Below, one piece after another: positions 1 to 64,000 of a stretch of 64,000 bases of DNA. The notes beneath the pieces were generated by a model that was not told the origin of the DNA, ran no database searches, and worked only from the letters and a program-made list of their open reading frames with translations. The translations under genes were made by a program, and so were the position numbers. How positions within the stretch are numbered: position 1 is the stretch's first letter; each line of letters begins with the position of its first letter. Origin of the DNA: Cyanophora paradoxa CCMP329 (lineage: Eukaryota; Plantae; Glaucophyta); assembly GCA_004431415.1 (NCBI GenBank), contig QPMI01000513.1:130889-194888 (forward strand), in the 5' to 3' direction.

Positions 1-1020
1 AGTCCGCCCCGCATCACCCCCGCCTGCTCCGGCCGGATCCGTGTCCCCCAGACTCACGCTCCTCGGCGGCGGGGCAGGTACCTCGGGGCGCGGGAGCCGG
101 AGCGGGCGCAGCTGGACACCTTCTCGAAGATGAAGTACTTCTCGGTGCGCCCGCCCGCCCGCACACCCCGCCAGGCCCCGCGGCGCCGCCCGCGGCGGTC
201 TAGTCGAGTCCTCCCCGCCAGCGCAACTCCCTCTTCGCGCGCATCCGATCCACGAGGCCTGACGGGCGCCGCCGCGCCCGCGCAGGTCATCCGCAAGTGC
301 GGCGGCTGGGGCCGGTGGGCGCCGCTCCCTCCCCCCTTCCCCCAACCCTCTCCTTCCCCCCCCCCCCCCCCCCTCGCCTCCCTCTCCCCTCCTCCCAGCC
401 GCCTCGGCGCCCGCCTCCTCTCCCTCCCCTAAAACGTTTCTTCTTCCCCTGAACGCCCCGCCCCGCCCCGGGCCGGGCCGGGCAGGCTGCAGGAGGTCCT
501 CCGCGCCCTCCGCGCCGTCGGCGACCGCCACGGTGCGCGCACCCCGGGCCCCCGGCCGCCTCGTGCGGCCGACCCGCGTGCCCCGCAGGCCAGAGCGTCT
601 CGAACGTCGCCTGCCGGTGCGCCTCCGCCGCCCTTCTCCCATTTCACGCTGCCTTCTGCTGACCGTCCCGTCGTTCCCAGATACGCCCTGCAGCAGCCAG
701 GGGTGCGCCCTCGCACACCGGGCCTCTCGCCGCCGCAGCGGACGAGCGGCTAGGTCTTACCCACGTACCCCGTACGCCACTCCCTCCCCCGCCGGCAGGT
801 CGCCGGCATTATCCTCGGGGCGCGCAACGCGAGCCACGTGCGCGCTCTGGTCTCCTGACGTCTTCAGTCCGTTTGAATTTAATGGAGGGCCGGCCAGGTG
901 GAGGAGCACCGCGCGCTCTTCGGCTTCGACCTCTCCCCGGGCGACCTGGAGGAGATCGAGGCGGCCGCGCCCCCGACCCTCCCCGGCGACTTCTACGACT
1001 GGGAGCGCGGCCGCGCGTGA
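1..1020 (+). CDS. Aldo-keto reductase family protein, 3' part, multi-exon host gene
   Basis: Spliced exons read ERAQLDTFSKMKYFS / VIRKCGGW / LQEVLRALRAVGDRHG / SVSNVAC / YALQQPG / VAGIILGARNASH / VEEHRALFGFDLSPGDLEEIEAA..PGDFYDWERGRA* (TGA 1018-1020), typical of an AKR C-terminal half. Exon boundaries are approximate. Confidence 0.75.
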
Positions 1021-1233
1021 CCTCGTCGGCCGGCTGCCGCAGTTCAAGAACGGACGATTCAGACTCGGCTGGCGCGAGCTTGCAATTGTGCGGAGAGGGC
1101 TGGCAGGCCGGCGGCCAAAGGTCTCCAGGCCGCGGCGCTAGCAGCGCAATTCACTGTGCATGTACATGTATTGCTCGAGGGGCGCGAGTTTAATGGAGGC
1201 GTCGGGGTGCGGTTGGAAGGGCCGGCGGGGGCC

Positions 1234-4200
1234 CTAGGCGGCGATGCGGAGGCCCTCCGGGGTGGAGGCCGACTTGGTGAGGGAGCCCTGCGGGGCCGGC
1301 TCTAGGGCGCGCCGGCCCTCCCCCACGCCGGCCCCCAGCTTGCTGCCCGGCCAGAGCGGCGCCGTGGGGACGCCCTCGCGGTTCCAGCGGTACTGCGAGA
1401 GCGCCTGCGGGGGCGGAGCTGAGCTCGAGGAAGCGAAGAGAAGCGAGAAGGCGAGAGCTCGAGGGGAAAGAAGGGGCGGGCCTGGAGGCGGCCGGAGGAG
1501 GCGTCGGCCTGCGGGGAGGCGGGTCAGAGGGCGAGCCATCGGAAGCAACAGCAGAGGGCCGGGGAGGGGCCCGGGCGGACGAGCATGGTGACGGTGCGGA
1601 CGACCTCGCGCACGGAGGGCACGAAGAAGTGCGCCCCGCTCACCTGCCCCGCCAGCCCCGCCCCCGTCAGCACCTCGGATCAGCAGCTCGGGTGGGCGAC
1701 GAGGCGGGGCGGGGCGGGGCGGGGCGGGGCGCGCGCCTTCTGCTTGACGACGACGGTGAAGACGCCGGCGCCGGCGCACGGGTGCGACGCGGGCTCCGGA
1801 GGCACCTTGTTCTCCTCCGCGTCGCTGTTCCCCGCGCCCTCGGCCGCACCCTCTGGGATCGTCGCGGGGATGATGCCCATCGTCTTTGCGGCGCGCCCCG
1901 GCCCGCCCGCCGGGGCCGTCGATGCGGCCGGCTCCTCGCCAGCGGGGGCGGCGGGGGCCGGGGCGGGGGCCGGGGCGGGGTGGGCGTGGGCCTCGAGGGG
2001 CCGCCCCGCCAGCGCCGCAAACATGTCCTCGTCTGCAGCGGGGCGGGGCAGCTCAGCCAGAGCGAGGCAGACCCCACTAGAAGGAAGCTAGCTTCCACAG
2101 CGCTTCTGGGGCGCGAGAGCTCCCAGAAAAGGGCGACTCGAAGCTTATGACTGAAGCTCCTAGAACGAGGGGCGGGGGCGGGGGCGGGGGCGTACCGGTG
2201 CGGTCGTCGCCGATGGCGAGGACGAAGTCGACGGGGGGCTCCTCCCCCGCCGCCCCCCGCCGCCCCTCCACCTGCCCCCCCCCCGCCCGAGTCAGACGAG
2301 CCGACTTGCAATCGAAGGCGCGCGCGGGAGAGGCCGGCACGCCTGCAGGATGCGCAGCAGCATGTTGCCTGCCCCCCCGCGCATGCGTGCGAGACCCCGT
2401 CAGCGACCCAGGCGACGCGCGGGGGCGCCGGCTTGGACGCGCGGGGGCGCCGGCTTGGCCGCGCGGCGCGCCCTTGTTGATGCCCATGAGGCTACGCGGG
2501 GCGGCGGTCAGCGCCCCGCACGCAGCGGCCGCGGGAGAGGGAGAGCGGCGCGGGCGGACCGGACTTCGACGGTCATGTTCCCGAGGAGGACCTGCCGCCC
2601 CGCACCGCCCCGCAGCCGTCAGCCCCGGGGGAAGGGCGGAGGCGGGGGCCTAGGCCTGCTAGCGCCGGGGGCGCGCCTCGACGGGCATGTTGCGGAGGGC
2701 GTTCACGAGCTGCAGCTGCGGGCCGCCTCAGCCGGCGGGGCGCGCGGGCTCGGGGCGGGGCGCACGTGGAGCTCCTTGGCCTGCCAGTCGCCGTACTGCG
2801 CCTCGGCGTCGCGGTAGTGCCAGGTGATCCCCCCCTCCTTCACCTGTATGCCCGCCCCCGCTGAGCGGCCCCGCGCGGGGCCGGGGCGCTTAAGCGTAAG
2901 CTTAAGCTTGCAGGGCGGGCCTCGATGAAGGAGCCCGGGGTGCGCTCGGTGCGGTACTCGAAGATGGGGAGCACGGCGTCGCGCCACGTCGGCGACGCCG
3001 CCCCCGCCGCCGGCAGCAGCTGCCAGTCGTCCTGCCCGCCCAGCCCCGAGCGGCGTCACGCGGAGGGCGCGGTTTAGAGCGGCGGGGCCCGGCCCGGGCC
3101 GCGGGGCCGCACCGTGAGGAGCATCTCGCGGCTGACCTGCCCGCCCACTCCGCCCCCGAGGCCCCCCGGCACCTGCCCGCGCCGCCTCTCATCGGAGGGA
3201 GGGCGGGATGCGGAGGGCGGGGCGGGGCGGCGGGGCGGGCCTGGCCGCGGCGGGGCCAGCGGTAGAGGAGGCCGTGCTCGGCGGCGAGGCCGACCCCTGC
3301 GCCCGCGCCCCCCGCTTCGCTGTCGAAGGAGGCGGGCAGGCGCTCGCCCGCGCACCCGGGATGTCCCCGAAGCAGTCGGTCTGCGGCCGCCGCGCGTCGG
3401 CGCCGGTGGGGGGCGGGGCGGCGGAGCGGCGGGGCCGGGGGCGGGGGCGGGCGGACGAGGAACTTGCGGTTGCGGCCGGAGACGACGAAGAGGACGTTTC
3501 GCGGGTCCGCCCCGAGCCGCGCCAGCGTCGAGAGCACCTGGCGGGGGCGCTGAGGAGGGGCGGCGCGCCGGCGCCCCGAGTGCGATAGAGGTTGCCTCGG
3601 ATGGTTCTCGTGGGTGGTTCTAGAGCATGCAAACAGAGCACGGGCGGGGGCCGGGGCGGGGGCGGCACCTGGGGCGAGGGGAGTGCGAGCTCGGGCTGCG
3701 AGCGGTGGGGCACGAGGGTGCCTGCAACCCCCCCCGGCTCAGGGGCGCCCCGGCCACCGTCGGGCGGGGCGGGACCGTCGTAGTCGAGGCAGATGATGCG
3801 CTTGCGGGCGGCGCGGTAGCACTCGAGCAGCCGCGCCGGCTCCAGCAGCGTCGGCAGCCCGCCACTCTCCTGCCCCCGGCCCGCCGCCTCGCGCCCCGGA
3901 GGGCGGGGCGGGGCGGGGGCGGGGGGCGGACTTGGCGGGCGCGGGCGGCGTCGCAGACGGTCTGGCGAGCGGGGGCGGGTGAGAGGCGGGGGGAGGGGCG
4001 GCGGGACCGGGGGACCTGGAGCTCCTTGAGGAAGGACTCGCCCCAGTAGGACGACGAGCTGCCCGCAGGCGGGGGTGAGCGCCGGGGGAGGGAGGAGGGG
4101 CAGGGGGCGGGCGAGGGGGCCCACTGCGCGATGACATAGCTGCGCGGCGCGGCGATCGGGAGTCAGACTCGCCAAGTCGGCGGCCCGGACACCGGCGCCG

Positions 4201-7200
4201 GCGCAGGGGCGTGGACCGGACCTCGACGCACCGGTACATCTGAAGCCATCGGAGGAAGGGCGGGCGGCGCGGCGCAGCGCGGCGAGGGGCCCGGTCAGCT
4301 CGAGGCCGGGCGAGGGCAGCCGAGGCGGGCTGCAGGAGGCGCGCAGGGCGGGGCGGGGCGGGCCTTCTCGTGGCGGTAGGCGCGGGTCTCGCGGCTCATC
4401 GCGAGCGCCGCGTGCATCGTGTCCGCCGTCGCCCGCACGTTCCACGCTGCCGCCGGCGGGTTCGGATTGGGAGGCCAGGCGCGCTCTCCAGGGCGGGGCC
4501 GGCACGGTTGATGCGCATGGCGGTGCCGAGGAGCTGCGCCGTCCCCGCGAACTCCGAGATGATCAGCTGGCCCCGGTTCTGCCCCCCCGCCCGCCCCCCC
4601 GCCCGCCACGTCAGCGCCTCGTCCTGGCGTCTTGGCCGGGGGGCGGCGCGCCTCGACCTGGCAGACGATGTACTCCTGGCTCACGAGGTTCATCCCTGCC
4701 GCCGCCCCTCGGAAATGAGCGTGGAGGCGCGGGGCGGGGCGGGGCGGGGCGGGGCGGAGCGGGGCGGACCGTCGCGCAGGGACGTGATGACGGCCGCGTC
4801 GGCGATGCTGCGAGATGCGCGCGGAATCGAGGGAGTCCAGGGCCGCGGGGGTGGAGCGGGGTGGGCGGACGCGTAGAGGGCCGTCTGCACGTAGACACGT
4901 GAGCTCTACGGGGTCATCGGGGGGTACTGGGGAGGGGGGGGTACCAGCTCTTGGAAGTTCACGGACTGGTTGATGTAGCGGATCGGGCTGCCCGCCGTGG
5001 ATTAGACCAGCGGTCTGCAGGCGCGCGCGTGCCAAGCGGACGGGAGGCGACCTGTGGTCGAGGGTGCCGTACGTCGAGTTGACGCGCCCGACGAGCTCGT
5101 TCACCTGCCGGGCCCCCTCACGCCCCCACGGGGCCCGGGCGCAGCGAGCGCGCGGGCCTCGGAGCAGAGGTTCTTGTACTCCTCCACGTCCGTCCGCGAG
5201 GGGATCGCCACCTGCGCCCCCGCCGCCTCGCCGTCGCGGGAGGGCGGGGCGCGGGTGCTGGGCGCGCGGGGCGGGTCCGGGCCTGGACGAGGACGGCGGT
5301 GCAGCGGTGCTGCGGGTACCGCGCCAGCAGGCTCTCGAAGGCCTGCACCCCGCCCCGCGAGCCGCTAAGCCGGCGGCGGGGCGGCGGCGGGCCGGAGGCG
5401 GCGGACGAGGAGCTTGTGGGGGAGGCCCTTGATGTAGTCGAGGCGGTCGACGCCGAGGAAGACCCGCTTCCCCTCGAACTGCGCCGGGGCGCCCGGTTCG
5501 CGCTCCACGCGGGGGCGGGGGCGGGGGCGGGGCGCCTGCTGGCGGAGCTCGGCGATGCGCTTGCGGACGGGGTCCGACTGCAGCGCCGCCAGGAAGCCCC
5601 CGGGGTCGATCCCGATCTGCCGCCCCCGCCGAGTGAGGTGGACGGTGCAGGGGCACGCGCGGGCGCGCAGGGGAGGCCGGGCGCACCGGGTAGATGCCGA
5701 CGGCGACGCGGCGGCCGGCGTAGTCGACGCCCTGCGGCAGGCGGCGGTCGCGTGGGCGGCGCAGCGGGCGGGGGGCTCGGGGGGCGCGCGCGCACGCCGG
5801 GGTTCGTTGCCAGGCCCAGAATGCGCGTGCAGTTCGTCAGAAAGTGCTGCCCGCAACTCAGAGCCCGTTCGGTTCACTCGGCGAGTTCAGAGAGTGCACC
5901 CGCGCGTAGTCGTACGCTGCCGGCCGAGCGACGGAGGTGCGTGAGGGGCGGGCGGGCGGGCGGGCGGGCGGGCGGGCGGGCTGGTTTGCGAGGGCGCCCG
6001 GGTGCGGGCGGGACGCACTGTGGAAGCCGACGAGGTCCGAGGCGAGCACCTGCCGGTTACGATCAGAGGCGCAACAAAGGGGCCCGCGGGGGCGGTGGCG
6101 GGGGCCGGCGGGCGGGCGTGCCCCCTCGAGGATCTGGGTGCGGAACGGCAGGACGCGGTACATCTGCGCGCCGGCCGGCGGGCCCGGGCGATCATGATCA
6201 GCTTCGCGCCAGGGTGGCGGTGGGCGAGCGAATGCAAGCGCAGTGGGCGCCTCGGAGGAGGGGAACGGGGTGTGGAGGAAGAAGCTGCGCATGCGGGGGC
6301 TTCAGCGGGGCGGAGGGCGCCGGGGCGGGGCGGAAGGGGAGCGCGCCCGATGGACATGGAGGGCCGCTTCTCGCGGAGGATCGCCGGCAGCAGCATCAAA
6401 TGGTAGTCGTGCACCCACACCAAGTCCCCCTGCCCCGTCCGGCCGGGCCGCCGCGTCAGGCGCCCCAGGGCGGAGAGAAGCAGCAAGCGGCCCGGCGCGG
6501 CAAGCCCAGCCAGAGCCCGAAGAAGGGAGGGAGGGGGGGAGAGGGGGAGGGGGGGAGGGGGGAAGGGGGGGAGAGGGGGGAGGGGGGGAGGGGGAGGGGG
6601 GGGAGGGGGAGGGGGGGAGGGGGAGGGGGGGAGGGGGGAGGGGGAAGGGAAGGGGGTTTAAGAGGTTAAAGAAGGGGGAAGGGGGAGGGGTGGTTAAGAG
6701 AGGAGCTCGAGGGGGGTTAAAGAGGGGGGGAGGGGGGAGAGACGGGGGGGGGAGGGGGGGGGAGGCACCTCGCGGTAGATCTCGAGCACCGCATCAGCGA
6801 ACCGCTGCGGCCGGCCTCAAAAGATTCCCGGGGCGGAGGCTACAAATCGGGGTGGCTGGGGGGCGGGGCGGGCCTCGTTGGCGGCGATGTAGGCCTCCCA
6901 CATGCGCGAGTTGAGGCGGCGCTCCTCCTCCGCGTCCGATCTGCCGGCCCCTCGGCTCGCCCGGTCCGGTCCGGCGCGGGGCGGCGAGGCGCGCGGGGCG
7001 CGGGGCGCGCTTGCTGAAGGTGTGGAGGGCCACGTAGTGGAAGAGCTGCCCCTCCGCGCGCGCGCTCAGCGGGGCGGCGGGGCGCGCGGGGAGCGGGCAG
7101 GGGCGGGCGCACGGGCCAGAGGACCTGGTTGCAGAAGCCGTTGTAGAACGAGTCGGCCATGTCCTCCGGCAGGAACACCTGCCCGCCGGCCTTAGCAGCT

Positions 7201-8138
7201 GCTGCCGAAGGCTCAGGGCCGCGCCGCCCTCGCGCACCGGCCAGTTGTTCAGCTCGGAGTAGAGCCGCGTCTTCAGAGTCTGCTGCTCGCCTTCCGGCAC
7301 CTTCGCGCGCGCCCCGCGGCGCAAGTTGAGGCACGCCCCGGCGTCGCGACGACGGGCGCCGGCGCGGCTCCAGCGCCAATTCGTACCTCGATGCCGGGCC
7401 AGCCGACCTGGCGGCCCAGGCAGTCAGACGCGATTCGGAGATCAAAAGCGATCTCGGTGCGCGCATACGTATACGCACCCAGGTGAAGTTGCGGCTCTTG
7501 AGGCCAGCCAAGCCCGACACGAGCTGCCGCACGCGTTCGGGATCGGACGAGGAGCGGGGCAAGGGGAGCCGGCGGAGAAGAGAGCGCGCACGCCGCCCGA
7601 CGAGGCGCGGAAGTGGTAGTCCCCACCCTTCTTCGTGATTGTGACGGGCGAGCGGTTGCTGATGACGATCAGGTGGCCCGACTCCAGCTTCTTGTCGAGC
7701 GACGCGCGGCGCTCCTCCGCCGTGGTCCCCGTGTGGATTTCCGCGAGCTGCGCAATCGCTCGCTCGCTCCAGCTCCACGGGGGCAAAGCGCAGAACGAGA
7801 TCATCGCACCCGTGCTTGCACTTCCCGGATGCGAGCGAGGAGCTCGAGCTCTGCCCCGCTCCGCTGCTCATGCCCCTCCGAAACTTGCACGGACGAGCGC
7901 GGGGTCACGTTCCTGGCGTCACAGTCAAGCGAAACCGCTTGCAGAGCGCCAACGAAACGCCATAGGCGCGGGCGGCTGGCGCAGTCGAGCTCGGGGAGCG
8001 CGCGCGGGAGAACGGCAGCACAGTCGCATACACATCGGCGCGCGCACCCGGAAGTCTCCTGCAGAAGAACCTCGTGGCCTGCATATGCGTTATGAGAAGC
8101 GAGGGCCGCGCTCCGCAGCGCGCGCCGCACCGAACATG
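1234..8138 (-). CDS. TPS: Bifunctional trehalose-6-phosphate synthase/phosphatase (GT20 + HAD TPP), many short introns
   Basis: Exon peptides LIVISNRSP, VGWPG, FYNGFCNQVLWP/LFHY, VWVHDYHLMLLP, FFLHTPFPSSE, GVDRLDYIKGLPHK, SLRDG/MNLVSQEY, SEFAG, CLDYDG/TLVP, VVSGR, LAAEHG, TWHYR, AIGDDRT/DEDMF. Start and end are uncertain. Confidence 0.93.
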
Positions 8139-8454
8139 GTTGTCCTTTCGGCACTGGAGCTGCGCCACTCAATTCGCACGCTCAATGCGACTTCTAATCG
8201 AACGCAGCGCAAGCGGGGCGCTCTGGAGCGCTGATCGATCAAGATGAGGTCGCTTGCTGCGGTTCTAGAAGTTGAATACCCCCCGCCGCAGCTCAGCACT
8301 GATACCCCCCCGACGCGCGACTCAGCGGCGACTGAGGCGACTCCGCGAGAAAGAAGCGTCGGCTGCAGCGAAAAGTTTCACGCGTGAAGCGAGGAAGGCC
8401 GAGAGAACGAGCGAACGTACGCACGCGTTCTGATCAATTCTGCTAGCTCCGCTG

Positions 8455-11400
8455 ATGGAGTGCAGGACGCGCGCCGCGACCCTGCCTATCCTGAACGCGC
8501 GAGGCCTAGGTCCTCTGTATTCGCCCGCTCTGAGCGCCCGCCTGTCATCGATGCAAGCCCGCCTAAGCGCCGTATACGTAGCGCCGTATTGAGCGCTTGT
8601 TTACGGTCTTCCCCGTGATCATAGCCCATTCTTCACGCTCGATGTCAACACTTCCTTCGCCCGAGGGCGCTTGGGTCGTGCTGCGCGATGCCCTGCCCCT
8701 GTCCCTGGCTGGCTGGCTCGAGGTCGCCGTCGAGCTAGCTCGTCTAGTCTTCGACCTGCACGAGCAGTCCCCGAGCCTCCTCCTCGACGGCCTCCGCGTG
8801 CGCGCCGTTGTCGAACCCCGCCGCCTATAGCTGGCGCTCGGCGCGCGTTCTCGTACGCGTGCCACCGCAGCTGCAGGCTGATCGCTTCCTCCGCCGCGCA
8901 GCCCGGGAACATCCGCGTCAGGTTCTCGTCGCCTGACGGAGCGGGTGCGCGTACAAACATCGCGCGAATCTTAACTTGTCGCCGATCCGCATCCGACTGG
9001 CCTCGCGCGCGCGCTGTGCAGGCGTCGATCTGCGGCTGGGGGCGCCAGGAGCGGATCTCGACCCGGACGCGGCGCGAGGCGAGGCCTTCGCGCACGGTTA
9101 TACTGCGCCCGAGCTCTCGGGCCGCGCCGGCGCGAGCGACGGCCCCGACGAGCGCACGGTAGGCCTCTGTTTCGAATTCGATTCCGCCGCGGGCCGGCCC
9201 GCGCGCTGACGCCGGCCCCGCGCCCGCCCAGGACTTGTACTTTGCGGGACTGGCGCTCTACGAGGCCCTCGCAGGCCGGCCGCCCTTCTCGGGGTACACC
9301 GCCCAGGAGGCCGTCCACGCCCACCTCGCCAAGCGGTCCGCACACGCCCCCCCTTCGACTCCTGTTCGGTCTCGAAACAACTTCCCTCCTCAACCCCGTC
9401 CAGGCCGCCTCCTGCCTCGCGCCTCCGCCCCGCCTCGGCCGATCGCGTACCCCGCGTCGTCGACTCGATCCTCGACGTGCGATTTCATACCCCTCCCCGC
9501 CCGGGTACGGCCGTCGCGACTTTCGCCGCAGCGGCTGCTGGCCAAGGCGCCTGCGGAGCGCTACCAGAGCGCCTACGGGCTGCTGCAGGACCTCCTGATG
9601 TGCGTGTACCCCCTCAATCCCCCCCCCCTCCCGAGCCGGCGGCCAGGTGCCTCCGGGAGTATGGGGAGAGGGGGGACGTCGCCCCCTTCCCCTTGGGCGC
9701 CCACGACCACAGGCGCGCCGCGCCGCTTCCCCCGGCCCTCTCGCTCGGGCCCTGCTCGAGCCGGGGGCCGGCAGCGCGAGCCTGGCGCGCGGGGATCGCC
9801 TCTACGGGCGCTCGGCCGAGCTGGAGACCGGCCTCGCCGCCTGCAAGCGCGTCCAGGCGCCCGCCCCGCCCCGCACCCTCGCCCGCCAGCGCCCTCGCGC
9901 GACGGCCCGCGGCAGGAGACGGGCCGCCCCGCGCTGCTGGTGGTGCGGGGGCCGCCCGGGGCCGGGAAGACCTACCTGTGCGCCGAGCTGGGCCGCCGCG
10001 CCGCCGCCGCCGGCCTCGCCTCCCGCGTCCTCGCGGGGAAGGCCGACCAGTACAACCGGTGCGCCTCCCCCTCCGCCTCTTCTTCTTCTGCGGAGGCGAG
10101 CGGGGCGAGGGGGGCGGGCAGGGCGCCCTTCTCGACGTGGCTGCGGGCGGTGGAGGCGCTCGTGGGGCAGGCCCTCGCCCTCCCCGGCCCCGCCGCCCGC
10201 GACTGGCGCGCCGCCTTCGCCGCCGCCCTCGGGGCACGCCCCGCCCCGCCCCGCCCCGCGCTTTTCCCCGGCCGACCGGGGGCAGGAGGACGCGCGGGTG
10301 CTCGTGGACGTCGCGCCGGCCGCGCGGCTGCTCCTCGGCAGCGTGCGCCCCGCCCCGGCGCCCCGCGCGCCCTAGGCCTCCCTCCCAGCCGGTCGCGCAC
10401 AGGAGCTGCCGCCGCTGCCGGAGCTGCCGGTGGCGGAGGCGCAGGAGCGCTTCCGGGCGGCCTTCTGCGCCCTCCTGCGCGCCGCCGCCGCCGGCCCCGC
10501 CTCCCCCGCCTCCCGCAAGCGCGGGCCCGACGGGCGCGCCGCCCCTCCCCCGCGTCCTTCCCTCCCGCGTCCTCACGGGGCGCGCGCAGGCTGGCCCGGG
10601 AGGGCGTGCCCCCGGGCTGTCCCGCCCTCATCGTGGTCCTCGACGACTGCCAGGCCCGCCCCGCCCCGCCCCGCCCCGCCCCGCTCTGGTCTCGGCCCTG
10701 ACCGCCGGGCGGGGCGGGCAGTGGGCGGACGGGGAGAGCCTGGCGCTGGCGGAGCACCTGCTCGGGAGCGCGGCGCTCCCGCTGCTCCTCTGCGTCACCC
10801 TGCGCGACGGAGAGGCCGTCGACGCCATCGCCGCCCTCGAGTTCGTCGAGCGCGCGAGCGGCCTCCACCCGTGCGCCGAGCTGCGCGCCGCGCCCCTCTC
10901 CCCCGGCGAGTGTGCAGCCCTCGTCCGCGACGCCGTGCGCCCCGCCCGCTCCGCTCCGCTCCTCCGGCTCCCCTCGTGAGGCCGGCGCGCAGCTCGGGTC
11001 CGGCGTCCCGCGGGGGGAGGGCGGCGATGCGCGCGTGGCGGCGCTGGGGGCGGCGGTGCACCGGAAGACGGGGGGCAACCCGCTGCACGCGACCGCCTTC
11101 CTGCGCGCCCTCCACGAGCGGCGCGCCCTCCGCTTCGACCACCGCGCCGCCCGCTGGCACTGGAGCCAGGCCGAGGTCGAGGCCGAGCGGGCGCGCCCGG
11201 CCCCTCGTTCCCCGGACTCCTCCGAGCGGCGCCCTTGATCGACCGCGCGCGCAGGAGGGCGGCACGGTGGTGGAGATGATGCAGCGCCTCCTGCGGGCTC
11301 TGCCCCAGGCGACCTCGCGCTCGCTGCTGCCGGCGCCCCTCGCCCGCTGCCCGTTCACTTGCATTCGTTCGTCGGTCAGGAGACGCAGCGGGTGCTGCAG

Positions 11401-14400
11401 GTGGCGAGCTGCTGCGGCGCCTCCTTCGACGCCGGCACCCTCGCCCTCATCGCCGGCCTCCCCCGCCCCGTGCGCGACGCGCCAATGCCGCGCCCCACGC
11501 CCGACCGACCGGCCGAGCCGTTGTCGCCGCCGCCGGCAGGCGATCCTGGAGCGGCCGCGGCCGGCGCTGGCGGCGGGGCTCGTCGCGCTGCGGGACGCGT
11601 GCCCGGCCGGTGTGCCCCGGAGGCAAAGCCGGCGGAGGGCTGCGGGGAGGCGGGGGCGGGCCCCCCGGCGCCGCCGGCGCCGCCGGCGCTCGCCGACGCA
11701 GTCTTCGTCTTCCGGCACGACAAGATCCAGCAGGCGCCCAGCAGACTTCGACCCTCAACGCTTGTCGAAAGTTTGCTGAAGCTTGGGCTCGGACTGGGCG
11801 CAGGCGTCGCACGACTCGCTTGACGCGCGGGAGCGGCGGGCGGCGTGCCTCCGCGCCGGCCTCCTCCTCTTCACCTCCTGCCCCGACCCGTGCGCCCCTT
11901 CTATCGGCGTTTGGGCATGGGTCTCGACGGGGCGCTGCGTTCGAGTCTCGGTCGGGCAGGGCGCAGCTGGAGAACATTTTCGAGGTGGCGAACCTGATCA
12001 ACGCGGGGCTCCCGGCGCCGCCGGCGGCCGGCCCGAGCACCCCACCGGCGCCGGTGCTGCTGCTGGCGGCGGGGCGAACGCGCTGGCGGCGCTGCGGGCG
12101 CGGCGCTGCACGGGCTACGCGCGGGCCCTCGACTACGCCTCGCTGGGCCTGGCCGCCCTCCGCATGGCCGAGGCCGCCCCGCCCGACCGGCCGGCGGCCG
12201 CCTCGAGCTCGGAGGCGGCCGCCCCGGGCGAGACGGAGGAGGCGGAGCCGCTGGACCTCGCCTCCCCGCGCTCCGTCGAGTTCGCCCTCCAGGTCCTCCC
12301 CGTCGGTTTCCCCCGATCGCGAGAGCTCTCCGCCTTCTGGAAGTGCCCGAGCAACTCCGACGCGAATTGAGCGCGAGGGAACCAGCGTTCTCGTCGGGCT
12401 AGATCTGAAATTTAGAATGTGCGGCGCTATTAGATTGAGCTTATCCTGAAGGGGCGTTCCTGTTGGGCTGATCGAAGGGGCGCGCGGTGCCAGGTGGTGG
12501 TGGCGGAGTGCGAGCACCTGCGGGGCGGCTTCGAGGCCGCCGCCGCCCGCTTCGAGGCCGCCTGGGCCCTCGCCGCCTCCCGCCCCCAGCGCCTCCGCGG
12601 TGCCCCGCGCGCGCCTCCCAGCGGCTCTCGCCTTCGACTCACGGGGACTCACGGGGGCGGCAGTGTACCGAGGCCGGGTTGCGCTGCTGTCGAGCCAGGG
12701 GCGCTTCCGGGAGAGCTACGAGGCCGGCGTCGAGTGCCTCGCCGCCCTCTGGGGCGTCCGCATCCCCCTCGGTGCCCTCCGGACCCCGCACCTCCCGCAC
12801 CGTCAGATCTGATCTGATCATCCGATCCGATCCGATCGGGTCCGCCTCAGACGTGACGATGGCGGACTACGAGCGGGAGTTCGAGGCCCTCGTCGCCGCC
12901 ATCTTCGCCCTCCAGGCCCGCCCCCGTCTGCTTGCAGAGTTCCCCGCCCCCGCTCTTCTCGCGTGCTCTGCTCGGGTGCCGAGGTCCCGCATGCAGGCCG
13001 ACGCAGAGGACCGGAGCCCGACGCCGCCGCCCGGGGCGGCGGGGCCCGCTCCGAACCCGCGGGCGGGGCCGGCGGCTCTCACCGACGTCCTCTGCAGCCT
13101 CCCGGACTGCTCCGACCGCGGTGCGCACTCGCACGGAGCGTTTGAATTCAGTTTATATCTCGGCGCCTATGACGCGGAGGGCGGGGCTCGCAGAGACGCT
13201 GGATCTGCTGCAGGTGGCGGGCGAGGCGGCCCTCTCCGCCGGCTACGCCGCCGCCTGCGCCGTCTTCGGCACCATCCCCGCCCGGTCCGCGCGCGTTCCC
13301 CCGCTGCACATTAGCTCCCCAGTTCCGCGGCCCGATGCCGCCTCGCAGGGCCCTACGGCTGAGCTTGCGGCACGGCGTGGGGCCCCAGACGGCCTTTCTC
13401 TGCGCCATGATCGGCCAGGCGCGCACACGCTTCGACGTTGCCCGGGCGCCTGCGCTGGGTGACGGCTGCTCGGGCGCGCAGTTTGGGTCGGTGCTGGACC
13501 GCTTCAAGCCCTACGCCTTCCCCTTTGCTGAGGTCCTCCGCGCCCCTCTCGATCTGCGGCGGGCCGGGGCTGCAGCTGCCCCGGCCGGGCCCCGGCCCTC
13601 GCGCCCCGACCCGGTCCGGTGCGGCAGGTGTCGATCCGCTTCCTGGAGCGGGACAGGGGCATGCGCCCCCGCAACCGCGTCAACGTGCGGCCGCGCCCGC
13701 CTCCGCCCCGGGCCCGCCCGCGCCGCGTCCTGCGACCCGCCGGCCGCGGACGCAGGCGCTCCTCTGGACATCTATCGCCTCCGTGTGGGGCGTGCCCTAC
13801 TCCGCCTCCCTCGCGGTGCGCGCCGCCGCGGCCCTTCGGACTCCCTGCCCTCCGCCAATCGCGACCTCGTGCTTGGCAGTACTCTGCGGAGGGGATGCCG
13901 CTGGCGGTGGAGGCCGGCGCCATGGTCGAGGCCGTCTGCTTCGGCATCGTCCAGGCGCGCCCCTGAAGAGCGAAATTCTAGCGAATTAAAGCGGTTTAGG
14001 TTTATTTGTGGACTACTTGCCCACATTTATGAAAAGGTTTGTCAAAGTTCTGGCTTGGGCTCGATTATGCCCGCATTCGCAGGTGGTGAACGCCTTCGTC
14101 GTCGAGCGCCTGGACGCCTACGAGAAGCGCCGTGCGCGGCCGCGCAGCGCTTTACTTGCGGGCGCTCTCCTAACTGAACGCCGCCGACGCGCCTTTGCAG
14201 TGGAGGCCGTGCTGGGCCTCTTCGCGCAGACGCGCAGCGGCCTCATGGCCCTCGTCTCCGGCCCCTTCCTTGCCGCCGCCCACGCCCTCCGCGTGTGCTC
14301 CGCCCCGGCGCAGCGCTCTTCTCCCGAGCTTGAGGGGCCGCGGGGGGGCGCAGGGGGCGCCCGACGACGCCGGCCTGGGCCCCTTCGCCCTCCCCGCTGC

Positions 14401-17400
14401 CGGTGCCGCCGCCGGTGGCGGAGCTGGGCGCCGGCCGCTGTGGGCGGAGCTGGACGCCGCCAAGTTCGAGGCCGACCTCGCCTCCCTCCCCATGTGCTGG
14501 TGCCCTCCAACCCAGCGCCCCGGAAAGAGCAGCGGCCTTTTTTACCCACGCGCACGGGCACGGCGGCAGGGCGAGCAGCTTCTACTGCTTCGCGGCGATG
14601 GTCCGCTTCTTCGTCGCCGGCAACCTCCCCGCCGTGCGCGACCCGCCCCTCCCAGCGCGCGGACCTCCGCGTTCCCACGCGTTGCGCGTTTTGCGCGCGG
14701 GCCGGGCGGCCGCTCGGCCTAGTTCAGCTCTCTTAGAATTTCCTGTCGAGGCCTGGGATGGCGGCAGATGTGGCGGGTGGCGGCGGCGTACGAGGCGCTG
14801 GGGGCCGACCCCATCGACGTCCGCCAGGCCGTCTCCTGCGGTGCGCGCGCGCCGCTCCCCCGCCCCCGCCCCGCCTCGTCTAGCTTTGCACACCGGAGGC
14901 CCGATCTCTCGAGCTTTGACCCCCCGCGCATCCCTGCTCGAGGTTCTTAAAAGAGCGAACGATGAATCCAATAAGCTTAAGCATAAGATTTTGAGGCCGC
15001 GCCCGCACGTCCGGGCTCTCCTCGACGGGCCCTGCAGAGCAGGAGATCTCTCTCGCAATGGGGCTTGCCCTCGGCTCCCGCCTCTCCCCGGGGCCTGCGG
15101 CGGCCGGGGCGGATCCTGAACCCGGCCCGAGCCCCCTCGAGCGCGCGCGGCTCTCCGGGCGGCTCGCGTTCTACGCGGGGCGCGGTGCGGCGCGAGCGCG
15201 CGGGGCCCCGGCTCGCGCATCCTCACCCTGCGGCGCAGCGCGGGTGAGCGCGGAGGCGGCGCCGCACAACTTCCGCTCCTGGCACCGCCTCCTGCAGGCC
15301 GAGCAGGAGCGCGCCGATGGCGCCGCCCTCGCGGCCCTCCGCTCCTACGAGGCCGCCCGCGCCGCCGCCGAGGAGGCCGGCTGCCGCCTCGTCGCCCTCG
15401 CGGCCGGCGAGCGCGCGGCGGGGCTCGCCGCCGAGTGCGACCTGCCGGCCGCCGCCGAGGGCTACGCCGAGGCGGCCGCCCGCACCTGCGACCGCTGGGG
15501 CGCCGCTGGCAAGGCCGCCGCGCTCCGCGGCAGGCGCGCCCGCCTCCGAGTTGAGGACGCAGCGCGCTTCTGACGCTGCCCCGCAGGCGCCTCCCGCCGC
15601 CGCCCGCCGCCGAGGAGGAGGAAGAGGCGGCGCCGCCGTCGGGTGCGACGGAGGGCGAGCTGCAGGGCGGCGGGCATGGGTACGCGGAGGCGGACACGGC
15701 GTCGATGGAGACGGGGACGGGGACGGCCTCCTCCTTGGCGGGGCCCGACGCCGGCGCCGCCGCCCCGTCTCTCTCCTCCCTCTCCCGCCCCTCCAGCAGC
15801 GGCTGGCCCTGCTCCTCCGCCCACAGGTCCGACATCGGCGCGCCTAACTCCGATCGAGCGCCTCTGACTTTGCCTGCACGTGCATTTTTCGCGCGCAGCG
15901 CGTCGGTGTCGGCGTGGCAGCAGCACGGGCGGGATGCCGCCACCTCCTCCGCCGCCTCCGGCGCCGGCTCCGCCGCGGGGGCCCGCCGCGAGGTCCTCCG
16001 CTCGGGGCCCACTGTCGGCCCCGCGGCCGCCGCCGCCTCCCACAGCACGACCCTCCTCCAGGTGCCGTGAGGGCTCGTCGGGGCCCGCGCATGCGAGATC
16101 GCGAACGAAACTCCCGCGCGGCAGGGGCGCTGCTGCTCGCCGGCGAGTCGCCTGCGCCGCTGCGCGCGCTGGCGGAGCGGCTGCTGGCGGCCGCCATCGA
16201 GCTCGGCGGCGCCCAGCGCGGCCTCCTCATCCTCGAGCGCGAGCCGCCGGGTGCCGCCGCCACCGCCGCCGTCGCAGGCCCGGCGCACGTGCGCGCGCGT
16301 TGCTGGCCGTGGGCCCCGCTTCGCTCAAGGCCTAGGGGCGGCAGAGTTTGAGCGCGGCGCGGCGGGAATACTTTGTGGAGGCCCGCGGGGAGGTGGTCGA
16401 CGCGTGCGCGCCTTCTGCGCCCTCTAGACTGCAGCTGCAGCCAACACCTGCGAGCGCGTGCGCGCAGGCTCGAGCAGCCGCCCCGCCCCACGCACCGCAT
16501 CCACGTCGAGGGCGGCGCCTCGCGGCCGCTGGCGGAGTGCGGGGCGCTGCTGTGCGTGCGGGCGGCGGAGTGGGCGCTCTGCTGCGGGCGCCCCGCCTGC
16601 CTCCGCCGCGACGCCGACGGGACGAGTGGCGCGCCTGCCCGCCTCCCCGCCGCCCCGAGCTCGCCTAACGCTGCGGCAGGGCGCCGCTGGAGCTGCGGTC
16701 GGACCCCTACGCGGCCGCCGCCGGCGTGCAGTCCCTCCTCGTCCTGCCCCTGCCCCTCCAGGCCCGCCCCGCCCCGCCCCGCCCCGCCCCGCCCCGCCTC
16801 CGGATCCAATTGTGCGATCCGCCCGCCTTCTCTGATCGCCGGCCCGGTGCTTGTGTGCAGGGCCGCACGATCGGCGCAATCTACCTCGAGAGCCGGTGAG
16901 CCGGCGCCAGCGCACGCAACCGGCCGCGGCCCCGCCCCGGCCAGCAGCAGCACTGCTGGAATTTATTATTGATGTGAAATGAGATCGATCTCCGTGCGCG
17001 CAGGCTGCTGCGGAGCGCGTTCACGCCGCCGGTCGTCGATGCCTTCTCCGCCCTCGCCCCGCAGGCGCGCGCATGCGCAGCCTCCCGCCCGCGCCCTCCG
17101 GCCCCGCTCCGGGGGATCCTCCCCCCGAGCCGGCCGAGCGCAGCTGGCGGTGGCGGTGGCGAACGCGCGGCTCCACGCGGCGCTCCGCCGCGCCCGCGAC
17201 GATCTCGCCTCCCTCCTCGGTCCGCCCCCGCCCCTCTGCATCCCTTCAGATTTGTGGCTGACGCGCCATCCGCTGCGCAGCGAGTGGTGCGCCACATGCA
17301 CGCACTTGCTTTATTCTCTTAAATTCGAATACTAAGTTCCCTGCTCTCGCAGCGCCCGACGCCATCCTTGCGGTTGACAACGAGGTATGCCGGGCGCAAG

Positions 17401-18369
17401 CGCAATTTTTAGAACTGGAGGGAGCACTTAAAAACATATTCGGATGGCTCACATGGTGCGCGGCAGCTGGCGGTGGCGTTGGCGAGCGGGGCGGCGGGAC
17501 GCCTGTGGGGCGGGGCCGGCCCCCTCGTCGGCCGCAGGCTCCCCGACCTCCTCTCCCTCCCCCCGGTCCGCTGGGCTCACCTTTAATATTAGCGATCGGG
17601 CCGAGCTCCCGCGGTCGCGGCTCACGCCTTACTCAGGAGCTCTTCACGGCTCTGGAGGGCCTTCGCGGCTGCGGGGGGCCCGCCGCCGTTCATCTTCGAC
17701 CTCTGGACCGCTTCCAGAGAGCGTGCGTGCAACCCGCCGCGCCGAAGGCCCGGCGCCGGCGCCGGCGGCATGAGCGTGGGCCTCTCCGCAGCGTCGCGCA
17801 CGTGGGCGGGCCTTCGGCCGCGAGCGGGGCCGGCGCCGGCGCCGACGTCGAAGTCGAGGCGAGCCCGGCCGCCGTCCCGCTGTCCGCGCCCGGCCCGCCT
17901 GATCACGGGGCCAGGTCCTCGTCGTCCCTCTCGAGAGGGGCGAGGCTGAGGGCGACTTCGCGAGCGGCAGTGCCGGCGGGGGGCGTCCGGCGCCGCACGC
18001 TGCCGCGCGGGCGCCTTCCGTTCCTGGCCCACCCCGCTTCGCCGTTCATGGTGAATGAATATTGTTATCTTTCAGCGAACCGCCGCTTGCGACCGCGCGT
18101 TGCATTCACGGCTGACGTCGCGTGCAGTGCGGGTCAACGGCGGGGCGCCGACGGGGGCGGGGAGCCGGCGGGGAGCGGGGAGCCGGCGCCGGGCGCCCGC
18201 GTGGCGTCCGAGGCGTGCGCGCCGGCCGGCATGTGCATCTCGCCCAGCCCCGCAGCCGCGGCTCCTGCGCCCGGCCTTCAGGTCCCCGGCTCCGGCTCCG
18301 GCTCCGCGGAGGTCGGCGCCCCGCCTGCGCGCGCCGCGCATGCGCAACGCGGCCCTCTTCCACGCTGAA
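8455..18369 (+). CDS. Bacterial-type multidomain sensor: degenerate Ser/Thr kinase + AAA_16 ATPase + helical region + GAF (+ PAS-like), multi-exon host gene
   Basis: YTAPELSGR, DLYFAGLALYEALAGRPPF, LLAKAPAERYQSAYGLLQDL, LYGRSAELE, Walker A GPPGAGKT, VLDDCQ/WAD, KTGGNPL, FRHDKIQQA, RWGAAGKAAAL, and GAF motifs GAQRGLLIL..IGAIYLE..QLAVAVANARLH. The 3' end is uncertain. Confidence 0.8.
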
Positions 18370-18542
18370 AATCTTCCGGGCGCGGTTCCAGCTGTAACTA
18401 GTTAATATCTAAACACCCCGCATGAATTCCAATGGGGGATGGCGGGATGGTTATGAGAAGGGGAGAAGTGGCAAGGGGAGAAGGGGGCAAATGGGGATAC
18501 TACGATATCTAAAATCCGAGTGACAGTAAACAGAAGCTAACG

Positions 18543-19333
18543 ATGAAAAAAGCGCACCACCAACAGAAGCCGGATCAATCTTATCCGATTGGGATCGAAA
18601 AGAAGAATTCAAAGCTCCTGCAGCCGAACTCAAATGGAGCACTGGCATCGCTGCAGGAACTTCTGCGCTCGGGCGAGCACTCGGACTTCACGATCGTGGT
18701 CGTCCCTTCGCGGGCGATCGCCGGTGCGCAGCTGCACTGCGCATGCGGCAGGCGCTTCGAAATTCGATTTGCGCATGTCGGCCTAAAATAACACTTGTGC
18801 ATGCTTTCACATTAATATTTGCGCGCGCCTGCGCGACGCAGAGGAGCAGCCCGACGACGTCGCCGCGGGGTCCCGTGCACGTGCGCGTGGCCCCAAAAGA
18901 GCCCGCTCTGGCGCTGGCGATTCGAATTCTGCACGTGTGCGAATTCCTGTCCACACGCTTGTTCTGAAGGTCCTCCACTTTAAACTTGTACATGTATATT
19001 ATAGTATTGCGCATGCGCATCTGTTCGTATTCCTTGCTGAATTTCGCGAAGATGCGTGGCGAGTACTTCAAACGAATGATGTCTTCGGGGATGAAGGAGA
19101 CACGCTCGGCAGAGATGCGGATCAAAGGGCGGCACCCCGATGCCATCCGAGCTCTCGTCCATTACCTTTACACTGACGAGGTGCGAAATAGTTTTTAATC
19201 CGCCCCCGCCCGTATGCATTAGAAATTTTAGATCTCGTACGCGTAAACGTACGCGTCGCTTCAAGTTTTAATTCAATGTATACGTTCTCTGTTTGATTTC
19301 CAGGTGAAGGAACTCGAGCCCGAACTCTGCATC
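18543..19333 (+). pseudogene. BTB/POZ-BACK protein, 5' half (disrupted by element A)
   Basis: LQELLRSGEHSDFTIVV, MRGEYFKRMMSSGMKETRSAEMRIKGRHPDAIRALVHYLYTDE, then exon 19304-19333 VKELEPELCI, which continues in frame at 59877. Confidence 0.88.
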
Positions 19334-19874
19334 AAAAAAATGAGATAGTGGGGGTTCCAGCCCACCCACCTCTTTCTCACCCTCACTCCTCCAAACCACC
19401 CCAACCCACACACTCCAACGCCTTCCAACACACATTCTCTTCCATCCCTTCGTTACGTCTACCACCACAACCTCTCCAAACCAACCATCCAGCAACCGCT
19501 AGGTAGTATCTAACGTCTAGTCCGATCGATTTTGCAAAAGATATAGCAGTGATTTTAGGCGGACCCCCAAAGCGCCGGTCTCAGAATAATCTTCAGATAC
19601 AGCTAGACGTTAATTTTGTGTACTTTGAATCTAACAGAGAAAACATGTTTAGCTCAATTCTAGACGATATTAATGAGTACAATGAAGCTAACAGAGGAAA
19701 CACGTTTAGCTCAATTCTAGACGTTAATTGTGTGTATTTCGAATCTAAAAAACAAAGAGGTTTCAAGGGTTATGCTACACGTAATTACTATATCATCGGA
19801 ATCTAATTACATACTCGAGTTCAGGTTCTAGCTAGACGCTAATTATTCCCACCGATGACGTAGTCCAAGTTTAG
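19334..19874 (+). repeat. Element A left TIR, with an internal 57-bp tandem repeat (units start 19603, 19660, 19717)
   Basis: Reverse complement of 57161-57250 joined to 59538-59870. Confidence 0.92.
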
Positions 19875-20475
19875 TGAAACCACTTAACATTGGTTTGTAT
19901 TCGATCGACGGCCCGACAGGATCAGCGCTGCTAGAGGCGATGCGCAAGATCGATGTGTTTGCTACAGGTAATTCGCTAGCATTCTCATCCACCTCGGGGA
20001 TTGCGACGATCGTCTTAGCAGGAACAGCAGATGATGGAGGAGAAAGCTTTTTATCAATTTTGGTCTTAGCAATCGGTTCGTTTAAAATCTTGTTTTCCAT
20101 TTTAGTCTCAACCGCTATACCAGCAATAAGATCACCAGCACGCTTCTTTGAAATTGTTTTCAACCCAGTCACTGTTTTAATGAAATATCTGCTACGATTA
20201 CCAGTCTCTGATACATACAGCGGACCATCGTCAGTATCCTTCAGTTTACTAGTTTTGCTTTTCTTTGTCCGCGAATTTGGGATATTATCTAGAATAGCGT
20301 TTTCGTCGGCAGTAAGAGCAAAATCGATAGACGCACCCTCACCACCAGCAGTCCGACGAACTAAAGGATAGGATTCAGTATCACCGCTCAAAAATTCAAT
20401 ATTATTCTTTTTATTGGGTGAGTTTGTAAGTTTTCTAGAAGCCGAAGGCAAGTAGCCACTTGTGCTACGCACCAT
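19843..20475 (-). CDS. Element A hypothetical lysine-rich protein (210 aa)
   Basis: ATG-started ORF co-oriented with the penton; its stop lies in the TIR; no motif recognised. Confidence 0.6.
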   Translation of the reverse strand: MVRSTSGYLPSASRKLTNSPNKKNNIEFLSGDTESYPLVRRTAGGEGASIDFALTADENAILDNIPNSRTKKSKTSKLKDTDDGPLYVSETGNRSRYFIKTVTGLKTISKKRAGDLIAGIAVETKMENKILNEPIAKTKIDKKLSPPSSAVPAKTIVAIPEVDENASELPVANTSILRIASSSADPVGPSIEYKPMLSGFTKLGLRHRWE

Positions 20476-20544
20476 TTGTTTTAAATAAGGAACAGAAAAA
20501 GTCGACAGACAAGCTGCCTCGGCTGCGCATTCGCGAAAGTGAAT

Positions 20545-21420
20545 TTAAGCAAAACTGCGATCAAACGGATGAAACTCACTATCTGTGTTTCTGATTGACG
20601 AGCGAAGTGATGCCTTTGTGTATGAAGAATCTTCAATTTCGAACTCGATAACGAATGAGAATTCAGTGTTAATAGCTGCAGTAAATCCATTAAAATAACG
20701 TATTGACACATCAAGTTGTTCTAACTCAGAATTATGATCGACGGAAACAGGAACACGTTCATCAGATGTATATTTGATAAGCTCTCCAAATTTCGCATCG
20801 ATATGAATCTTTGCCAACGATGTGTTTGTCCAGTTATTTATTGTGTGAATCGAACCACGAATCTGATCGATATGTAGGAAGAGATAAGTATGATAAAGAA
20901 GATCAACAGGTATATCGCCAACGATAGCAAACGCATAATCAACAGCATCAACTGTGATTGGAGTATCCAGCTGTTCTGCGGAATCTGTAACAGCCTTTGT
21001 GAAGCCGAGCAGATTTGCGAGTTCAAGAGTGGAAAACGTCAGAGTAAACTCCGATTCACACAAGATTGTGATTTTCATTGAAACATCATCAAAAACCGTT
21101 AAGAACTTGCGTTGGTAAGTACTCCCCAAATAACTGTATTGTTGTGTTTTCAAAAGAACGTTCATATAATTCGTAAGAGATGTTGGAGTATATGATCCAG
21201 CTCGAAATAGGTTCGTTCTGGTTTTAATTACATTGCTAGGATCGAGCGTAATGGTTGTTATTGAAGCATCAGCAGCTAGATTATACATATTGTGAAAAAG
21301 TTCTAGCGATTCAATTCTAGCCGACTTCACGTTTGCTAACGCCCGAGGCAGATTAATTTTGAAATTCGAGGACGTGCCTTCGAACCGATCTCTAGAATCA
21401 ACATTTACGCGGAGTTTCAT
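20545..21420 (-). CDS. Element A minor capsid protein (penton)
   Basis: VNVDSRDR..NFKINLP..NVKSARIESLE, YLFLHI, LDVSIRYFNG..FSFVIEFE; divergent from the MCP gene. Confidence 0.85.
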   Translation of the reverse strand: MKLRVNVDSRDRFEGTSSNFKINLPRALANVKSARIESLELFHNMYNLAADASITTITLDPSNVIKTRTNLFRAGSYTPTSLTNYMNVLLKTQQYSYLGSTYQRKFLTVFDDVSMKITILCESEFTLTFSTLELANLLGFTKAVTDSAEQLDTPITVDAVDYAFAIVGDIPVDLLYHTYLFLHIDQIRGSIHTINNWTNTSLAKIHIDAKFGELIKYTSDERVPVSVDHNSELEQLDVSIRYFNGFTAAINTEFSFVIEFEIEDSSYTKASLRSSIRNTDSEFHPFDRSFA

Positions 21421-21464
21421 CTTTACAACAATATACGTGAAAATATTCTGTAATATAATATCAA

Positions 21465-22693
21465 ATGGCGCAAGCAGGAACTACTCTGAAAGAGCTCCTA
21501 ACAACCAAAGGATCGAACGAGCTTTATCTATCGCCAGGTCTAACTGTCGGTGTTAGCCCAAAGTTTAAGCCTTTCCTTGAGACGATCCGTCCGCGAGGCA
21601 ACTCATACGGATTCGCACAGACTGCTGCTTTCGACCTTCCGCGCAAGCAACTTCTAAATGGCGTCTCCCTATATTTTAAGGTAACAGTCGCTGGTGGAGC
21701 TGCCGCTTCGGTTCTTCCTAATGGTGCTGGTGCATTTATTGAAAACGTACGCTTTGTTCATGGATCTTTCAAAATGGTAATTCCCGGTGATTGGCTTACA
21801 GTGAACGCACTGATTGATAACAGCGTCGCATCCGCCAAGCTTTTGCTAGCAGCTACGGCTTTGGAAAAGACGCAGCTCTAGAGATTCTCGATGCTAGCCG
21901 AGAGTACGTGCTGAAGATCCCATCACAGCTTTGGGACAATTCATATTTCCCTCTGCTAGCACTTGCGGATATGCCAACCGTCGAGATTGACTTCCGTTCG
22001 GCTGGTGTGATTGGAACTGTTGCTGATGCTATTGCGACTCTAACGGATTGTGCCCTGGTTTGTCAGTTCGTGAATATTCCTAGCGAAGAGGCAGAGTCTA
22101 TGCTAAAATCTGCGAACGAGTCTGGCGGTATTAGAATTCCCTTTACTGAAATCATTTCAAAGCGCTCACGCCAGCTTAAGACGGACGACGCAGGAAACGC
22201 TGTCGAAATATCCCTTGCTAACGTTAGCGGCCTTGTGCACGCGATCCTGATGACAGTGCGTAATGCGAATCACCTGGGCACTCGCAATCATAATTCATTT
22301 GCCGGTAACGGTAACGCTTTGAAGATTGATTCGTTTGAGATCATGCACAATAATCGCACTCTCGATATCAGTAATAAGCCAATCTCTGGATTTGTTTCGA
22401 GCTGCTATCATATCCCAACTCAATATCGCGGAGCAACAACTGGTAATTCAGCCCTTGGTTTTGAAGACGGAAATGTCTATGGTATTGTGCTTTCGAAATC
22501 TGGCAAAGACTCCCTCCACAACGCTGTCCTCGGCTACACAGACTTCTTCAACTCAAGCAGCAGCTACTGCTCCCTCACTGTCACCGGATGTACAAACACC
22601 GCACCAGCTGTAGTCGATTTTCACGTCCTGCGCCACAACGTTCTCGTAATTAATTCATATCAAATGTCGACTCTAAAAGTAAGTAACTTCTAA
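21465..22693 (+). CDS. Element A major capsid protein (double jelly-roll), one frameshift near 21868
   Basis: 138 aa + 261 aa ORFs join by adding one A in GAAAAGAC; aligns end to end with the element B MCP; lies between penton and ATPase. Confidence 0.85.
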
Positions 22694-22694
22694 A

Positions 22695-23399
22695 ATGGAT
22701 ATCAAATTGTTTGATCCAGCAGAAGTAAAACTTCCTAAACGGTTCTTGTTTGTCGGCCCCACCAACTCGGGCAAAAGCACCTACGTAAAACACGTATTAA
22801 ATGCTGTAGCAAATCAGCTAGACGATATTTACGTCTTCAGCACAACGGCATTTACAGAACAGTGGGACGATACCACTCGCAAGAGCAATATTTATGAAGA
22901 ATGGGATACAGTTTTGGTTGAAGAACTTTTAGAACGTCAAAAAGAAAGACGACGCAAGAAAGATGATCGAAAAATAGCAATTGTTTTAGATGACTTGCTT
23001 GATAATGACCTAGTAAACGTCCACAGTGACCGATTAATGCAAAAGCTTTTTACTAGCGGAAGACATTACAATATATCGCTCTTTATCACGACACAACGTC
23101 TATGTGGCATTAGTCCGACGATTCGGCGAAATTGCGAATATGTATGCTTTTCGTCGATTCTATCGAATATTAAAGAGTTCGATTGCGTCTTTGCCGAATA
23201 CAACGCCGGAGCGAGTCGAGCAGTTTTAATGCGTCTTTTCCTTGAATGGGGTCATTCGTATCAGGTTTTGATATTTGAAGCCGCGACCGTGGACCGCGTC
23301 TACTCTGTTGATAAATCTTCTGGAGATTTTTCGGCTCTATCAAGCTTTTTACACGCAAGAAAGCGGCCCGGTCGAAAGCCGGCAACCAATCTTGTCTAA
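22695..23399 (+). CDS. Element A A32-like packaging ATPase
   Basis: GPTNSGKST, IVLDD, SGRHYNISLFITTQ. Confidence 0.93.
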   Translation: MDIKLFDPAEVKLPKRFLFVGPTNSGKSTYVKHVLNAVANQLDDIYVFSTTAFTEQWDDTTRKSNIYEEWDTVLVEELLERQKERRRKKDDRKIAIVLDDLLDNDLVNVHSDRLMQKLFTSGRHYNISLFITTQRLCGISPTIRRNCEYVCFSSILSNIKEFDCVFAEYNAGASRAVLMRLFLEWGHSYQVLIFEAATVDRVYSVDKSSGDFSALSSFLHARKRPGRKPATNLV

Positions 23400-23567
23400 G
23401 CAACCAACTAGTATATTCTGGTTTAGCTGAGGCAATCCACAAATAGCTTGCGCCCTTGTAAATGCCGAAGCTGATGCAGTGGCATGGTGAAAGTTGTGAT
23501 CTCCCCGGCCAACATATTTCTAAATCTTCAATATCCATCAAAAAGATAAAGGGTGTTATTCCTTCAA

Positions 23568-24104
23568 TTAAACCTGTGGAAAGTTCAGACGCAAGAACAG
23601 TTTGTCTGCTTCAGAAGTATTCTCCAAGACATATGCATCACGAGCACGAGCAGCTTCTTCTGCAGTTGAGAAATTGCCAACGTGCTTCAGGCGACCATTT
23701 ATTTTATAATGCGCCTGCCATTTACCACACTGCTGATCGAAGCTAACACCTATGAATCCACTCGAGTTATTTCGCCGCCGATTCTGGTTGAGCTGCTGCT
23801 GACGAGCAGTTGCCACACGGAGATTTTCACGTCTGTTATCCAGTTTGTTCAGATTTATATGATCAACTGTCAATCCGTTTTCGAGTTCACCCGAGATATA
23901 GTTATGCAAAAACACATTCTTTCTATTGATCGTGGTTCGAGCATATCCATAGTTATTTAAACGCCAGCGAAATCCAAGCATACGCTCAGCGTCATCCTGC
24001 GACACAAGTGCATAGGCAACTACGACTCCATTTCGACCATTCCTACGACCAGTAATTGGAATTAGAGCAACACCTTCAGGGACATCAGGAATTGCGACCT
24101 CCAT
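23568..24104 (-). CDS. HNH endonuclease with C-terminal AP2 domain
   Basis: LHNYI..VDHINLNKLDNRRENLR and NSSGFIGVS..KWQA..HVGNFSTAEEAARARD. Confidence 0.92.
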   Translation of the reverse strand: MEVAIPDVPEGVALIPITGRRNGRNGVVVAYALVSQDDAERMLGFRWRLNNYGYARTTINRKNVFLHNYISGELENGLTVDHINLNKLDNRRENLRVATARQQQLNQNRRRNNSSGFIGVSFDQQCGKWQAHYKINGRLKHVGNFSTAEEAARARDAYVLENTSEADKLFLRLNFPQV

Positions 24105-24239
24105 ATTTCTTGCGCAGCGAGCTGCTTGTCTGCGACTTTTTTGTTACATTTACAGATTGCATTATCTTTAAGCCTAAAAAGTCGCGCTAATTTGTTATAA
24201 AAGGATTTATGTCTCATATTATTGAGATATAAGCGAACA

Positions 24240-24548
24240 ATGAGTTCTGCAGATTATACTGCTGTAAAGCGTGGCCGTGGACGTCCGCCAAAGGTTCGTC
24301 TTTTGACAATGGATTCATATGAACCAAAGAAGAAGGGTCGTAAGCCAATAGAGGTAACACCGGAGATTTTAGCAGAGCGACGCAGAAAGAATGCTGAACG
24401 GAATCGTAAACTACGTCATACGAACGAAACATATCGTTTGAAACAGCTTGCCATCACAGCAAAATATCGAGCTGAAAATCCTGATCGTATTCGGGAGTAC
24501 CACAGAAATGCTATTTCGCGTAGATGTCTTGCTAAAGACGTTGCTTAG
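24240..24548 (+). CDS. Small basic AT-hook DNA-binding protein
   Basis: KRGRGRPPK and KKGRKP motifs. Confidence 0.7.
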   Translation: MSSADYTAVKRGRGRPPKVRLLTMDSYEPKKKGRKPIEVTPEILAERRRKNAERNRKLRHTNETYRLKQLAITAKYRAENPDRIREYHRNAISRRCLAKDVA

Positions 24549-25434
24549 CACCAGCTCTAAGCTTTGGCTCTCCTGCAATCTCAAGCTTCTTGAGCTCTCG
24601 ATCCTTCCGGTTTTGGCCGCTGTATTTTTTCGTTTCGATCAATCCCTCGCGTCTCAATCGTCTCTGCTGTCGCATTTTCACTTCTTCTTTTTCGATTCGT
24701 GTTTGATCAGGGAGATCACGAGGTTGACGTATTTCAGATGGTTTAACACGCCTAGAAATTTCCACACCTTGCTTTGTAATTAACCTAACGCGGTTCTTAT
24801 CAGCGCCAGCAACTATGTACGTCTCTTTGCTTGGTTTTGCCAGACCCTTCGCAAAAACACTGCTCTTTGGCTCAAGGATCTGCACCTCCGTGCCAGGTTT
24901 AGGCATATTTGTGTTCTCTCGTTCAATATCGTTCTGTCGCTGTCGCACTTGGTGAAGCTGCTCGGCAACCTGTGTATTTTCACGCATCCACGTTGGTGAT
25001 CGCTCCTCGCCAAATGCACTGTGGGCTGTCTCATTGTACGCCTTGACAATTGCCGGCAAACGTGAGAGGAAATGCGGTGATCCACGTGCTTCAGTGTCAG
25101 CTTGGATAAGTGCTCGCAATGTCCTAGCGAACCTGTCGATAATTCCAAGTTTGTTACCTTTAGAAATGTGGTCATCTTTGGCAACATCAGTGTGTATTTT
25201 CAACGAGTTCTCTTCGACCATTGCCCGAATCGCAGCTGTGTTAAAACCGTTGTCGGCGGAGAAACCCCAGATCCCTGGCAGTTGCTCAATCATTTTTGGA
25301 AGTTGTTTGAATGTTTCTATTTTTCGAACGATAGCGAAACGGGTTGCAATTTCTACGGCCGCAAACAGGCGATATCTCCCAATAAATAATACATCAATTT
25401 GCCATGCACCAGGTGGCGCTGTTAGAGTGTACAT
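24532..25434 (-). CDS. Element A rve-type integrase (short)
   Basis: WQID..SADNG..GIIDRFARTL..YNETAHSA; C-terminal RREG / RELKKL.IAG shared with the element B integrase. Confidence 0.85.
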   Translation of the reverse strand: MYTLTAPPGAWQIDVLFIGRYRLFAAVEIATRFAIVRKIETFKQLPKMIEQLPGIWGFSADNGFNTAAIRAMVEENSLKIHTDVAKDDHISKGNKLGIIDRFARTLRALIQADTEARGSPHFLSRLPAIVKAYNETAHSAFGEERSPTWMRENTQVAEQLHQVRQRQNDIERENTNMPKPGTEVQILEPKSSVFAKGLAKPSKETYIVAGADKNRVRLITKQGVEISRRVKPSEIRQPRDLPDQTRIEKEEVKMRQQRRLRREGLIETKKYSGQNRKDRELKKLEIAGEPKLRAGAKQRL

Positions 25435-25443
25435 CCTTATTAT

Positions 25444-28108
25444 TCAGACACGATTTTTGTAATGCCCAATAGCCCAGGTGTTGATTTTATCATTATCTAG
25501 AAAACGCTTCGTATCTAGCGGATGCAACGCTTGACGAGAGGTATTTTGCAGATATATTTCATGTCGTTTCGAACGGAAACCGAGAATTCCTTTGATATCA
25601 TACGATTGTTTTTCTCCTTTTTTTGGGCAGACACACCGGAGGAATACATCCCTTGTGAGTCTGTTGTAATATGTTTTTTGAATACCTTTGCACACCTGCT
25701 TATCTGTGGAATCTTCACGCGAATAATAGTAAGATTTCGGCCGGTTAGCGATCCACTCTGTCATTTGTAGACCATGAAGCTCATCCTTGAATAATCCCGG
25801 AGTTTTCCCCATCGATCGTAGAGCTCGAACCTCATCGGCTGTCATGCCATCAAAGAATCGATGTGTCTCTGGGTAGTCGCTAACATCCAGCTCATGCTTG
25901 ATTGAGCGTAAATCAGCATAGATATCTTTGGTGCGAACCTCGATGATGAGACTGTCAGTATCAGTTCCAAGTAGCTTAAGCCGATGACCCCAAAGCGGTT
26001 TGAGCACCTGATAGTAGAAGCGATACATGTGCAGCTTGGACAATTCGAGAATGACAAATCCACAGTAAATTGGTTTATTTAAATTATACTCACTTTTTCG
26101 CTTGGAAACGAATACAAGGTTCTCTTCGTACATCACCACCTGCTTCAACCGATTTGGTTCGCTGTTTATCTTTGCCAAACGATCACCAGATGTAACAAGC
26201 TCGGAGAAACAGTGTTTTCTCACGTTCTCCATCGTCTTTCCGAATACACTGTTATTCATTAACTTGAAGAGATCCTGTTTGTATTTGTGATCAGCACGCT
26301 TGCGTTCACTTGTATTAAGATCGATGAAATCGTTCAGCCACGCACTTTGTTCGTACGATTAAACACGGTGGATGTTGGTTACAATCATTCCCAGTGTAGT
26401 ATAAAGCTTAAGCAAACGCCCATCAACAACATAATTCTTCTTTGGCAACAGGTTTGGAACCAATTTTGGGGTTCTTTCGACTGAAGTAAGCTTTTCGTTG
26501 TTAATCATATCCTGCTGTTGTTTCGATAGATGATCTATGGACACGCACATTCGTTCAGGAGCTAGTGGATAATCTGAGAAATCATCGTGGAGATGGTCAG
26601 GCATGTACATATCAACTTCTAGAGCATAGCCACGAGGACCATCAGCGTCAAGGTTTTCAACGAACTGCATAGCATCAACATCTTGATCGAGTTTTTCCCA
26701 GCGGAAACCTCCAGTGGGGAGTTTTTGTTTCATAGCAACGCCATACAGATTATTCGCATCAAGGTACATCAGCCACGATTCTTTGCCTGTTTTTTCGTAG
26801 TTTTGCACACATTCAATCTGGGTTGCTGATTCATCAGCATGCGTATATTTTCCAAATTTCTTTAAAATTGTCGCTGCTTTTGCTGCTTTCTTTTTATTCT
26901 TTGCAATCACTCTTGAACTCATGTCTTTTACGTGTTTCAGGAACTCGTTATCAGCTTTAGCGTATCTCTTTGATATCATGCTGATGCCACCCCTAATTCC
27001 TGATTCTATGAATCTATACATATCTTGTTGTCCCTCGTGAAAAAGCTCAAGCTTAATTCCTGTGCGTTTAAGAGCAGCTTGCCAAGCGAATCCTGGTGAT
27101 GATATGAAATAGCTTGGATCTAATCCATACGTTTCCATGCATGTATCACGATAGTTTTCAAATACATCGGCAAGTAACGAAATGTCAGTATTCATATATT
27201 CCATAGTATAGTCTGATATCGTTCTACATGCAAGCTTTCTCCAAACGATCTGAGCATGTGCGTACTCGTCTTTTGAGCATTTCTTTTGTTTTAGTTCGTT
27301 CTTAAAGTATCGACGTACAGGTAGTTCTGTTTCTTGAAAACGTTGCCAGCTTGATATATAGCTATATGGATATATCCCTTGCTTGTCATCAACTCGAATC
27401 TAGTATCATCCGGATACATTGTGCGCGTGATCTTCTTCTTCTCCGCTGGGACCGCTTTCGCTAGATCATCCAAACTAGCATTCAAATGTTGCATCGAATC
27501 ACGAAGTACATAAATTCCATACTTAAACTGTGATATCTTCTCGCTATTCTGAAAGGTTTGATCAAATTTGATCGAAAGGAGACTCTGCGGGCGGAGCCGG
27601 CGTTCGAGCCCCTTCTTAACCTTCTTTTTCTGCTCTGGGGTCATCTCACGTCCACCGTACTTGCTTTGAAACTCACTTTCGACATGTGCTTGAAACTCAG
27701 CCCAAGCTGCTGAACGGCGGTTTTTGCCAGATGCTATTGCTCTCACGAACAGGTGAAAGTCAAATCCACGACCATTATGAAAGAATATAGGAACAGCAGC
27801 AGATTTTGCACGGCGGCGATTGCAAGCACGACAGGCTGCTCCAATGTATTTACCTGTATCATGACAGTGATCACGGTGCTTGTCTTTGATATCTTTGAAC
27901 GTGTTTTTGCACATATAACAGTCTGTCGTTGTTTGAAAACACTGTTCCTCTTCCGGATTCATCTGGATTGGTACACTTGCTTTGAGAAGTTCTCTAAATT
28001 GTGGTTCCATTTCGTCAAGCCATTTTACGAACTTATCAGCACAGTCTTCATTCTCGGAACCCATACATTTAAATGAAAACTGTTCGCCTTTCGAAGATAC
28101 AACCAGAC
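25444..28108 (-). pseudogene. Element A protein-primed DNA polymerase B, 3' part (interrupted by element B; frameshifts)
   Basis: RDHCHDTGKY..AC..CN, FFHNGRGFD, DISLLADVFE, YLDANNLYG, MNNSVFGKT, GTDTDS, PGLFKDE. Confidence 0.93.
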
Positions 28109-28391
28109 ACACATAGTAAAATGCGGAGTTTTAACCCTCGGCTTATCTTAATTGATTTTGTTGATATATCTCGTATATTCTATTTCAATCAATCGATAAT
28201 CTGTGTATATCTTATCGAATATTCATTTATTTCGTTTATTTTGTATTCTTTTCGATATTTTATCGTAAATTTCTCTTATTTTCCGATTAGTCTTACTGAG
28301 TCTATCGATAATCTGTATATATTTCCGAATAATATAACTGAATCTCAATTAGATCTTGCCTCTGGTTAAAACTCCGCATTTTACTATGTGT
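28109..28391. repeat. 283-bp terminal unit bounded by a perfect 28-bp inverted repeat
   Basis: ACACATAGTAAAATGCGGAGTTTTAACC at 28109-28136 and its reverse complement at 28364-28391; mirrored at 55312-55594. Confidence 0.95.
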
Positions 28392-28634
28392 GATTGGTCT
28401 AAAAGTTAATTGATTTAATCGATATTATATTCATGTACTTTCTCGATTAAAATTTAATTAAATTTAATTCATTTAATCGGAAATATATCGCTAAACTCGA
28501 TTAAGATCCATAAATGATTCATTTGTTTATATTAACAAATCGATCTCTTATTGAATTCAATCGTAATTATACATGAAACTTATATGATTTTATCATTGTT
28601 TTGTTGAGTCTAAGGGGGGACCCTTAGAAAATTG

Positions 28635-28756
28635 GGTGTGACAGGTGTGACAGGTGTGACAGGTCAATCCCAAGGAAAGTCCTAGTGAGAAATTGATTTT
28701 TAAAATCCACGGGATAAACCTGTCACACCTGTCACACAAACCATATTCAGTAAGGA
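28635..28756. promoter_or_regulatory. Inverted 9-bp iteron cassette (putative origin), TIR copy
   Basis: (GTGTGACAG)x3 - ~52-bp spacer - (CTGTCACAC)x2 - AAACCATATTCAGTAAGG. Function is inferred. Confidence 0.6.
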
Positions 28757-28921
28757 CCTCATATATTGTGAAAATCTCAGTGTTAGTTGTTGTTAAATCT
28801 TTCAGGCAGCATTTATTTGTCAGGCATTAAATCTATCGATTTTCATAAAGTATTTTATTTTGGCTAAGTCATTGTTTGGATTAACAATGAAATTTCAATT
28901 TTATAAAAGTTTTCTAAAAAG

Positions 28922-28983
28922 GTGCCTGACAATGCCTGACATACTATATTAGTGCCTGACAACTATATTATAGTGCCTGACAA
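28922..28983 (+). repeat. Four TGCCTGACA direct repeats in the TIR
   Basis: TGCCTGACA x4, sharing the TGACA core with the iterons; mirrored near 54727-54787. Confidence 0.8.
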
Positions 28984-29232
28984 ACCATATATGGTAATAC
29001 TATATGTTATAACCTACTTTCTCAGTGTTAGTTGGTGTAGTTGATTCAAATAATGCATTTTATACTCTGATTCATTGTTATTTCCTGTGAAATTTGAGTC
29101 AACTCAACCCACTTAGTCAACCCTTGCATTGAATTCGTAACAAAATCCATATACTATCGATTAATATGAGTCAACCTTGAGTCCACTTTAATAATAGGGG
29201 AATCTTGGGAGATGCTTATTAGATGCTATTAA

Positions 29233-30618
29233 TTAGCTAGTTTTGGTCCTTTCTCTTAGTGTTCTTTGAGGTTTAGGGGCTGTATATGACTCCTTAGTAG
29301 TCTGAAAGTCATTATACCATCTTTGGCTATTCACTTCTGAAAGTTTCTGTGTTCCTGCTATAGTGAGCTTTTTGAGTTCCCTGTTAACTTTGCCAGCCTT
29401 CTCCTTTCTAGCCTCTATCAAAGGCTTATCTGGGACTTCATTAGCAGCTTCTATGCCCTCTCTCCTTATAGAAGCATCAACCCTAGCTTCCTCTTTGGCT
29501 TGCTCTAAGGCATCCACTGTAGGGGCTTCCAGATACTCAACTGCATTCACAGGCAACAGCTCATGGAAAGCAAACCTGTTATCTATGATCTCTCCAGTGG
29601 GACTCTTTAGCTTAAACTTAAAGCCTTCTCTACTATCAACAGTGTAAACCATCCTAGACCAATTGTTACCCTGTTTAGCAAATGGGTTCTTCTCTACTTT
29701 CACTCTAACAAACATGCCAGGCTGCATGGTATCAAGATAAGCTATTGATTTCTTGAATCTTTCATCTTCTAATCCTACTATATACCTATAATGCTCCTCT
29801 GTAGTTTCACCTGGCTTCATCTTAGTAGCTGAGTGAACTGTATTATTGTAATTAAACTCAATATCACCCAACACATCAAAGAATCTAGCTGTGTTATTAG
29901 CTATGCAATAGTTTGTGATCAGTCTCTTAATCTGCTTGTTAAAGGCTTCAATTCGACCTTGGCTTCTATGGTCAGCAGTTCCACTCACTTGGTGTTCTAT
30001 GAATTTACTAGATAAATACTCCTGGAATATTCGATTTTGGAATTCACTCCCAGCATCTGATTGAACTTTTACTATGGGTCTTGCCACTCTCATTTCAAGC
30101 TGTTTAAATGCAGCTAATGTAGTGAGAGCTGATTTATCCCTTATAGGTATGATATACCCAGTTCTCAGTGTTGATTCCATTGCAGTCATAAAGGTATCAT
30201 AGCCATTGTTTTGTTTCTTATAAGCTGGGAAAAAGAGCAAATCAATCACATAGGTATCAAGGGGTTGCCTAATTGGGACCATGGGATCTCTCTTCCTAGA
30301 TATAGCAGGTGCATTGATCTGAACTACCTCTTGTTTTTTATAGAACTCTTGCAACTGCTTATAGGATTCATCTGGTAACTCAGCCCTCATAGCTTGAAGC
30401 CCTTTGTAACCAGTTCTCACATCATAGAATCTCTTGGCAATCTTGCTTGTTTCTTTCACTGCAATAGCAACTGGAATCTCTACTGGGACAAGCTCTTTCA
30501 TTTCAGACTTTTTTACAATTCGAGATTCCCCCTTTTCCTCCTTTGGAACTGTGATGGGCAGTAGGTTTCCTTGCAGTTGCTCAGTGGTTCTCCTAACTAT
30601 TCTTCCAGTTGCTGGCAT
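29233..30618 (-). CDS. Element B rve-type integrase (461 aa)
   Basis: DDE triad YVID / QSDAGSEF / GRIEAFN; YNNTVHSATKMKP. Confidence 0.93.
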   Translation of the reverse strand: MPATGRIVRRTTEQLQGNLLPITVPKEEKGESRIVKKSEMKELVPVEIPVAIAVKETSKIAKRFYDVRTGYKGLQAMRAELPDESYKQLQEFYKKQEVVQINAPAISRKRDPMVPIRQPLDTYVIDLLFFPAYKKQNNGYDTFMTAMESTLRTGYIIPIRDKSALTTLAAFKQLEMRVARPIVKVQSDAGSEFQNRIFQEYLSSKFIEHQVSGTADHRSQGRIEAFNKQIKRLITNYCIANNTARFFDVLGDIEFNYNNTVHSATKMKPGETTEEHYRYIVGLEDERFKKSIAYLDTMQPGMFVRVKVEKNPFAKQGNNWSRMVYTVDSREGFKFKLKSPTGEIIDNRFAFHELLPVNAVEYLEAPTVDALEQAKEEARVDASIRREGIEAANEVPDKPLIEARKEKAGKVNRELKKLTIAGTQKLSEVNSQRWYNDFQTTKESYTAPKPQRTLRERTKTS

Positions 30619-30621
30619 CTC

Positions 30622-33600
30622 TTAATTAAAAGGAACAGAATTAATACCATCTGGTAAGATGTATCTCTTTGCATCAAAGCAGTTTAGGGCAACCCTTCTA
30701 CTCACAGTGTCTATTATTGTGTGATCTGCCCTTCTTTTCTGCTTTGCAGTCACAGTCTTGCTGATACCTGCAAATAAACACTGTTTAAAATCATTAAATT
30801 GGAGTTCCTCAGTTGAAGTCCCAGAGAGCTTACTCCTCTCAATCTCAGCAGTTCTGAAACTGTAAACTTTTGCTCTCAGACCCACATACTCCAATATAGC
30901 AGAGCCAGGCATTTCATTTTTGTATTTACCTGGGGTCATTCTGGAATCACCTCCAAGGTCTAATGCATAGGATATATTCTCTATATCTTTTTGTAGGGTC
31001 TTAGATTCGATATATAGACAAAAGGAGTCAGTATCATGGAATAGTAACTTTGCTTTTGTCCATTGGGACCTTACAGTATCATAGAAGAACTTGTAGTTAT
31101 GCAGTTTGGCTGCATCCAGAACATAAGCCCCAATAGCAACTGGCTTATCTAGCTTCACATGCTTTGTGTAAAACTCAAAGGCAACTGCTTTTTCGTTTAT
31201 GGGACTTGTTGATTTCACCAATGGGGAGGCTGCATATTTCATAAACAGTTTCTCACTGTTTGCAATCTTAACCACAGATCTACCTCTGCAAGATTCAATG
31301 CATTTCCCATAGATTGAGTTATTCATGAGTTTATAGAAATCAGCCTCGAATTTATTCACTGCTTTCCTTCTCATCTCAGTATTCAGCTCAATGTAGGGTT
31401 TCATTACAGGAGCCACAGTAAATGATAGGACCCTGTGAACCTTCTTTAGTTTCACCCCTTTGTCCAACAGATACTGTAGAAGAGGCTCAGAAATCACATA
31501 GTTGGTCACAGAACCAAAGGTTGCAGTTAGCTTAGGGGTCTTATCAAGCTCTTCTCCTGAGAGATCTAATAGGCTCTTTTGATATTGTGATAATTCTGCA
31601 TATTCTACTATTTTCTTGTTAATAATTAGGGGGAAATCACTGTGGTCTAGATATAGCCTAATTGGGTAATCCAGATCAACTTCCAGGAAACTGGATCTGT
31701 TATCTTGTGGGTTGAATTCGGTCTCCCATCTAAAATCACCAACTGGAATTGGCTGACTCAAACAGTAGCCATACAAGTTGTTAGCATCAAACAGCATTAT
31801 ATGGGAGTTCTCACCATCAGCCTCAGCATACCTACAAGGCATTGTTGCAAAGCCACCCCTGATTCCCCTCTCAACAAATTCGTATTGCTCTACATCACTG
31901 ATGAGTTCTATTTTTGCCTCGGTGGTCCTAAGCATAGCATCCCAAGATAGCCCAGGTGCAGATACATAATGAACTGGGTCAAGTCCATATACTGAGTGTG
32001 AAAGCCTTCTGAAAGCCTGGAATTTGCTCATTAACTCATCTACATCAGCAGCCCCAAAGTCCATAAAATTACTTGCATCAATGAACTTGTAAAGACCCCA
32101 TTGCAATGAAAGGTATTGATCAAAGTTTTTCGAAAGGATTTCGATTCGCTTTTTATCACCCATGCCTGCTATTTTTCTGAAAATGAATGTCCCACAGTCA
32201 TCCATTTGGTCAACAACAACTGCAACTTTGGTTTGCTTTGAGATTCTCCTATGGAGATTGCAGTTTCTGCATGCAGGAGCAATGTAATGACCTGTGTGGT
32301 GGTCATGATCTCTGCATTTGAAGTTCTCCTTGGTGAACCTCTCACTGCAAAGGTAACAGTGTTTAGTAGCCCTGTAAACAGCCTTTTGCTCATCTGTGAG
32401 TTCATTCATGGGAATATTGGTAAACAGAAAATCGATCAGCTCTCTTGCTTTGGACTCCAAGCATTCAAAGAGACCTCCCATTGGATCCTGCCCCTCAAAT
32501 CGAAAATCTTGAACATCTTCCCCAGTGACTACTCTAAGGTTCACTGCTGAGACTTCCCTCTTGGATTTCGATGCATCAATGGGGATGCTTCTATGTTCAA
32601 TCTTGCAGTAAACCACAACAGGAAGCCACACAGTTTTCCTGAGGTTTTTCAGTCCAAACTCTATTGTGGTGTCAGGCTTAGGGGTGATTCCCTTTGAGAG
32701 TCTCCAATCAATGCATCTGTTTGAGTCCACATGAGCAGTCAGTTTAGCCTCAGACCTGAATCGAGATAAGCATGTATCACAGTAGTGTAACTTTTGATCC
32801 TTGGTTTTATCAAGGGCAACTCTGAGAAGTCTTGAAAGGGACATGATAGTAATATAGTGACCATTCCCTTCATCATCATGAATGAGCATTAGATTAATCT
32901 TTTGCTTTCTGCCTGGGTTGCTGGATTGATGTAGGGGATATATAACATCTCCATCCATTCCAAATATGTTTATGCTGATGCCTGCATTTTGAGATTCGAA
33001 TTTATCAATGATTTCAGCATCACAAGGAACAGGGAATGGGATATTGTCGAAATTGAGAGCCAAAGGATTGTATGTGGTTGGTGAGTATTTCCATTTGCGA
33101 TATTGTGTAAGCTCACTTCTCTTGTGGGAATTTACATCTTTCCTATGGATCCATGCCAAAATGGCATTTTCAAAGCAAGAATCATCAATATTTCGAATAT
33201 TCACTGTGGCTCTCTTGGCTGCAATTGATTCTGGTGTTTTAACATAGCAGCCACCAGTTGGGGCATAACTCATAATAGCAACTCTGAGCATTTCGATTCT
33301 CTCCAATCGATAGCTATCAACAACATTCATCTGCTCCTGACACATTTGGGCTGCTTTATTCAGCTCAGTTCGAATATTTCTCGATTTGGTTAATACAAAA
33401 TAATCGCTGTAAATGTATTTCGATATCCAAACCTGTGGATTGCTGACTTTTACGAACTTGCAGATAAACGATAAGCGAACTTTGATTGCCCTGAATTGAT
33501 CCAGACTATCTCTTAAACGTTTTGGTAGAGAGGTTGCAATTCTATCTAAATATTCAATCACATCAACAACAACTTCCCTTCTGGCTCTGTATGTGAGCCA

Positions 33601-33867
33601 GCGATATAATTCATTCATAGCTGTTCCATCTTCCGCCTCTGGTTCTATTTGCCTCAGGCGATCCAGTTCATCAAGAGTTTCAACTTTATCATAGAGGTTA
33701 TTGGCTTTTCTGGTTAATTTTGCTAAAGTGGGTCTGCCCCTTGAAATAAATCCGATTTCCCGGTCATATTCAGCCTCTGTGATTTCATGGGCTGCATACA
33801 GTGTTCCCAGTAATCCCATGAGTTCCCATTTCTTCTCTCTAATGAGTCTGTTGCTAATTCGGGGCAT
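30622..33867 (-). CDS. Element B protein-primed DNA polymerase B (1081 aa, intact ORF, exonuclease degenerate)
   Basis: CFENAILA, RDHDHHTG..ACRNCN, DANNLYG, KLMNNSIYGK, HDTDS, GKYKNE, GLRAKVY. Confidence 0.95.
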   Translation of the reverse strand: MPRISNRLIREKKWELMGLLGTLYAAHEITEAEYDREIGFISRGRPTLAKLTRKANNLYDKVETLDELDRLRQIEPEAEDGTAMNELYRWLTYRARREVVVDVIEYLDRIATSLPKRLRDSLDQFRAIKVRLSFICKFVKVSNPQVWISKYIYSDYFVLTKSRNIRTELNKAAQMCQEQMNVVDSYRLERIEMLRVAIMSYAPTGGCYVKTPESIAAKRATVNIRNIDDSCFENAILAWIHRKDVNSHKRSELTQYRKWKYSPTTYNPLALNFDNIPFPVPCDAEIIDKFESQNAGISINIFGMDGDVIYPLHQSSNPGRKQKINLMLIHDDEGNGHYITIMSLSRLLRVALDKTKDQKLHYCDTCLSRFRSEAKLTAHVDSNRCIDWRLSKGITPKPDTTIEFGLKNLRKTVWLPVVVYCKIEHRSIPIDASKSKREVSAVNLRVVTGEDVQDFRFEGQDPMGGLFECLESKARELIDFLFTNIPMNELTDEQKAVYRATKHCYLCSERFTKENFKCRDHDHHTGHYIAPACRNCNLHRRISKQTKVAVVVDQMDDCGTFIFRKIAGMGDKKRIEILSKNFDQYLSLQWGLYKFIDASNFMDFGAADVDELMSKFQAFRRLSHSVYGLDPVHYVSAPGLSWDAMLRTTEAKIELISDVEQYEFVERGIRGGFATMPCRYAEADGENSHIMLFDANNLYGYCLSQPIPVGDFRWETEFNPQDNRSSFLEVDLDYPIRLYLDHSDFPLIINKKIVEYAELSQYQKSLLDLSGEELDKTPKLTATFGSVTNYVISEPLLQYLLDKGVKLKKVHRVLSFTVAPVMKPYIELNTEMRRKAVNKFEADFYKLMNNSIYGKCIESCRGRSVVKIANSEKLFMKYAASPLVKSTSPINEKAVAFEFYTKHVKLDKPVAIGAYVLDAAKLHNYKFFYDTVRSQWTKAKLLFHDTDSFCLYIESKTLQKDIENISYALDLGGDSRMTPGKYKNEMPGSAILEYVGLRAKVYSFRTAEIERSKLSGTSTEELQFNDFKQCLFAGISKTVTAKQKRRADHTIIDTVSRRVALNCFDAKRYILPDGINSVPFN

Positions 33868-33979
33868 AGTTCCTAACTTGTTCCTACTAAAAGGGGAGGT
33901 TTTAAATGGGGATATTCCGAACGCGAAAATACTTAAAGGAATTTTTATATTGTATATATATAGAAGCCAAATAGCAAGA

Positions 33980-34297
33980 ATGAATCCGGACGGTCAAAGA
34001 ACGCTTAGTATTTCAGCCATCATGAGAAGTATTAAAGAAAGAAATGAAACCTGTGAAAACTCAGAATATAAACGAATTCTATGCAGTTTATGTAAATGTG
34101 ATGAGACTAGCTATGATCAGTTTGTATGTGATCAATGCTTCAAGACAGTCTGTATTGGATGCATGAAACAGCAAGAGGAAATAGTCGGGAATACAAAATG
34201 CCCATTCTGTAGAAACACATTACAGTATCCAGAGTTCACCTTGTACAACATTCTGGACTACAATGCATGTGATGTTGAAACAATTACATTTGGCTGA
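33980..34297 (+). CDS. RING-like zinc finger protein
   Basis: CSLC..CDQC..CIGC..CPFCR; ATG at 33980. Confidence 0.7.
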   Translation: MNPDGQRTLSISAIMRSIKERNETCENSEYKRILCSLCKCDETSYDQFVCDQCFKTVCIGCMKQQEEIVGNTKCPFCRNTLQYPEFTLYNILDYNACDVETITFG

Positions 34298-34298
34298 G

Positions 34299-34342
34299 CA
34301 ACAAAAAATGATTTAAAGAAAATATCTTCTATATAGATATAT
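34299..34342 (+). promoter_or_regulatory. Conserved upstream motif AACAAAAAATGATT..TTAAAGAA..TCTATATA (putative viral promoter)
   Basis: Recurs at 34983-35016 and 35424-35483, each just before a start codon. Confidence 0.7.
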
Positions 34343-34348
34343 GTAAAA

Positions 34349-34999
34349 ATGTCATGCCCAATCTGTTTCAAAACTATTCAAAGGAATACAATCATTGAGC
34401 TTGCTTGTGAGCATTTCTTTTGTGAAGCCTGCATTATAAAGTATATATATAAGGTTCATGACTCTAATGAGGTATCCCTGCTCTACTGCTGCACACAGAA
34501 AGCTTTCAGACAGTTTAAAGGGTACCCAGAAATGATGCTTGCAGAGAGCAACTATTGCATATCATGTCCTCTTTGCAGGTGTGAATATTCATTTCTTTCA
34601 TACATTGCAAGGATTTCACGGACAAATCCTCTTGAACAACTCATCTGCAAGGTGTGGTTTAGAGATGAGTTCTATGATCTTGGTTTATGTCATTATTTGA
34701 CAGATGAAAATCAGTTCTATAACTATATTCCGTTGTGTGATAGGCTCCATTGGGAAAAATGTGAAAGTGTAAAAACAAATTTTGCGAATGATGTCATCAA
34801 AATGTTCAGTGATCGCAAACACAATGAATACCACATGTACAAATGTGATTGTAAGAAGCCAATCTGCCCAAAGGTCTTTCCTGTGCCATCAGCAACATGT
34901 GATTGCAAACAACATGCAAGCCCTGAGGAGTTTGAAGAAATGTTGCTTACATATTGTTCAAAGAAATATCCAGAAACCACAAAACAAAAAATGATTTAA
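34349..34999 (+). CDS. C3HC4 RING finger protein
   Basis: CPIC..LACEHFFCEAC...CPLCR with a Cys-rich tail. Confidence 0.8.
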   Translation: MSCPICFKTIQRNTIIELACEHFFCEACIIKYIYKVHDSNEVSLLYCCTQKAFRQFKGYPEMMLAESNYCISCPLCRCEYSFLSYIARISRTNPLEQLICKVWFRDEFYDLGLCHYLTDENQFYNYIPLCDRLHWEKCESVKTNFANDVIKMFSDRKHNEYHMYKCDCKKPICPKVFPVPSATCDCKQHASPEEFEEMLLTYCSKKYPETTKQKMI

Positions 35000-35036
35000 A
35001 GAATTCTCTATATATATTAAGAGAGACAGAGGAAAA

Positions 35037-35291
35037 ATGCCACTCAGTGAAGCCCAGAAGAGAGCTATGAAGAGGTACCAGCAAACTGAAAAAGGTAAGG
35101 CTCAAATCAAAAAGTTTAACGAAAAAATAGCCACACAGCTTAGAGATCTATATCAAACCGATGATACTTATAGAGCCATGAAAATAGCCAGTTCATGTCA
35201 GCGAAAGTATGCAGCCAATGCAGTCTGCTTTGTAAAATATTTATATGATGTCCCTTACTCAAATCGAGGGAGAAAATTGAAACATGTCTAA
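35037..35291 (+). CDS. Small basic hypothetical protein
   Basis: MPLSEAQKRAMKRYQQTEKGK; preceded by the conserved motif. Confidence 0.65.
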   Translation: MPLSEAQKRAMKRYQQTEKGKAQIKKFNEKIATQLRDLYQTDDTYRAMKIASSCQRKYAANAVCFVKYLYDVPYSNRGRKLKHV

Positions 35292-35503
35292 ATTATTTTT
35301 CCCAGCATATTACTAGGCTGGGGATATGCTGTTTATTCGCTGAAATACCCATTCATCCTTTTTGTATCTAAACCACTCGATATATCATGTGGATAAATTT
35401 CGTAGGGATACTTTCTCGATTTCCAACAAAAAATGATTGGGGGACCCAAAACTACTTAAAGAAAAATCTTCTATATATATAAAAGGGACCCCGATCGCTG
35501 AAA

Positions 35504-37831
35504 ATGAACGCCAAACAGACTAAATCGCTCAAATCGCTCGCTAACTGGCTCAGATCTGATGAGGATCTAGCCAAAAACATGATTATCCCAGTGAAACCTG
35601 ACAGCAAAGACCCTGTTTTCAAGCATAAGGGAGGTGCTTGGTCCTGGGAAAAGTATGAGGAAGCGCTGGCAACTAATCAGTATGTATCTTGGGGCATTCT
35701 GCTCTCAGACAACATGATGGTTATTGACTTTGATGATGAGGAGGACTTTGAGAAATTCCGGGATATGTTTCCTGATGACTTTGATGCCAATCAGCCCATG
35801 GCAAAAACTAAAAAAGGCTATCATGTCTACTTTAAACGACCTGAGGAGTTCAATAAACTCAAAATTACCGATAAGGCTCCTGGCTTTAAAGGCTTTGAGA
35901 AGGTTGACCTGAAAACAATCACTGGAACTGGAACTTCTGGACTGATCAATGTGTGTCCCAGTGTGAACAAGGCTTGGGTAATCTCCCCATGGGATGATAC
36001 CTGTGATTTCAATGAGCCTACTGATGACTTCAAAAAGTGGATAATAGATAACTACATCTATAAGAGTGAGTATACTGCTAATGCTACCTCACATGATGAA
36101 CTGGAAAACAATATTATCAAAGAGCTGGTGGATATGGGATTTATGCATCCCAATATAATCTCTAAAACTGAACTTGGCTTTAACTTTGATGCTGCTAACA
36201 AGGGACTCAATTGCCCATGCTGCAATGGTTCACATGAATCGAATAACTGGTATGTTATGAAAGCTAAAGGAGATGATAACAAATACATTGTGTCAAGCTA
36301 CAGTGGAAATTGCAAAAAACGATTCATCTGCATTGGAATGCAATCTGATATCTTCAATCTTATAGATAAATCCGCTGGTTCTGGTGGCGCTCATTATGAT
36401 GTGAGTTTAGTATGCAAAGAGGTTCTTAAACATACATGGAGATACTCCAAAAAGTCATGGTTCAAACTCAATACTGATACTGGGATTTGGGAGCATGATG
36501 ACACAAACCTAAAGATTTACCTAGATATAAGCCGTCTTGTTGTCCCCCAATACCTTGGAAGGGCTGTGCATTATAGTCAAAGAGCTTTAAAGGATGAGGA
36601 AAACAAAGCAGCTTTCGAAGAAAGATCCAAAACATTGATGACCATTGCCAAAAATCTTAAACAATCAGGATTTCGCAAATCCCTTCTGACTGACTTGGTC
36701 CCACTGCTGAATGATGATGAATTCTTTGAGAAGATTGACACAGTTCCATATGTGATTGGATTCGAAAATGGTGTATTTGATCTGACCACTATGACTTTCA
36801 GAAAGGGTAAACTGGAAGATATGGTGAGCAAGACTGTGGGTTATGACTATACTGAAAATGTAGACCCCAAGAAAATAGAGCATCTCAATCAGATTTATAA
36901 AGAGATTGTGGATGATCCAGCAGAGCGAAAGTATCTTCTGGCATCCATTGCAATTGCCCTTAGTGGATCAACTAAATCCCAGAAGTTCTATATGTGGACT
37001 GGTGCTGGTGCTAATGGTAAATCACTTGTTCAGGAATACTGCAAACAGATATCTGGTCGTTATTACAGCCCTCTCGAAATATCCTATTGGACTAAGCCTA
37101 AAAAGAACTCATCAGAGGCTACTCCTGAACTTGCCAAACTCCTTGGAAAGCGACTTGTATTCAGTAATGAGGCTGAAGATGGTGATAAACTGCAGATCTC
37201 CAAGATTAAGGAGGTCACAGGTGGAAATGAAATGACTGTGAGAGCCTTGTTCAAAGACCCAGTTATCCTTACCCCAATGTTTCAGGTCTACATTACAACT
37301 AATGACAATTTGACTATAAATAAACCAGACTTTGCAATTCAAAGAAGACTTTCCTATCAGAGATTCAATAATATATTCAGAGAGAAGCCAGAAGCTGGTC
37401 AGAAGAAAGCTGATCCAACTCTGTTCACACTTCTTCACAATGATGATGAGTATAAGATGGCTCACATGAAGATATTACTGGATATGTGGAAGAACAAAGA
37501 GGTTGAAGAGATCTTAAGAAGTCCCCCTCAATCGATTATTGAACAGGGAATTAACTTTATAGCTGAAAATGACAAGATTGGTGAATGGCTTCGAGATAAT
37601 TTCGAGGTTACACATAATGCTAACGACTTTGTTTCCAGTGATATCATTTACAAATCATACAAAAGTGTTGATGATAAAGTTGAATGTGTATCTGTTATGA
37701 AAAGAGTAAGGGAGATCTTCAATGTAAAATCAGAAAGAAAACGAGTTAATGGAATTCTAGCCAGAGGATATATTGGGATTCGAAAGATAACAAGGGTTCA
37801 GGAAGACAATGAAGATGATGCCGAATATTAA
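35504..37831 (+). CDS. Primase-polymerase (PrimPol/AEP) fused to D5-like SF3 helicase
   Basis: VIDFDD, TKKGYHVYF, CPCC..H..C, IGFENGVFDL, GAGANGKS, KEVTGG, ITTN. Confidence 0.93.
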   Translation: MNAKQTKSLKSLANWLRSDEDLAKNMIIPVKPDSKDPVFKHKGGAWSWEKYEEALATNQYVSWGILLSDNMMVIDFDDEEDFEKFRDMFPDDFDANQPMAKTKKGYHVYFKRPEEFNKLKITDKAPGFKGFEKVDLKTITGTGTSGLINVCPSVNKAWVISPWDDTCDFNEPTDDFKKWIIDNYIYKSEYTANATSHDELENNIIKELVDMGFMHPNIISKTELGFNFDAANKGLNCPCCNGSHESNNWYVMKAKGDDNKYIVSSYSGNCKKRFICIGMQSDIFNLIDKSAGSGGAHYDVSLVCKEVLKHTWRYSKKSWFKLNTDTGIWEHDDTNLKIYLDISRLVVPQYLGRAVHYSQRALKDEENKAAFEERSKTLMTIAKNLKQSGFRKSLLTDLVPLLNDDEFFEKIDTVPYVIGFENGVFDLTTMTFRKGKLEDMVSKTVGYDYTENVDPKKIEHLNQIYKEIVDDPAERKYLLASIAIALSGSTKSQKFYMWTGAGANGKSLVQEYCKQISGRYYSPLEISYWTKPKKNSSEATPELAKLLGKRLVFSNEAEDGDKLQISKIKEVTGGNEMTVRALFKDPVILTPMFQVYITTNDNLTINKPDFAIQRRLSYQRFNNIFREKPEAGQKKADPTLFTLLHNDDEYKMAHMKILLDMWKNKEVEEILRSPPQSIIEQGINFIAENDKIGEWLRDNFEVTHNANDFVSSDIIYKSYKSVDDKVECVSVMKRVREIFNVKSERKRVNGILARGYIGIRKITRVQEDNEDDAEY

Positions 37832-37872
37832 ACAAAACGATTGATGATTGAGATTTACATATATTTTTATAG

Positions 37873-37993
37873 CCTTACTGAAAATGGTTTGTGTGACAGG
37901 TGTGACAGGTCCATCCCAAGGAAAGCCCTGGTGAAAAGTTGATCTTCACAATCGATGGGATAGACCTGTCACACCTGTCACACCTGTCACACC
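37873..37993. promoter_or_regulatory. Inverted iteron cassette just downstream of the primase-helicase (putative origin)
   Basis: CCTTACTGAAAATGGTTT-(GTGTGACAG)x2-spacer-(CTGTCACAC)x3. Confidence 0.62.
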
Positions 37994-38060
37994 TATCGGA
38001 AAAGACCAAAATTTGACAAGAATACTTAAGGCTTACTTGATTGTGTATAGTGAAGACAAA

Positions 38061-38282
38061 ATGGCAAAGACTCTTGATGAGATGACCATGACTGAGTTAG
38101 ATAAATGCATAAAGCATGGAGATATAGGGGCATATATCGAAATGTCACAGAGATTGATAGGTTACAATATGTATGCAGCTAAACCAAAGAGAAATAGATC
38201 AGTAAACATTCACATTACTGTTTCAGTGTCTGAGAATGCAAACAAAAAACAACAAAAGCATATTTACAAAAGTTATCTGTGA
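38061..38282 (+). CDS. Small hypothetical protein
   Basis: MAKTLDEMTMTELDK..; preceded by ATACTTAAG. Confidence 0.45.
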   Translation: MAKTLDEMTMTELDKCIKHGDIGAYIEMSQRLIGYNMYAAKPKRNRSVNIHITVSVSENANKKQQKHIYKSYL

Positions 38283-38369
38283 CTTGATTGCAAGTATAAA
38301 GCCAATTCCTTTGTATATATTTTTATAGCTGCCTCAGTAGCATACTGAGACCGCTTTTTCTCAATTTTC

Positions 38370-38615
38370 TTATAGACCTGGGGTTCCATTGCTACTATCA
38401 GTTGGCAAATAATATTTAATCGGTCTTCCTCTGGGTCTCTGCTCCTCTTTTTGGGCTTTTCTGCGATAATAGGATGCCAGGGCTTGCTGCTTCTTATACT
38501 CTCTATATTCTGGGTCCTCTCTATATCGTTTCTGCATTGCGAGTATGTGTCTAATAGAACCCTCAGTAACAGGTTCATCACTGGTAAACTCGATTAAACT
38601 AATAGTATCCTCCAT
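38370..38615 (-). CDS. Small basic AT-hook protein
   Basis: RYREDPEYRE..RPRGRP; resembles the element A 24240 protein in composition. Confidence 0.55.
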   Translation of the reverse strand: MEDTISLIEFTSDEPVTEGSIRHILAMQKRYREDPEYREYKKQQALASYYRRKAQKEEQRPRGRPIKYYLPTDSSNGTPGL

Positions 38616-38871
38616 TTATATTCCCAGAGAAAACGTTTTCTGCTGGCAGAGAACTTCTCCTTGGATACTCCTGTTGCTCATATGTATACTCTGTGGGGTC
38701 TGCTGGCATTGACTCCACAGAAACTGTAGACCTCCTTCTCTCTCTTGCTTCTGAGGCATTATCCTCATTATCTGACATCTCAAACTCCACTGTTGTCTCA
38801 CAACATCCACTGTGGCAATTGCTCACCACATGCAGACTGAACATCTCGAAGAACTTTCGTATTATGTCCAT
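38599..38871 (-). CDS. Hypothetical protein
   Basis: ORF MDIIRKFF..CHSGCC; start uncertain. Confidence 0.4.
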   Translation of the reverse strand: MDIIRKFFEMFSLHVVSNCHSGCCETTVEFEMSDNEDNASEARERRRSTVSVESMPADPTEYTYEQQEYPRRSSLPAENVFSGNINGGYY

Positions 38872-38893
38872 ATCTCTAATAAAACAGAGATAA

Positions 38894-39628
38894 TTAAAGC
38901 CAAACTCGTCTTTTATATACTGTTGGGGCAACTCCCTTTTCTACTTCAGCTTTGGTGGCACCAGGTTCAATGTTTCCCTTTTGGGTTTTTGTTTTCATTT
39001 CATCTACTGCCTGCTCATCGATTTGGTTCTCTTTCTTAGCAATAAACTGTTTATCTGGGACACCAGTGATTCCCATTTTATAAACTTCCTTTCGAAGCAT
39101 CTCCTTTAGCTTGGCTCTCTCTTTCTTCTCAGTAACATACTGCTCCAAGGCACTTGATTTGGCTTCCAGATCTTTGAGTTTAGCAGTCATCTCATCCCAT
39201 TGAGCCTTGGGAATTCGATGAATATTTTGAGTGGGAGCAGTCTTGTATGTGACTTCACCAGCCATAGACTGAATTACCTTGTCTGATTCCTTACTAAGAC
39301 CCTCACCTTTGCGAGCCAGTGAAAGATCTTGCAAGCCTAAACCTTTGTCATCAGCAGCCCCAATAATTCGCCTGGCACCCTCAGCAACAGACTTCATCTT
39401 TGCTGTCTCAGGGGAAATGTTCAGTTGGTCAGCAGTTGAACTTTGTGGGGCTTTGTCATCGACTGATTCCTCATAGGCAGCATTTAGGGGGTCTTCTTGG
39501 GGTTGTGAGGGTTTGATTTCGTTCATACCATTGAATTGCATTGGTTCAGTGTTAATAGATCCATTGTTTCCACCACCTGAATAGCCAACAGCCCCAGCTG
39601 GGATCCCTATTTTTCGTTTGGGAGGCAT
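38894..39628 (-). CDS. Hypothetical charged protein (244 aa)
   Basis: Long ATG ORF following the ATPase. Confidence 0.65.
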   Translation of the reverse strand: MPPKRKIGIPAGAVGYSGGGNNGSINTEPMQFNGMNEIKPSQPQEDPLNAAYEESVDDKAPQSSTADQLNISPETAKMKSVAEGARRIIGAADDKGLGLQDLSLARKGEGLSKESDKVIQSMAGEVTYKTAPTQNIHRIPKAQWDEMTAKLKDLEAKSSALEQYVTEKKERAKLKEMLRKEVYKMGITGVPDKQFIAKKENQIDEQAVDEMKTKTQKGNIEPGATKAEVEKGVAPTVYKRRVWL

Positions 39629-39742
39629 TGTATCTTTATTAGAATGAGAGATAATTTTATAAACCGCGTTTATATCGCATCAATTTATTGCTATGGACTT
39701 GGCTTTTCACTTCTTTGGGGGCTTCCTCTTTCTCTGGTGGTT

Positions 39743-40438
39743 TCAGTTCATCTTCTTTCTTTTTGGCTTTCTGTGGAAGCGAGGAAATGGGAAGTCTTTG
39801 ACAAGCTCAGCTTTATCTACAAAGTATTTAACTGAGTAGCCAGCAGAGGACCAAACGATATACTGATAGGAGTGGACATATTCTTCAAACATTTTGTAAA
39901 AGTCCTCCTTGTTTCGCATTATATTGTATTCTTCCTCTATGGCTTCAAGTTCTTTGCGATTAGCAGCACTCAGGAAAACAGCATAATCAGAATTAACTCG
40001 AATAGTGGAAGAGACTTTTCTGAGTTTCTGTGTAATGCAGATAATGGATATTTTCGAATGTCTGCCCCTACTGTACAGAGATGACACCACCTTGTCTCTT
40101 GTTAAATCAATTATCTCATTATCAATTAAATCATCTAAAACAACACACATGTGGTTCACAGGTTCACCTTTTTCGATTTTCTCCTGCCTTTCATCCAAAA
40201 GCTTTGAAATGTAACCAGCATCCCATTTACCAAGTTCTACTGTTGCAACCTCTCTCCAGAAATGATTAAAGCTGGTCCCACTCACAACTAGGACAACATC
40301 AATAACTTTGGCATCATGTAATTGCTTTAACCAATACTTTACACATTCGCTTTTTCCCGTACAACTTTTGCCTATAAAAATGGCTCTGAAAACACCTTTT
40401 ATCATTTCAGAAACATTAAACTCTTCTAAATCTTGCAT
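39743..40438 (-). CDS. Element B A32-like packaging ATPase
   Basis: GKSCTGKS, VVLDD, RGRHSKISIICITQ. Confidence 0.93.
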   Translation of the reverse strand: MQDLEEFNVSEMIKGVFRAIFIGKSCTGKSECVKYWLKQLHDAKVIDVVLVVSGTSFNHFWREVATVELGKWDAGYISKLLDERQEKIEKGEPVNHMCVVLDDLIDNEIIDLTRDKVVSSLYSRGRHSKISIICITQKLRKVSSTIRVNSDYAVFLSAANRKELEAIEEEYNIMRNKEDFYKMFEEYVHSYQYIVWSSAGYSVKYFVDKAELVKDFPFPRFHRKPKRKKMN

Positions 40439-40497
40439 TGTTGTAGATCTTCCTAAATAAAGACAGATAAAAATAATGCATGGAGACTGAATATGGT

Positions 40498-41864
40498 CTA
40501 TAAATTGATTCTACGAACACCTGAACCGTCTATAATGAGGAAACTATGCATTAAAGCGCGAACTTGAACATTGATTGTCTTATCTGTGGGCATGTAGAGT
40601 GTGAGGAATGAAGATGAGGAATTTGTCAGGTCAACAAATCCACTTTGAGCAATATTTCGAATCGCCTTCTCTCCATCAATGCAGAAACTTAAACCTGAAA
40701 GGACATATTTATCTGCAACCTTATCCATGTTAGAGCATTTGAAGGCATCAGCAATTAGCTCAGCTCCTTTGAGTAGAGAAATTGGCTCAGTGGCATAAAG
40801 TCGTTGTCCATTAATTTCAACAGTGAAAGTAATATCTTTGGAGTTGGCATAGGTCTTAAGAACACTGTGGGAGCCATTGGATTTGTCAACAGTCTCATAA
40901 TCACGAACTGAAACAAGCAGAGCATAGACAAGACCTGAGATTTGAGAGAGGTTAATTCGATTGGGCTGGGCATTGCCCTTGGCAGGGAAAGCAATGGCAT
41001 CTACAAATCCAATATCAAGGGAGGGAATAGCCATGCCAGTAGTCTTTACTTTTTCAATTACAGTAGCGAAAAGCTCATCAGAAACATTAATAGCATGCAT
41101 GTAAAGGCGAGGAGAAGTAATTGAAATAGCAGGGGTTGTTGCACCAAGACTGAAAGTGGTGATGTTTTGACCAACATGGGCAAGTGTAGCATTAGCAGTA
41201 TCACCAAGACCATCATCTTCTGTCTTATCAGCAACTGTCCCACCAACAACAGGGAGAGAGCGACCACCATAGGAAGTTTCAACATAACCCTTTCCAGCAT
41301 CCTTAAACCAAACAGTAACAACCATTTCACCAGATAAAGCACCAAGGGGAAGGTAGTGATTTAGCCAAGGCACAGGGATTTCAACGAAAATGAGCCACCA
41401 AGTCGGTTGGTTCCATGAGCAGGGATTCCATGAACCATGCCCATTGAGCGTTTCTTTTTAGCTAGTTGATCCTCCGAATAATAGACCAGGGGGAAATGAG
41501 CAAGGAAATCAGAAGGAATGTGGTAGGTGTAAGATCCATAGGTAATTTCAAGTCGCTGAACTAAAGCACCAACTGGGCGAGTGTATCCATTGCGAACTAG
41601 ATCTTCACCAGCAAAAGTGATTTCTGGTAGGTCGAAAGCAAGTTCGAGTTTTCCACAGAAATTGTAGCGAGGTAGCTTGAAGGAAATGCGATTTCCAACA
41701 TTATTCTCAAAAGTATTGCTGGGATTCACAACAACTAGAACTGGCTTAGACTTGGATTCGAGACCAAGCATAAGGGAGTTATCCAGGAAAAAGGCTTTCG
41801 CCTCTTCTGGGGTTGTTAGGGCTTCTTTCAGCGAAAGTCTTTGAAGAGTGGAAGTGATATCCAT
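40498..41864 (-). CDS. Element B major capsid protein, one frameshift near 41388
   Basis: SLKEALTT..ISFKLPRY.. and YLPLGAL..GFVDLTNSSSSF; homologous to the element A MCP; one T missing in TCATTTTCG. Confidence 0.85.
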
Positions 41865-41917
41865 TATATTCTCTTTTATTATACTGCAACATAAAAAATC
41901 TACCAATGATCCTTAAT

Positions 41918-42928
41918 TTATGCGAAGCTTGTAATAACTGGATAGGAAGGGTGAAGCTGCGACATTCTCATCTTAAAGTATTCATAAACTGGGTCTCCTG
42001 CTGGCTCATCACCATAGCGAATTTCAAAGGTCAGATGAACAGGTTGACCCTCAAAATCAATTGGTTCATTTACAGCATTAACAATATCAACCGAGAAAGT
42101 GGATAATCCAACCTTTTTATTATAGTATTTGTAAAGTGGGTGAGCTTCTGTTGAATTGTAAACAACATGCTCACCATAGTCTTTATCAGGGACCACTATT
42201 TTGTGAAAGTAACCAGTCAGAAGACCATCCCCACATTGCACCAGATCACCCAGCTCCTTTACTCTCACAAACAAAACACTGTCCCTGGTCTTCTCAGGCT
42301 CAAAAGAAGATAAAATACCGTTTACTCGAGTCCCAGTAAAGATACCATCAGTGAGAGCATCATAAACTTGTGATTGGATTGAGGAATTGCCATATCTTCC
42401 AGGATCAAGACCAAGCAGTCTCCCTGAACTCAATAGCTTTTGAATTGTTTGCAGGTTTGGATTTACAGCAAGTGAGAAAGCCAGGTAAAAAGGTTTTTCG
42501 GAATGGAATACTATTCGTTTCAGTGACTCATCCCATTTGCAGCGAAGAGATGGTTTAGGATTTTTTAAATCGAACTTTTCATTAATAACATTCACCAGTT
42601 GTTGGTGGCTTTGAATGGGGGCTTTGCGACTTATAATGATTTGTTTCCACTGTTCAAAGTCCTCAGCTGGGCGAACTGTGGGGATACCATCAATTCCAGC
42701 TCCCGCATATTGTTCAGAATAGTAAATACTAAATGAATTGTCAATTGTTACATCTCCAACTTTGGTTTCACCACTCACCATAGGGATGCTGTTATAAAAT
42801 TCGGCTGATACCAGTCTCACAGCCCTCACATTCTCATAAGAACTTGGGAGTCTAGCCACAAAGCTTGATGTGGGACCATCACCAGAGATTGTATTAAATG
42901 AGCTAACCTCGATGTAATCCACAGGCAT
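41918..42928 (-). CDS. Penton-like minor capsid protein 1
   Basis: IEVSS..SSFVARLPSSYENVRAVRLVSAEF..LFVRVKEL..IDFEGQPVHLTFEI. Confidence 0.8.
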   Translation of the reverse strand: MPVDYIEVSSFNTISGDGPTSSFVARLPSSYENVRAVRLVSAEFYNSIPMVSGETKVGDVTIDNSFSIYYSEQYAGAGIDGIPTVRPAEDFEQWKQIIISRKAPIQSHQQLVNVINEKFDLKNPKPSLRCKWDESLKRIVFHSEKPFYLAFSLAVNPNLQTIQKLLSSGRLLGLDPGRYGNSSIQSQVYDALTDGIFTGTRVNGILSSFEPEKTRDSVLFVRVKELGDLVQCGDGLLTGYFHKIVVPDKDYGEHVVYNSTEAHPLYKYYNKKVGLSTFSVDIVNAVNEPIDFEGQPVHLTFEIRYGDEPAGDPVYEYFKMRMSQLHPSYPVITSFA

Positions 42929-42957
42929 TCTTCTTTTATCTATATTTATATATTAAA

Positions 42958-43890
42958 ATGAATCGACTTGTTAATATTGATAGCAGGGATAGAAGCCAAG
43001 GACAAAATGAAAACTCTTACAGGGTCACTCTCACAACTCCAGTAGAGAGACCAAGGGAATGTAGGGTTCTCTATGCAGAGATTCCAAACAGTATCTATAA
43101 CAGTGTGGGAACTGATCATCTAACAGTTCAGTTTAATTACCAAGATGGTTCATACAATGAAATCATCACACAGAAAGTGTATCCCCTTCCCAGTGGCTAC
43201 ATTAACCAGGGTCATTTTGGGGTAACACACCCTTATAATTATGGGCTGAACTATTCAAGCTTCCAAACCATTGCAGGCAAAACTGTGTTTTTTGAGTTCA
43301 AGATATTCTACAATCCAACTACCTATAAAGTGGAGTTTTACAGTAACCATGAGTTCCGTTTTATTGCAAGCAACAAGCGAATAGGGAAGCTTTTGGGTGT
43401 GAGTTCTACTGAATACACCAATGGTTATTATAGCACTCCTCCTGCTGGTGGATCTCCCTATCGACCTGAGAACCTTTTAAAGTATGATGGCAAACCTATT
43501 ACACCTGATCACCCAGCATGGGGAATCACCTTCTCAGGACCCAGACTCTCCTCAAAGCCCTTGCAGTATTATTTCACCAGTAATAAGATGTCTGATATGA
43601 ATGCTGAGCAATATCTGTACATGCATATTAAAGAGCTGGTCCCCTTTGCCAGCAGACACAATATAATTCCGAAATCGCAACCACAAAACCAGGGAGCTAT
43701 CCTAAGATTGCAATTGAGTAAAGATATAGGTGGCTATGTTTACCATAGTGGTGAGCATGCAGAATTTATTCAAATCAATGACAGAAACCTGGTGATAAGG
43801 GAACTCACAGTTGAGTTTAAAGATTACTTTGGTGAACTGATTGATATGAATGGAATCGATAATTCGTTTCAGTTGGAGTTTATCGAATAA
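42958..43890 (+). CDS. Penton-like minor capsid protein 2
   Basis: VNIDSRDR..YAEIPNSIYN..YLYMHIKEL..LTVEFKDYFGELIDMNGIDNSFQLEF. Confidence 0.87.
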   Translation: MNRLVNIDSRDRSQGQNENSYRVTLTTPVERPRECRVLYAEIPNSIYNSVGTDHLTVQFNYQDGSYNEIITQKVYPLPSGYINQGHFGVTHPYNYGLNYSSFQTIAGKTVFFEFKIFYNPTTYKVEFYSNHEFRFIASNKRIGKLLGVSSTEYTNGYYSTPPAGGSPYRPENLLKYDGKPITPDHPAWGITFSGPRLSSKPLQYYFTSNKMSDMNAEQYLYMHIKELVPFASRHNIIPKSQPQNQGAILRLQLSKDIGGYVYHSGEHAEFIQINDRNLVIRELTVEFKDYFGELIDMNGIDNSFQLEFIE

Positions 43891-45435
43891 AGGCACCTGT
43901 AAAGTCAACTCTCATTGTGGGAGCATTCACATACACAAGGGGATAAATGCGAATATACTTGATTCTCAGAGAATAACCTATGTAAAAAGCATCCTTGATG
44001 CTGAGAGGGAACCCACTCAATAGAGCCATATCACCTGAGTTGTGAGCATTGTTAATGTTCTCACAGACATATATTTTGTTTTGCCCATCTGATCGAATAA
44101 AAGACCAGTTGATCCCATCAGTGGATGTTGCCACATTGAAAGTCTTAATAAAAGCATTGGTGTCCCCTGATCCATAGGCAATCACAGAAGAGAGTTCAAA
44201 AGTATATGGGAAAGCAACTTGAAGGTATTCAGTGGGGTTTCCCATATCTGCTCAGGAGCATAGGCTCCAGCTTCCCAGCCAAATGCTGAAGGTCTAGCCA
44301 TGAAAGGCTCTTTACCTGTCACAGAGGATGATGCAGTAAAGGCATCATCTGCAAGCTGATACCAATTAGCATCTAAAGGAGGTGACTCTGTGAGAGTGGA
44401 TGAGATGTAAGCCTTTGTAGGGTTCTTTAGTTCATAGTTTGCTACTAGTAGGCTGCAAAGCTTATTAATCATATCATTGTTTGCTGCAATGTATGTTTCA
44501 GTGAATGCTAGCATATCTGGGATCTTAGAAGTGTCATCAAGGGAGCTTACTATGTGATTTGGAAGAGGGACTGATAACCTATAGTATCTCCCATAATCCT
44601 GATCATAGTTGTAGGGTAACAACTCCTCCATCTTATCAAGGGCAGAAAGCTCACTTGCAGCCATGAGCATGTTAATCAATGGGCTTCCATCTGTTGAGGC
44701 AATCCATGAGAGAATGCCCCAGCTGTTTACAGTCTCATAAGCATAACCCACATAATCAGACTCTAAATGTGGGTCCACCTCACCACAAGAGATACTTATT
44801 ACTATAATATCATCATCATCACTGTAAATCTTCTTTGCATGGCTGTAACCACACACACTGGGATTATTGTTTCCCGAAATGGCACCATCAATGAGACAGA
44901 CAAATACCCCCTGATTGAAATCAACAATGCTTACAGGAGAGAAATATGTAGGAGCAGCAGAAGTAGCCCTAGCAGCAATCTTACAAGGCAGAAAGCTGTA
45001 ATTGTTATCATTTGTGATAAATATTGGTTTCATATTCTGAGTATCAAAGGATGTAATCACAATGTCCTTTAGGGAATCCTGTATTAGTGATTCACCAGTA
45101 ACTGAATTGATTGCAGTCTCCAAGGGTCCCACATCATACTTTGTGTTAAATAGGGCATTTTCGATGATATTTCGAGGATTTGCAAAAATCAAGGGCAGTT
45201 GAGTTAGGTAAATGTTGTGTAAATCGTTTGCTGTCAGTTTAGGTTCACCTGGTTTATCAGGATGTCTTATATTCAAACCTATTGCAATGATCCCACCAGT
45301 GGAAGTTCCACTCACAAGATCCACAAGATCGATTATTCTTCTTCCAGTTCGATTTTCGATTTCTTTGAGCAGCCTGGTTATGATAATGCCCCTTGCACCT
45401 CCCCCTGATAAAGACAGGCAGATTTTCAAGGGCAT
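43880..45435 (-). CDS. Patatin-like phospholipase with C-terminal F5/8 type C (discoidin) domain, frameshift near 44245
   Basis: SGGGARG, GTSTG, ATSAAPTYF, DGA; then AFTASS..W..EYLQV..STDGINW..KYIRIYP..MRVD. Confidence 0.88.
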
Positions 45436-45478
45436 CTTTTACTTATCAGGAATTTTATAAATCCATATAGTAAAAGCC

Positions 45479-48400
45479 ATGAGCTTCAATTACCCACCCA
45501 ATCTAGAAACCATTCAAGATGATAATGCAAGCAGCACCAAGCATGTGAACTTTGATAATATTAAAGTAAAGGGTTCAGTTTCGATTGACCACAGTTCCGA
45601 TAATTCATCCAAGACTCAATCAAGGGAGCATGCTTTATCTGTGAATCAAACCGATCCAGATAAGGAGGAAGTCAGTGTTGCTTTTAGCTTGGGTAATGTG
45701 AAAGCAAACCAAGTGGCAGAGATCAAAGCAACAAGAAGGAGACCTAGGAAACTAAAAACCAGTGGCACTCACCCAGATATACCTTCCAGGTTTGATAGTG
45801 GTCGATTGATTTTCAATGTTCAAGATGAGCAGGGCAAACAGAACACAGCTTTGCGAATTTACAATGAGGGCAGCATTGCAAAAGCTGAGGTCCCCCAAGT
45901 ATTGCAAGTGGGTCCCATTGCCAATACAAATCAGGTCTCCTACACAAATGATGTCTACCCAAGGATATTACATATGACTTTGCAAGGAATGAGCCTTTTG
46001 GGTTCTTTACTCCAAAAGATGTCCATCAAAAAAAGCCATCAATTACAATCAACAGTAGCCCCAGTCAGCCAGTAGCAATCCATTTACATCCTGATCTTGT
46101 TGAAATGGATAGGCACCTTTTGCCTTTGTATAGCAATGTGAAAGACCTTGGAATTCGAACCAGGCAATGGCGAAATATCCATGGCAGCAATGTGTATGCA
46201 AATGGTGAGAAGCTTGTAAGTGAGAAGACCATAAGAGAGATCTTTGAGTATTATGGACCTGTCCCAGTTCCCTTCCCTCTTCCATGGGATCCACCGGATT
46301 TAACACCGAAAAAGCAACCAGGCAGAGAGTACACAGCAGATGAGACAGTTCCTTTTGGGCAACACATTGTTAGTTGGGAGCAAGTTCGCAATAAACCTAT
46401 AATTGAACCAAGAAAGCAAATAGATGAGCAGTATTTACCTCCTGAAGTCGATATATTAGAGCTTGATGAATATCAATTCGTTCCAGATGAGGAAGAGTAT
46501 TTACCAGATGGTTTTGACCCACAAGAATATGAATATGATCAGTTTGACCCCAATGAGGAGGAGATACTACCAGATGGCTTAGATCCCCAAGAGTTTGAGT
46601 ATGAGCAGAACTATGAACCTGATGAGGAGTATTTGCCAGATGGGCATGATCCACCAGCTGTTGATTATGAGCAACCTTATGAACCCATGAGGAATTATTA
46701 CCAGATGGATTTCGACCTGAGATCTGGGAGTTCTTTCCTGATTATGAACAAATTAATAATAAACCTGCAAAGTATCCCCAGAGGATCACAATCATGATTG
46801 GGATGAGATCTTAGGGAAACCAGAGAAATATCCACCAGAGGATCACAGACATGATTGGGGAGAAATTGATGGGATTCCAACTGAGTTCCCACCAAGCAAA
46901 CATGAACATACTTGGGATGAGATCAATGACCAACCAGAATTTGCAAAAGTTGAGCCTCTTGCTACTCTGGGAGTTTCTCTTTACCAGACTTGCAATGTCC
47001 CTGAAAGGATCTTTTTGAATCACCACTATGTTCATGTGAATGGGACACTTGCGAATTCAGCTATGAGAGGACCACTTCATATTAGGACATTACCAGGCTC
47101 TTATAATCCACCACCTGAACCAGGAGCAACCATACCAAATATCTTTGTGTCAAGCTACATGGAGGCTGACATTCCCACAGATACATTCAGAGTCCAACAG
47201 ACCCAGCAACCTACCAAATTACAACTCTGCTATACAGGTTCATGTAGCAGATGTAAGCAGTCTAGATGGATCAAGACCAATGATAGTTTTCAGTCGAGAT
47301 AAATATTCCTATATTCCCATAGTGGGAACTGCAAATGATAACTATGGGAGGGCAGAGCTTGCATGGATTAAAACAGATTATGGTGGGGTTCTGGAAGCCA
47401 ATCAGAGGATGGCTGCAAAAAACATACACAACGAAAATATTTCGAGAGTGGTCACAGAGGATTACCTTACTGCAGTAATCCTTGTTAATTTTGTAACCCT
47501 TGCTATGCTTGATCAATTTATTACAGAAGCTGAACTTGCAGCAGAACTATCCAAATATCTCCCTCTTGTGGGTGGGACAATCACAGGAAACCTCACAGTT
47601 AATAGTAATATTTACAGTAGCAATATAGAGACCAGCAATTTGAAAGTAAATGGAATCCTCACAATTGGCTCTTGCAATTTCAATACCATGAATCAGGTTT
47701 ACGAAGAATGGTATGATGTCCCACCAAGCTTTGATCCAGCATCAAATATCTCGAACTGCATTTTTGCTTGGAAGGCATCAGGAGTACCAGGTCAATCAGC
47801 AATGTATACAACTATAGTAAGCAGAGTCCCGAATTCAGTTGTTCCAGACTTGTTTATCTCCGGAGCCAGTTCCTATTACACCAATCCCGAAATCAACAAC
47901 CAAGTTAGTGTTTCAAGCCCAACAGGCACTTTTTATGCATATACCTCTGCTACAAGAACTATTGATTTCTCAAATGGGCTTACATTTTTCTTTGTGGGAA
48001 AATATCATCCAACTGCCTCTTCTATGCAAGTTCACTTGAGACTTTACAGAAGCGCCTTTCCATCACGATATTGTTATTATGGGGCAACATCTTCTACTGC
48101 TATTGGAATGAACCAGTTCACTATTAATGGAGCATCCCAAAACGCCCAGTTATTACGGTTCCTTCTTTAATAAATACATGGTATTACACTGACCAAACAA
48201 TTACTTCCAGCAGCTACACAGTCGGGTTAAATGGAGTAGATATTGAACACTTGTAGGAACAAATTATCTACCAGATAATACTGTCAATCATTTCGGATTT
48301 GGTAATATTGTGAATGGTGGTATTTCCGAGTTGATTGTTTTCAATAGGGCTTTGACAACTTCTGAAAAGAATGCTGTGAGGTATTACATTCAACAAAAAT

Positions 48401-51400
48401 ATGGATTCACTCATACCCAGACTCTGAATATTTACAGAGGATTAAAAATAACCTCACCTGATACTGTAATAGATTACCTTACAGTTACAAGCAATGCAAA
48501 TTTACCACATCATCCAACCTCTAATGTGGTTCAAGGTTGGATTCAAAATCACACTCACACAAAAGCCCAGATTACAGATTTTGCCCATACTCACACAAAA
48601 GACCAAATAACAGATTTCGCCCATACTCACACAAAAGACCAAATAACAGATTTCGCCCATACTCACACAAAAGACCAAATAACAGATTTCGCCCATACTC
48701 ACACAAAAGATCAGATCACAGATTTCGCCCATACTCACACCAAAGATCAGATCACAGATTTCGCCCATACTCACACAAAAGACCAAATAACAGATTTCGC
48801 ACATACTCACACCAAAGATCAGATCACAGATTTTGCCCATACTCACACCAAAGATCAGATCACAGATTTCGCCCATACTCATTTATGGGAGCATATCACA
48901 AATCCTCCATTAACCTTCCCACCTGATTCACACACTCATGATTACTCAACAATAACCAATAGCAACCACAGACACCCTTGGAGTCAAATAGATGAACAAC
49001 CAACTTTTGCATCATCAGGCAATATTTTGACAGACTTTACAAATGGTGTGAGTCTCTACCAGAGTAATACCATACCTGAAAGGCTACAACTAAATGATTA
49101 TTATGTCAATCGAAAAGGCATTGATGGAGGGACCACAATGGAAGGTGAATTATACATCAAACAACCAACAAGAATCCAAATGATTTCAGCAGGTGGTGTT
49201 GGGGTGATTGATACCAAACCAGGCATCTTCTTAACAAGTTATTATAATGAGGACATCCCATTGACATCAGGATTACCACCTCTCCCATCTGATCCAGCAG
49301 CATATGATGACAAGGATGCCATTATGCAAGTAAATGTAACAGATGTCAGTGCAACTGATGGCTCCAGACCTAAAATAATATTCAGTCGATCCAAATTCAA
49401 TTATGTCCCACTTGCGGGACAACCATCAGATAACTATGGGAAATGCGAAATGTCCTGGATTAAAACATTAGCAGGAGGAGCCTTAGAAGTCAATCAGAGG
49501 ATGGCAGCAAAAAACTTACACAATGAGACCCTCTCTGGTGTTGTTACAGATGATTATTTAGAAAACAAAGATTATGTAACAAATACAGAATTACAATTAG
49601 CTCTTACAGATGTTGTAACAGATACCGAATTAACAGCAGCTCTTGGGAATTATTTACCTCTTACAGGTGGAAATGTAACAGGAACTGTGAATGCTACCAC
49701 TTTACAAATTGGTGGAACCACAATACCAAAAGGTTACGATTTCGACCAATTAGATGTGGTTTCGACAGATAGAAGCGCAAATAATTGGAATTTGAATTGG
49801 GTCGCAAGAACAGGACAAACAGGATGTTACACAACACCACATAATGATGAAGATTGCAGTGGTTGTTGGATGAGGTGGACAGTTCCAGAAGGTATGAAAT
49901 CGTTTTACATTCAGCATATGCCGTGGGCGAATTGTCGATATTATGATATCTACGGGCAAACAGCCAATAATTACCAGCATTTCTTAAAACGTATAAATGC
50001 ATATCAGGGAATCCAGGCAGTTAATCAAGATGGGACACATAATACTGTTTTGTTTGCCTCAATCAATTGTGAGTTTTACACAAAGATATACATTCAAGGT
50101 CGAAAAGGTCGCATTCATCTAACGGGTGTTTTCGGTTGGAGTAGACAGAGAGCAACAGATAATGAATTGGGCATGATCTCTTGGGATAATGTATTTAGTA
50201 AACCATCATTTTACTCAGCCGCAGACCTTCCACAAACCGCAACATGGCCAACAAATACATGGTTAAAATCAGTAGATGCAGTCGAGCGAATTTGGTTTGG
50301 TAATGGTCAAACAACATATATTCGAGGTTATGAAAATGGTGATGGTGTATCTGTCGAATTTAGAAACTCAGCGGATGCAGCAATCTTAAAATCATATGGT
50401 AACGGTAACTTTTGGGTGAATAATACTATTACAGCATCCACTATTAATGCTACTACCAAACTCCAAATAAACGGTAATGATGTCCCAAAGTTTCACACAG
50501 CAGATAAAACAGTAGGAGCAATTGAGTTTAATAGATGTTCTCAGGGTTGGAGCTATCACTGGGGGACATCATGGGATCCATATTATAATTATGGTTCATA
50601 TGTCTATAATGATCAATATGATGACCAAACTTCTACCGCTTGGATGGACTTCGATATTCCCGATGGATACCACACAGGAACAGCATTTTTAACTTATTTA
50701 CCTTGGCAAAGCTCACGACTTTTTGAAATTTGGGGAGTTAATAGACAAGGAAATGAAGTTTTTATTACATCAGTGAATAGTTATCAACCATACGCCACAT
50801 CTCCTGATAATAACCATAGTGGTTTAAATAATGTTCCTATACATCTTGGTAATCGATTTCTCACAATTCGAATTAGACCAAAGATTGGAAGAGTTCATAT
50901 TATGGGTATAAGTTACATGAAAATATGGGTTGGACATAGTTATGGCGGTCACACCGGTTATATTCATTGGAATAATGTTTATAGTAAACCAAATATCTTA
51001 ACAGGAACTGTGGGGACTTGGTTTAGTTCAAGTGATGGATATAATCGTATCCATTTCGGTAACCAAACTTCTACATATTTGAAAGGAGGGGGAGATATTC
51101 CCCTTGTATTCCGAAATGAACAAGATACTGATATTTGTTACATGTATCATGGAGGATGGATGTGGATTGGAGGTTATTAACACAAGGAAGTGACATAAGA
51201 TACAAAACCGATATTAAAAAGATATCCGGCGCTCTTTCAGCAATAGAGAAATTAGAGGGAGTGAGTTTTAAACGAATTGGAAGTGAAAAAGATGGAGTTA
51301 AATTAGGTTTAATTGCACAAGATGTTCAAAAGGTAATACCAGAGGTAGTTAATGTTAAAAAAGACGATGGCTACCTATCTCTTGAATACACAGGTTTAAT

Positions 51401-51491
51401 TCCAGTTCTCATTGAAGCTGTGAAGGAGTTGTCCCAAAAATGCAAAGATCTACAGGATCAAATAGACCAAATTAAAAATGTCAAAGTATAA
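45479..51491 (+). CDS. Giant fibre-like virion protein (~2000 aa, several frameshifts): acidic repeats, HxH repeats, LamG-like domain, C-terminal S74 chaperone
   Basis: Consecutive ORFs appear to join at single-base indels; GGISELIVFNRALT; HTHTKDQITDFA repeats; SDIRYKTDIKKI..GLIAQDVQKVIPEVV..LIEAVKEL. Could be two genes. Confidence 0.8.
48550..48882 (+). repeat. Nine 36-bp coding tandem repeats (HTHTKDQITDFA)
   Basis: Head-to-tail units with mostly synonymous variation, in frame. Confidence 0.95.
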
Positions 51492-51494
51492 TAA

Positions 51495-51800
51495 ATGGCG
51501 ACCTATCCTCTTGGTGGAACCACCTATTCTACTGAGCCAGTTGCGCTTTCTTTTGATACAATCACCCTTGTAAACGCATTACAAACAGTTGAAAAAACGA
51601 TTCAGCAAACTAACAAGCTCTCACCAGTTGTAAATGAGTATAAAAACCTCTTGGTTAATGTCCTTGCTCAAGCTGCATATGGTGACCCTGTTGCTAAATA
51701 CAATGAGTGTGATAACAACATTAAAGCAATGACATCCAACCTGCAAGTTCTTTCAACTGTTTACCAATCCCTTGGATCGAATTTAATCACTTTGGCTTGA
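51495..51800 (+). CDS. Hypothetical helical protein (101 aa)
   Basis: ATG ORF 3 bp after the fibre stop. Confidence 0.6.
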   Translation: MATYPLGGTTYSTEPVALSFDTITLVNALQTVEKTIQQTNKLSPVVNEYKNLLVNVLAQAAYGDPVAKYNECDNNIKAMTSNLQVLSTVYQSLGSNLITLA

Positions 51801-51839
51801 TGGTAGTTTATTTTTCTTTCCTTCTTAGTAAAAGAAGCC

Positions 51840-52559
51840 ATGGGTGAATATAATCGAGTTCAACTTCCAATATATTCCCTTGGATCCCCTGCAATGCATT
51901 TTCGCCAGCATGAAGTTAATGATGAGGTTCGTGGTTTAGAATCCACAGAGAGACCCAATTCCAATGGTAACTCCTTTGATAAGAATTCGATTATTCGAGT
52001 TAAAGAGCTGAGAGCTGATAAGAATTCTGGTGTGGTTAAAACAACTCGACTTCTTGTCACCAATGCTAACTTCTTCCAGCCTACAAATGGAGGTCCTGAT
52101 GCTTACAGTGTTGCCCTGAAAGCCCTAGATTTCGACAAGAATACTGCTGCTGTTACTGTGAGATCAGGAGGAGCATTTATTGGGGTGGTTGCAGAGTGTC
52201 AGGTCAACTCTCATCCTCCATTTCGTATAATGATGTCCAGATACTCTAGAGCAAAATGTGGAAGACCCCAACGAATTCGATTATATACTCCTGTCGCACA
52301 GCAGCCATTAATTCAATTTTACATTGGATATACTGTTACTCTTGAAAACTCGGAATTAATTGAAGGAACCAAAAGAGTACTGAGAGGTCTTGCGATTCCA
52401 TCTGCAATGCTTTCCCTTTGTAGAGCCAACAACAATCAAGTAGGTCATAAATACTATTTCAATGTTCAGGGATATAATCATTTCGGTTATGGCTACTGTG
52501 TTTATAATAATAATTTCACCTTTGACTTGTTGTTACAGATATTGGGTTATATACTATAA
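51840..52559 (+). CDS. RVKELRADK-family protein 1
   Basis: IIRVKELRADKNSGVVKTTRLLVTNANF; true end may be ~52680 with a frameshift. Confidence 0.65.
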   Translation: MGEYNRVQLPIYSLGSPAMHFRQHEVNDEVRGLESTERPNSNGNSFDKNSIIRVKELRADKNSGVVKTTRLLVTNANFFQPTNGGPDAYSVALKALDFDKNTAAVTVRSGGAFIGVVAECQVNSHPPFRIMMSRYSRAKCGRPQRIRLYTPVAQQPLIQFYIGYTVTLENSELIEGTKRVLRGLAIPSAMLSLCRANNNQVGHKYYFNVQGYNHFGYGYCVYNNNFTFDLLLQILGYIL

Positions 52560-52703
52560 CTCTTATCGGTTTGAGAACAGATATAGCCGCTGTATCAGCT
52601 CTTAGAGGTGTAACTCCTGATACTCTTTCAGTTACAGGGTTTTACCAAGAGCCAGATGTAATTGATGACCCAACCCCATAAAAGATATATCCTTTAATGT
52701 AAA

Positions 52704-53534
52704 ATGGCAGAGGCACCACACCAATAGAGCGAATTATAACACCACAGCTATCATTAGCTGCCCAGCAAACCATGTTCTACAGCATGCTACCTTTGATGAT
52801 GTAGAGGGTCTCCAATCGACAGAGGTCCAACCTACAATGAACACCTTTGGTTCCACCATAAACTGAGATTACAGGAACTCAGATGTGATAAAAATAATGG
52901 AATAGTTAAGACAACTAAGCTACTTGTTACCAATGCAAACTTTTCTGCTCATTATGGAGACCCAGATAGCTATGGAGATCCTCTTTCTACTTATTCTTTT
53001 GAATCTAGGTCGGAGCTATTAACTGCAAATCGGGGGGAGCTTATATTGGTGATGGTCTTAGGTTGGTGGGCTGTTGGAGCGCCTCTATTTGTGAATGATC
53101 AACCCAATCCCATTGATCCTAACACAAGAATTCGAACCTATGTCCCCAGCATGAATGCCCCATACATTATAAAGATATTCCCCATTGTTGTAAATGAACA
53201 AACAGCAGTAGTAGACTCTCTTGTTGAAATTGGTGACCACTACAAGGTAGTTGTGGATATTCCGCCAGATGTATATGCTGTATGCCAAGTTGAAGGTGGA
53301 ACTCCCAACTTTGCAGTAGTGATCACCCCATATGATAATTTCGGAATTGCTTATCATGGAGTCAATTTCGGTTTGGAAGACTATCAGTTTCTTGTGAGAG
53401 CCACCAAGTTTGGTATCTACAAGTGTGTGATGTTTGCAGAGAGAACCGATTTTATTGCAAAGCAGAATACCTATGCTGAATACTATGGGACAAATCGATA
53501 TTTTCCCATTTTTGGGCAGGATACTGCTCCATAA
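52704..53534 (+). CDS. RVKELRADK-family protein 2 (frameshifted)
   Basis: LRLQELRCDKNNGIVKTTKLLVTNANF at ~52862-52945; C-terminus VVITPY..FAERTD. Confidence 0.6.
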
Positions 53535-53556
53535 GAATATTGGTTATATATAGAGT

Positions 53557-53829
53557 ATGGATAGTAAAACAAAAAAGTTTATTGATGCTGCTATGACAGT
53601 TCATGGTAAAGATAAATTCGATTACAGTGAGACACATTACATCAAAGCTCAAGAGAAAGTATCTGTGAGATGTTTGCAGTGTAACAAGGTGATCCTTACA
53701 TATCCATTTAATCATGTGAAGGGATCAGGGTGTAGGGACTGTAACAAAAGAAAGAGTCAAGCACACAGGAAAAGGACTACTTCATCAATCACAGTGGAAT
53801 ATAGGGATGTTTGCATTAGGTTCGATTAG
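53557..53829 (+). CDS. DUF723-like zinc-ribbon protein
   Basis: FIDAAMTVHGKDKFDYSETHY..VRCLQC..PFNHVKGSGCRDC. Confidence 0.7.
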   Translation: MDSKTKKFIDAAMTVHGKDKFDYSETHYIKAQEKVSVRCLQCNKVILTYPFNHVKGSGCRDCNKRKSQAHRKRTTSSITVEYRDVCIRFD

Positions 53830-53858
53830 GTTTAATTAATTTTTCTAAGGTATTCTTA

Positions 53859-54256
53859 ATGGAGACTCAATACAGAGGCTTTCATGTTATGCTTGATTAC
53901 AAAGCTAAATCAGCTATAGCAACAGGTAATGAGCATGTTAGCTTCCTAGGTAATTGGATTATGGGAACCTTGAACAAGCAGTATTGAGACAAGGTATTAG
54001 GATTGTTCATAAGCATTGTGAGATATTTGATGGCAAACTATCACCTCCTGGTTTTGCATTGGTTCTGCTATTAGATGAAAGCCATTGCACAGCTCATTGT
54101 TATTCCAATGAAGGCATGTTAGCAATTGATATATTCAGTTGTGGTAAAGAAGCTCAGCATAAAACACAAGCAGTTGCAGATGAGATCGATAAAACAATGA
54201 ATTTCTTAACATTTGAGAAGACTGAGAGACATAAACATGATAGATTCCCGTTTTGA
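53859..54256 (+). CDS. speD: Prokaryotic-type pyruvoyl-dependent S-adenosylmethionine decarboxylase proenzyme, frameshift near 53968
   Basis: GFHVMLDY N-terminus; PPGFALVLLLDESHCTAHCY..LAIDIFSCG with the E-S-H autocleavage site. Confidence 0.87.
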
Positions 54257-54490
54257 TGGGTTTCTATAATGATAAACAGGGTAATTTACCTTTTTTATTA
54301 CAATGGCAATCGTTAAAAAAGGATATAATATATCCTTTCCTACAATAGCTTTATACAATGATTTTCTTTCTACAGTAGCTTTTGTTACAATAGAATTCTA
54401 CTGTATGATGTAGCCGAAATATGAATGCACCCTACATTAAGCAATGTCAAGTATTTCGAATACTATTCGATTTCCTTACACTAAAACCTC

Positions 54491-55594
54491 AGCATCTCCC
54501 CAAGATTCCCCCTATTATTAAAGTGGACTCAAGGTTGACTCATATTAATCGATAGTATATGGATTTTGTTACGAATTCAATGCAAGGGTTGACTAAGTGG
54601 GTTGAGTTGACTCAAATTTCACAGGAAATAACAATGAATCAGAGTATAAAATGCATTATTTGAATCAACTACACCAACTAACACTGAGAAAGTAGGTTAT
54701 AACATATAGTATTACCATATATGGTTTGTCAGGCACTATAATATAGTTGTCAGGCACTAATATAGTATGTCAGGCATTGTCAGGCACCTTTTAGAAAACT
54801 TTTATAAAATTGAAATTTCATTGTTAATCCAACAATGACTTAGCCAAAATAAAATACTTTATGAAAATCGATAGATTTAATGCCTGACAAATAATGCTGC
54901 CTGAAAGATTTAACAACAACTAACACTGAGATTTTCACAATATATGAGGTCCTTACTGAATATGGTTTGTGTGACAGGTGTGACAGGTTTATCCCGTGGA
55001 TTTTAAAAATCAATTTCTCACTAGGACTTTCCTTGGATTGACCTGTCACACCTGTCACACCTGTCACACCCAATTTTCTAAGGTCCCCCTTAGACTCAAC
55101 AAAACAATGATAAAATCATATAAGTTTCATGTATAATTACGATTGAATTCAATAAGAGATCGATTTGTTAATATAAACAAATGAATCATTTATGGATCTT
55201 AATCGAGTTTAGCGATATATTTCCGATTAAATGAATTAAATTTAATTAAATTTTAATCGAGAAAGTACATGAATATAATATCGATTAAATCAATTAACTT
55301 TTAGACCAATCACACATAGTAAAATGCGGAGTTTTAACCAGAGGCAAGATCTAATTGAGATTCAGTTATATTATTCGGAAATATATACAGATTATCGATA
55401 GACTCAGTAAGACTAATCGGAAAATAAGAGAAATTTACGATAAAATATCGAAAAGAATACAAAATAAACGAAATAAATGAATATTCGATAAGATATACAC
55501 AGATTATCGATTGATTGAAATAGAATATACGAGATATATCAACAAAATCAATTAAGATAAGCCGAGGGTTAAAACTCCGCATTTTACTATGTGT
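54491..55594 (-). repeat. Element B right TIR
   Basis: Reverse complement of 28109-29216; iteron cassette at 54951-55070; terminal unit at 55312-55594. Confidence 0.97.
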
Positions 55595-57057
55595 CCAGAC
55601 AGCCGACTGAAGCAATCACATGCAAACCTTTTTTTTCGGTCTTTCCACTAATGCAGGGAATCGGCATTGTAATAGTCTCTGAATCAGCATATCCGACCAG
55701 ACGTTGGCGGATTGTGTACTCATAGTTAATAAACTTCTGGATGTGAGCTCCTTTTTTGGGCAGAACATCTCGTGCGTGTTCATCGCGTTCGAGACAGCGG
55801 TCATATTTAAGATGATTTTCAAATGCTTGATCTGAGCTAAAACCGACCTGGCAGGCTAAGCAATAGTGCTTTGCATTTGATTCGTTCTTTCGGAACAGTC
55901 GTGAGACGCTCTTAATCCAGAGGTAATGCCCAACATCGTTTCCCTCCCCAGCCGCACATACAGTATTGGATTGCGTCTCTCGCAGCACTGATATGGATTG
56001 GTATGATATCCTGCTTATCTAGAGCAGTTGTATAAACGCAGAGTTTGACGTTATTTGCTTGCTCGAATTTGGTGAACATCCTCGAGTCAAGCGGTGTCGG
56101 ATATGTAAGCATTGAGCAGTCCAGCGATGTCTCGTGCTGGCGGTAGTTCCTGCATGCCGAGAATCAACACCTTCGCCAATGGATTGCGAGCAGAAAGGAC
56201 TGCGTATTTAAAGCACTCGTTGTTCGGTGCATTTATATTGATAAGCGCGTGCTTGTCTGAGAGCCATTTTGGCAGTACAAAGCCTCGGCCACGGCCACCA
56301 ATCCTTCGGAAATAGCGCACAGTTTTAAAGACCAGATACACCCACGTGTCAAATACTGAGTAATCCCTGCTTTTCTCTTCCGAGATCATGTCTAATTCTT
56401 CGAGCTGTGAACGCAAGGCCGCCTCAATGCTTGTCCCTGGTTCGATGCGATCGAAACGACGATGTTCAATAACGATAGCGATCGTAGAATCTGTCTCTGG
56501 CTTTCTGTAGACACCCAATCCAGAGATTTGTAGTGCAATGCCCATTCTTGACGTCTCTGCAAGATTTACCTGGGCGCTTACGAATGATATAGCATTCTGT
56601 TTGAAAAGTTCGTTGTTTTCAAATCTGGCTTGCATTGATGTTACACGTCCTGATCCGCGTGGTAGCTGATATTTCCACTCTGCATATCGCCCGTCAAGCG
56701 CTGTAGTCGTAGTCCCGTCGTTGATTTGAACATCATCTCCGACGTCAACCTCAGGCAGCTCGGCAAAGCCACGGACGATCTCTGCCTGCCCTCTGCGATC
56801 GCTAGCTCTAGTCGACGACCTGACACAGGACGCGTTGGTCTAGGAAGTCGAGATAGTTCGTTCAATAGTGAAGCGTATTTTTCCAACGTTGTATATCTTG
56901 TTCTCGATCCTTGCGCTGTAATTCTTAGCAATTTATTTTTGAAGGCACCATGTATGACACGTAGATTGTACAATGAAGTCGTGAGCGCTTCGATCTGGTC
57001 TTTAATACGGGCTGACCGGAAGCGCCGAGTCGCTGCATTATTCTGGGTAACGTCCAT
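55595..57057 (-). pseudogene. Element A pPolB, 5' part (frameshifts)
   Basis: LPKWLSDKHALININAPNNECFKYAVLSA, FEQANN, GHYLWIKSVSRL..HYCLAC, ExoI YADSE; continues at 28108. Confidence 0.9.
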
Positions 57058-57160
57058 TGGAAGTATATATCACAATTTTTTTGATTATTTTAAACGCAAC
57101 TTTACATAGCAATATTGGATAGAGATCTCTTTAAGACAAAATAAGATAAACCACCTGAAC

Positions 57161-57250
57161 CTAAACTTGGACTACGTCATCGGTGGGAATAATTAGCGTC
57201 TAGCTAGAACCTGAACTCGAGTATGTAATTAGATTCCGATGATATAGTAA
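57161..57250 (-). repeat. Element A right TIR, inner segment
   Basis: Reverse complement of 19785-19874. Confidence 0.93.
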
Positions 57251-59537
57251 CAAGCAGGGGGGCAAGCCCCCCCCCCCCCCCCCCTATTGACGGCATTATT
57301 AAAAGAGCAGGCAGAAGTGAATGTGCAAGTCACTTATTTTATAAGATGGCATACAGCGAAAATTCGAGATAAGCTTTGGAAGTGGAGGATCAGACTAAAT
57401 TTAAAATGGAGCCGAAATCAGGACACACTGCTTGAGCGATCGAGCAACAGACAGTAAGCCTAAGAAAGCTTTGAAAGTCGATCATAGAGTAAGTTAAAAA
57501 ATCGTACGAATCGAGCTTGCTGTCGTTAAGCTTGGCGCACAAGAAAAGGAAATGTACATTGCTGAATTCGCTAGGCGACAAGGAATCATTCAGCGCTGCG
57601 AAGGTTGGAACAACTGGGTAGAGGCATCCGTCCGTTCCGGAATCACGCATATCGTCATAGCGGTACACAAAAGGAGCATTGGTGCCGCACTGCATCATCA
57701 CGAATGCATTGAAATGTTCCTGGTATCTATTTATTGCAAAACAAATGTCAAAGGTCTAGCATGTTTGCGGCAATCAAATGAGCACACCTGCACATGAAGA
57801 GGAAGTTGTTTAAGACGATTTGGCATTGTTCGATCTCCGGCATTGATGATAAGGATCTCTGGCCACTGTGTTGCAATCCGATCTCAGAGAGTCTCTGGCC
57901 ACACGTCAACTTGATTTGACTTGACACAACAATTGTTATGATTTTCGAATATTAATGCTTCCAAAGTCGTCGAACTGGCACTTGACTGAAAGAAAAATAC
58001 AATTTTCACGATTTTCGAATATTAAAGCTTCCGAAGTCGTCAAGCTAGCGCTGGCCTATATCGGATTGCCAGCAATTAATAATTCTTGAACGCGCGTTGG
58101 CCGGTATATATATATACGTATATACTTACCGGAGTCTAACCGGACCACTTTGTAATTTGTTTTACACTAGTCGCCGGGGACTTTGCCGGTAAGAAACAGG
58201 TGACGAGCCTCGCGGAGCTGGCCTAATTAACCATCTCTGATCATGACGAAGTTGCTTTCGAATTGCCTTGTCGAATTCGCTTTTTCTAACCGTTCAATGA
58301 CGTCAAGCTGGCCTATCGGGCGCTAGCTTTCGGAGTCGTCCGTCAGATTTCGGTGTAATATTAATGGGGCCGGAAGTTGCCCGGAACGTCGACGTCCTCG
58401 CGATCGCAAATTAATAGCTAGCCTATTGCCAGGCTATTGGTTTATACCAGTTGCCACTGCCAGGCTAGCAGGCCAGCCTGGCAGCTACGGTACTAGGCTA
58501 GTGAACTTGCCGCGGCCCGGCGGCCGCTTTTCATGATCACCGGTTCAGCCGGGCCGCGCGCTAGCGGCCGCCGGGCCGCGGCCCGCGGTCCGGCGGCCAG
58601 TACATGTATACCGGTTCAGCCCCGCGGGCCGCGGCCCTAAGCTTTTTTTTAGCTATTGGTAGCAATGGTAGCATTGGTAGGTCGGTCTTCGCTTATGCCG
58701 GTTCATCCCCGCGGCCCTAAGCTTTTTTTTAGCTATTGGTAGGTCGGTCTTCGCAGGGCTTTTGTATGGCGAAGAAAGGAGTACCCCTGAGAAATCTCGG
58801 CTTTAGCAGGCGAGAAATATTTACGAAATTTTTTGTTTTGGTGAATTACCGGCCACAGCCTCTAGTCTACTCCAGCGCACTGTGGGGGCGTGTAATATTT
58901 AGGAAATTGCCCAAAACTTTTTAAGTACTATAAATATGCAGCCCACTTACTAAGTTAATATTTCTAGTTCTACAGTATTATTTAGCCTAGCGCTATAGCG
59001 GGCCATATTAGAGGCGCCGGCGCCGGCCGCCGGGCCGGCGCCCCGCCGCCGCCGGCCACTGGGCGGCGGAGTCTGGGCCAAACGCTCTGCCATATGCATG
59101 CAGGCTCAGTGGCTGTAGTGCGCTGTACATGTGCAGCAGACCGTGTTCGAACTCGAACTTCGGACTCTAAGTTCGGAGTCGGTACTACCGTAGTACCACG
59201 GTACTGCGGCGCCACGCGCCGGCGCGTACCGTAGTACGGTGGCGTACCGTACTAAAAGTAGTACGGTGCAGCAACGTTAACGCACGCGGACTCCGGAGTC
59301 GCTGAACGGACTCCCGAGTCCGGAGTCGCCCGTCGCAACGTCGGACGTCGACCGTCCGACGGTCGGACTTCCGACGTCGACTATGCCACACTGTGTTCTC
59401 ATATGCGTTAACACAACCCTAAGGTAAGTTTTCTGACCTCAATCAAACTACGAGGATTTTTGGCTCGACCGTTCCGTGAGAACTGAGTTTTTTACGGGTG
59501 TCCGCATGCGTCATAAGTAATAAGTTATAACTTAGTA
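57251..59537 (-). mobile_element. 2287-bp insertion without TSD, non-autonomous Helitron-like
   Basis: Absent from the left TIR; inserted at A|T; minus-strand 3' end GGGGGGCTTGCCCCCC-TGCTTG; 5' near-palindrome TACTAAGTTATAACTTATTA. The insertion is certain, its class is inferred. Confidence 0.65.
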
Positions 59538-59870
59538 TTACGTGTAGCATAACCCTTGAAACCTCTTTGTTTTTTAGATTCGAAATACACACAATTAACG
59601 TCTAGATGATGTTGAAGATTATTCCGAGACCGGCGCTTTGGGGTCCGCCTCAAATCATTGCTATATCTTTTGCAAGATCGATCGGTCTAGACGTTGGATA
59701 TTACTAGCGGTTGCTTGATGGTTGGTTTGGATAGGTTGTGGGTAGACGTAACGAAGGATTGGAAGAGTGTGTTGGTTGGAAGGCGTTGGAGTGTGTGGGT
59801 TGGGGTGGTTTGGAGGAGTGAGGGTGGTGAAGAGGTGCGGGCCACAGAATCAGGTCCTCTCTCATTTTTT
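59538..59870 (-). repeat. Element A right TIR, outer segment
   Basis: Reverse complement of 19334-19784 minus two 57-bp units. Confidence 0.92.
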
Positions 59871-59876
59871 TGCATC

Positions 59877-60189
59877 GAGCTGCTGCGCGCTGCTCACGAG
59901 TACGAGCTGAAGGACCTCTTTGAGCGGGCCGCGAATTTGCTGTCTGTCCGCGCACCTCACTGTCGATTGCGTCCTTTCGGCTCTCGTCTCCGCCCGCCAG
60001 ATGGAAGCCTTGGACCTCCAGCGCGCCGCCTTCGACTTCATTCGAACGAATGCGAAGGCGGTCGCCGCCTCCCATTCCTTCCGACAGATGGCGGACGCTG
60101 GGGACTCCGATCTGATTGTCGAAGTTGCCGAAGCCCTAGCCGCCGGGCCGGCCTGTCTTCGAAACCATAATTATACAATCTATAGCTAG
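59877..60189 (+). pseudogene. BTB/POZ-BACK protein, 3' half
   Basis: ELLRAAHEYELKDLFERAANLL then SAHLTVDCVLSALVSARQMEALDLQRAAFDFIRTN; frameshift at 59940-59947. Confidence 0.88.
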
Positions 60190-60741
60190 CTGAATTTCAG
60201 CTACGAGAAATGGCAGTTGCGAATGCATGTTCAAGCGAGAACGCAGACTCGATTTGATTCGCTATCACCGAAAACCATACACATATACAACGCCCGGTTT
60301 TAGACTCGGCTAATTTAAATTGATATCGTTAGTATATAACCTGTATTTATAATATATCTATCGTGAATATGTGTGTATTTTATCTGTGATATGTATTTAT
60401 TTATCGTGGTTATAGCTTCTTTTAATAAAATATGTGAAATATGTATAGTTTATGTGAAGTTTAGCTATATTCTCGATGAGTAGACTTATATATATCGTGA
60501 GTTTCATTATAGAATAGTGTGACTCAACTTAGTTTAATTATAACTTGCCTCAGTCTAAAAACGGGCGTTGTATATGTGTGTTGTTCTGAATTTTCAATGC
60601 ATAAGCGACGATCATGCGTCGTTTCATCAAAAACAACTACCATGAGCTGCATGGAACGTTCTGTATGCGGCTCTCTATAAAACAAAGTAGATCTATGATA
60701 TATTATGATTGATTCTTTTGTATTTTAATTGGTCTTATTCA

Positions 60742-61074
60742 GTGTTACAGGTGTTACAGGTTTATCCAAAGTCCGCCCTAGGAGTGGGTCTTGGTTCCCG
60801 AGTTTGGCAAGACCTGTAACACTGTAACAACGTAAACAATTATCGTGTGCTGCATGAAACATTTCGCGCGCATCGAGAGTATGTGATAGTGAATAGTTTC
60901 GCACTGAAAACGATATTACTATGATATATTAAGACTGATATTTTGTTGTTTTAATAGGTTCTTACTGAAATAGGTCAGTGTTACAGGTGTTACAGGTTCA
61001 TCCCAAACTTTGCCTAGGAGGGGTGGGGACAGGAAACTTTGGGATAGACCTGTAACACCTGTAACACCTTACTG
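60742..61074. promoter_or_regulatory. Two inverted iteron cassettes of element C
   Basis: (GTGTTACAG)x2-spacer-(CTGTAACAC)x2 at 60742-60830 (last unit imperfect) and 60978-61068, with CTTACTGA flanks. Confidence 0.6.
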
Positions 61075-61237
61075 AGAATCTATAAATTCACTTGTAACAC
61101 CTTGTTTTATGATTGTTATCAGTCTCAGGATTGAAAAAGCCCGCCCACTATGCAAGATACATGCCTTTCTTATGCATGATCTATGAAAATAACAATAAAC
61201 CCATCTCTCATTCTTCGAATTCTTCACATAGGAGCAC

Positions 61238-61486
61238 TCACAGGAATTTCGCTTGCCTTTCGAACAGTCCCCGATTAAACGCTTGCTCTACAATCGCTTC
61301 CTTTGTGAGTGGAATCGGAATTCCAGCAGCAATACACGATTTAACTTCTTTGTCCACAATCTCATCAATCGCGATTCTCGCCCTATTATGAGCCGCATTA
61401 TCGATCCAATCCTGAACAGAGTAGGCACAGTATTCCATTCCCAGTTTCTCAGTCTCAGTTAGAACCACTTGGTAGATGTTCGACAT
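61238..61486 (-). CDS. Small phage-like protein (82 aa)
   Basis: LTETEKLGMEY..VQDWIDNAAHNRARIAIDEIV; from memory, resembles small proteins that follow fibre genes in marine phages. Confidence 0.65.
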   Translation of the reverse strand: MSNIYQVVLTETEKLGMEYCAYSVQDWIDNAAHNRARIAIDEIVDKEVKSCIAAGIPIPLTKEAIVEQAFNRGLFERQAKFL

Positions 61487-61495
61487 TCTTTTACT

Positions 61496-62492
61496 TTATG
61501 TTGCAGAAATTAATTCACCAGTCCACATAGTGTAAGAATCAACGGCATTGCCGTTTAATTTGCCTGAGACTACATATATTCGAACAGTATCCCGGCAGCT
61601 AATCCATAGATAGTATTGATGGATAAATTCATAAACGCACCTGTATTAGTATATGCAAGAGCGACTGTATTACTATCATTTATTCTTAAACGAACTATTG
61701 TTGAAGTAGTGTTGTCTCCTGATATTCCTGTAAGAATGAATCTATAATGTCCGGTTATAGGAGCAGTGAATATTCCATTGTTAAATTCAAATGGTTTCCG
61801 TTGTTGATCCACGCATGCCCATAAGCTCCAATATAACTCGGACTTGCTACTATTGTAGATAAACCAACACAAAACCGTGGATGGTTTGGAGTAGCAAGAT
61901 AGGAATTTGTTCCATTGATAGTCAGACCATTCCAATTATAAGTCCAGCAACAGCCCCTGATGTTGAATTTGTTGAAGTTGCAGTGAAAGTAGAAGCAATC
62001 TTTGCCCCACCTCTCTTGATCTCAAAATTGTCATTCACCCCCACAGTATCAATAGAATTCGTTTTAATCCACCACTTGCTGTGAGTAAACCAGTGAATCC
62101 ACCCGAAGCTGAAAGGCTTCCAGTAATTGTTGCACTCCATTCACACTCAGTCCAGTCCCAATCCATGCCCACCACTGTAAACTTGAAAGCCGCCGAATTC
62201 CTATCAGCCGGATTAAAAGCCGTTTTGGAATCCTGTTGACCTTCATATAGATTTCTTTGGTGACCAGCCCGAAGAGATTGCGGTCGATTCGATACGATCA
62301 GTTCAGTAGCTTTAACGATTCCACCAGCCTTGTCAGCTCTGAGTTCTTTGACTCTGAGAATGAGGTCTCATTGAAAGAATCGGTTTTCGCTGTCTCAGTC
62401 GAAGGGAATGACTCACTTAGATCATATATAGTGTTGCACGTTGTGGACAGCACTGGCTGATAAGGAAAACACAGGGTAAACACAGTCGACAT
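61496..62492 (-). CDS. RVKELRADK-family protein with C-terminal C1q domain (frameshifted)
   Basis: ILRVKELRADKAGGIVKATELIVSN near 62290-62362; NGIFTAPITGHYRF..VRLRIN..LAAG..WTGELI. Confidence 0.7.
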
Positions 62493-62579
62493 CTTTTGAT
62501 TGTTCTTTATTATTACGTGAGAATATTATTATTATTACGTGAGAATATTATGCTACCATCTTCCCTGTTGCTATATAAC

Positions 62580-64000
62580 TCATTTGATAGTGGAAAAGTC
62601 CAATGCTTCATTGAATGCATGTTCTGCCGAAATTGTTGCATGAATAGTAAATGTTGTTGTTGTGGAACTTGTGACACCATATACCAATACATATGAACCA
62701 CCATTATATCCTTGTATCAGATTGAGAACCACTTCTGGGCTTCCGCAAATGCTTTCGGAATGTGACAACCTGTGGAAATCCAATGACCCGGACCTGTGAT
62801 TGTCAAAGATTTTGAGAATTTCCCTGTTTGTATATACTGGTCTTTATTGACACGCTGTTCTGAAACAAGTTTTGCAATCTTTGTATTATCTGTTTCATCC
62901 ATTGCATAATATGCTCTTGCGTAAGCATTTCCCCGACATAATAACGTTTTATCGTATATATTTGCGGAATTGTGGAAAAACCATTGTTCCAAATAAAGTG
63001 GCGCATTCGTTGGTAAATTTGACCGGATCCCACATACATGGTGTTATTGGCTGTAATTGTATTCGCTACAAATGGGTCTAAGGTTGGGAAATCCGTGATT
63101 TCCGATTTTGTGTGAGTATGGGCGAAGTCTGTTATATTTGCCTTGTGTGACTATGTGCGAAATCTGTGATATCTGCTTTAAAATGAGAGTGAGGACCGAC
63201 AGTCGTAGAAGCTGTTGGCTTCCCGTATATATTATTCCAATGGAGGAAACCACTGTGTGACGATATAGCGGGGTTTTTGCTCCAACCAACAGTAATCGGA
63301 CCTGGAAGATAAATTCTTCCTATTTGTCCATGAACACCAACTTTAACAAGTCCTTCACAATTTATTGCAACAAACTGTTTAAAATCTCTTACAGGATTAA
63401 TTCCAGGAGCATAGGCATTTACTCGTAAACGAGTATAAGTATTGTTTGATGGTTCAATTCCAACAACATCAAAGTATCTACTGTCATACTGACACGTATA
63501 ATAGATATAACATGATTTCATGTCTGTTGGAACAGTCCAATACATCTTACAGCTACTACAATCATCATCACCATCAATCCATGTGTTTGCCCAAGTGCTT
63601 GTGTCACCTACAAGTGGTTGCCCAACATAATCTCTCCAATCTCCTGTGCGGTCTGTGGAAATACCACTTGTAGCGTCAAAATCAGTTGGTGAAGTGTATG
63701 TTGTGTATTTATCAGATCATCATAGTTTCCAGTTGTTGCCACAGTCGCAAATGTCGGGAAGTCTGTAATTTGAGACTTTGTGTGGGTATGGGCAAAATCT
63801 GTTATTTCTGACTTTGTGTGAGTGTGTGAAAAATCTGTAATCTCTGACTTTGTGTGAGTGTGTAGATAAGGTGCGAAGGTTAATGGTCGAACATTGTGAA
63901 CATTGGTAATTCAATGCGACTAATTGGAGTGTTTGGATCTAATACATATTCAGCACCAAGGTGGACAACAGGAAATGTTTGATCATTCGGAGTAGTAACA
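62580..64000 (-). CDS. Element C fibre-like protein, 3' part (frameshifted)
   Basis: HTHTKSEITDF repeats; MYWTVPTDMKS..SRYFDVVG..GRIYL..LHWNNIYGKP domain homologous to the element B fibre. Confidence 0.75.

Follow-up and report, generated by a model that had tools for sequence, protein, structure and literature searches.

Why an integrated Polinton-like virus (PLV) should carry an inverted copy of its own terminus a short distance inside each end, and what such a copy could do for the element, is the question raised by this locus. The window (the whole 64-kb stretch of Cyanophora paradoxa DNA that was analysed) holds element B, a PLV; element A, an older Polinton-like element that B interrupts; and element C, a single end of which lies within the window. 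Host sequence around the elements is about 75% GC.

Element B and its surroundings

Element B carries the features by which PLVs are recognised, namely long terminal inverted repeats (TIRs), a 6-bp target site duplication (TSD), an rve integrase, a protein-primed PolB and a packaging ATPase. Pfam gave no match to an adenovirus-like maturation protease in the 28 B ORFs scanned, a search in which a divergent protease could be missed, and B is therefore filed as a PLV rather than as a canonical Polinton in the narrow sense. The main features are as follows.

28109..55594, element B, 27.5-kb PLV in the polymerase gene region of element A (TIRs, TSD, empty site, genes)
28103..28108, + strand, left copy of the TSD, CCAGAC
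55595..55600, + strand, right copy of the TSD, CCAGAC
28109..29216, + strand, left TIR of B, a 1110-column match to 54491-55594 at 99.2%
29233..30618, - strand, rve integrase, retrovirus-like, 461 aa, acidic triad D126/D188/E224 present
30622..33867, - strand, protein-primed PolB, 1081 aa
35504..37831, + strand, Prim-Pol plus D5/P4-family SF3 primase-helicase, 775 aa, catalytic and Walker motifs present
39743..40438, - strand, A32-like packaging ATPase (PF04665)
40498..41864, - strand, probable major capsid protein gene, two ORFs (41361-41864, 40498-41325)
19334..59871, element A, older Polinton-like element interrupted by B, used as an internal control

The two TIRs of B (~1.1 kb) differ by eight single-base indels, none of them in the first 500 bp, and the integrase gene adjoins the left TIR. 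An empty site for B is present in contigs of runs X16, X7 and X6, with loose ends before 55595. The capsid candidate gave no Pfam match; its look-alikes carry PF04451 at 0.96, a weak result by the recognition value, it is 24% identical to the matching ORF of element A, and its single-sequence fold is uninformative (pLDDT 30). B also encodes a patatin lipase and a tail-chaperone domain. The patatin-like lipase lies next to an F5/8 discoidin domain (43880-45435), a domain found mainly in rhizarian and glaucophyte PLVs according to the available part of PMC12220804.

Element A is smaller than B, has imperfect TIRs and a 5-6-bp duplication, and interrupts a host gene with a BTB domain; C is inserted about 400 bp past its right end. 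The right TIR of A itself holds a 2.3-kb insertion (57250-59537) with GC-rich palindromic stretches and no clear target duplication, for which an empty-site joint occurs in all four runs examined (X1, X6, X7, X16). One part of it, 58746-58979, is repetitive, with high depth and numerous joints; in three runs these include a joint to a B-type end.

Structure of the terminal units

A search of the window with the terminal 28-mer of B (28109-28136), allowing up to 8 mismatches, returned four copies with 0 mismatches each, starting at 28109, 28364, 55312 and 55567, and nothing else. Both ends of B are thus 283-bp units closed by a perfect 28-bp inverted repeat (28109-28391, 55312-55594), in which the inner arm is an exact inverted copy of the terminus about 250 bases inward, as the sequence-only reading had described for both termini. 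By comparison, the terminal 28-mer found inverted matches of at most 14-19 of 28 positions when the TIR was Markov-shuffled 1000 times.

28109..28136, + strand, outer arm of the left unit, the element terminus, starting with a short AC dinucleotide repeat
28137..28363, + strand, loop of the left unit, 227 nt, 74% AT, T-rich on the + strand, no strong fold of its own
28364..28391, - strand, inner arm of the left unit, the terminus copied exactly and inverted
55312..55594, - strand, right unit, of the same sequence as the left one, with inner arm 55312-55339, loop and outer arm 55567-55594
60279..60579, + strand, terminal unit of C (outer arm 60279-60306, 245-nt loop, inner arm 60552-60579), arms 27/28 complementary

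Because B is bounded by its 6-bp duplication and the empty site is found in run contigs, the units belong to the insertion and are a built-in part of its ends. The stem is predicted at about -33 kcal/mol in B and in C, and whole-unit folding against shuffles gives z values of -10 and -7 for the B and C units, so that a fold-back, itself a prediction, should be energetically available in both elements. The loop folds little or no better than shuffles and has no conserved structure, and imperfect pairing beyond the 28-bp arms is not significant, with 6% and 27% of the null reaching the same level. A coding role for the unit was considered and dropped: Pfam returned nothing for the 82-aa ORF that spans the B unit, and no corresponding frame is open in C, where the longest has 44 codons. 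By eye, the host flank and inner flank agree at four of six bases at B-left and C and at none at B-right, a resemblance set aside as chance.

Element C has the same design with a different stem, changed in both arms as had been read from the sequence alone. Its own 28-mer occurs twice in the window (at 60279, and at 60552-60579 with one mismatch), giving a 301-bp unit. The mismatch is a G opposite an A in the folded + strand, which is not a wobble pair. Nine arm positions differ between B and C; eight of them are changed identically in both arms, and the ninth is the G-A mismatch of C. As judged from sequence, the two arms are coupled to each other. The earlier claim that this co-variation points to selection on the structure stands only as to the pattern: copying of one arm from the other, or a binding protein shared by both, yields the same mirrored changes, which are no proof of a fold, and the sole exception does not pair. 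Both motifs said to flank the arms are indeed present in B and C, with the correction that the outer motif of C (60305-60311) overlaps the arm by 2 bp and is not strictly adjacent.

The flank junction of C has a low, single-copy-like depth in runs X1, X6, X7 and X16. A contig over this flank reaches 48 bp into the element (60279-60326) at low depth in three runs, and for this reason it is likely that the window's copy of C has a private change around the arm mismatch; the arm of the C family may be perfect. Homology between the B and C loops is seen when both are read in the same orientation (z 4.7) but not when one is flipped (z 1.2), and there is none between the TIR sequences immediately inward of the units (z 0.3). 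Since the loop is homologous in one orientation and the inner TIR is not, the unit as a whole is constrained and polar. A 36-bp tandem array in the fibre-gene region of B (48478-48975) has related copies in C (63085-63863), from which the visible end of C is taken as the counterpart of the right end of B. Runs X7 and X6 contain yet another form of the terminal unit (55308-55594), the third variant, which is multi-copy and differs in its longer loop and in its inner TIR; in X7 one 350-nt contig runs through its inner TIR, arm, loop and arm, and the loop is 11 nt longer. The unit is about 0.3 kb long in B, C and this third variant.

Mobility and inversion of the units

Each unit resembles a small element with terminal inverted repeats, and the sequence-only reading had accordingly offered, as its second option, a composite-transposon arrangement, with the units as its flanking modules or as MITEs that can move alone or invert. 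The evidence on solo units and on other insertion sites comes from contigs of short reads in four (X1, X6, X7, X16) of the 22 listed runs rather than from a whole genome; in such contigs depth is a rough guide, rare forms are dropped, and 31-letter words barely span a 28-bp arm. None of the three units in the window has a target duplication of its own at its flanks, which speaks against the possibility, raised beforehand, that they are unrelated MITEs with a TSD on both sides, and a search of the window for 14-mers of the B and C loops found none outside those loops. The two X7 contigs joining the inner TIR to the inner arm sum to a depth of 4971, compared with 4328 for the loop and outer arm of the main family and 47 for the flank junction; in X16, the C unit contig stands at 462, the neighbouring TIR at 524 and the flank at 42. 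By this rough guide, the units are not in excess over the inner TIR.

Contigs with loose ends in GC-rich DNA occur at the outer end of the unit. At the inner arm, there is no host-like loose end among 12 of 16 rows, except for the multi-copy variant with the other inner TIR, and the table of contig joints covering X6 and X7 contains no strand switch. Loop polarity is the same in all three ends in the window and within single multi-copy contigs of X7 and X16. In X16 the contig of C continues through the inner arm without a break, and together with the unbroken third-variant contig of X7 it points to one polarity; in X6, the contig of the third variant breaks at the inner-arm boundary (record starts 55310). 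The composite-transposon, MITE and inversion option thus fails on the missing duplications, on the depths and on loops that are homologous in the same orientation only, and we consider it extremely unlikely. The unit is conserved within the family, as represented by B, C and the third variant, all from one organism, and is not a MITE artefact.

The replication proteins and iteron arrays

The PolB of B retains the three polymerase motifs (A, B and C) and the Cys/His residues of a vOTU-like domain, and its N-terminal region can be aligned with those of homologs; the assignment of N-terminal terminal-protein and vOTU domains by sequence follows the available part of PMC11071308. The enzyme has lost its exonuclease motifs along with about 90 aa. 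The comparison was made with the best 120 of 1904 homolog matches. In this set, the Exo I Asp that is replaced in B is Asp in 106 of 120 homologs, with 13 gaps and one other residue; 118 of 119 others have the Exo II motif, which is missing from B and from P0004, its closest homolog; and B has a 15-residue stretch where all 119 others have at least 103 residues. Within the same best 120 of 1904, the exonuclease-dead state is common to B and P0004, which are 46% identical, and is found in none of the 119 others. Because P0004 shares the state at 46% identity, the exonuclease loss is old and not the decay of one copy. In mavirus, exonuclease loss together with an SF3 helicase is known and has been read as a polymerase-helicase pair, not as end patching, in the portion of PMC11071308 that was available.

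The primase-helicase of B scores above the curated cut-off of TIGR01613, the P4-family primase model. It is accompanied by a 9-bp repeat, all 22 matches of which in the window fall in five inverted arrays.

28636..28737, iteron array in the left TIR, inverted (3 + 2), 9-bp iterons, 527 bp from the terminus, predicted origin
37891..37992, iteron array behind the primase-helicase gene, inverted (2 + 3), beginning 60 bp past the stop codon, predicted origin
54969..55069, iteron array in the right TIR, inverted, 527 bp from the tip
60742..60822 and 60978..61067, two iteron arrays of C, inverted, with a one-base variant of the iteron

Origins of SaPIs have the same layout of opposed iterons behind a rep gene, as described in the accessible text of PMC9371898, and the array at 37891-37992, with at least two opposed iterons per side directly behind an SF3 rep gene, fits it. 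For PLVs, inverted repeats have been proposed as the origin for the primase-helicase (PMC11296320, in part). The arrays are predicted to be candidate origins of the primase-helicase. Those at 28636 and 37891 bracket the block of integrase, polymerase and primase-helicase genes. An opposite-strand joint at 54985/55075, in the right-TIR array, is seen in contigs of all four runs and may reflect another copy of the array or a flipped centre. An Rfam search over the iteron palindrome returned just a sub-threshold match to a microRNA family (34 of 100 bits). As far as motifs can tell, B is newly described in combining a proofreading-dead terminal-protein polymerase, a P4-family primase-helicase with intact motifs and SaPI-style iteron arrays.

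Element A serves as the contrast, with the reservation that it is one element (n=1). It has no inner copy of its terminus (best inverted match 15-17 of 28), no iterons, and no primase-helicase match among its scanned ORFs, and in the pieces of its polymerase the Exo II and III motifs are readable.

Comparison with known systems

The sequence-only reading knew of no description of such ends in Polintons. This has to be narrowed, in that contiguous palindromes at the tips of TIRs, with hairpin priming proposed, are reported for Halocafeteria seosinensis virophages and PLV subtype 4 (10.64898/2026.07.28.741278); the gap limit in that work was 10 nt, and for long-loop ends the statement stands within the literature searched. 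Both cases have an inverted repeat at the TIR tip beside the target duplication, in elements with an rve integrase, and a proposed role in end replication. The Halocafeteria palindromes are contiguous (52 nt in one subtype) and belong mostly to elements with replicases other than pPolB, whereas B and C have a 28-bp stem around a polar loop of 227-245 nt, well outside a gap of at most 10 nt, and B keeps a terminal-protein polymerase. A long-loop terminal copy was not found in the available parts of 10.1101/2022.07.28.501842, PMC12220804, PMC12721341, PMC10120064 and 10.64898/2026.10.13.758929. Neither the long-loop form nor PLV end patching was found in the literature searched, where bioRxiv supplements could describe long-loop ends.

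Compared with Polintons/Mavericks and PLVs (available parts of PMC4196379, PMC12220804 and PMC11071308), B shares the TIRs, the 6-bp duplication, the rve integrase, the pPolB, the packaging ATPase, the probable capsid protein and the short terminal tandem repeat. It differs in the extra inverted terminus copy inside each TIR, the lost proofreading motifs, the additional primase-helicase with its iteron arrays, and the maturation protease, none having been detected. Mavirus, compared here by its replication genes, likewise combines an exonuclease-less pPolB with a separate SF3 helicase and an rve integrase (PMC11071308, in part), but the polymerase of B is closely related to exonuclease-bearing Polinton enzymes and shows a local deletion, and its helicase carries a Prim-Pol domain. 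The Rep/PriRep proteins of SaPIs are similar in being SF3 primase-helicases with at least two opposed iterons per side directly behind the gene (PMC9371898, in part). In contrast, B has 9-bp iterons, extra arrays in both TIRs, a eukaryotic host and probably a linear genome, and the array centre in C is not clearly AT-rich by eye.

An order of arm, loop, arm and inner sequence is also the layout of the extended parvovirus ITR. Parvovirus and AAV ITRs resemble the units of B in having arm-loop-arm-unique sequence at each end that is able to fold back. However, B has a double-stranded 27-kb genome with protein-priming genes, and no HUH nuclease, inner T-shaped palindromes or sign of flip/flop was found in it.

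The ends of Streptomyces linear replicons offer a functional likeness. There, overhangs are about 300 nt long and the first palindrome pairs with an inner one (PMC4513846, in part), and fold-back extension repairs truncated tips (PMC5449611, in part). As in Streptomyces, the terminal bases of B and C are complementary to inner sequence within ~300 nt, and B would further resemble it in internal initiation, a terminal region of ~300 nt, terminal-protein priming and fold-back tip repair, the tails and the patching being our inference for B. Streptomyces telomeres are bacterial, have several tightly packed palindromes and depend on Tap/Tpg proteins, whereas in B one stem closes an unstructured loop and the polymerase is of the Polinton type, with its priming region fused. 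Because packed palindromes are absent, the comparison is one of working alike and not of membership, and the match in size (~0.3 kb) to the Streptomyces overhangs may be chance.

Relatives with DNA context were not found in viral contigs searched by integrase, arm pattern, iteron pattern, primase-helicase and ATPase, in prokaryote genomes searched by iteron pattern, or in phage records searched by polymerase. The pattern of the unit design gave four matches in metagenomes, all four of which lack the outer arm and were rejected as chance. The closest integrase (P0001, 76%) and the closest polymerase (P0004, 46%, among the best 120 of 1904) each form a cluster of one member and lie on a short contig. 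An integrase alignment collected 23 distant loci at 23-35% identity, of which seven have a perfect inverted repeat of at least 16 bp within 600 bp, though in no case could the repeat be placed at the terminus of an element. A terminal unit was seen in none of the 23, a weak survey because only one of these loci (L009) had both TIRs at contig ends, and that locus has no such inverted repeat. A polymerase-pair search yielded one distant locus (L028), in which no such unit was seen, and a PDB sequence search with the B polymerase returned nothing relevant. Four of the distant integrase-bearing contigs contain intergenic inverted-repeat units of 150-300 bp (L008, 4657-4840; L011, 3328-3628; L012, 1962-2155; L025, 8710-8953); the one in L008 lies between the integrase and polymerase genes and contains two 61-bp direct repeats.

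A model for the ends of element B

The observations from which a mechanism can be built are an inverted copy of the terminus ~0.25 kb inside each end with fixed polarity, a proofreading-less terminal-protein polymerase, and a primase-helicase accompanied by iteron arrays, which lie behind its gene and ~0.5 kb inside both ends. The reading we put forward, which we hold to be quite possible though short of probable, is that the unit folds back when the end is single-stranded, so that 3' tails of ~300 nt left by internal initiation are patched by protein priming. In this scheme, the primase-helicase would start replication at the internal iteron arrays, and forks would proceed to both tips of the excised linear genome, leaving a 3' single-stranded tail. 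The last 28 nt of the tail would pair with the inner copy and form a duplex recognition site, onto which the terminal protein would be loaded, allowing the terminal-protein polymerase to fill the tail. The inner copy would also template restoration of the tip, and in this way the arms could stay identical while the element diverges. A constrained, polar unit is what such patching predicts and what hairpin transfer does not. Against patching, the free linear genome, the DNA-bound terminal protein, the single-stranded tail and the binding of iterons are all steps that we infer, and mirrored arms follow equally from copying or from a doubled binding site. Two replicases in one element have also been read as a transient replacement (10.64898/2026.07.28.741278) or, in the available part of 10.64898/2026.10.13.758929, as a mobile module bracketed by repeats, and the arrays of B at 28636 and 37891 do bracket the replication genes as that second reading has it.

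Fold-back could serve protein priming in another way, which was the first option of the sequence-only reading. Here the whole genome would be replicated by strand displacement initiated at the ends, aided by the helicase, and the fold-back would give each displaced strand a duplex origin with no need for TIRs 27 kb apart to pair. The intact polymerase motifs, N-terminal priming region and terminal short repeat agree with this, as does the fixed polarity of the loop; the racket model of Polintons requires such a duplex end (PMC4196379, in part), and the pairing of exonuclease loss with an SF3 helicase has its precedent in mavirus (PMC11071308, in part). However, intact primase motifs and five iteron arrays are left without a role, 1.1-kb TIRs could already form a panhandle, and element A, with a conventional polymerase, has no unit. 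On its own we regard this as unlikely. Fold-back with protein priming, in which it is joined with end patching, fits the evidence, and the two taken together are somewhat probable. Self-priming from a hairpin would dispense with the terminal protein: the folded 3' end, as in parvoviruses, would prime synthesis inward, and the integrated form would be the extended end after resolution. The unit has the corresponding layout, and the X6 contig of the third variant breaks at the inner arm, which is where a flipped form would branch. Hairpin transfer is expected to flip the loop. A single polarity was nevertheless found in all three window ends, between B and C, and in multi-copy contigs of X7 and X16; moreover, Pfam gave no HUH nuclease or protelomerase match in the 28 ORFs of B, and the priming region of the polymerase is retained. 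Even with the same model proposed for the contiguous palindromes of Halocafeteria elements (10.64898/2026.07.28.741278), it is decidedly improbable here.

The remaining explanations give the inner arm a role in recognition or excision. It may be a second double-stranded binding site, for the integrase or for the polymerase/terminal protein, with identity kept by the shared protein or by gene conversion. Mirrored changes are expected of two copies of one site, the sole exception in C is a mismatch that does not pair, and pairing ends at 28 bp around a loop without a fold of its own. Such a site leaves unexplained why the copy extends to the element's outermost base and why it is inverted at a near-constant spacing of 0.3 kb in three variants, and an integrase cutting at inner sites should yield solo units or ends without units, yet contig depth reveals no surplus of units. 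We consider this unlikely. The stem could instead act as an excision signal, extruded from each tip of the provirus when transcription or a host replication fork unwinds it, to present the terminus as a duplex to the integrase, which would then cut the element out. It ends exactly at the element boundary beside the target duplication, the integrase gene adjoins the left TIR, and in the racket model the integrase mediates excision from single-stranded DNA (PMC4196379, in part; 10.64898/2026.07.28.741278). However, element A transposed with a duplication and has no stem, and no account is given of the link with the primase-helicase, the iterons and the exonuclease loss, so that this explanation is very improbable.

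Implications for Polinton-like viruses

Replication and end regeneration in Polintons and PLVs rest on a model with little direct test, and this element supplies small, defined parts for assays with oligonucleotides and mini-replicons: the 28-bp stem, of which natural variants exist, an array of 9-bp iterons, and the two enzymes. It also shows that searches for palindromes with short gaps miss a class of terminal structure. If end patching is true, it would explain why two replicases are retained in some of these viruses and why proofreading can be lost from a protein-primed polymerase, and it would suggest an intermediate in the takeover from protein priming by primase-helicase replication in this virus group. 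It is possible, if doubtful, that a PLV lineage has split its replication in two, with a primase-helicase of the P4/SaPI type acting at iterons and the proofreading-less PolB kept as a telomere-patching enzyme for a 0.3-kb tip. Were this so, a telomere of the Streptomyces type would have been reached independently in a eukaryotic virus, as a stable design and not as a passing stage of replicase replacement.
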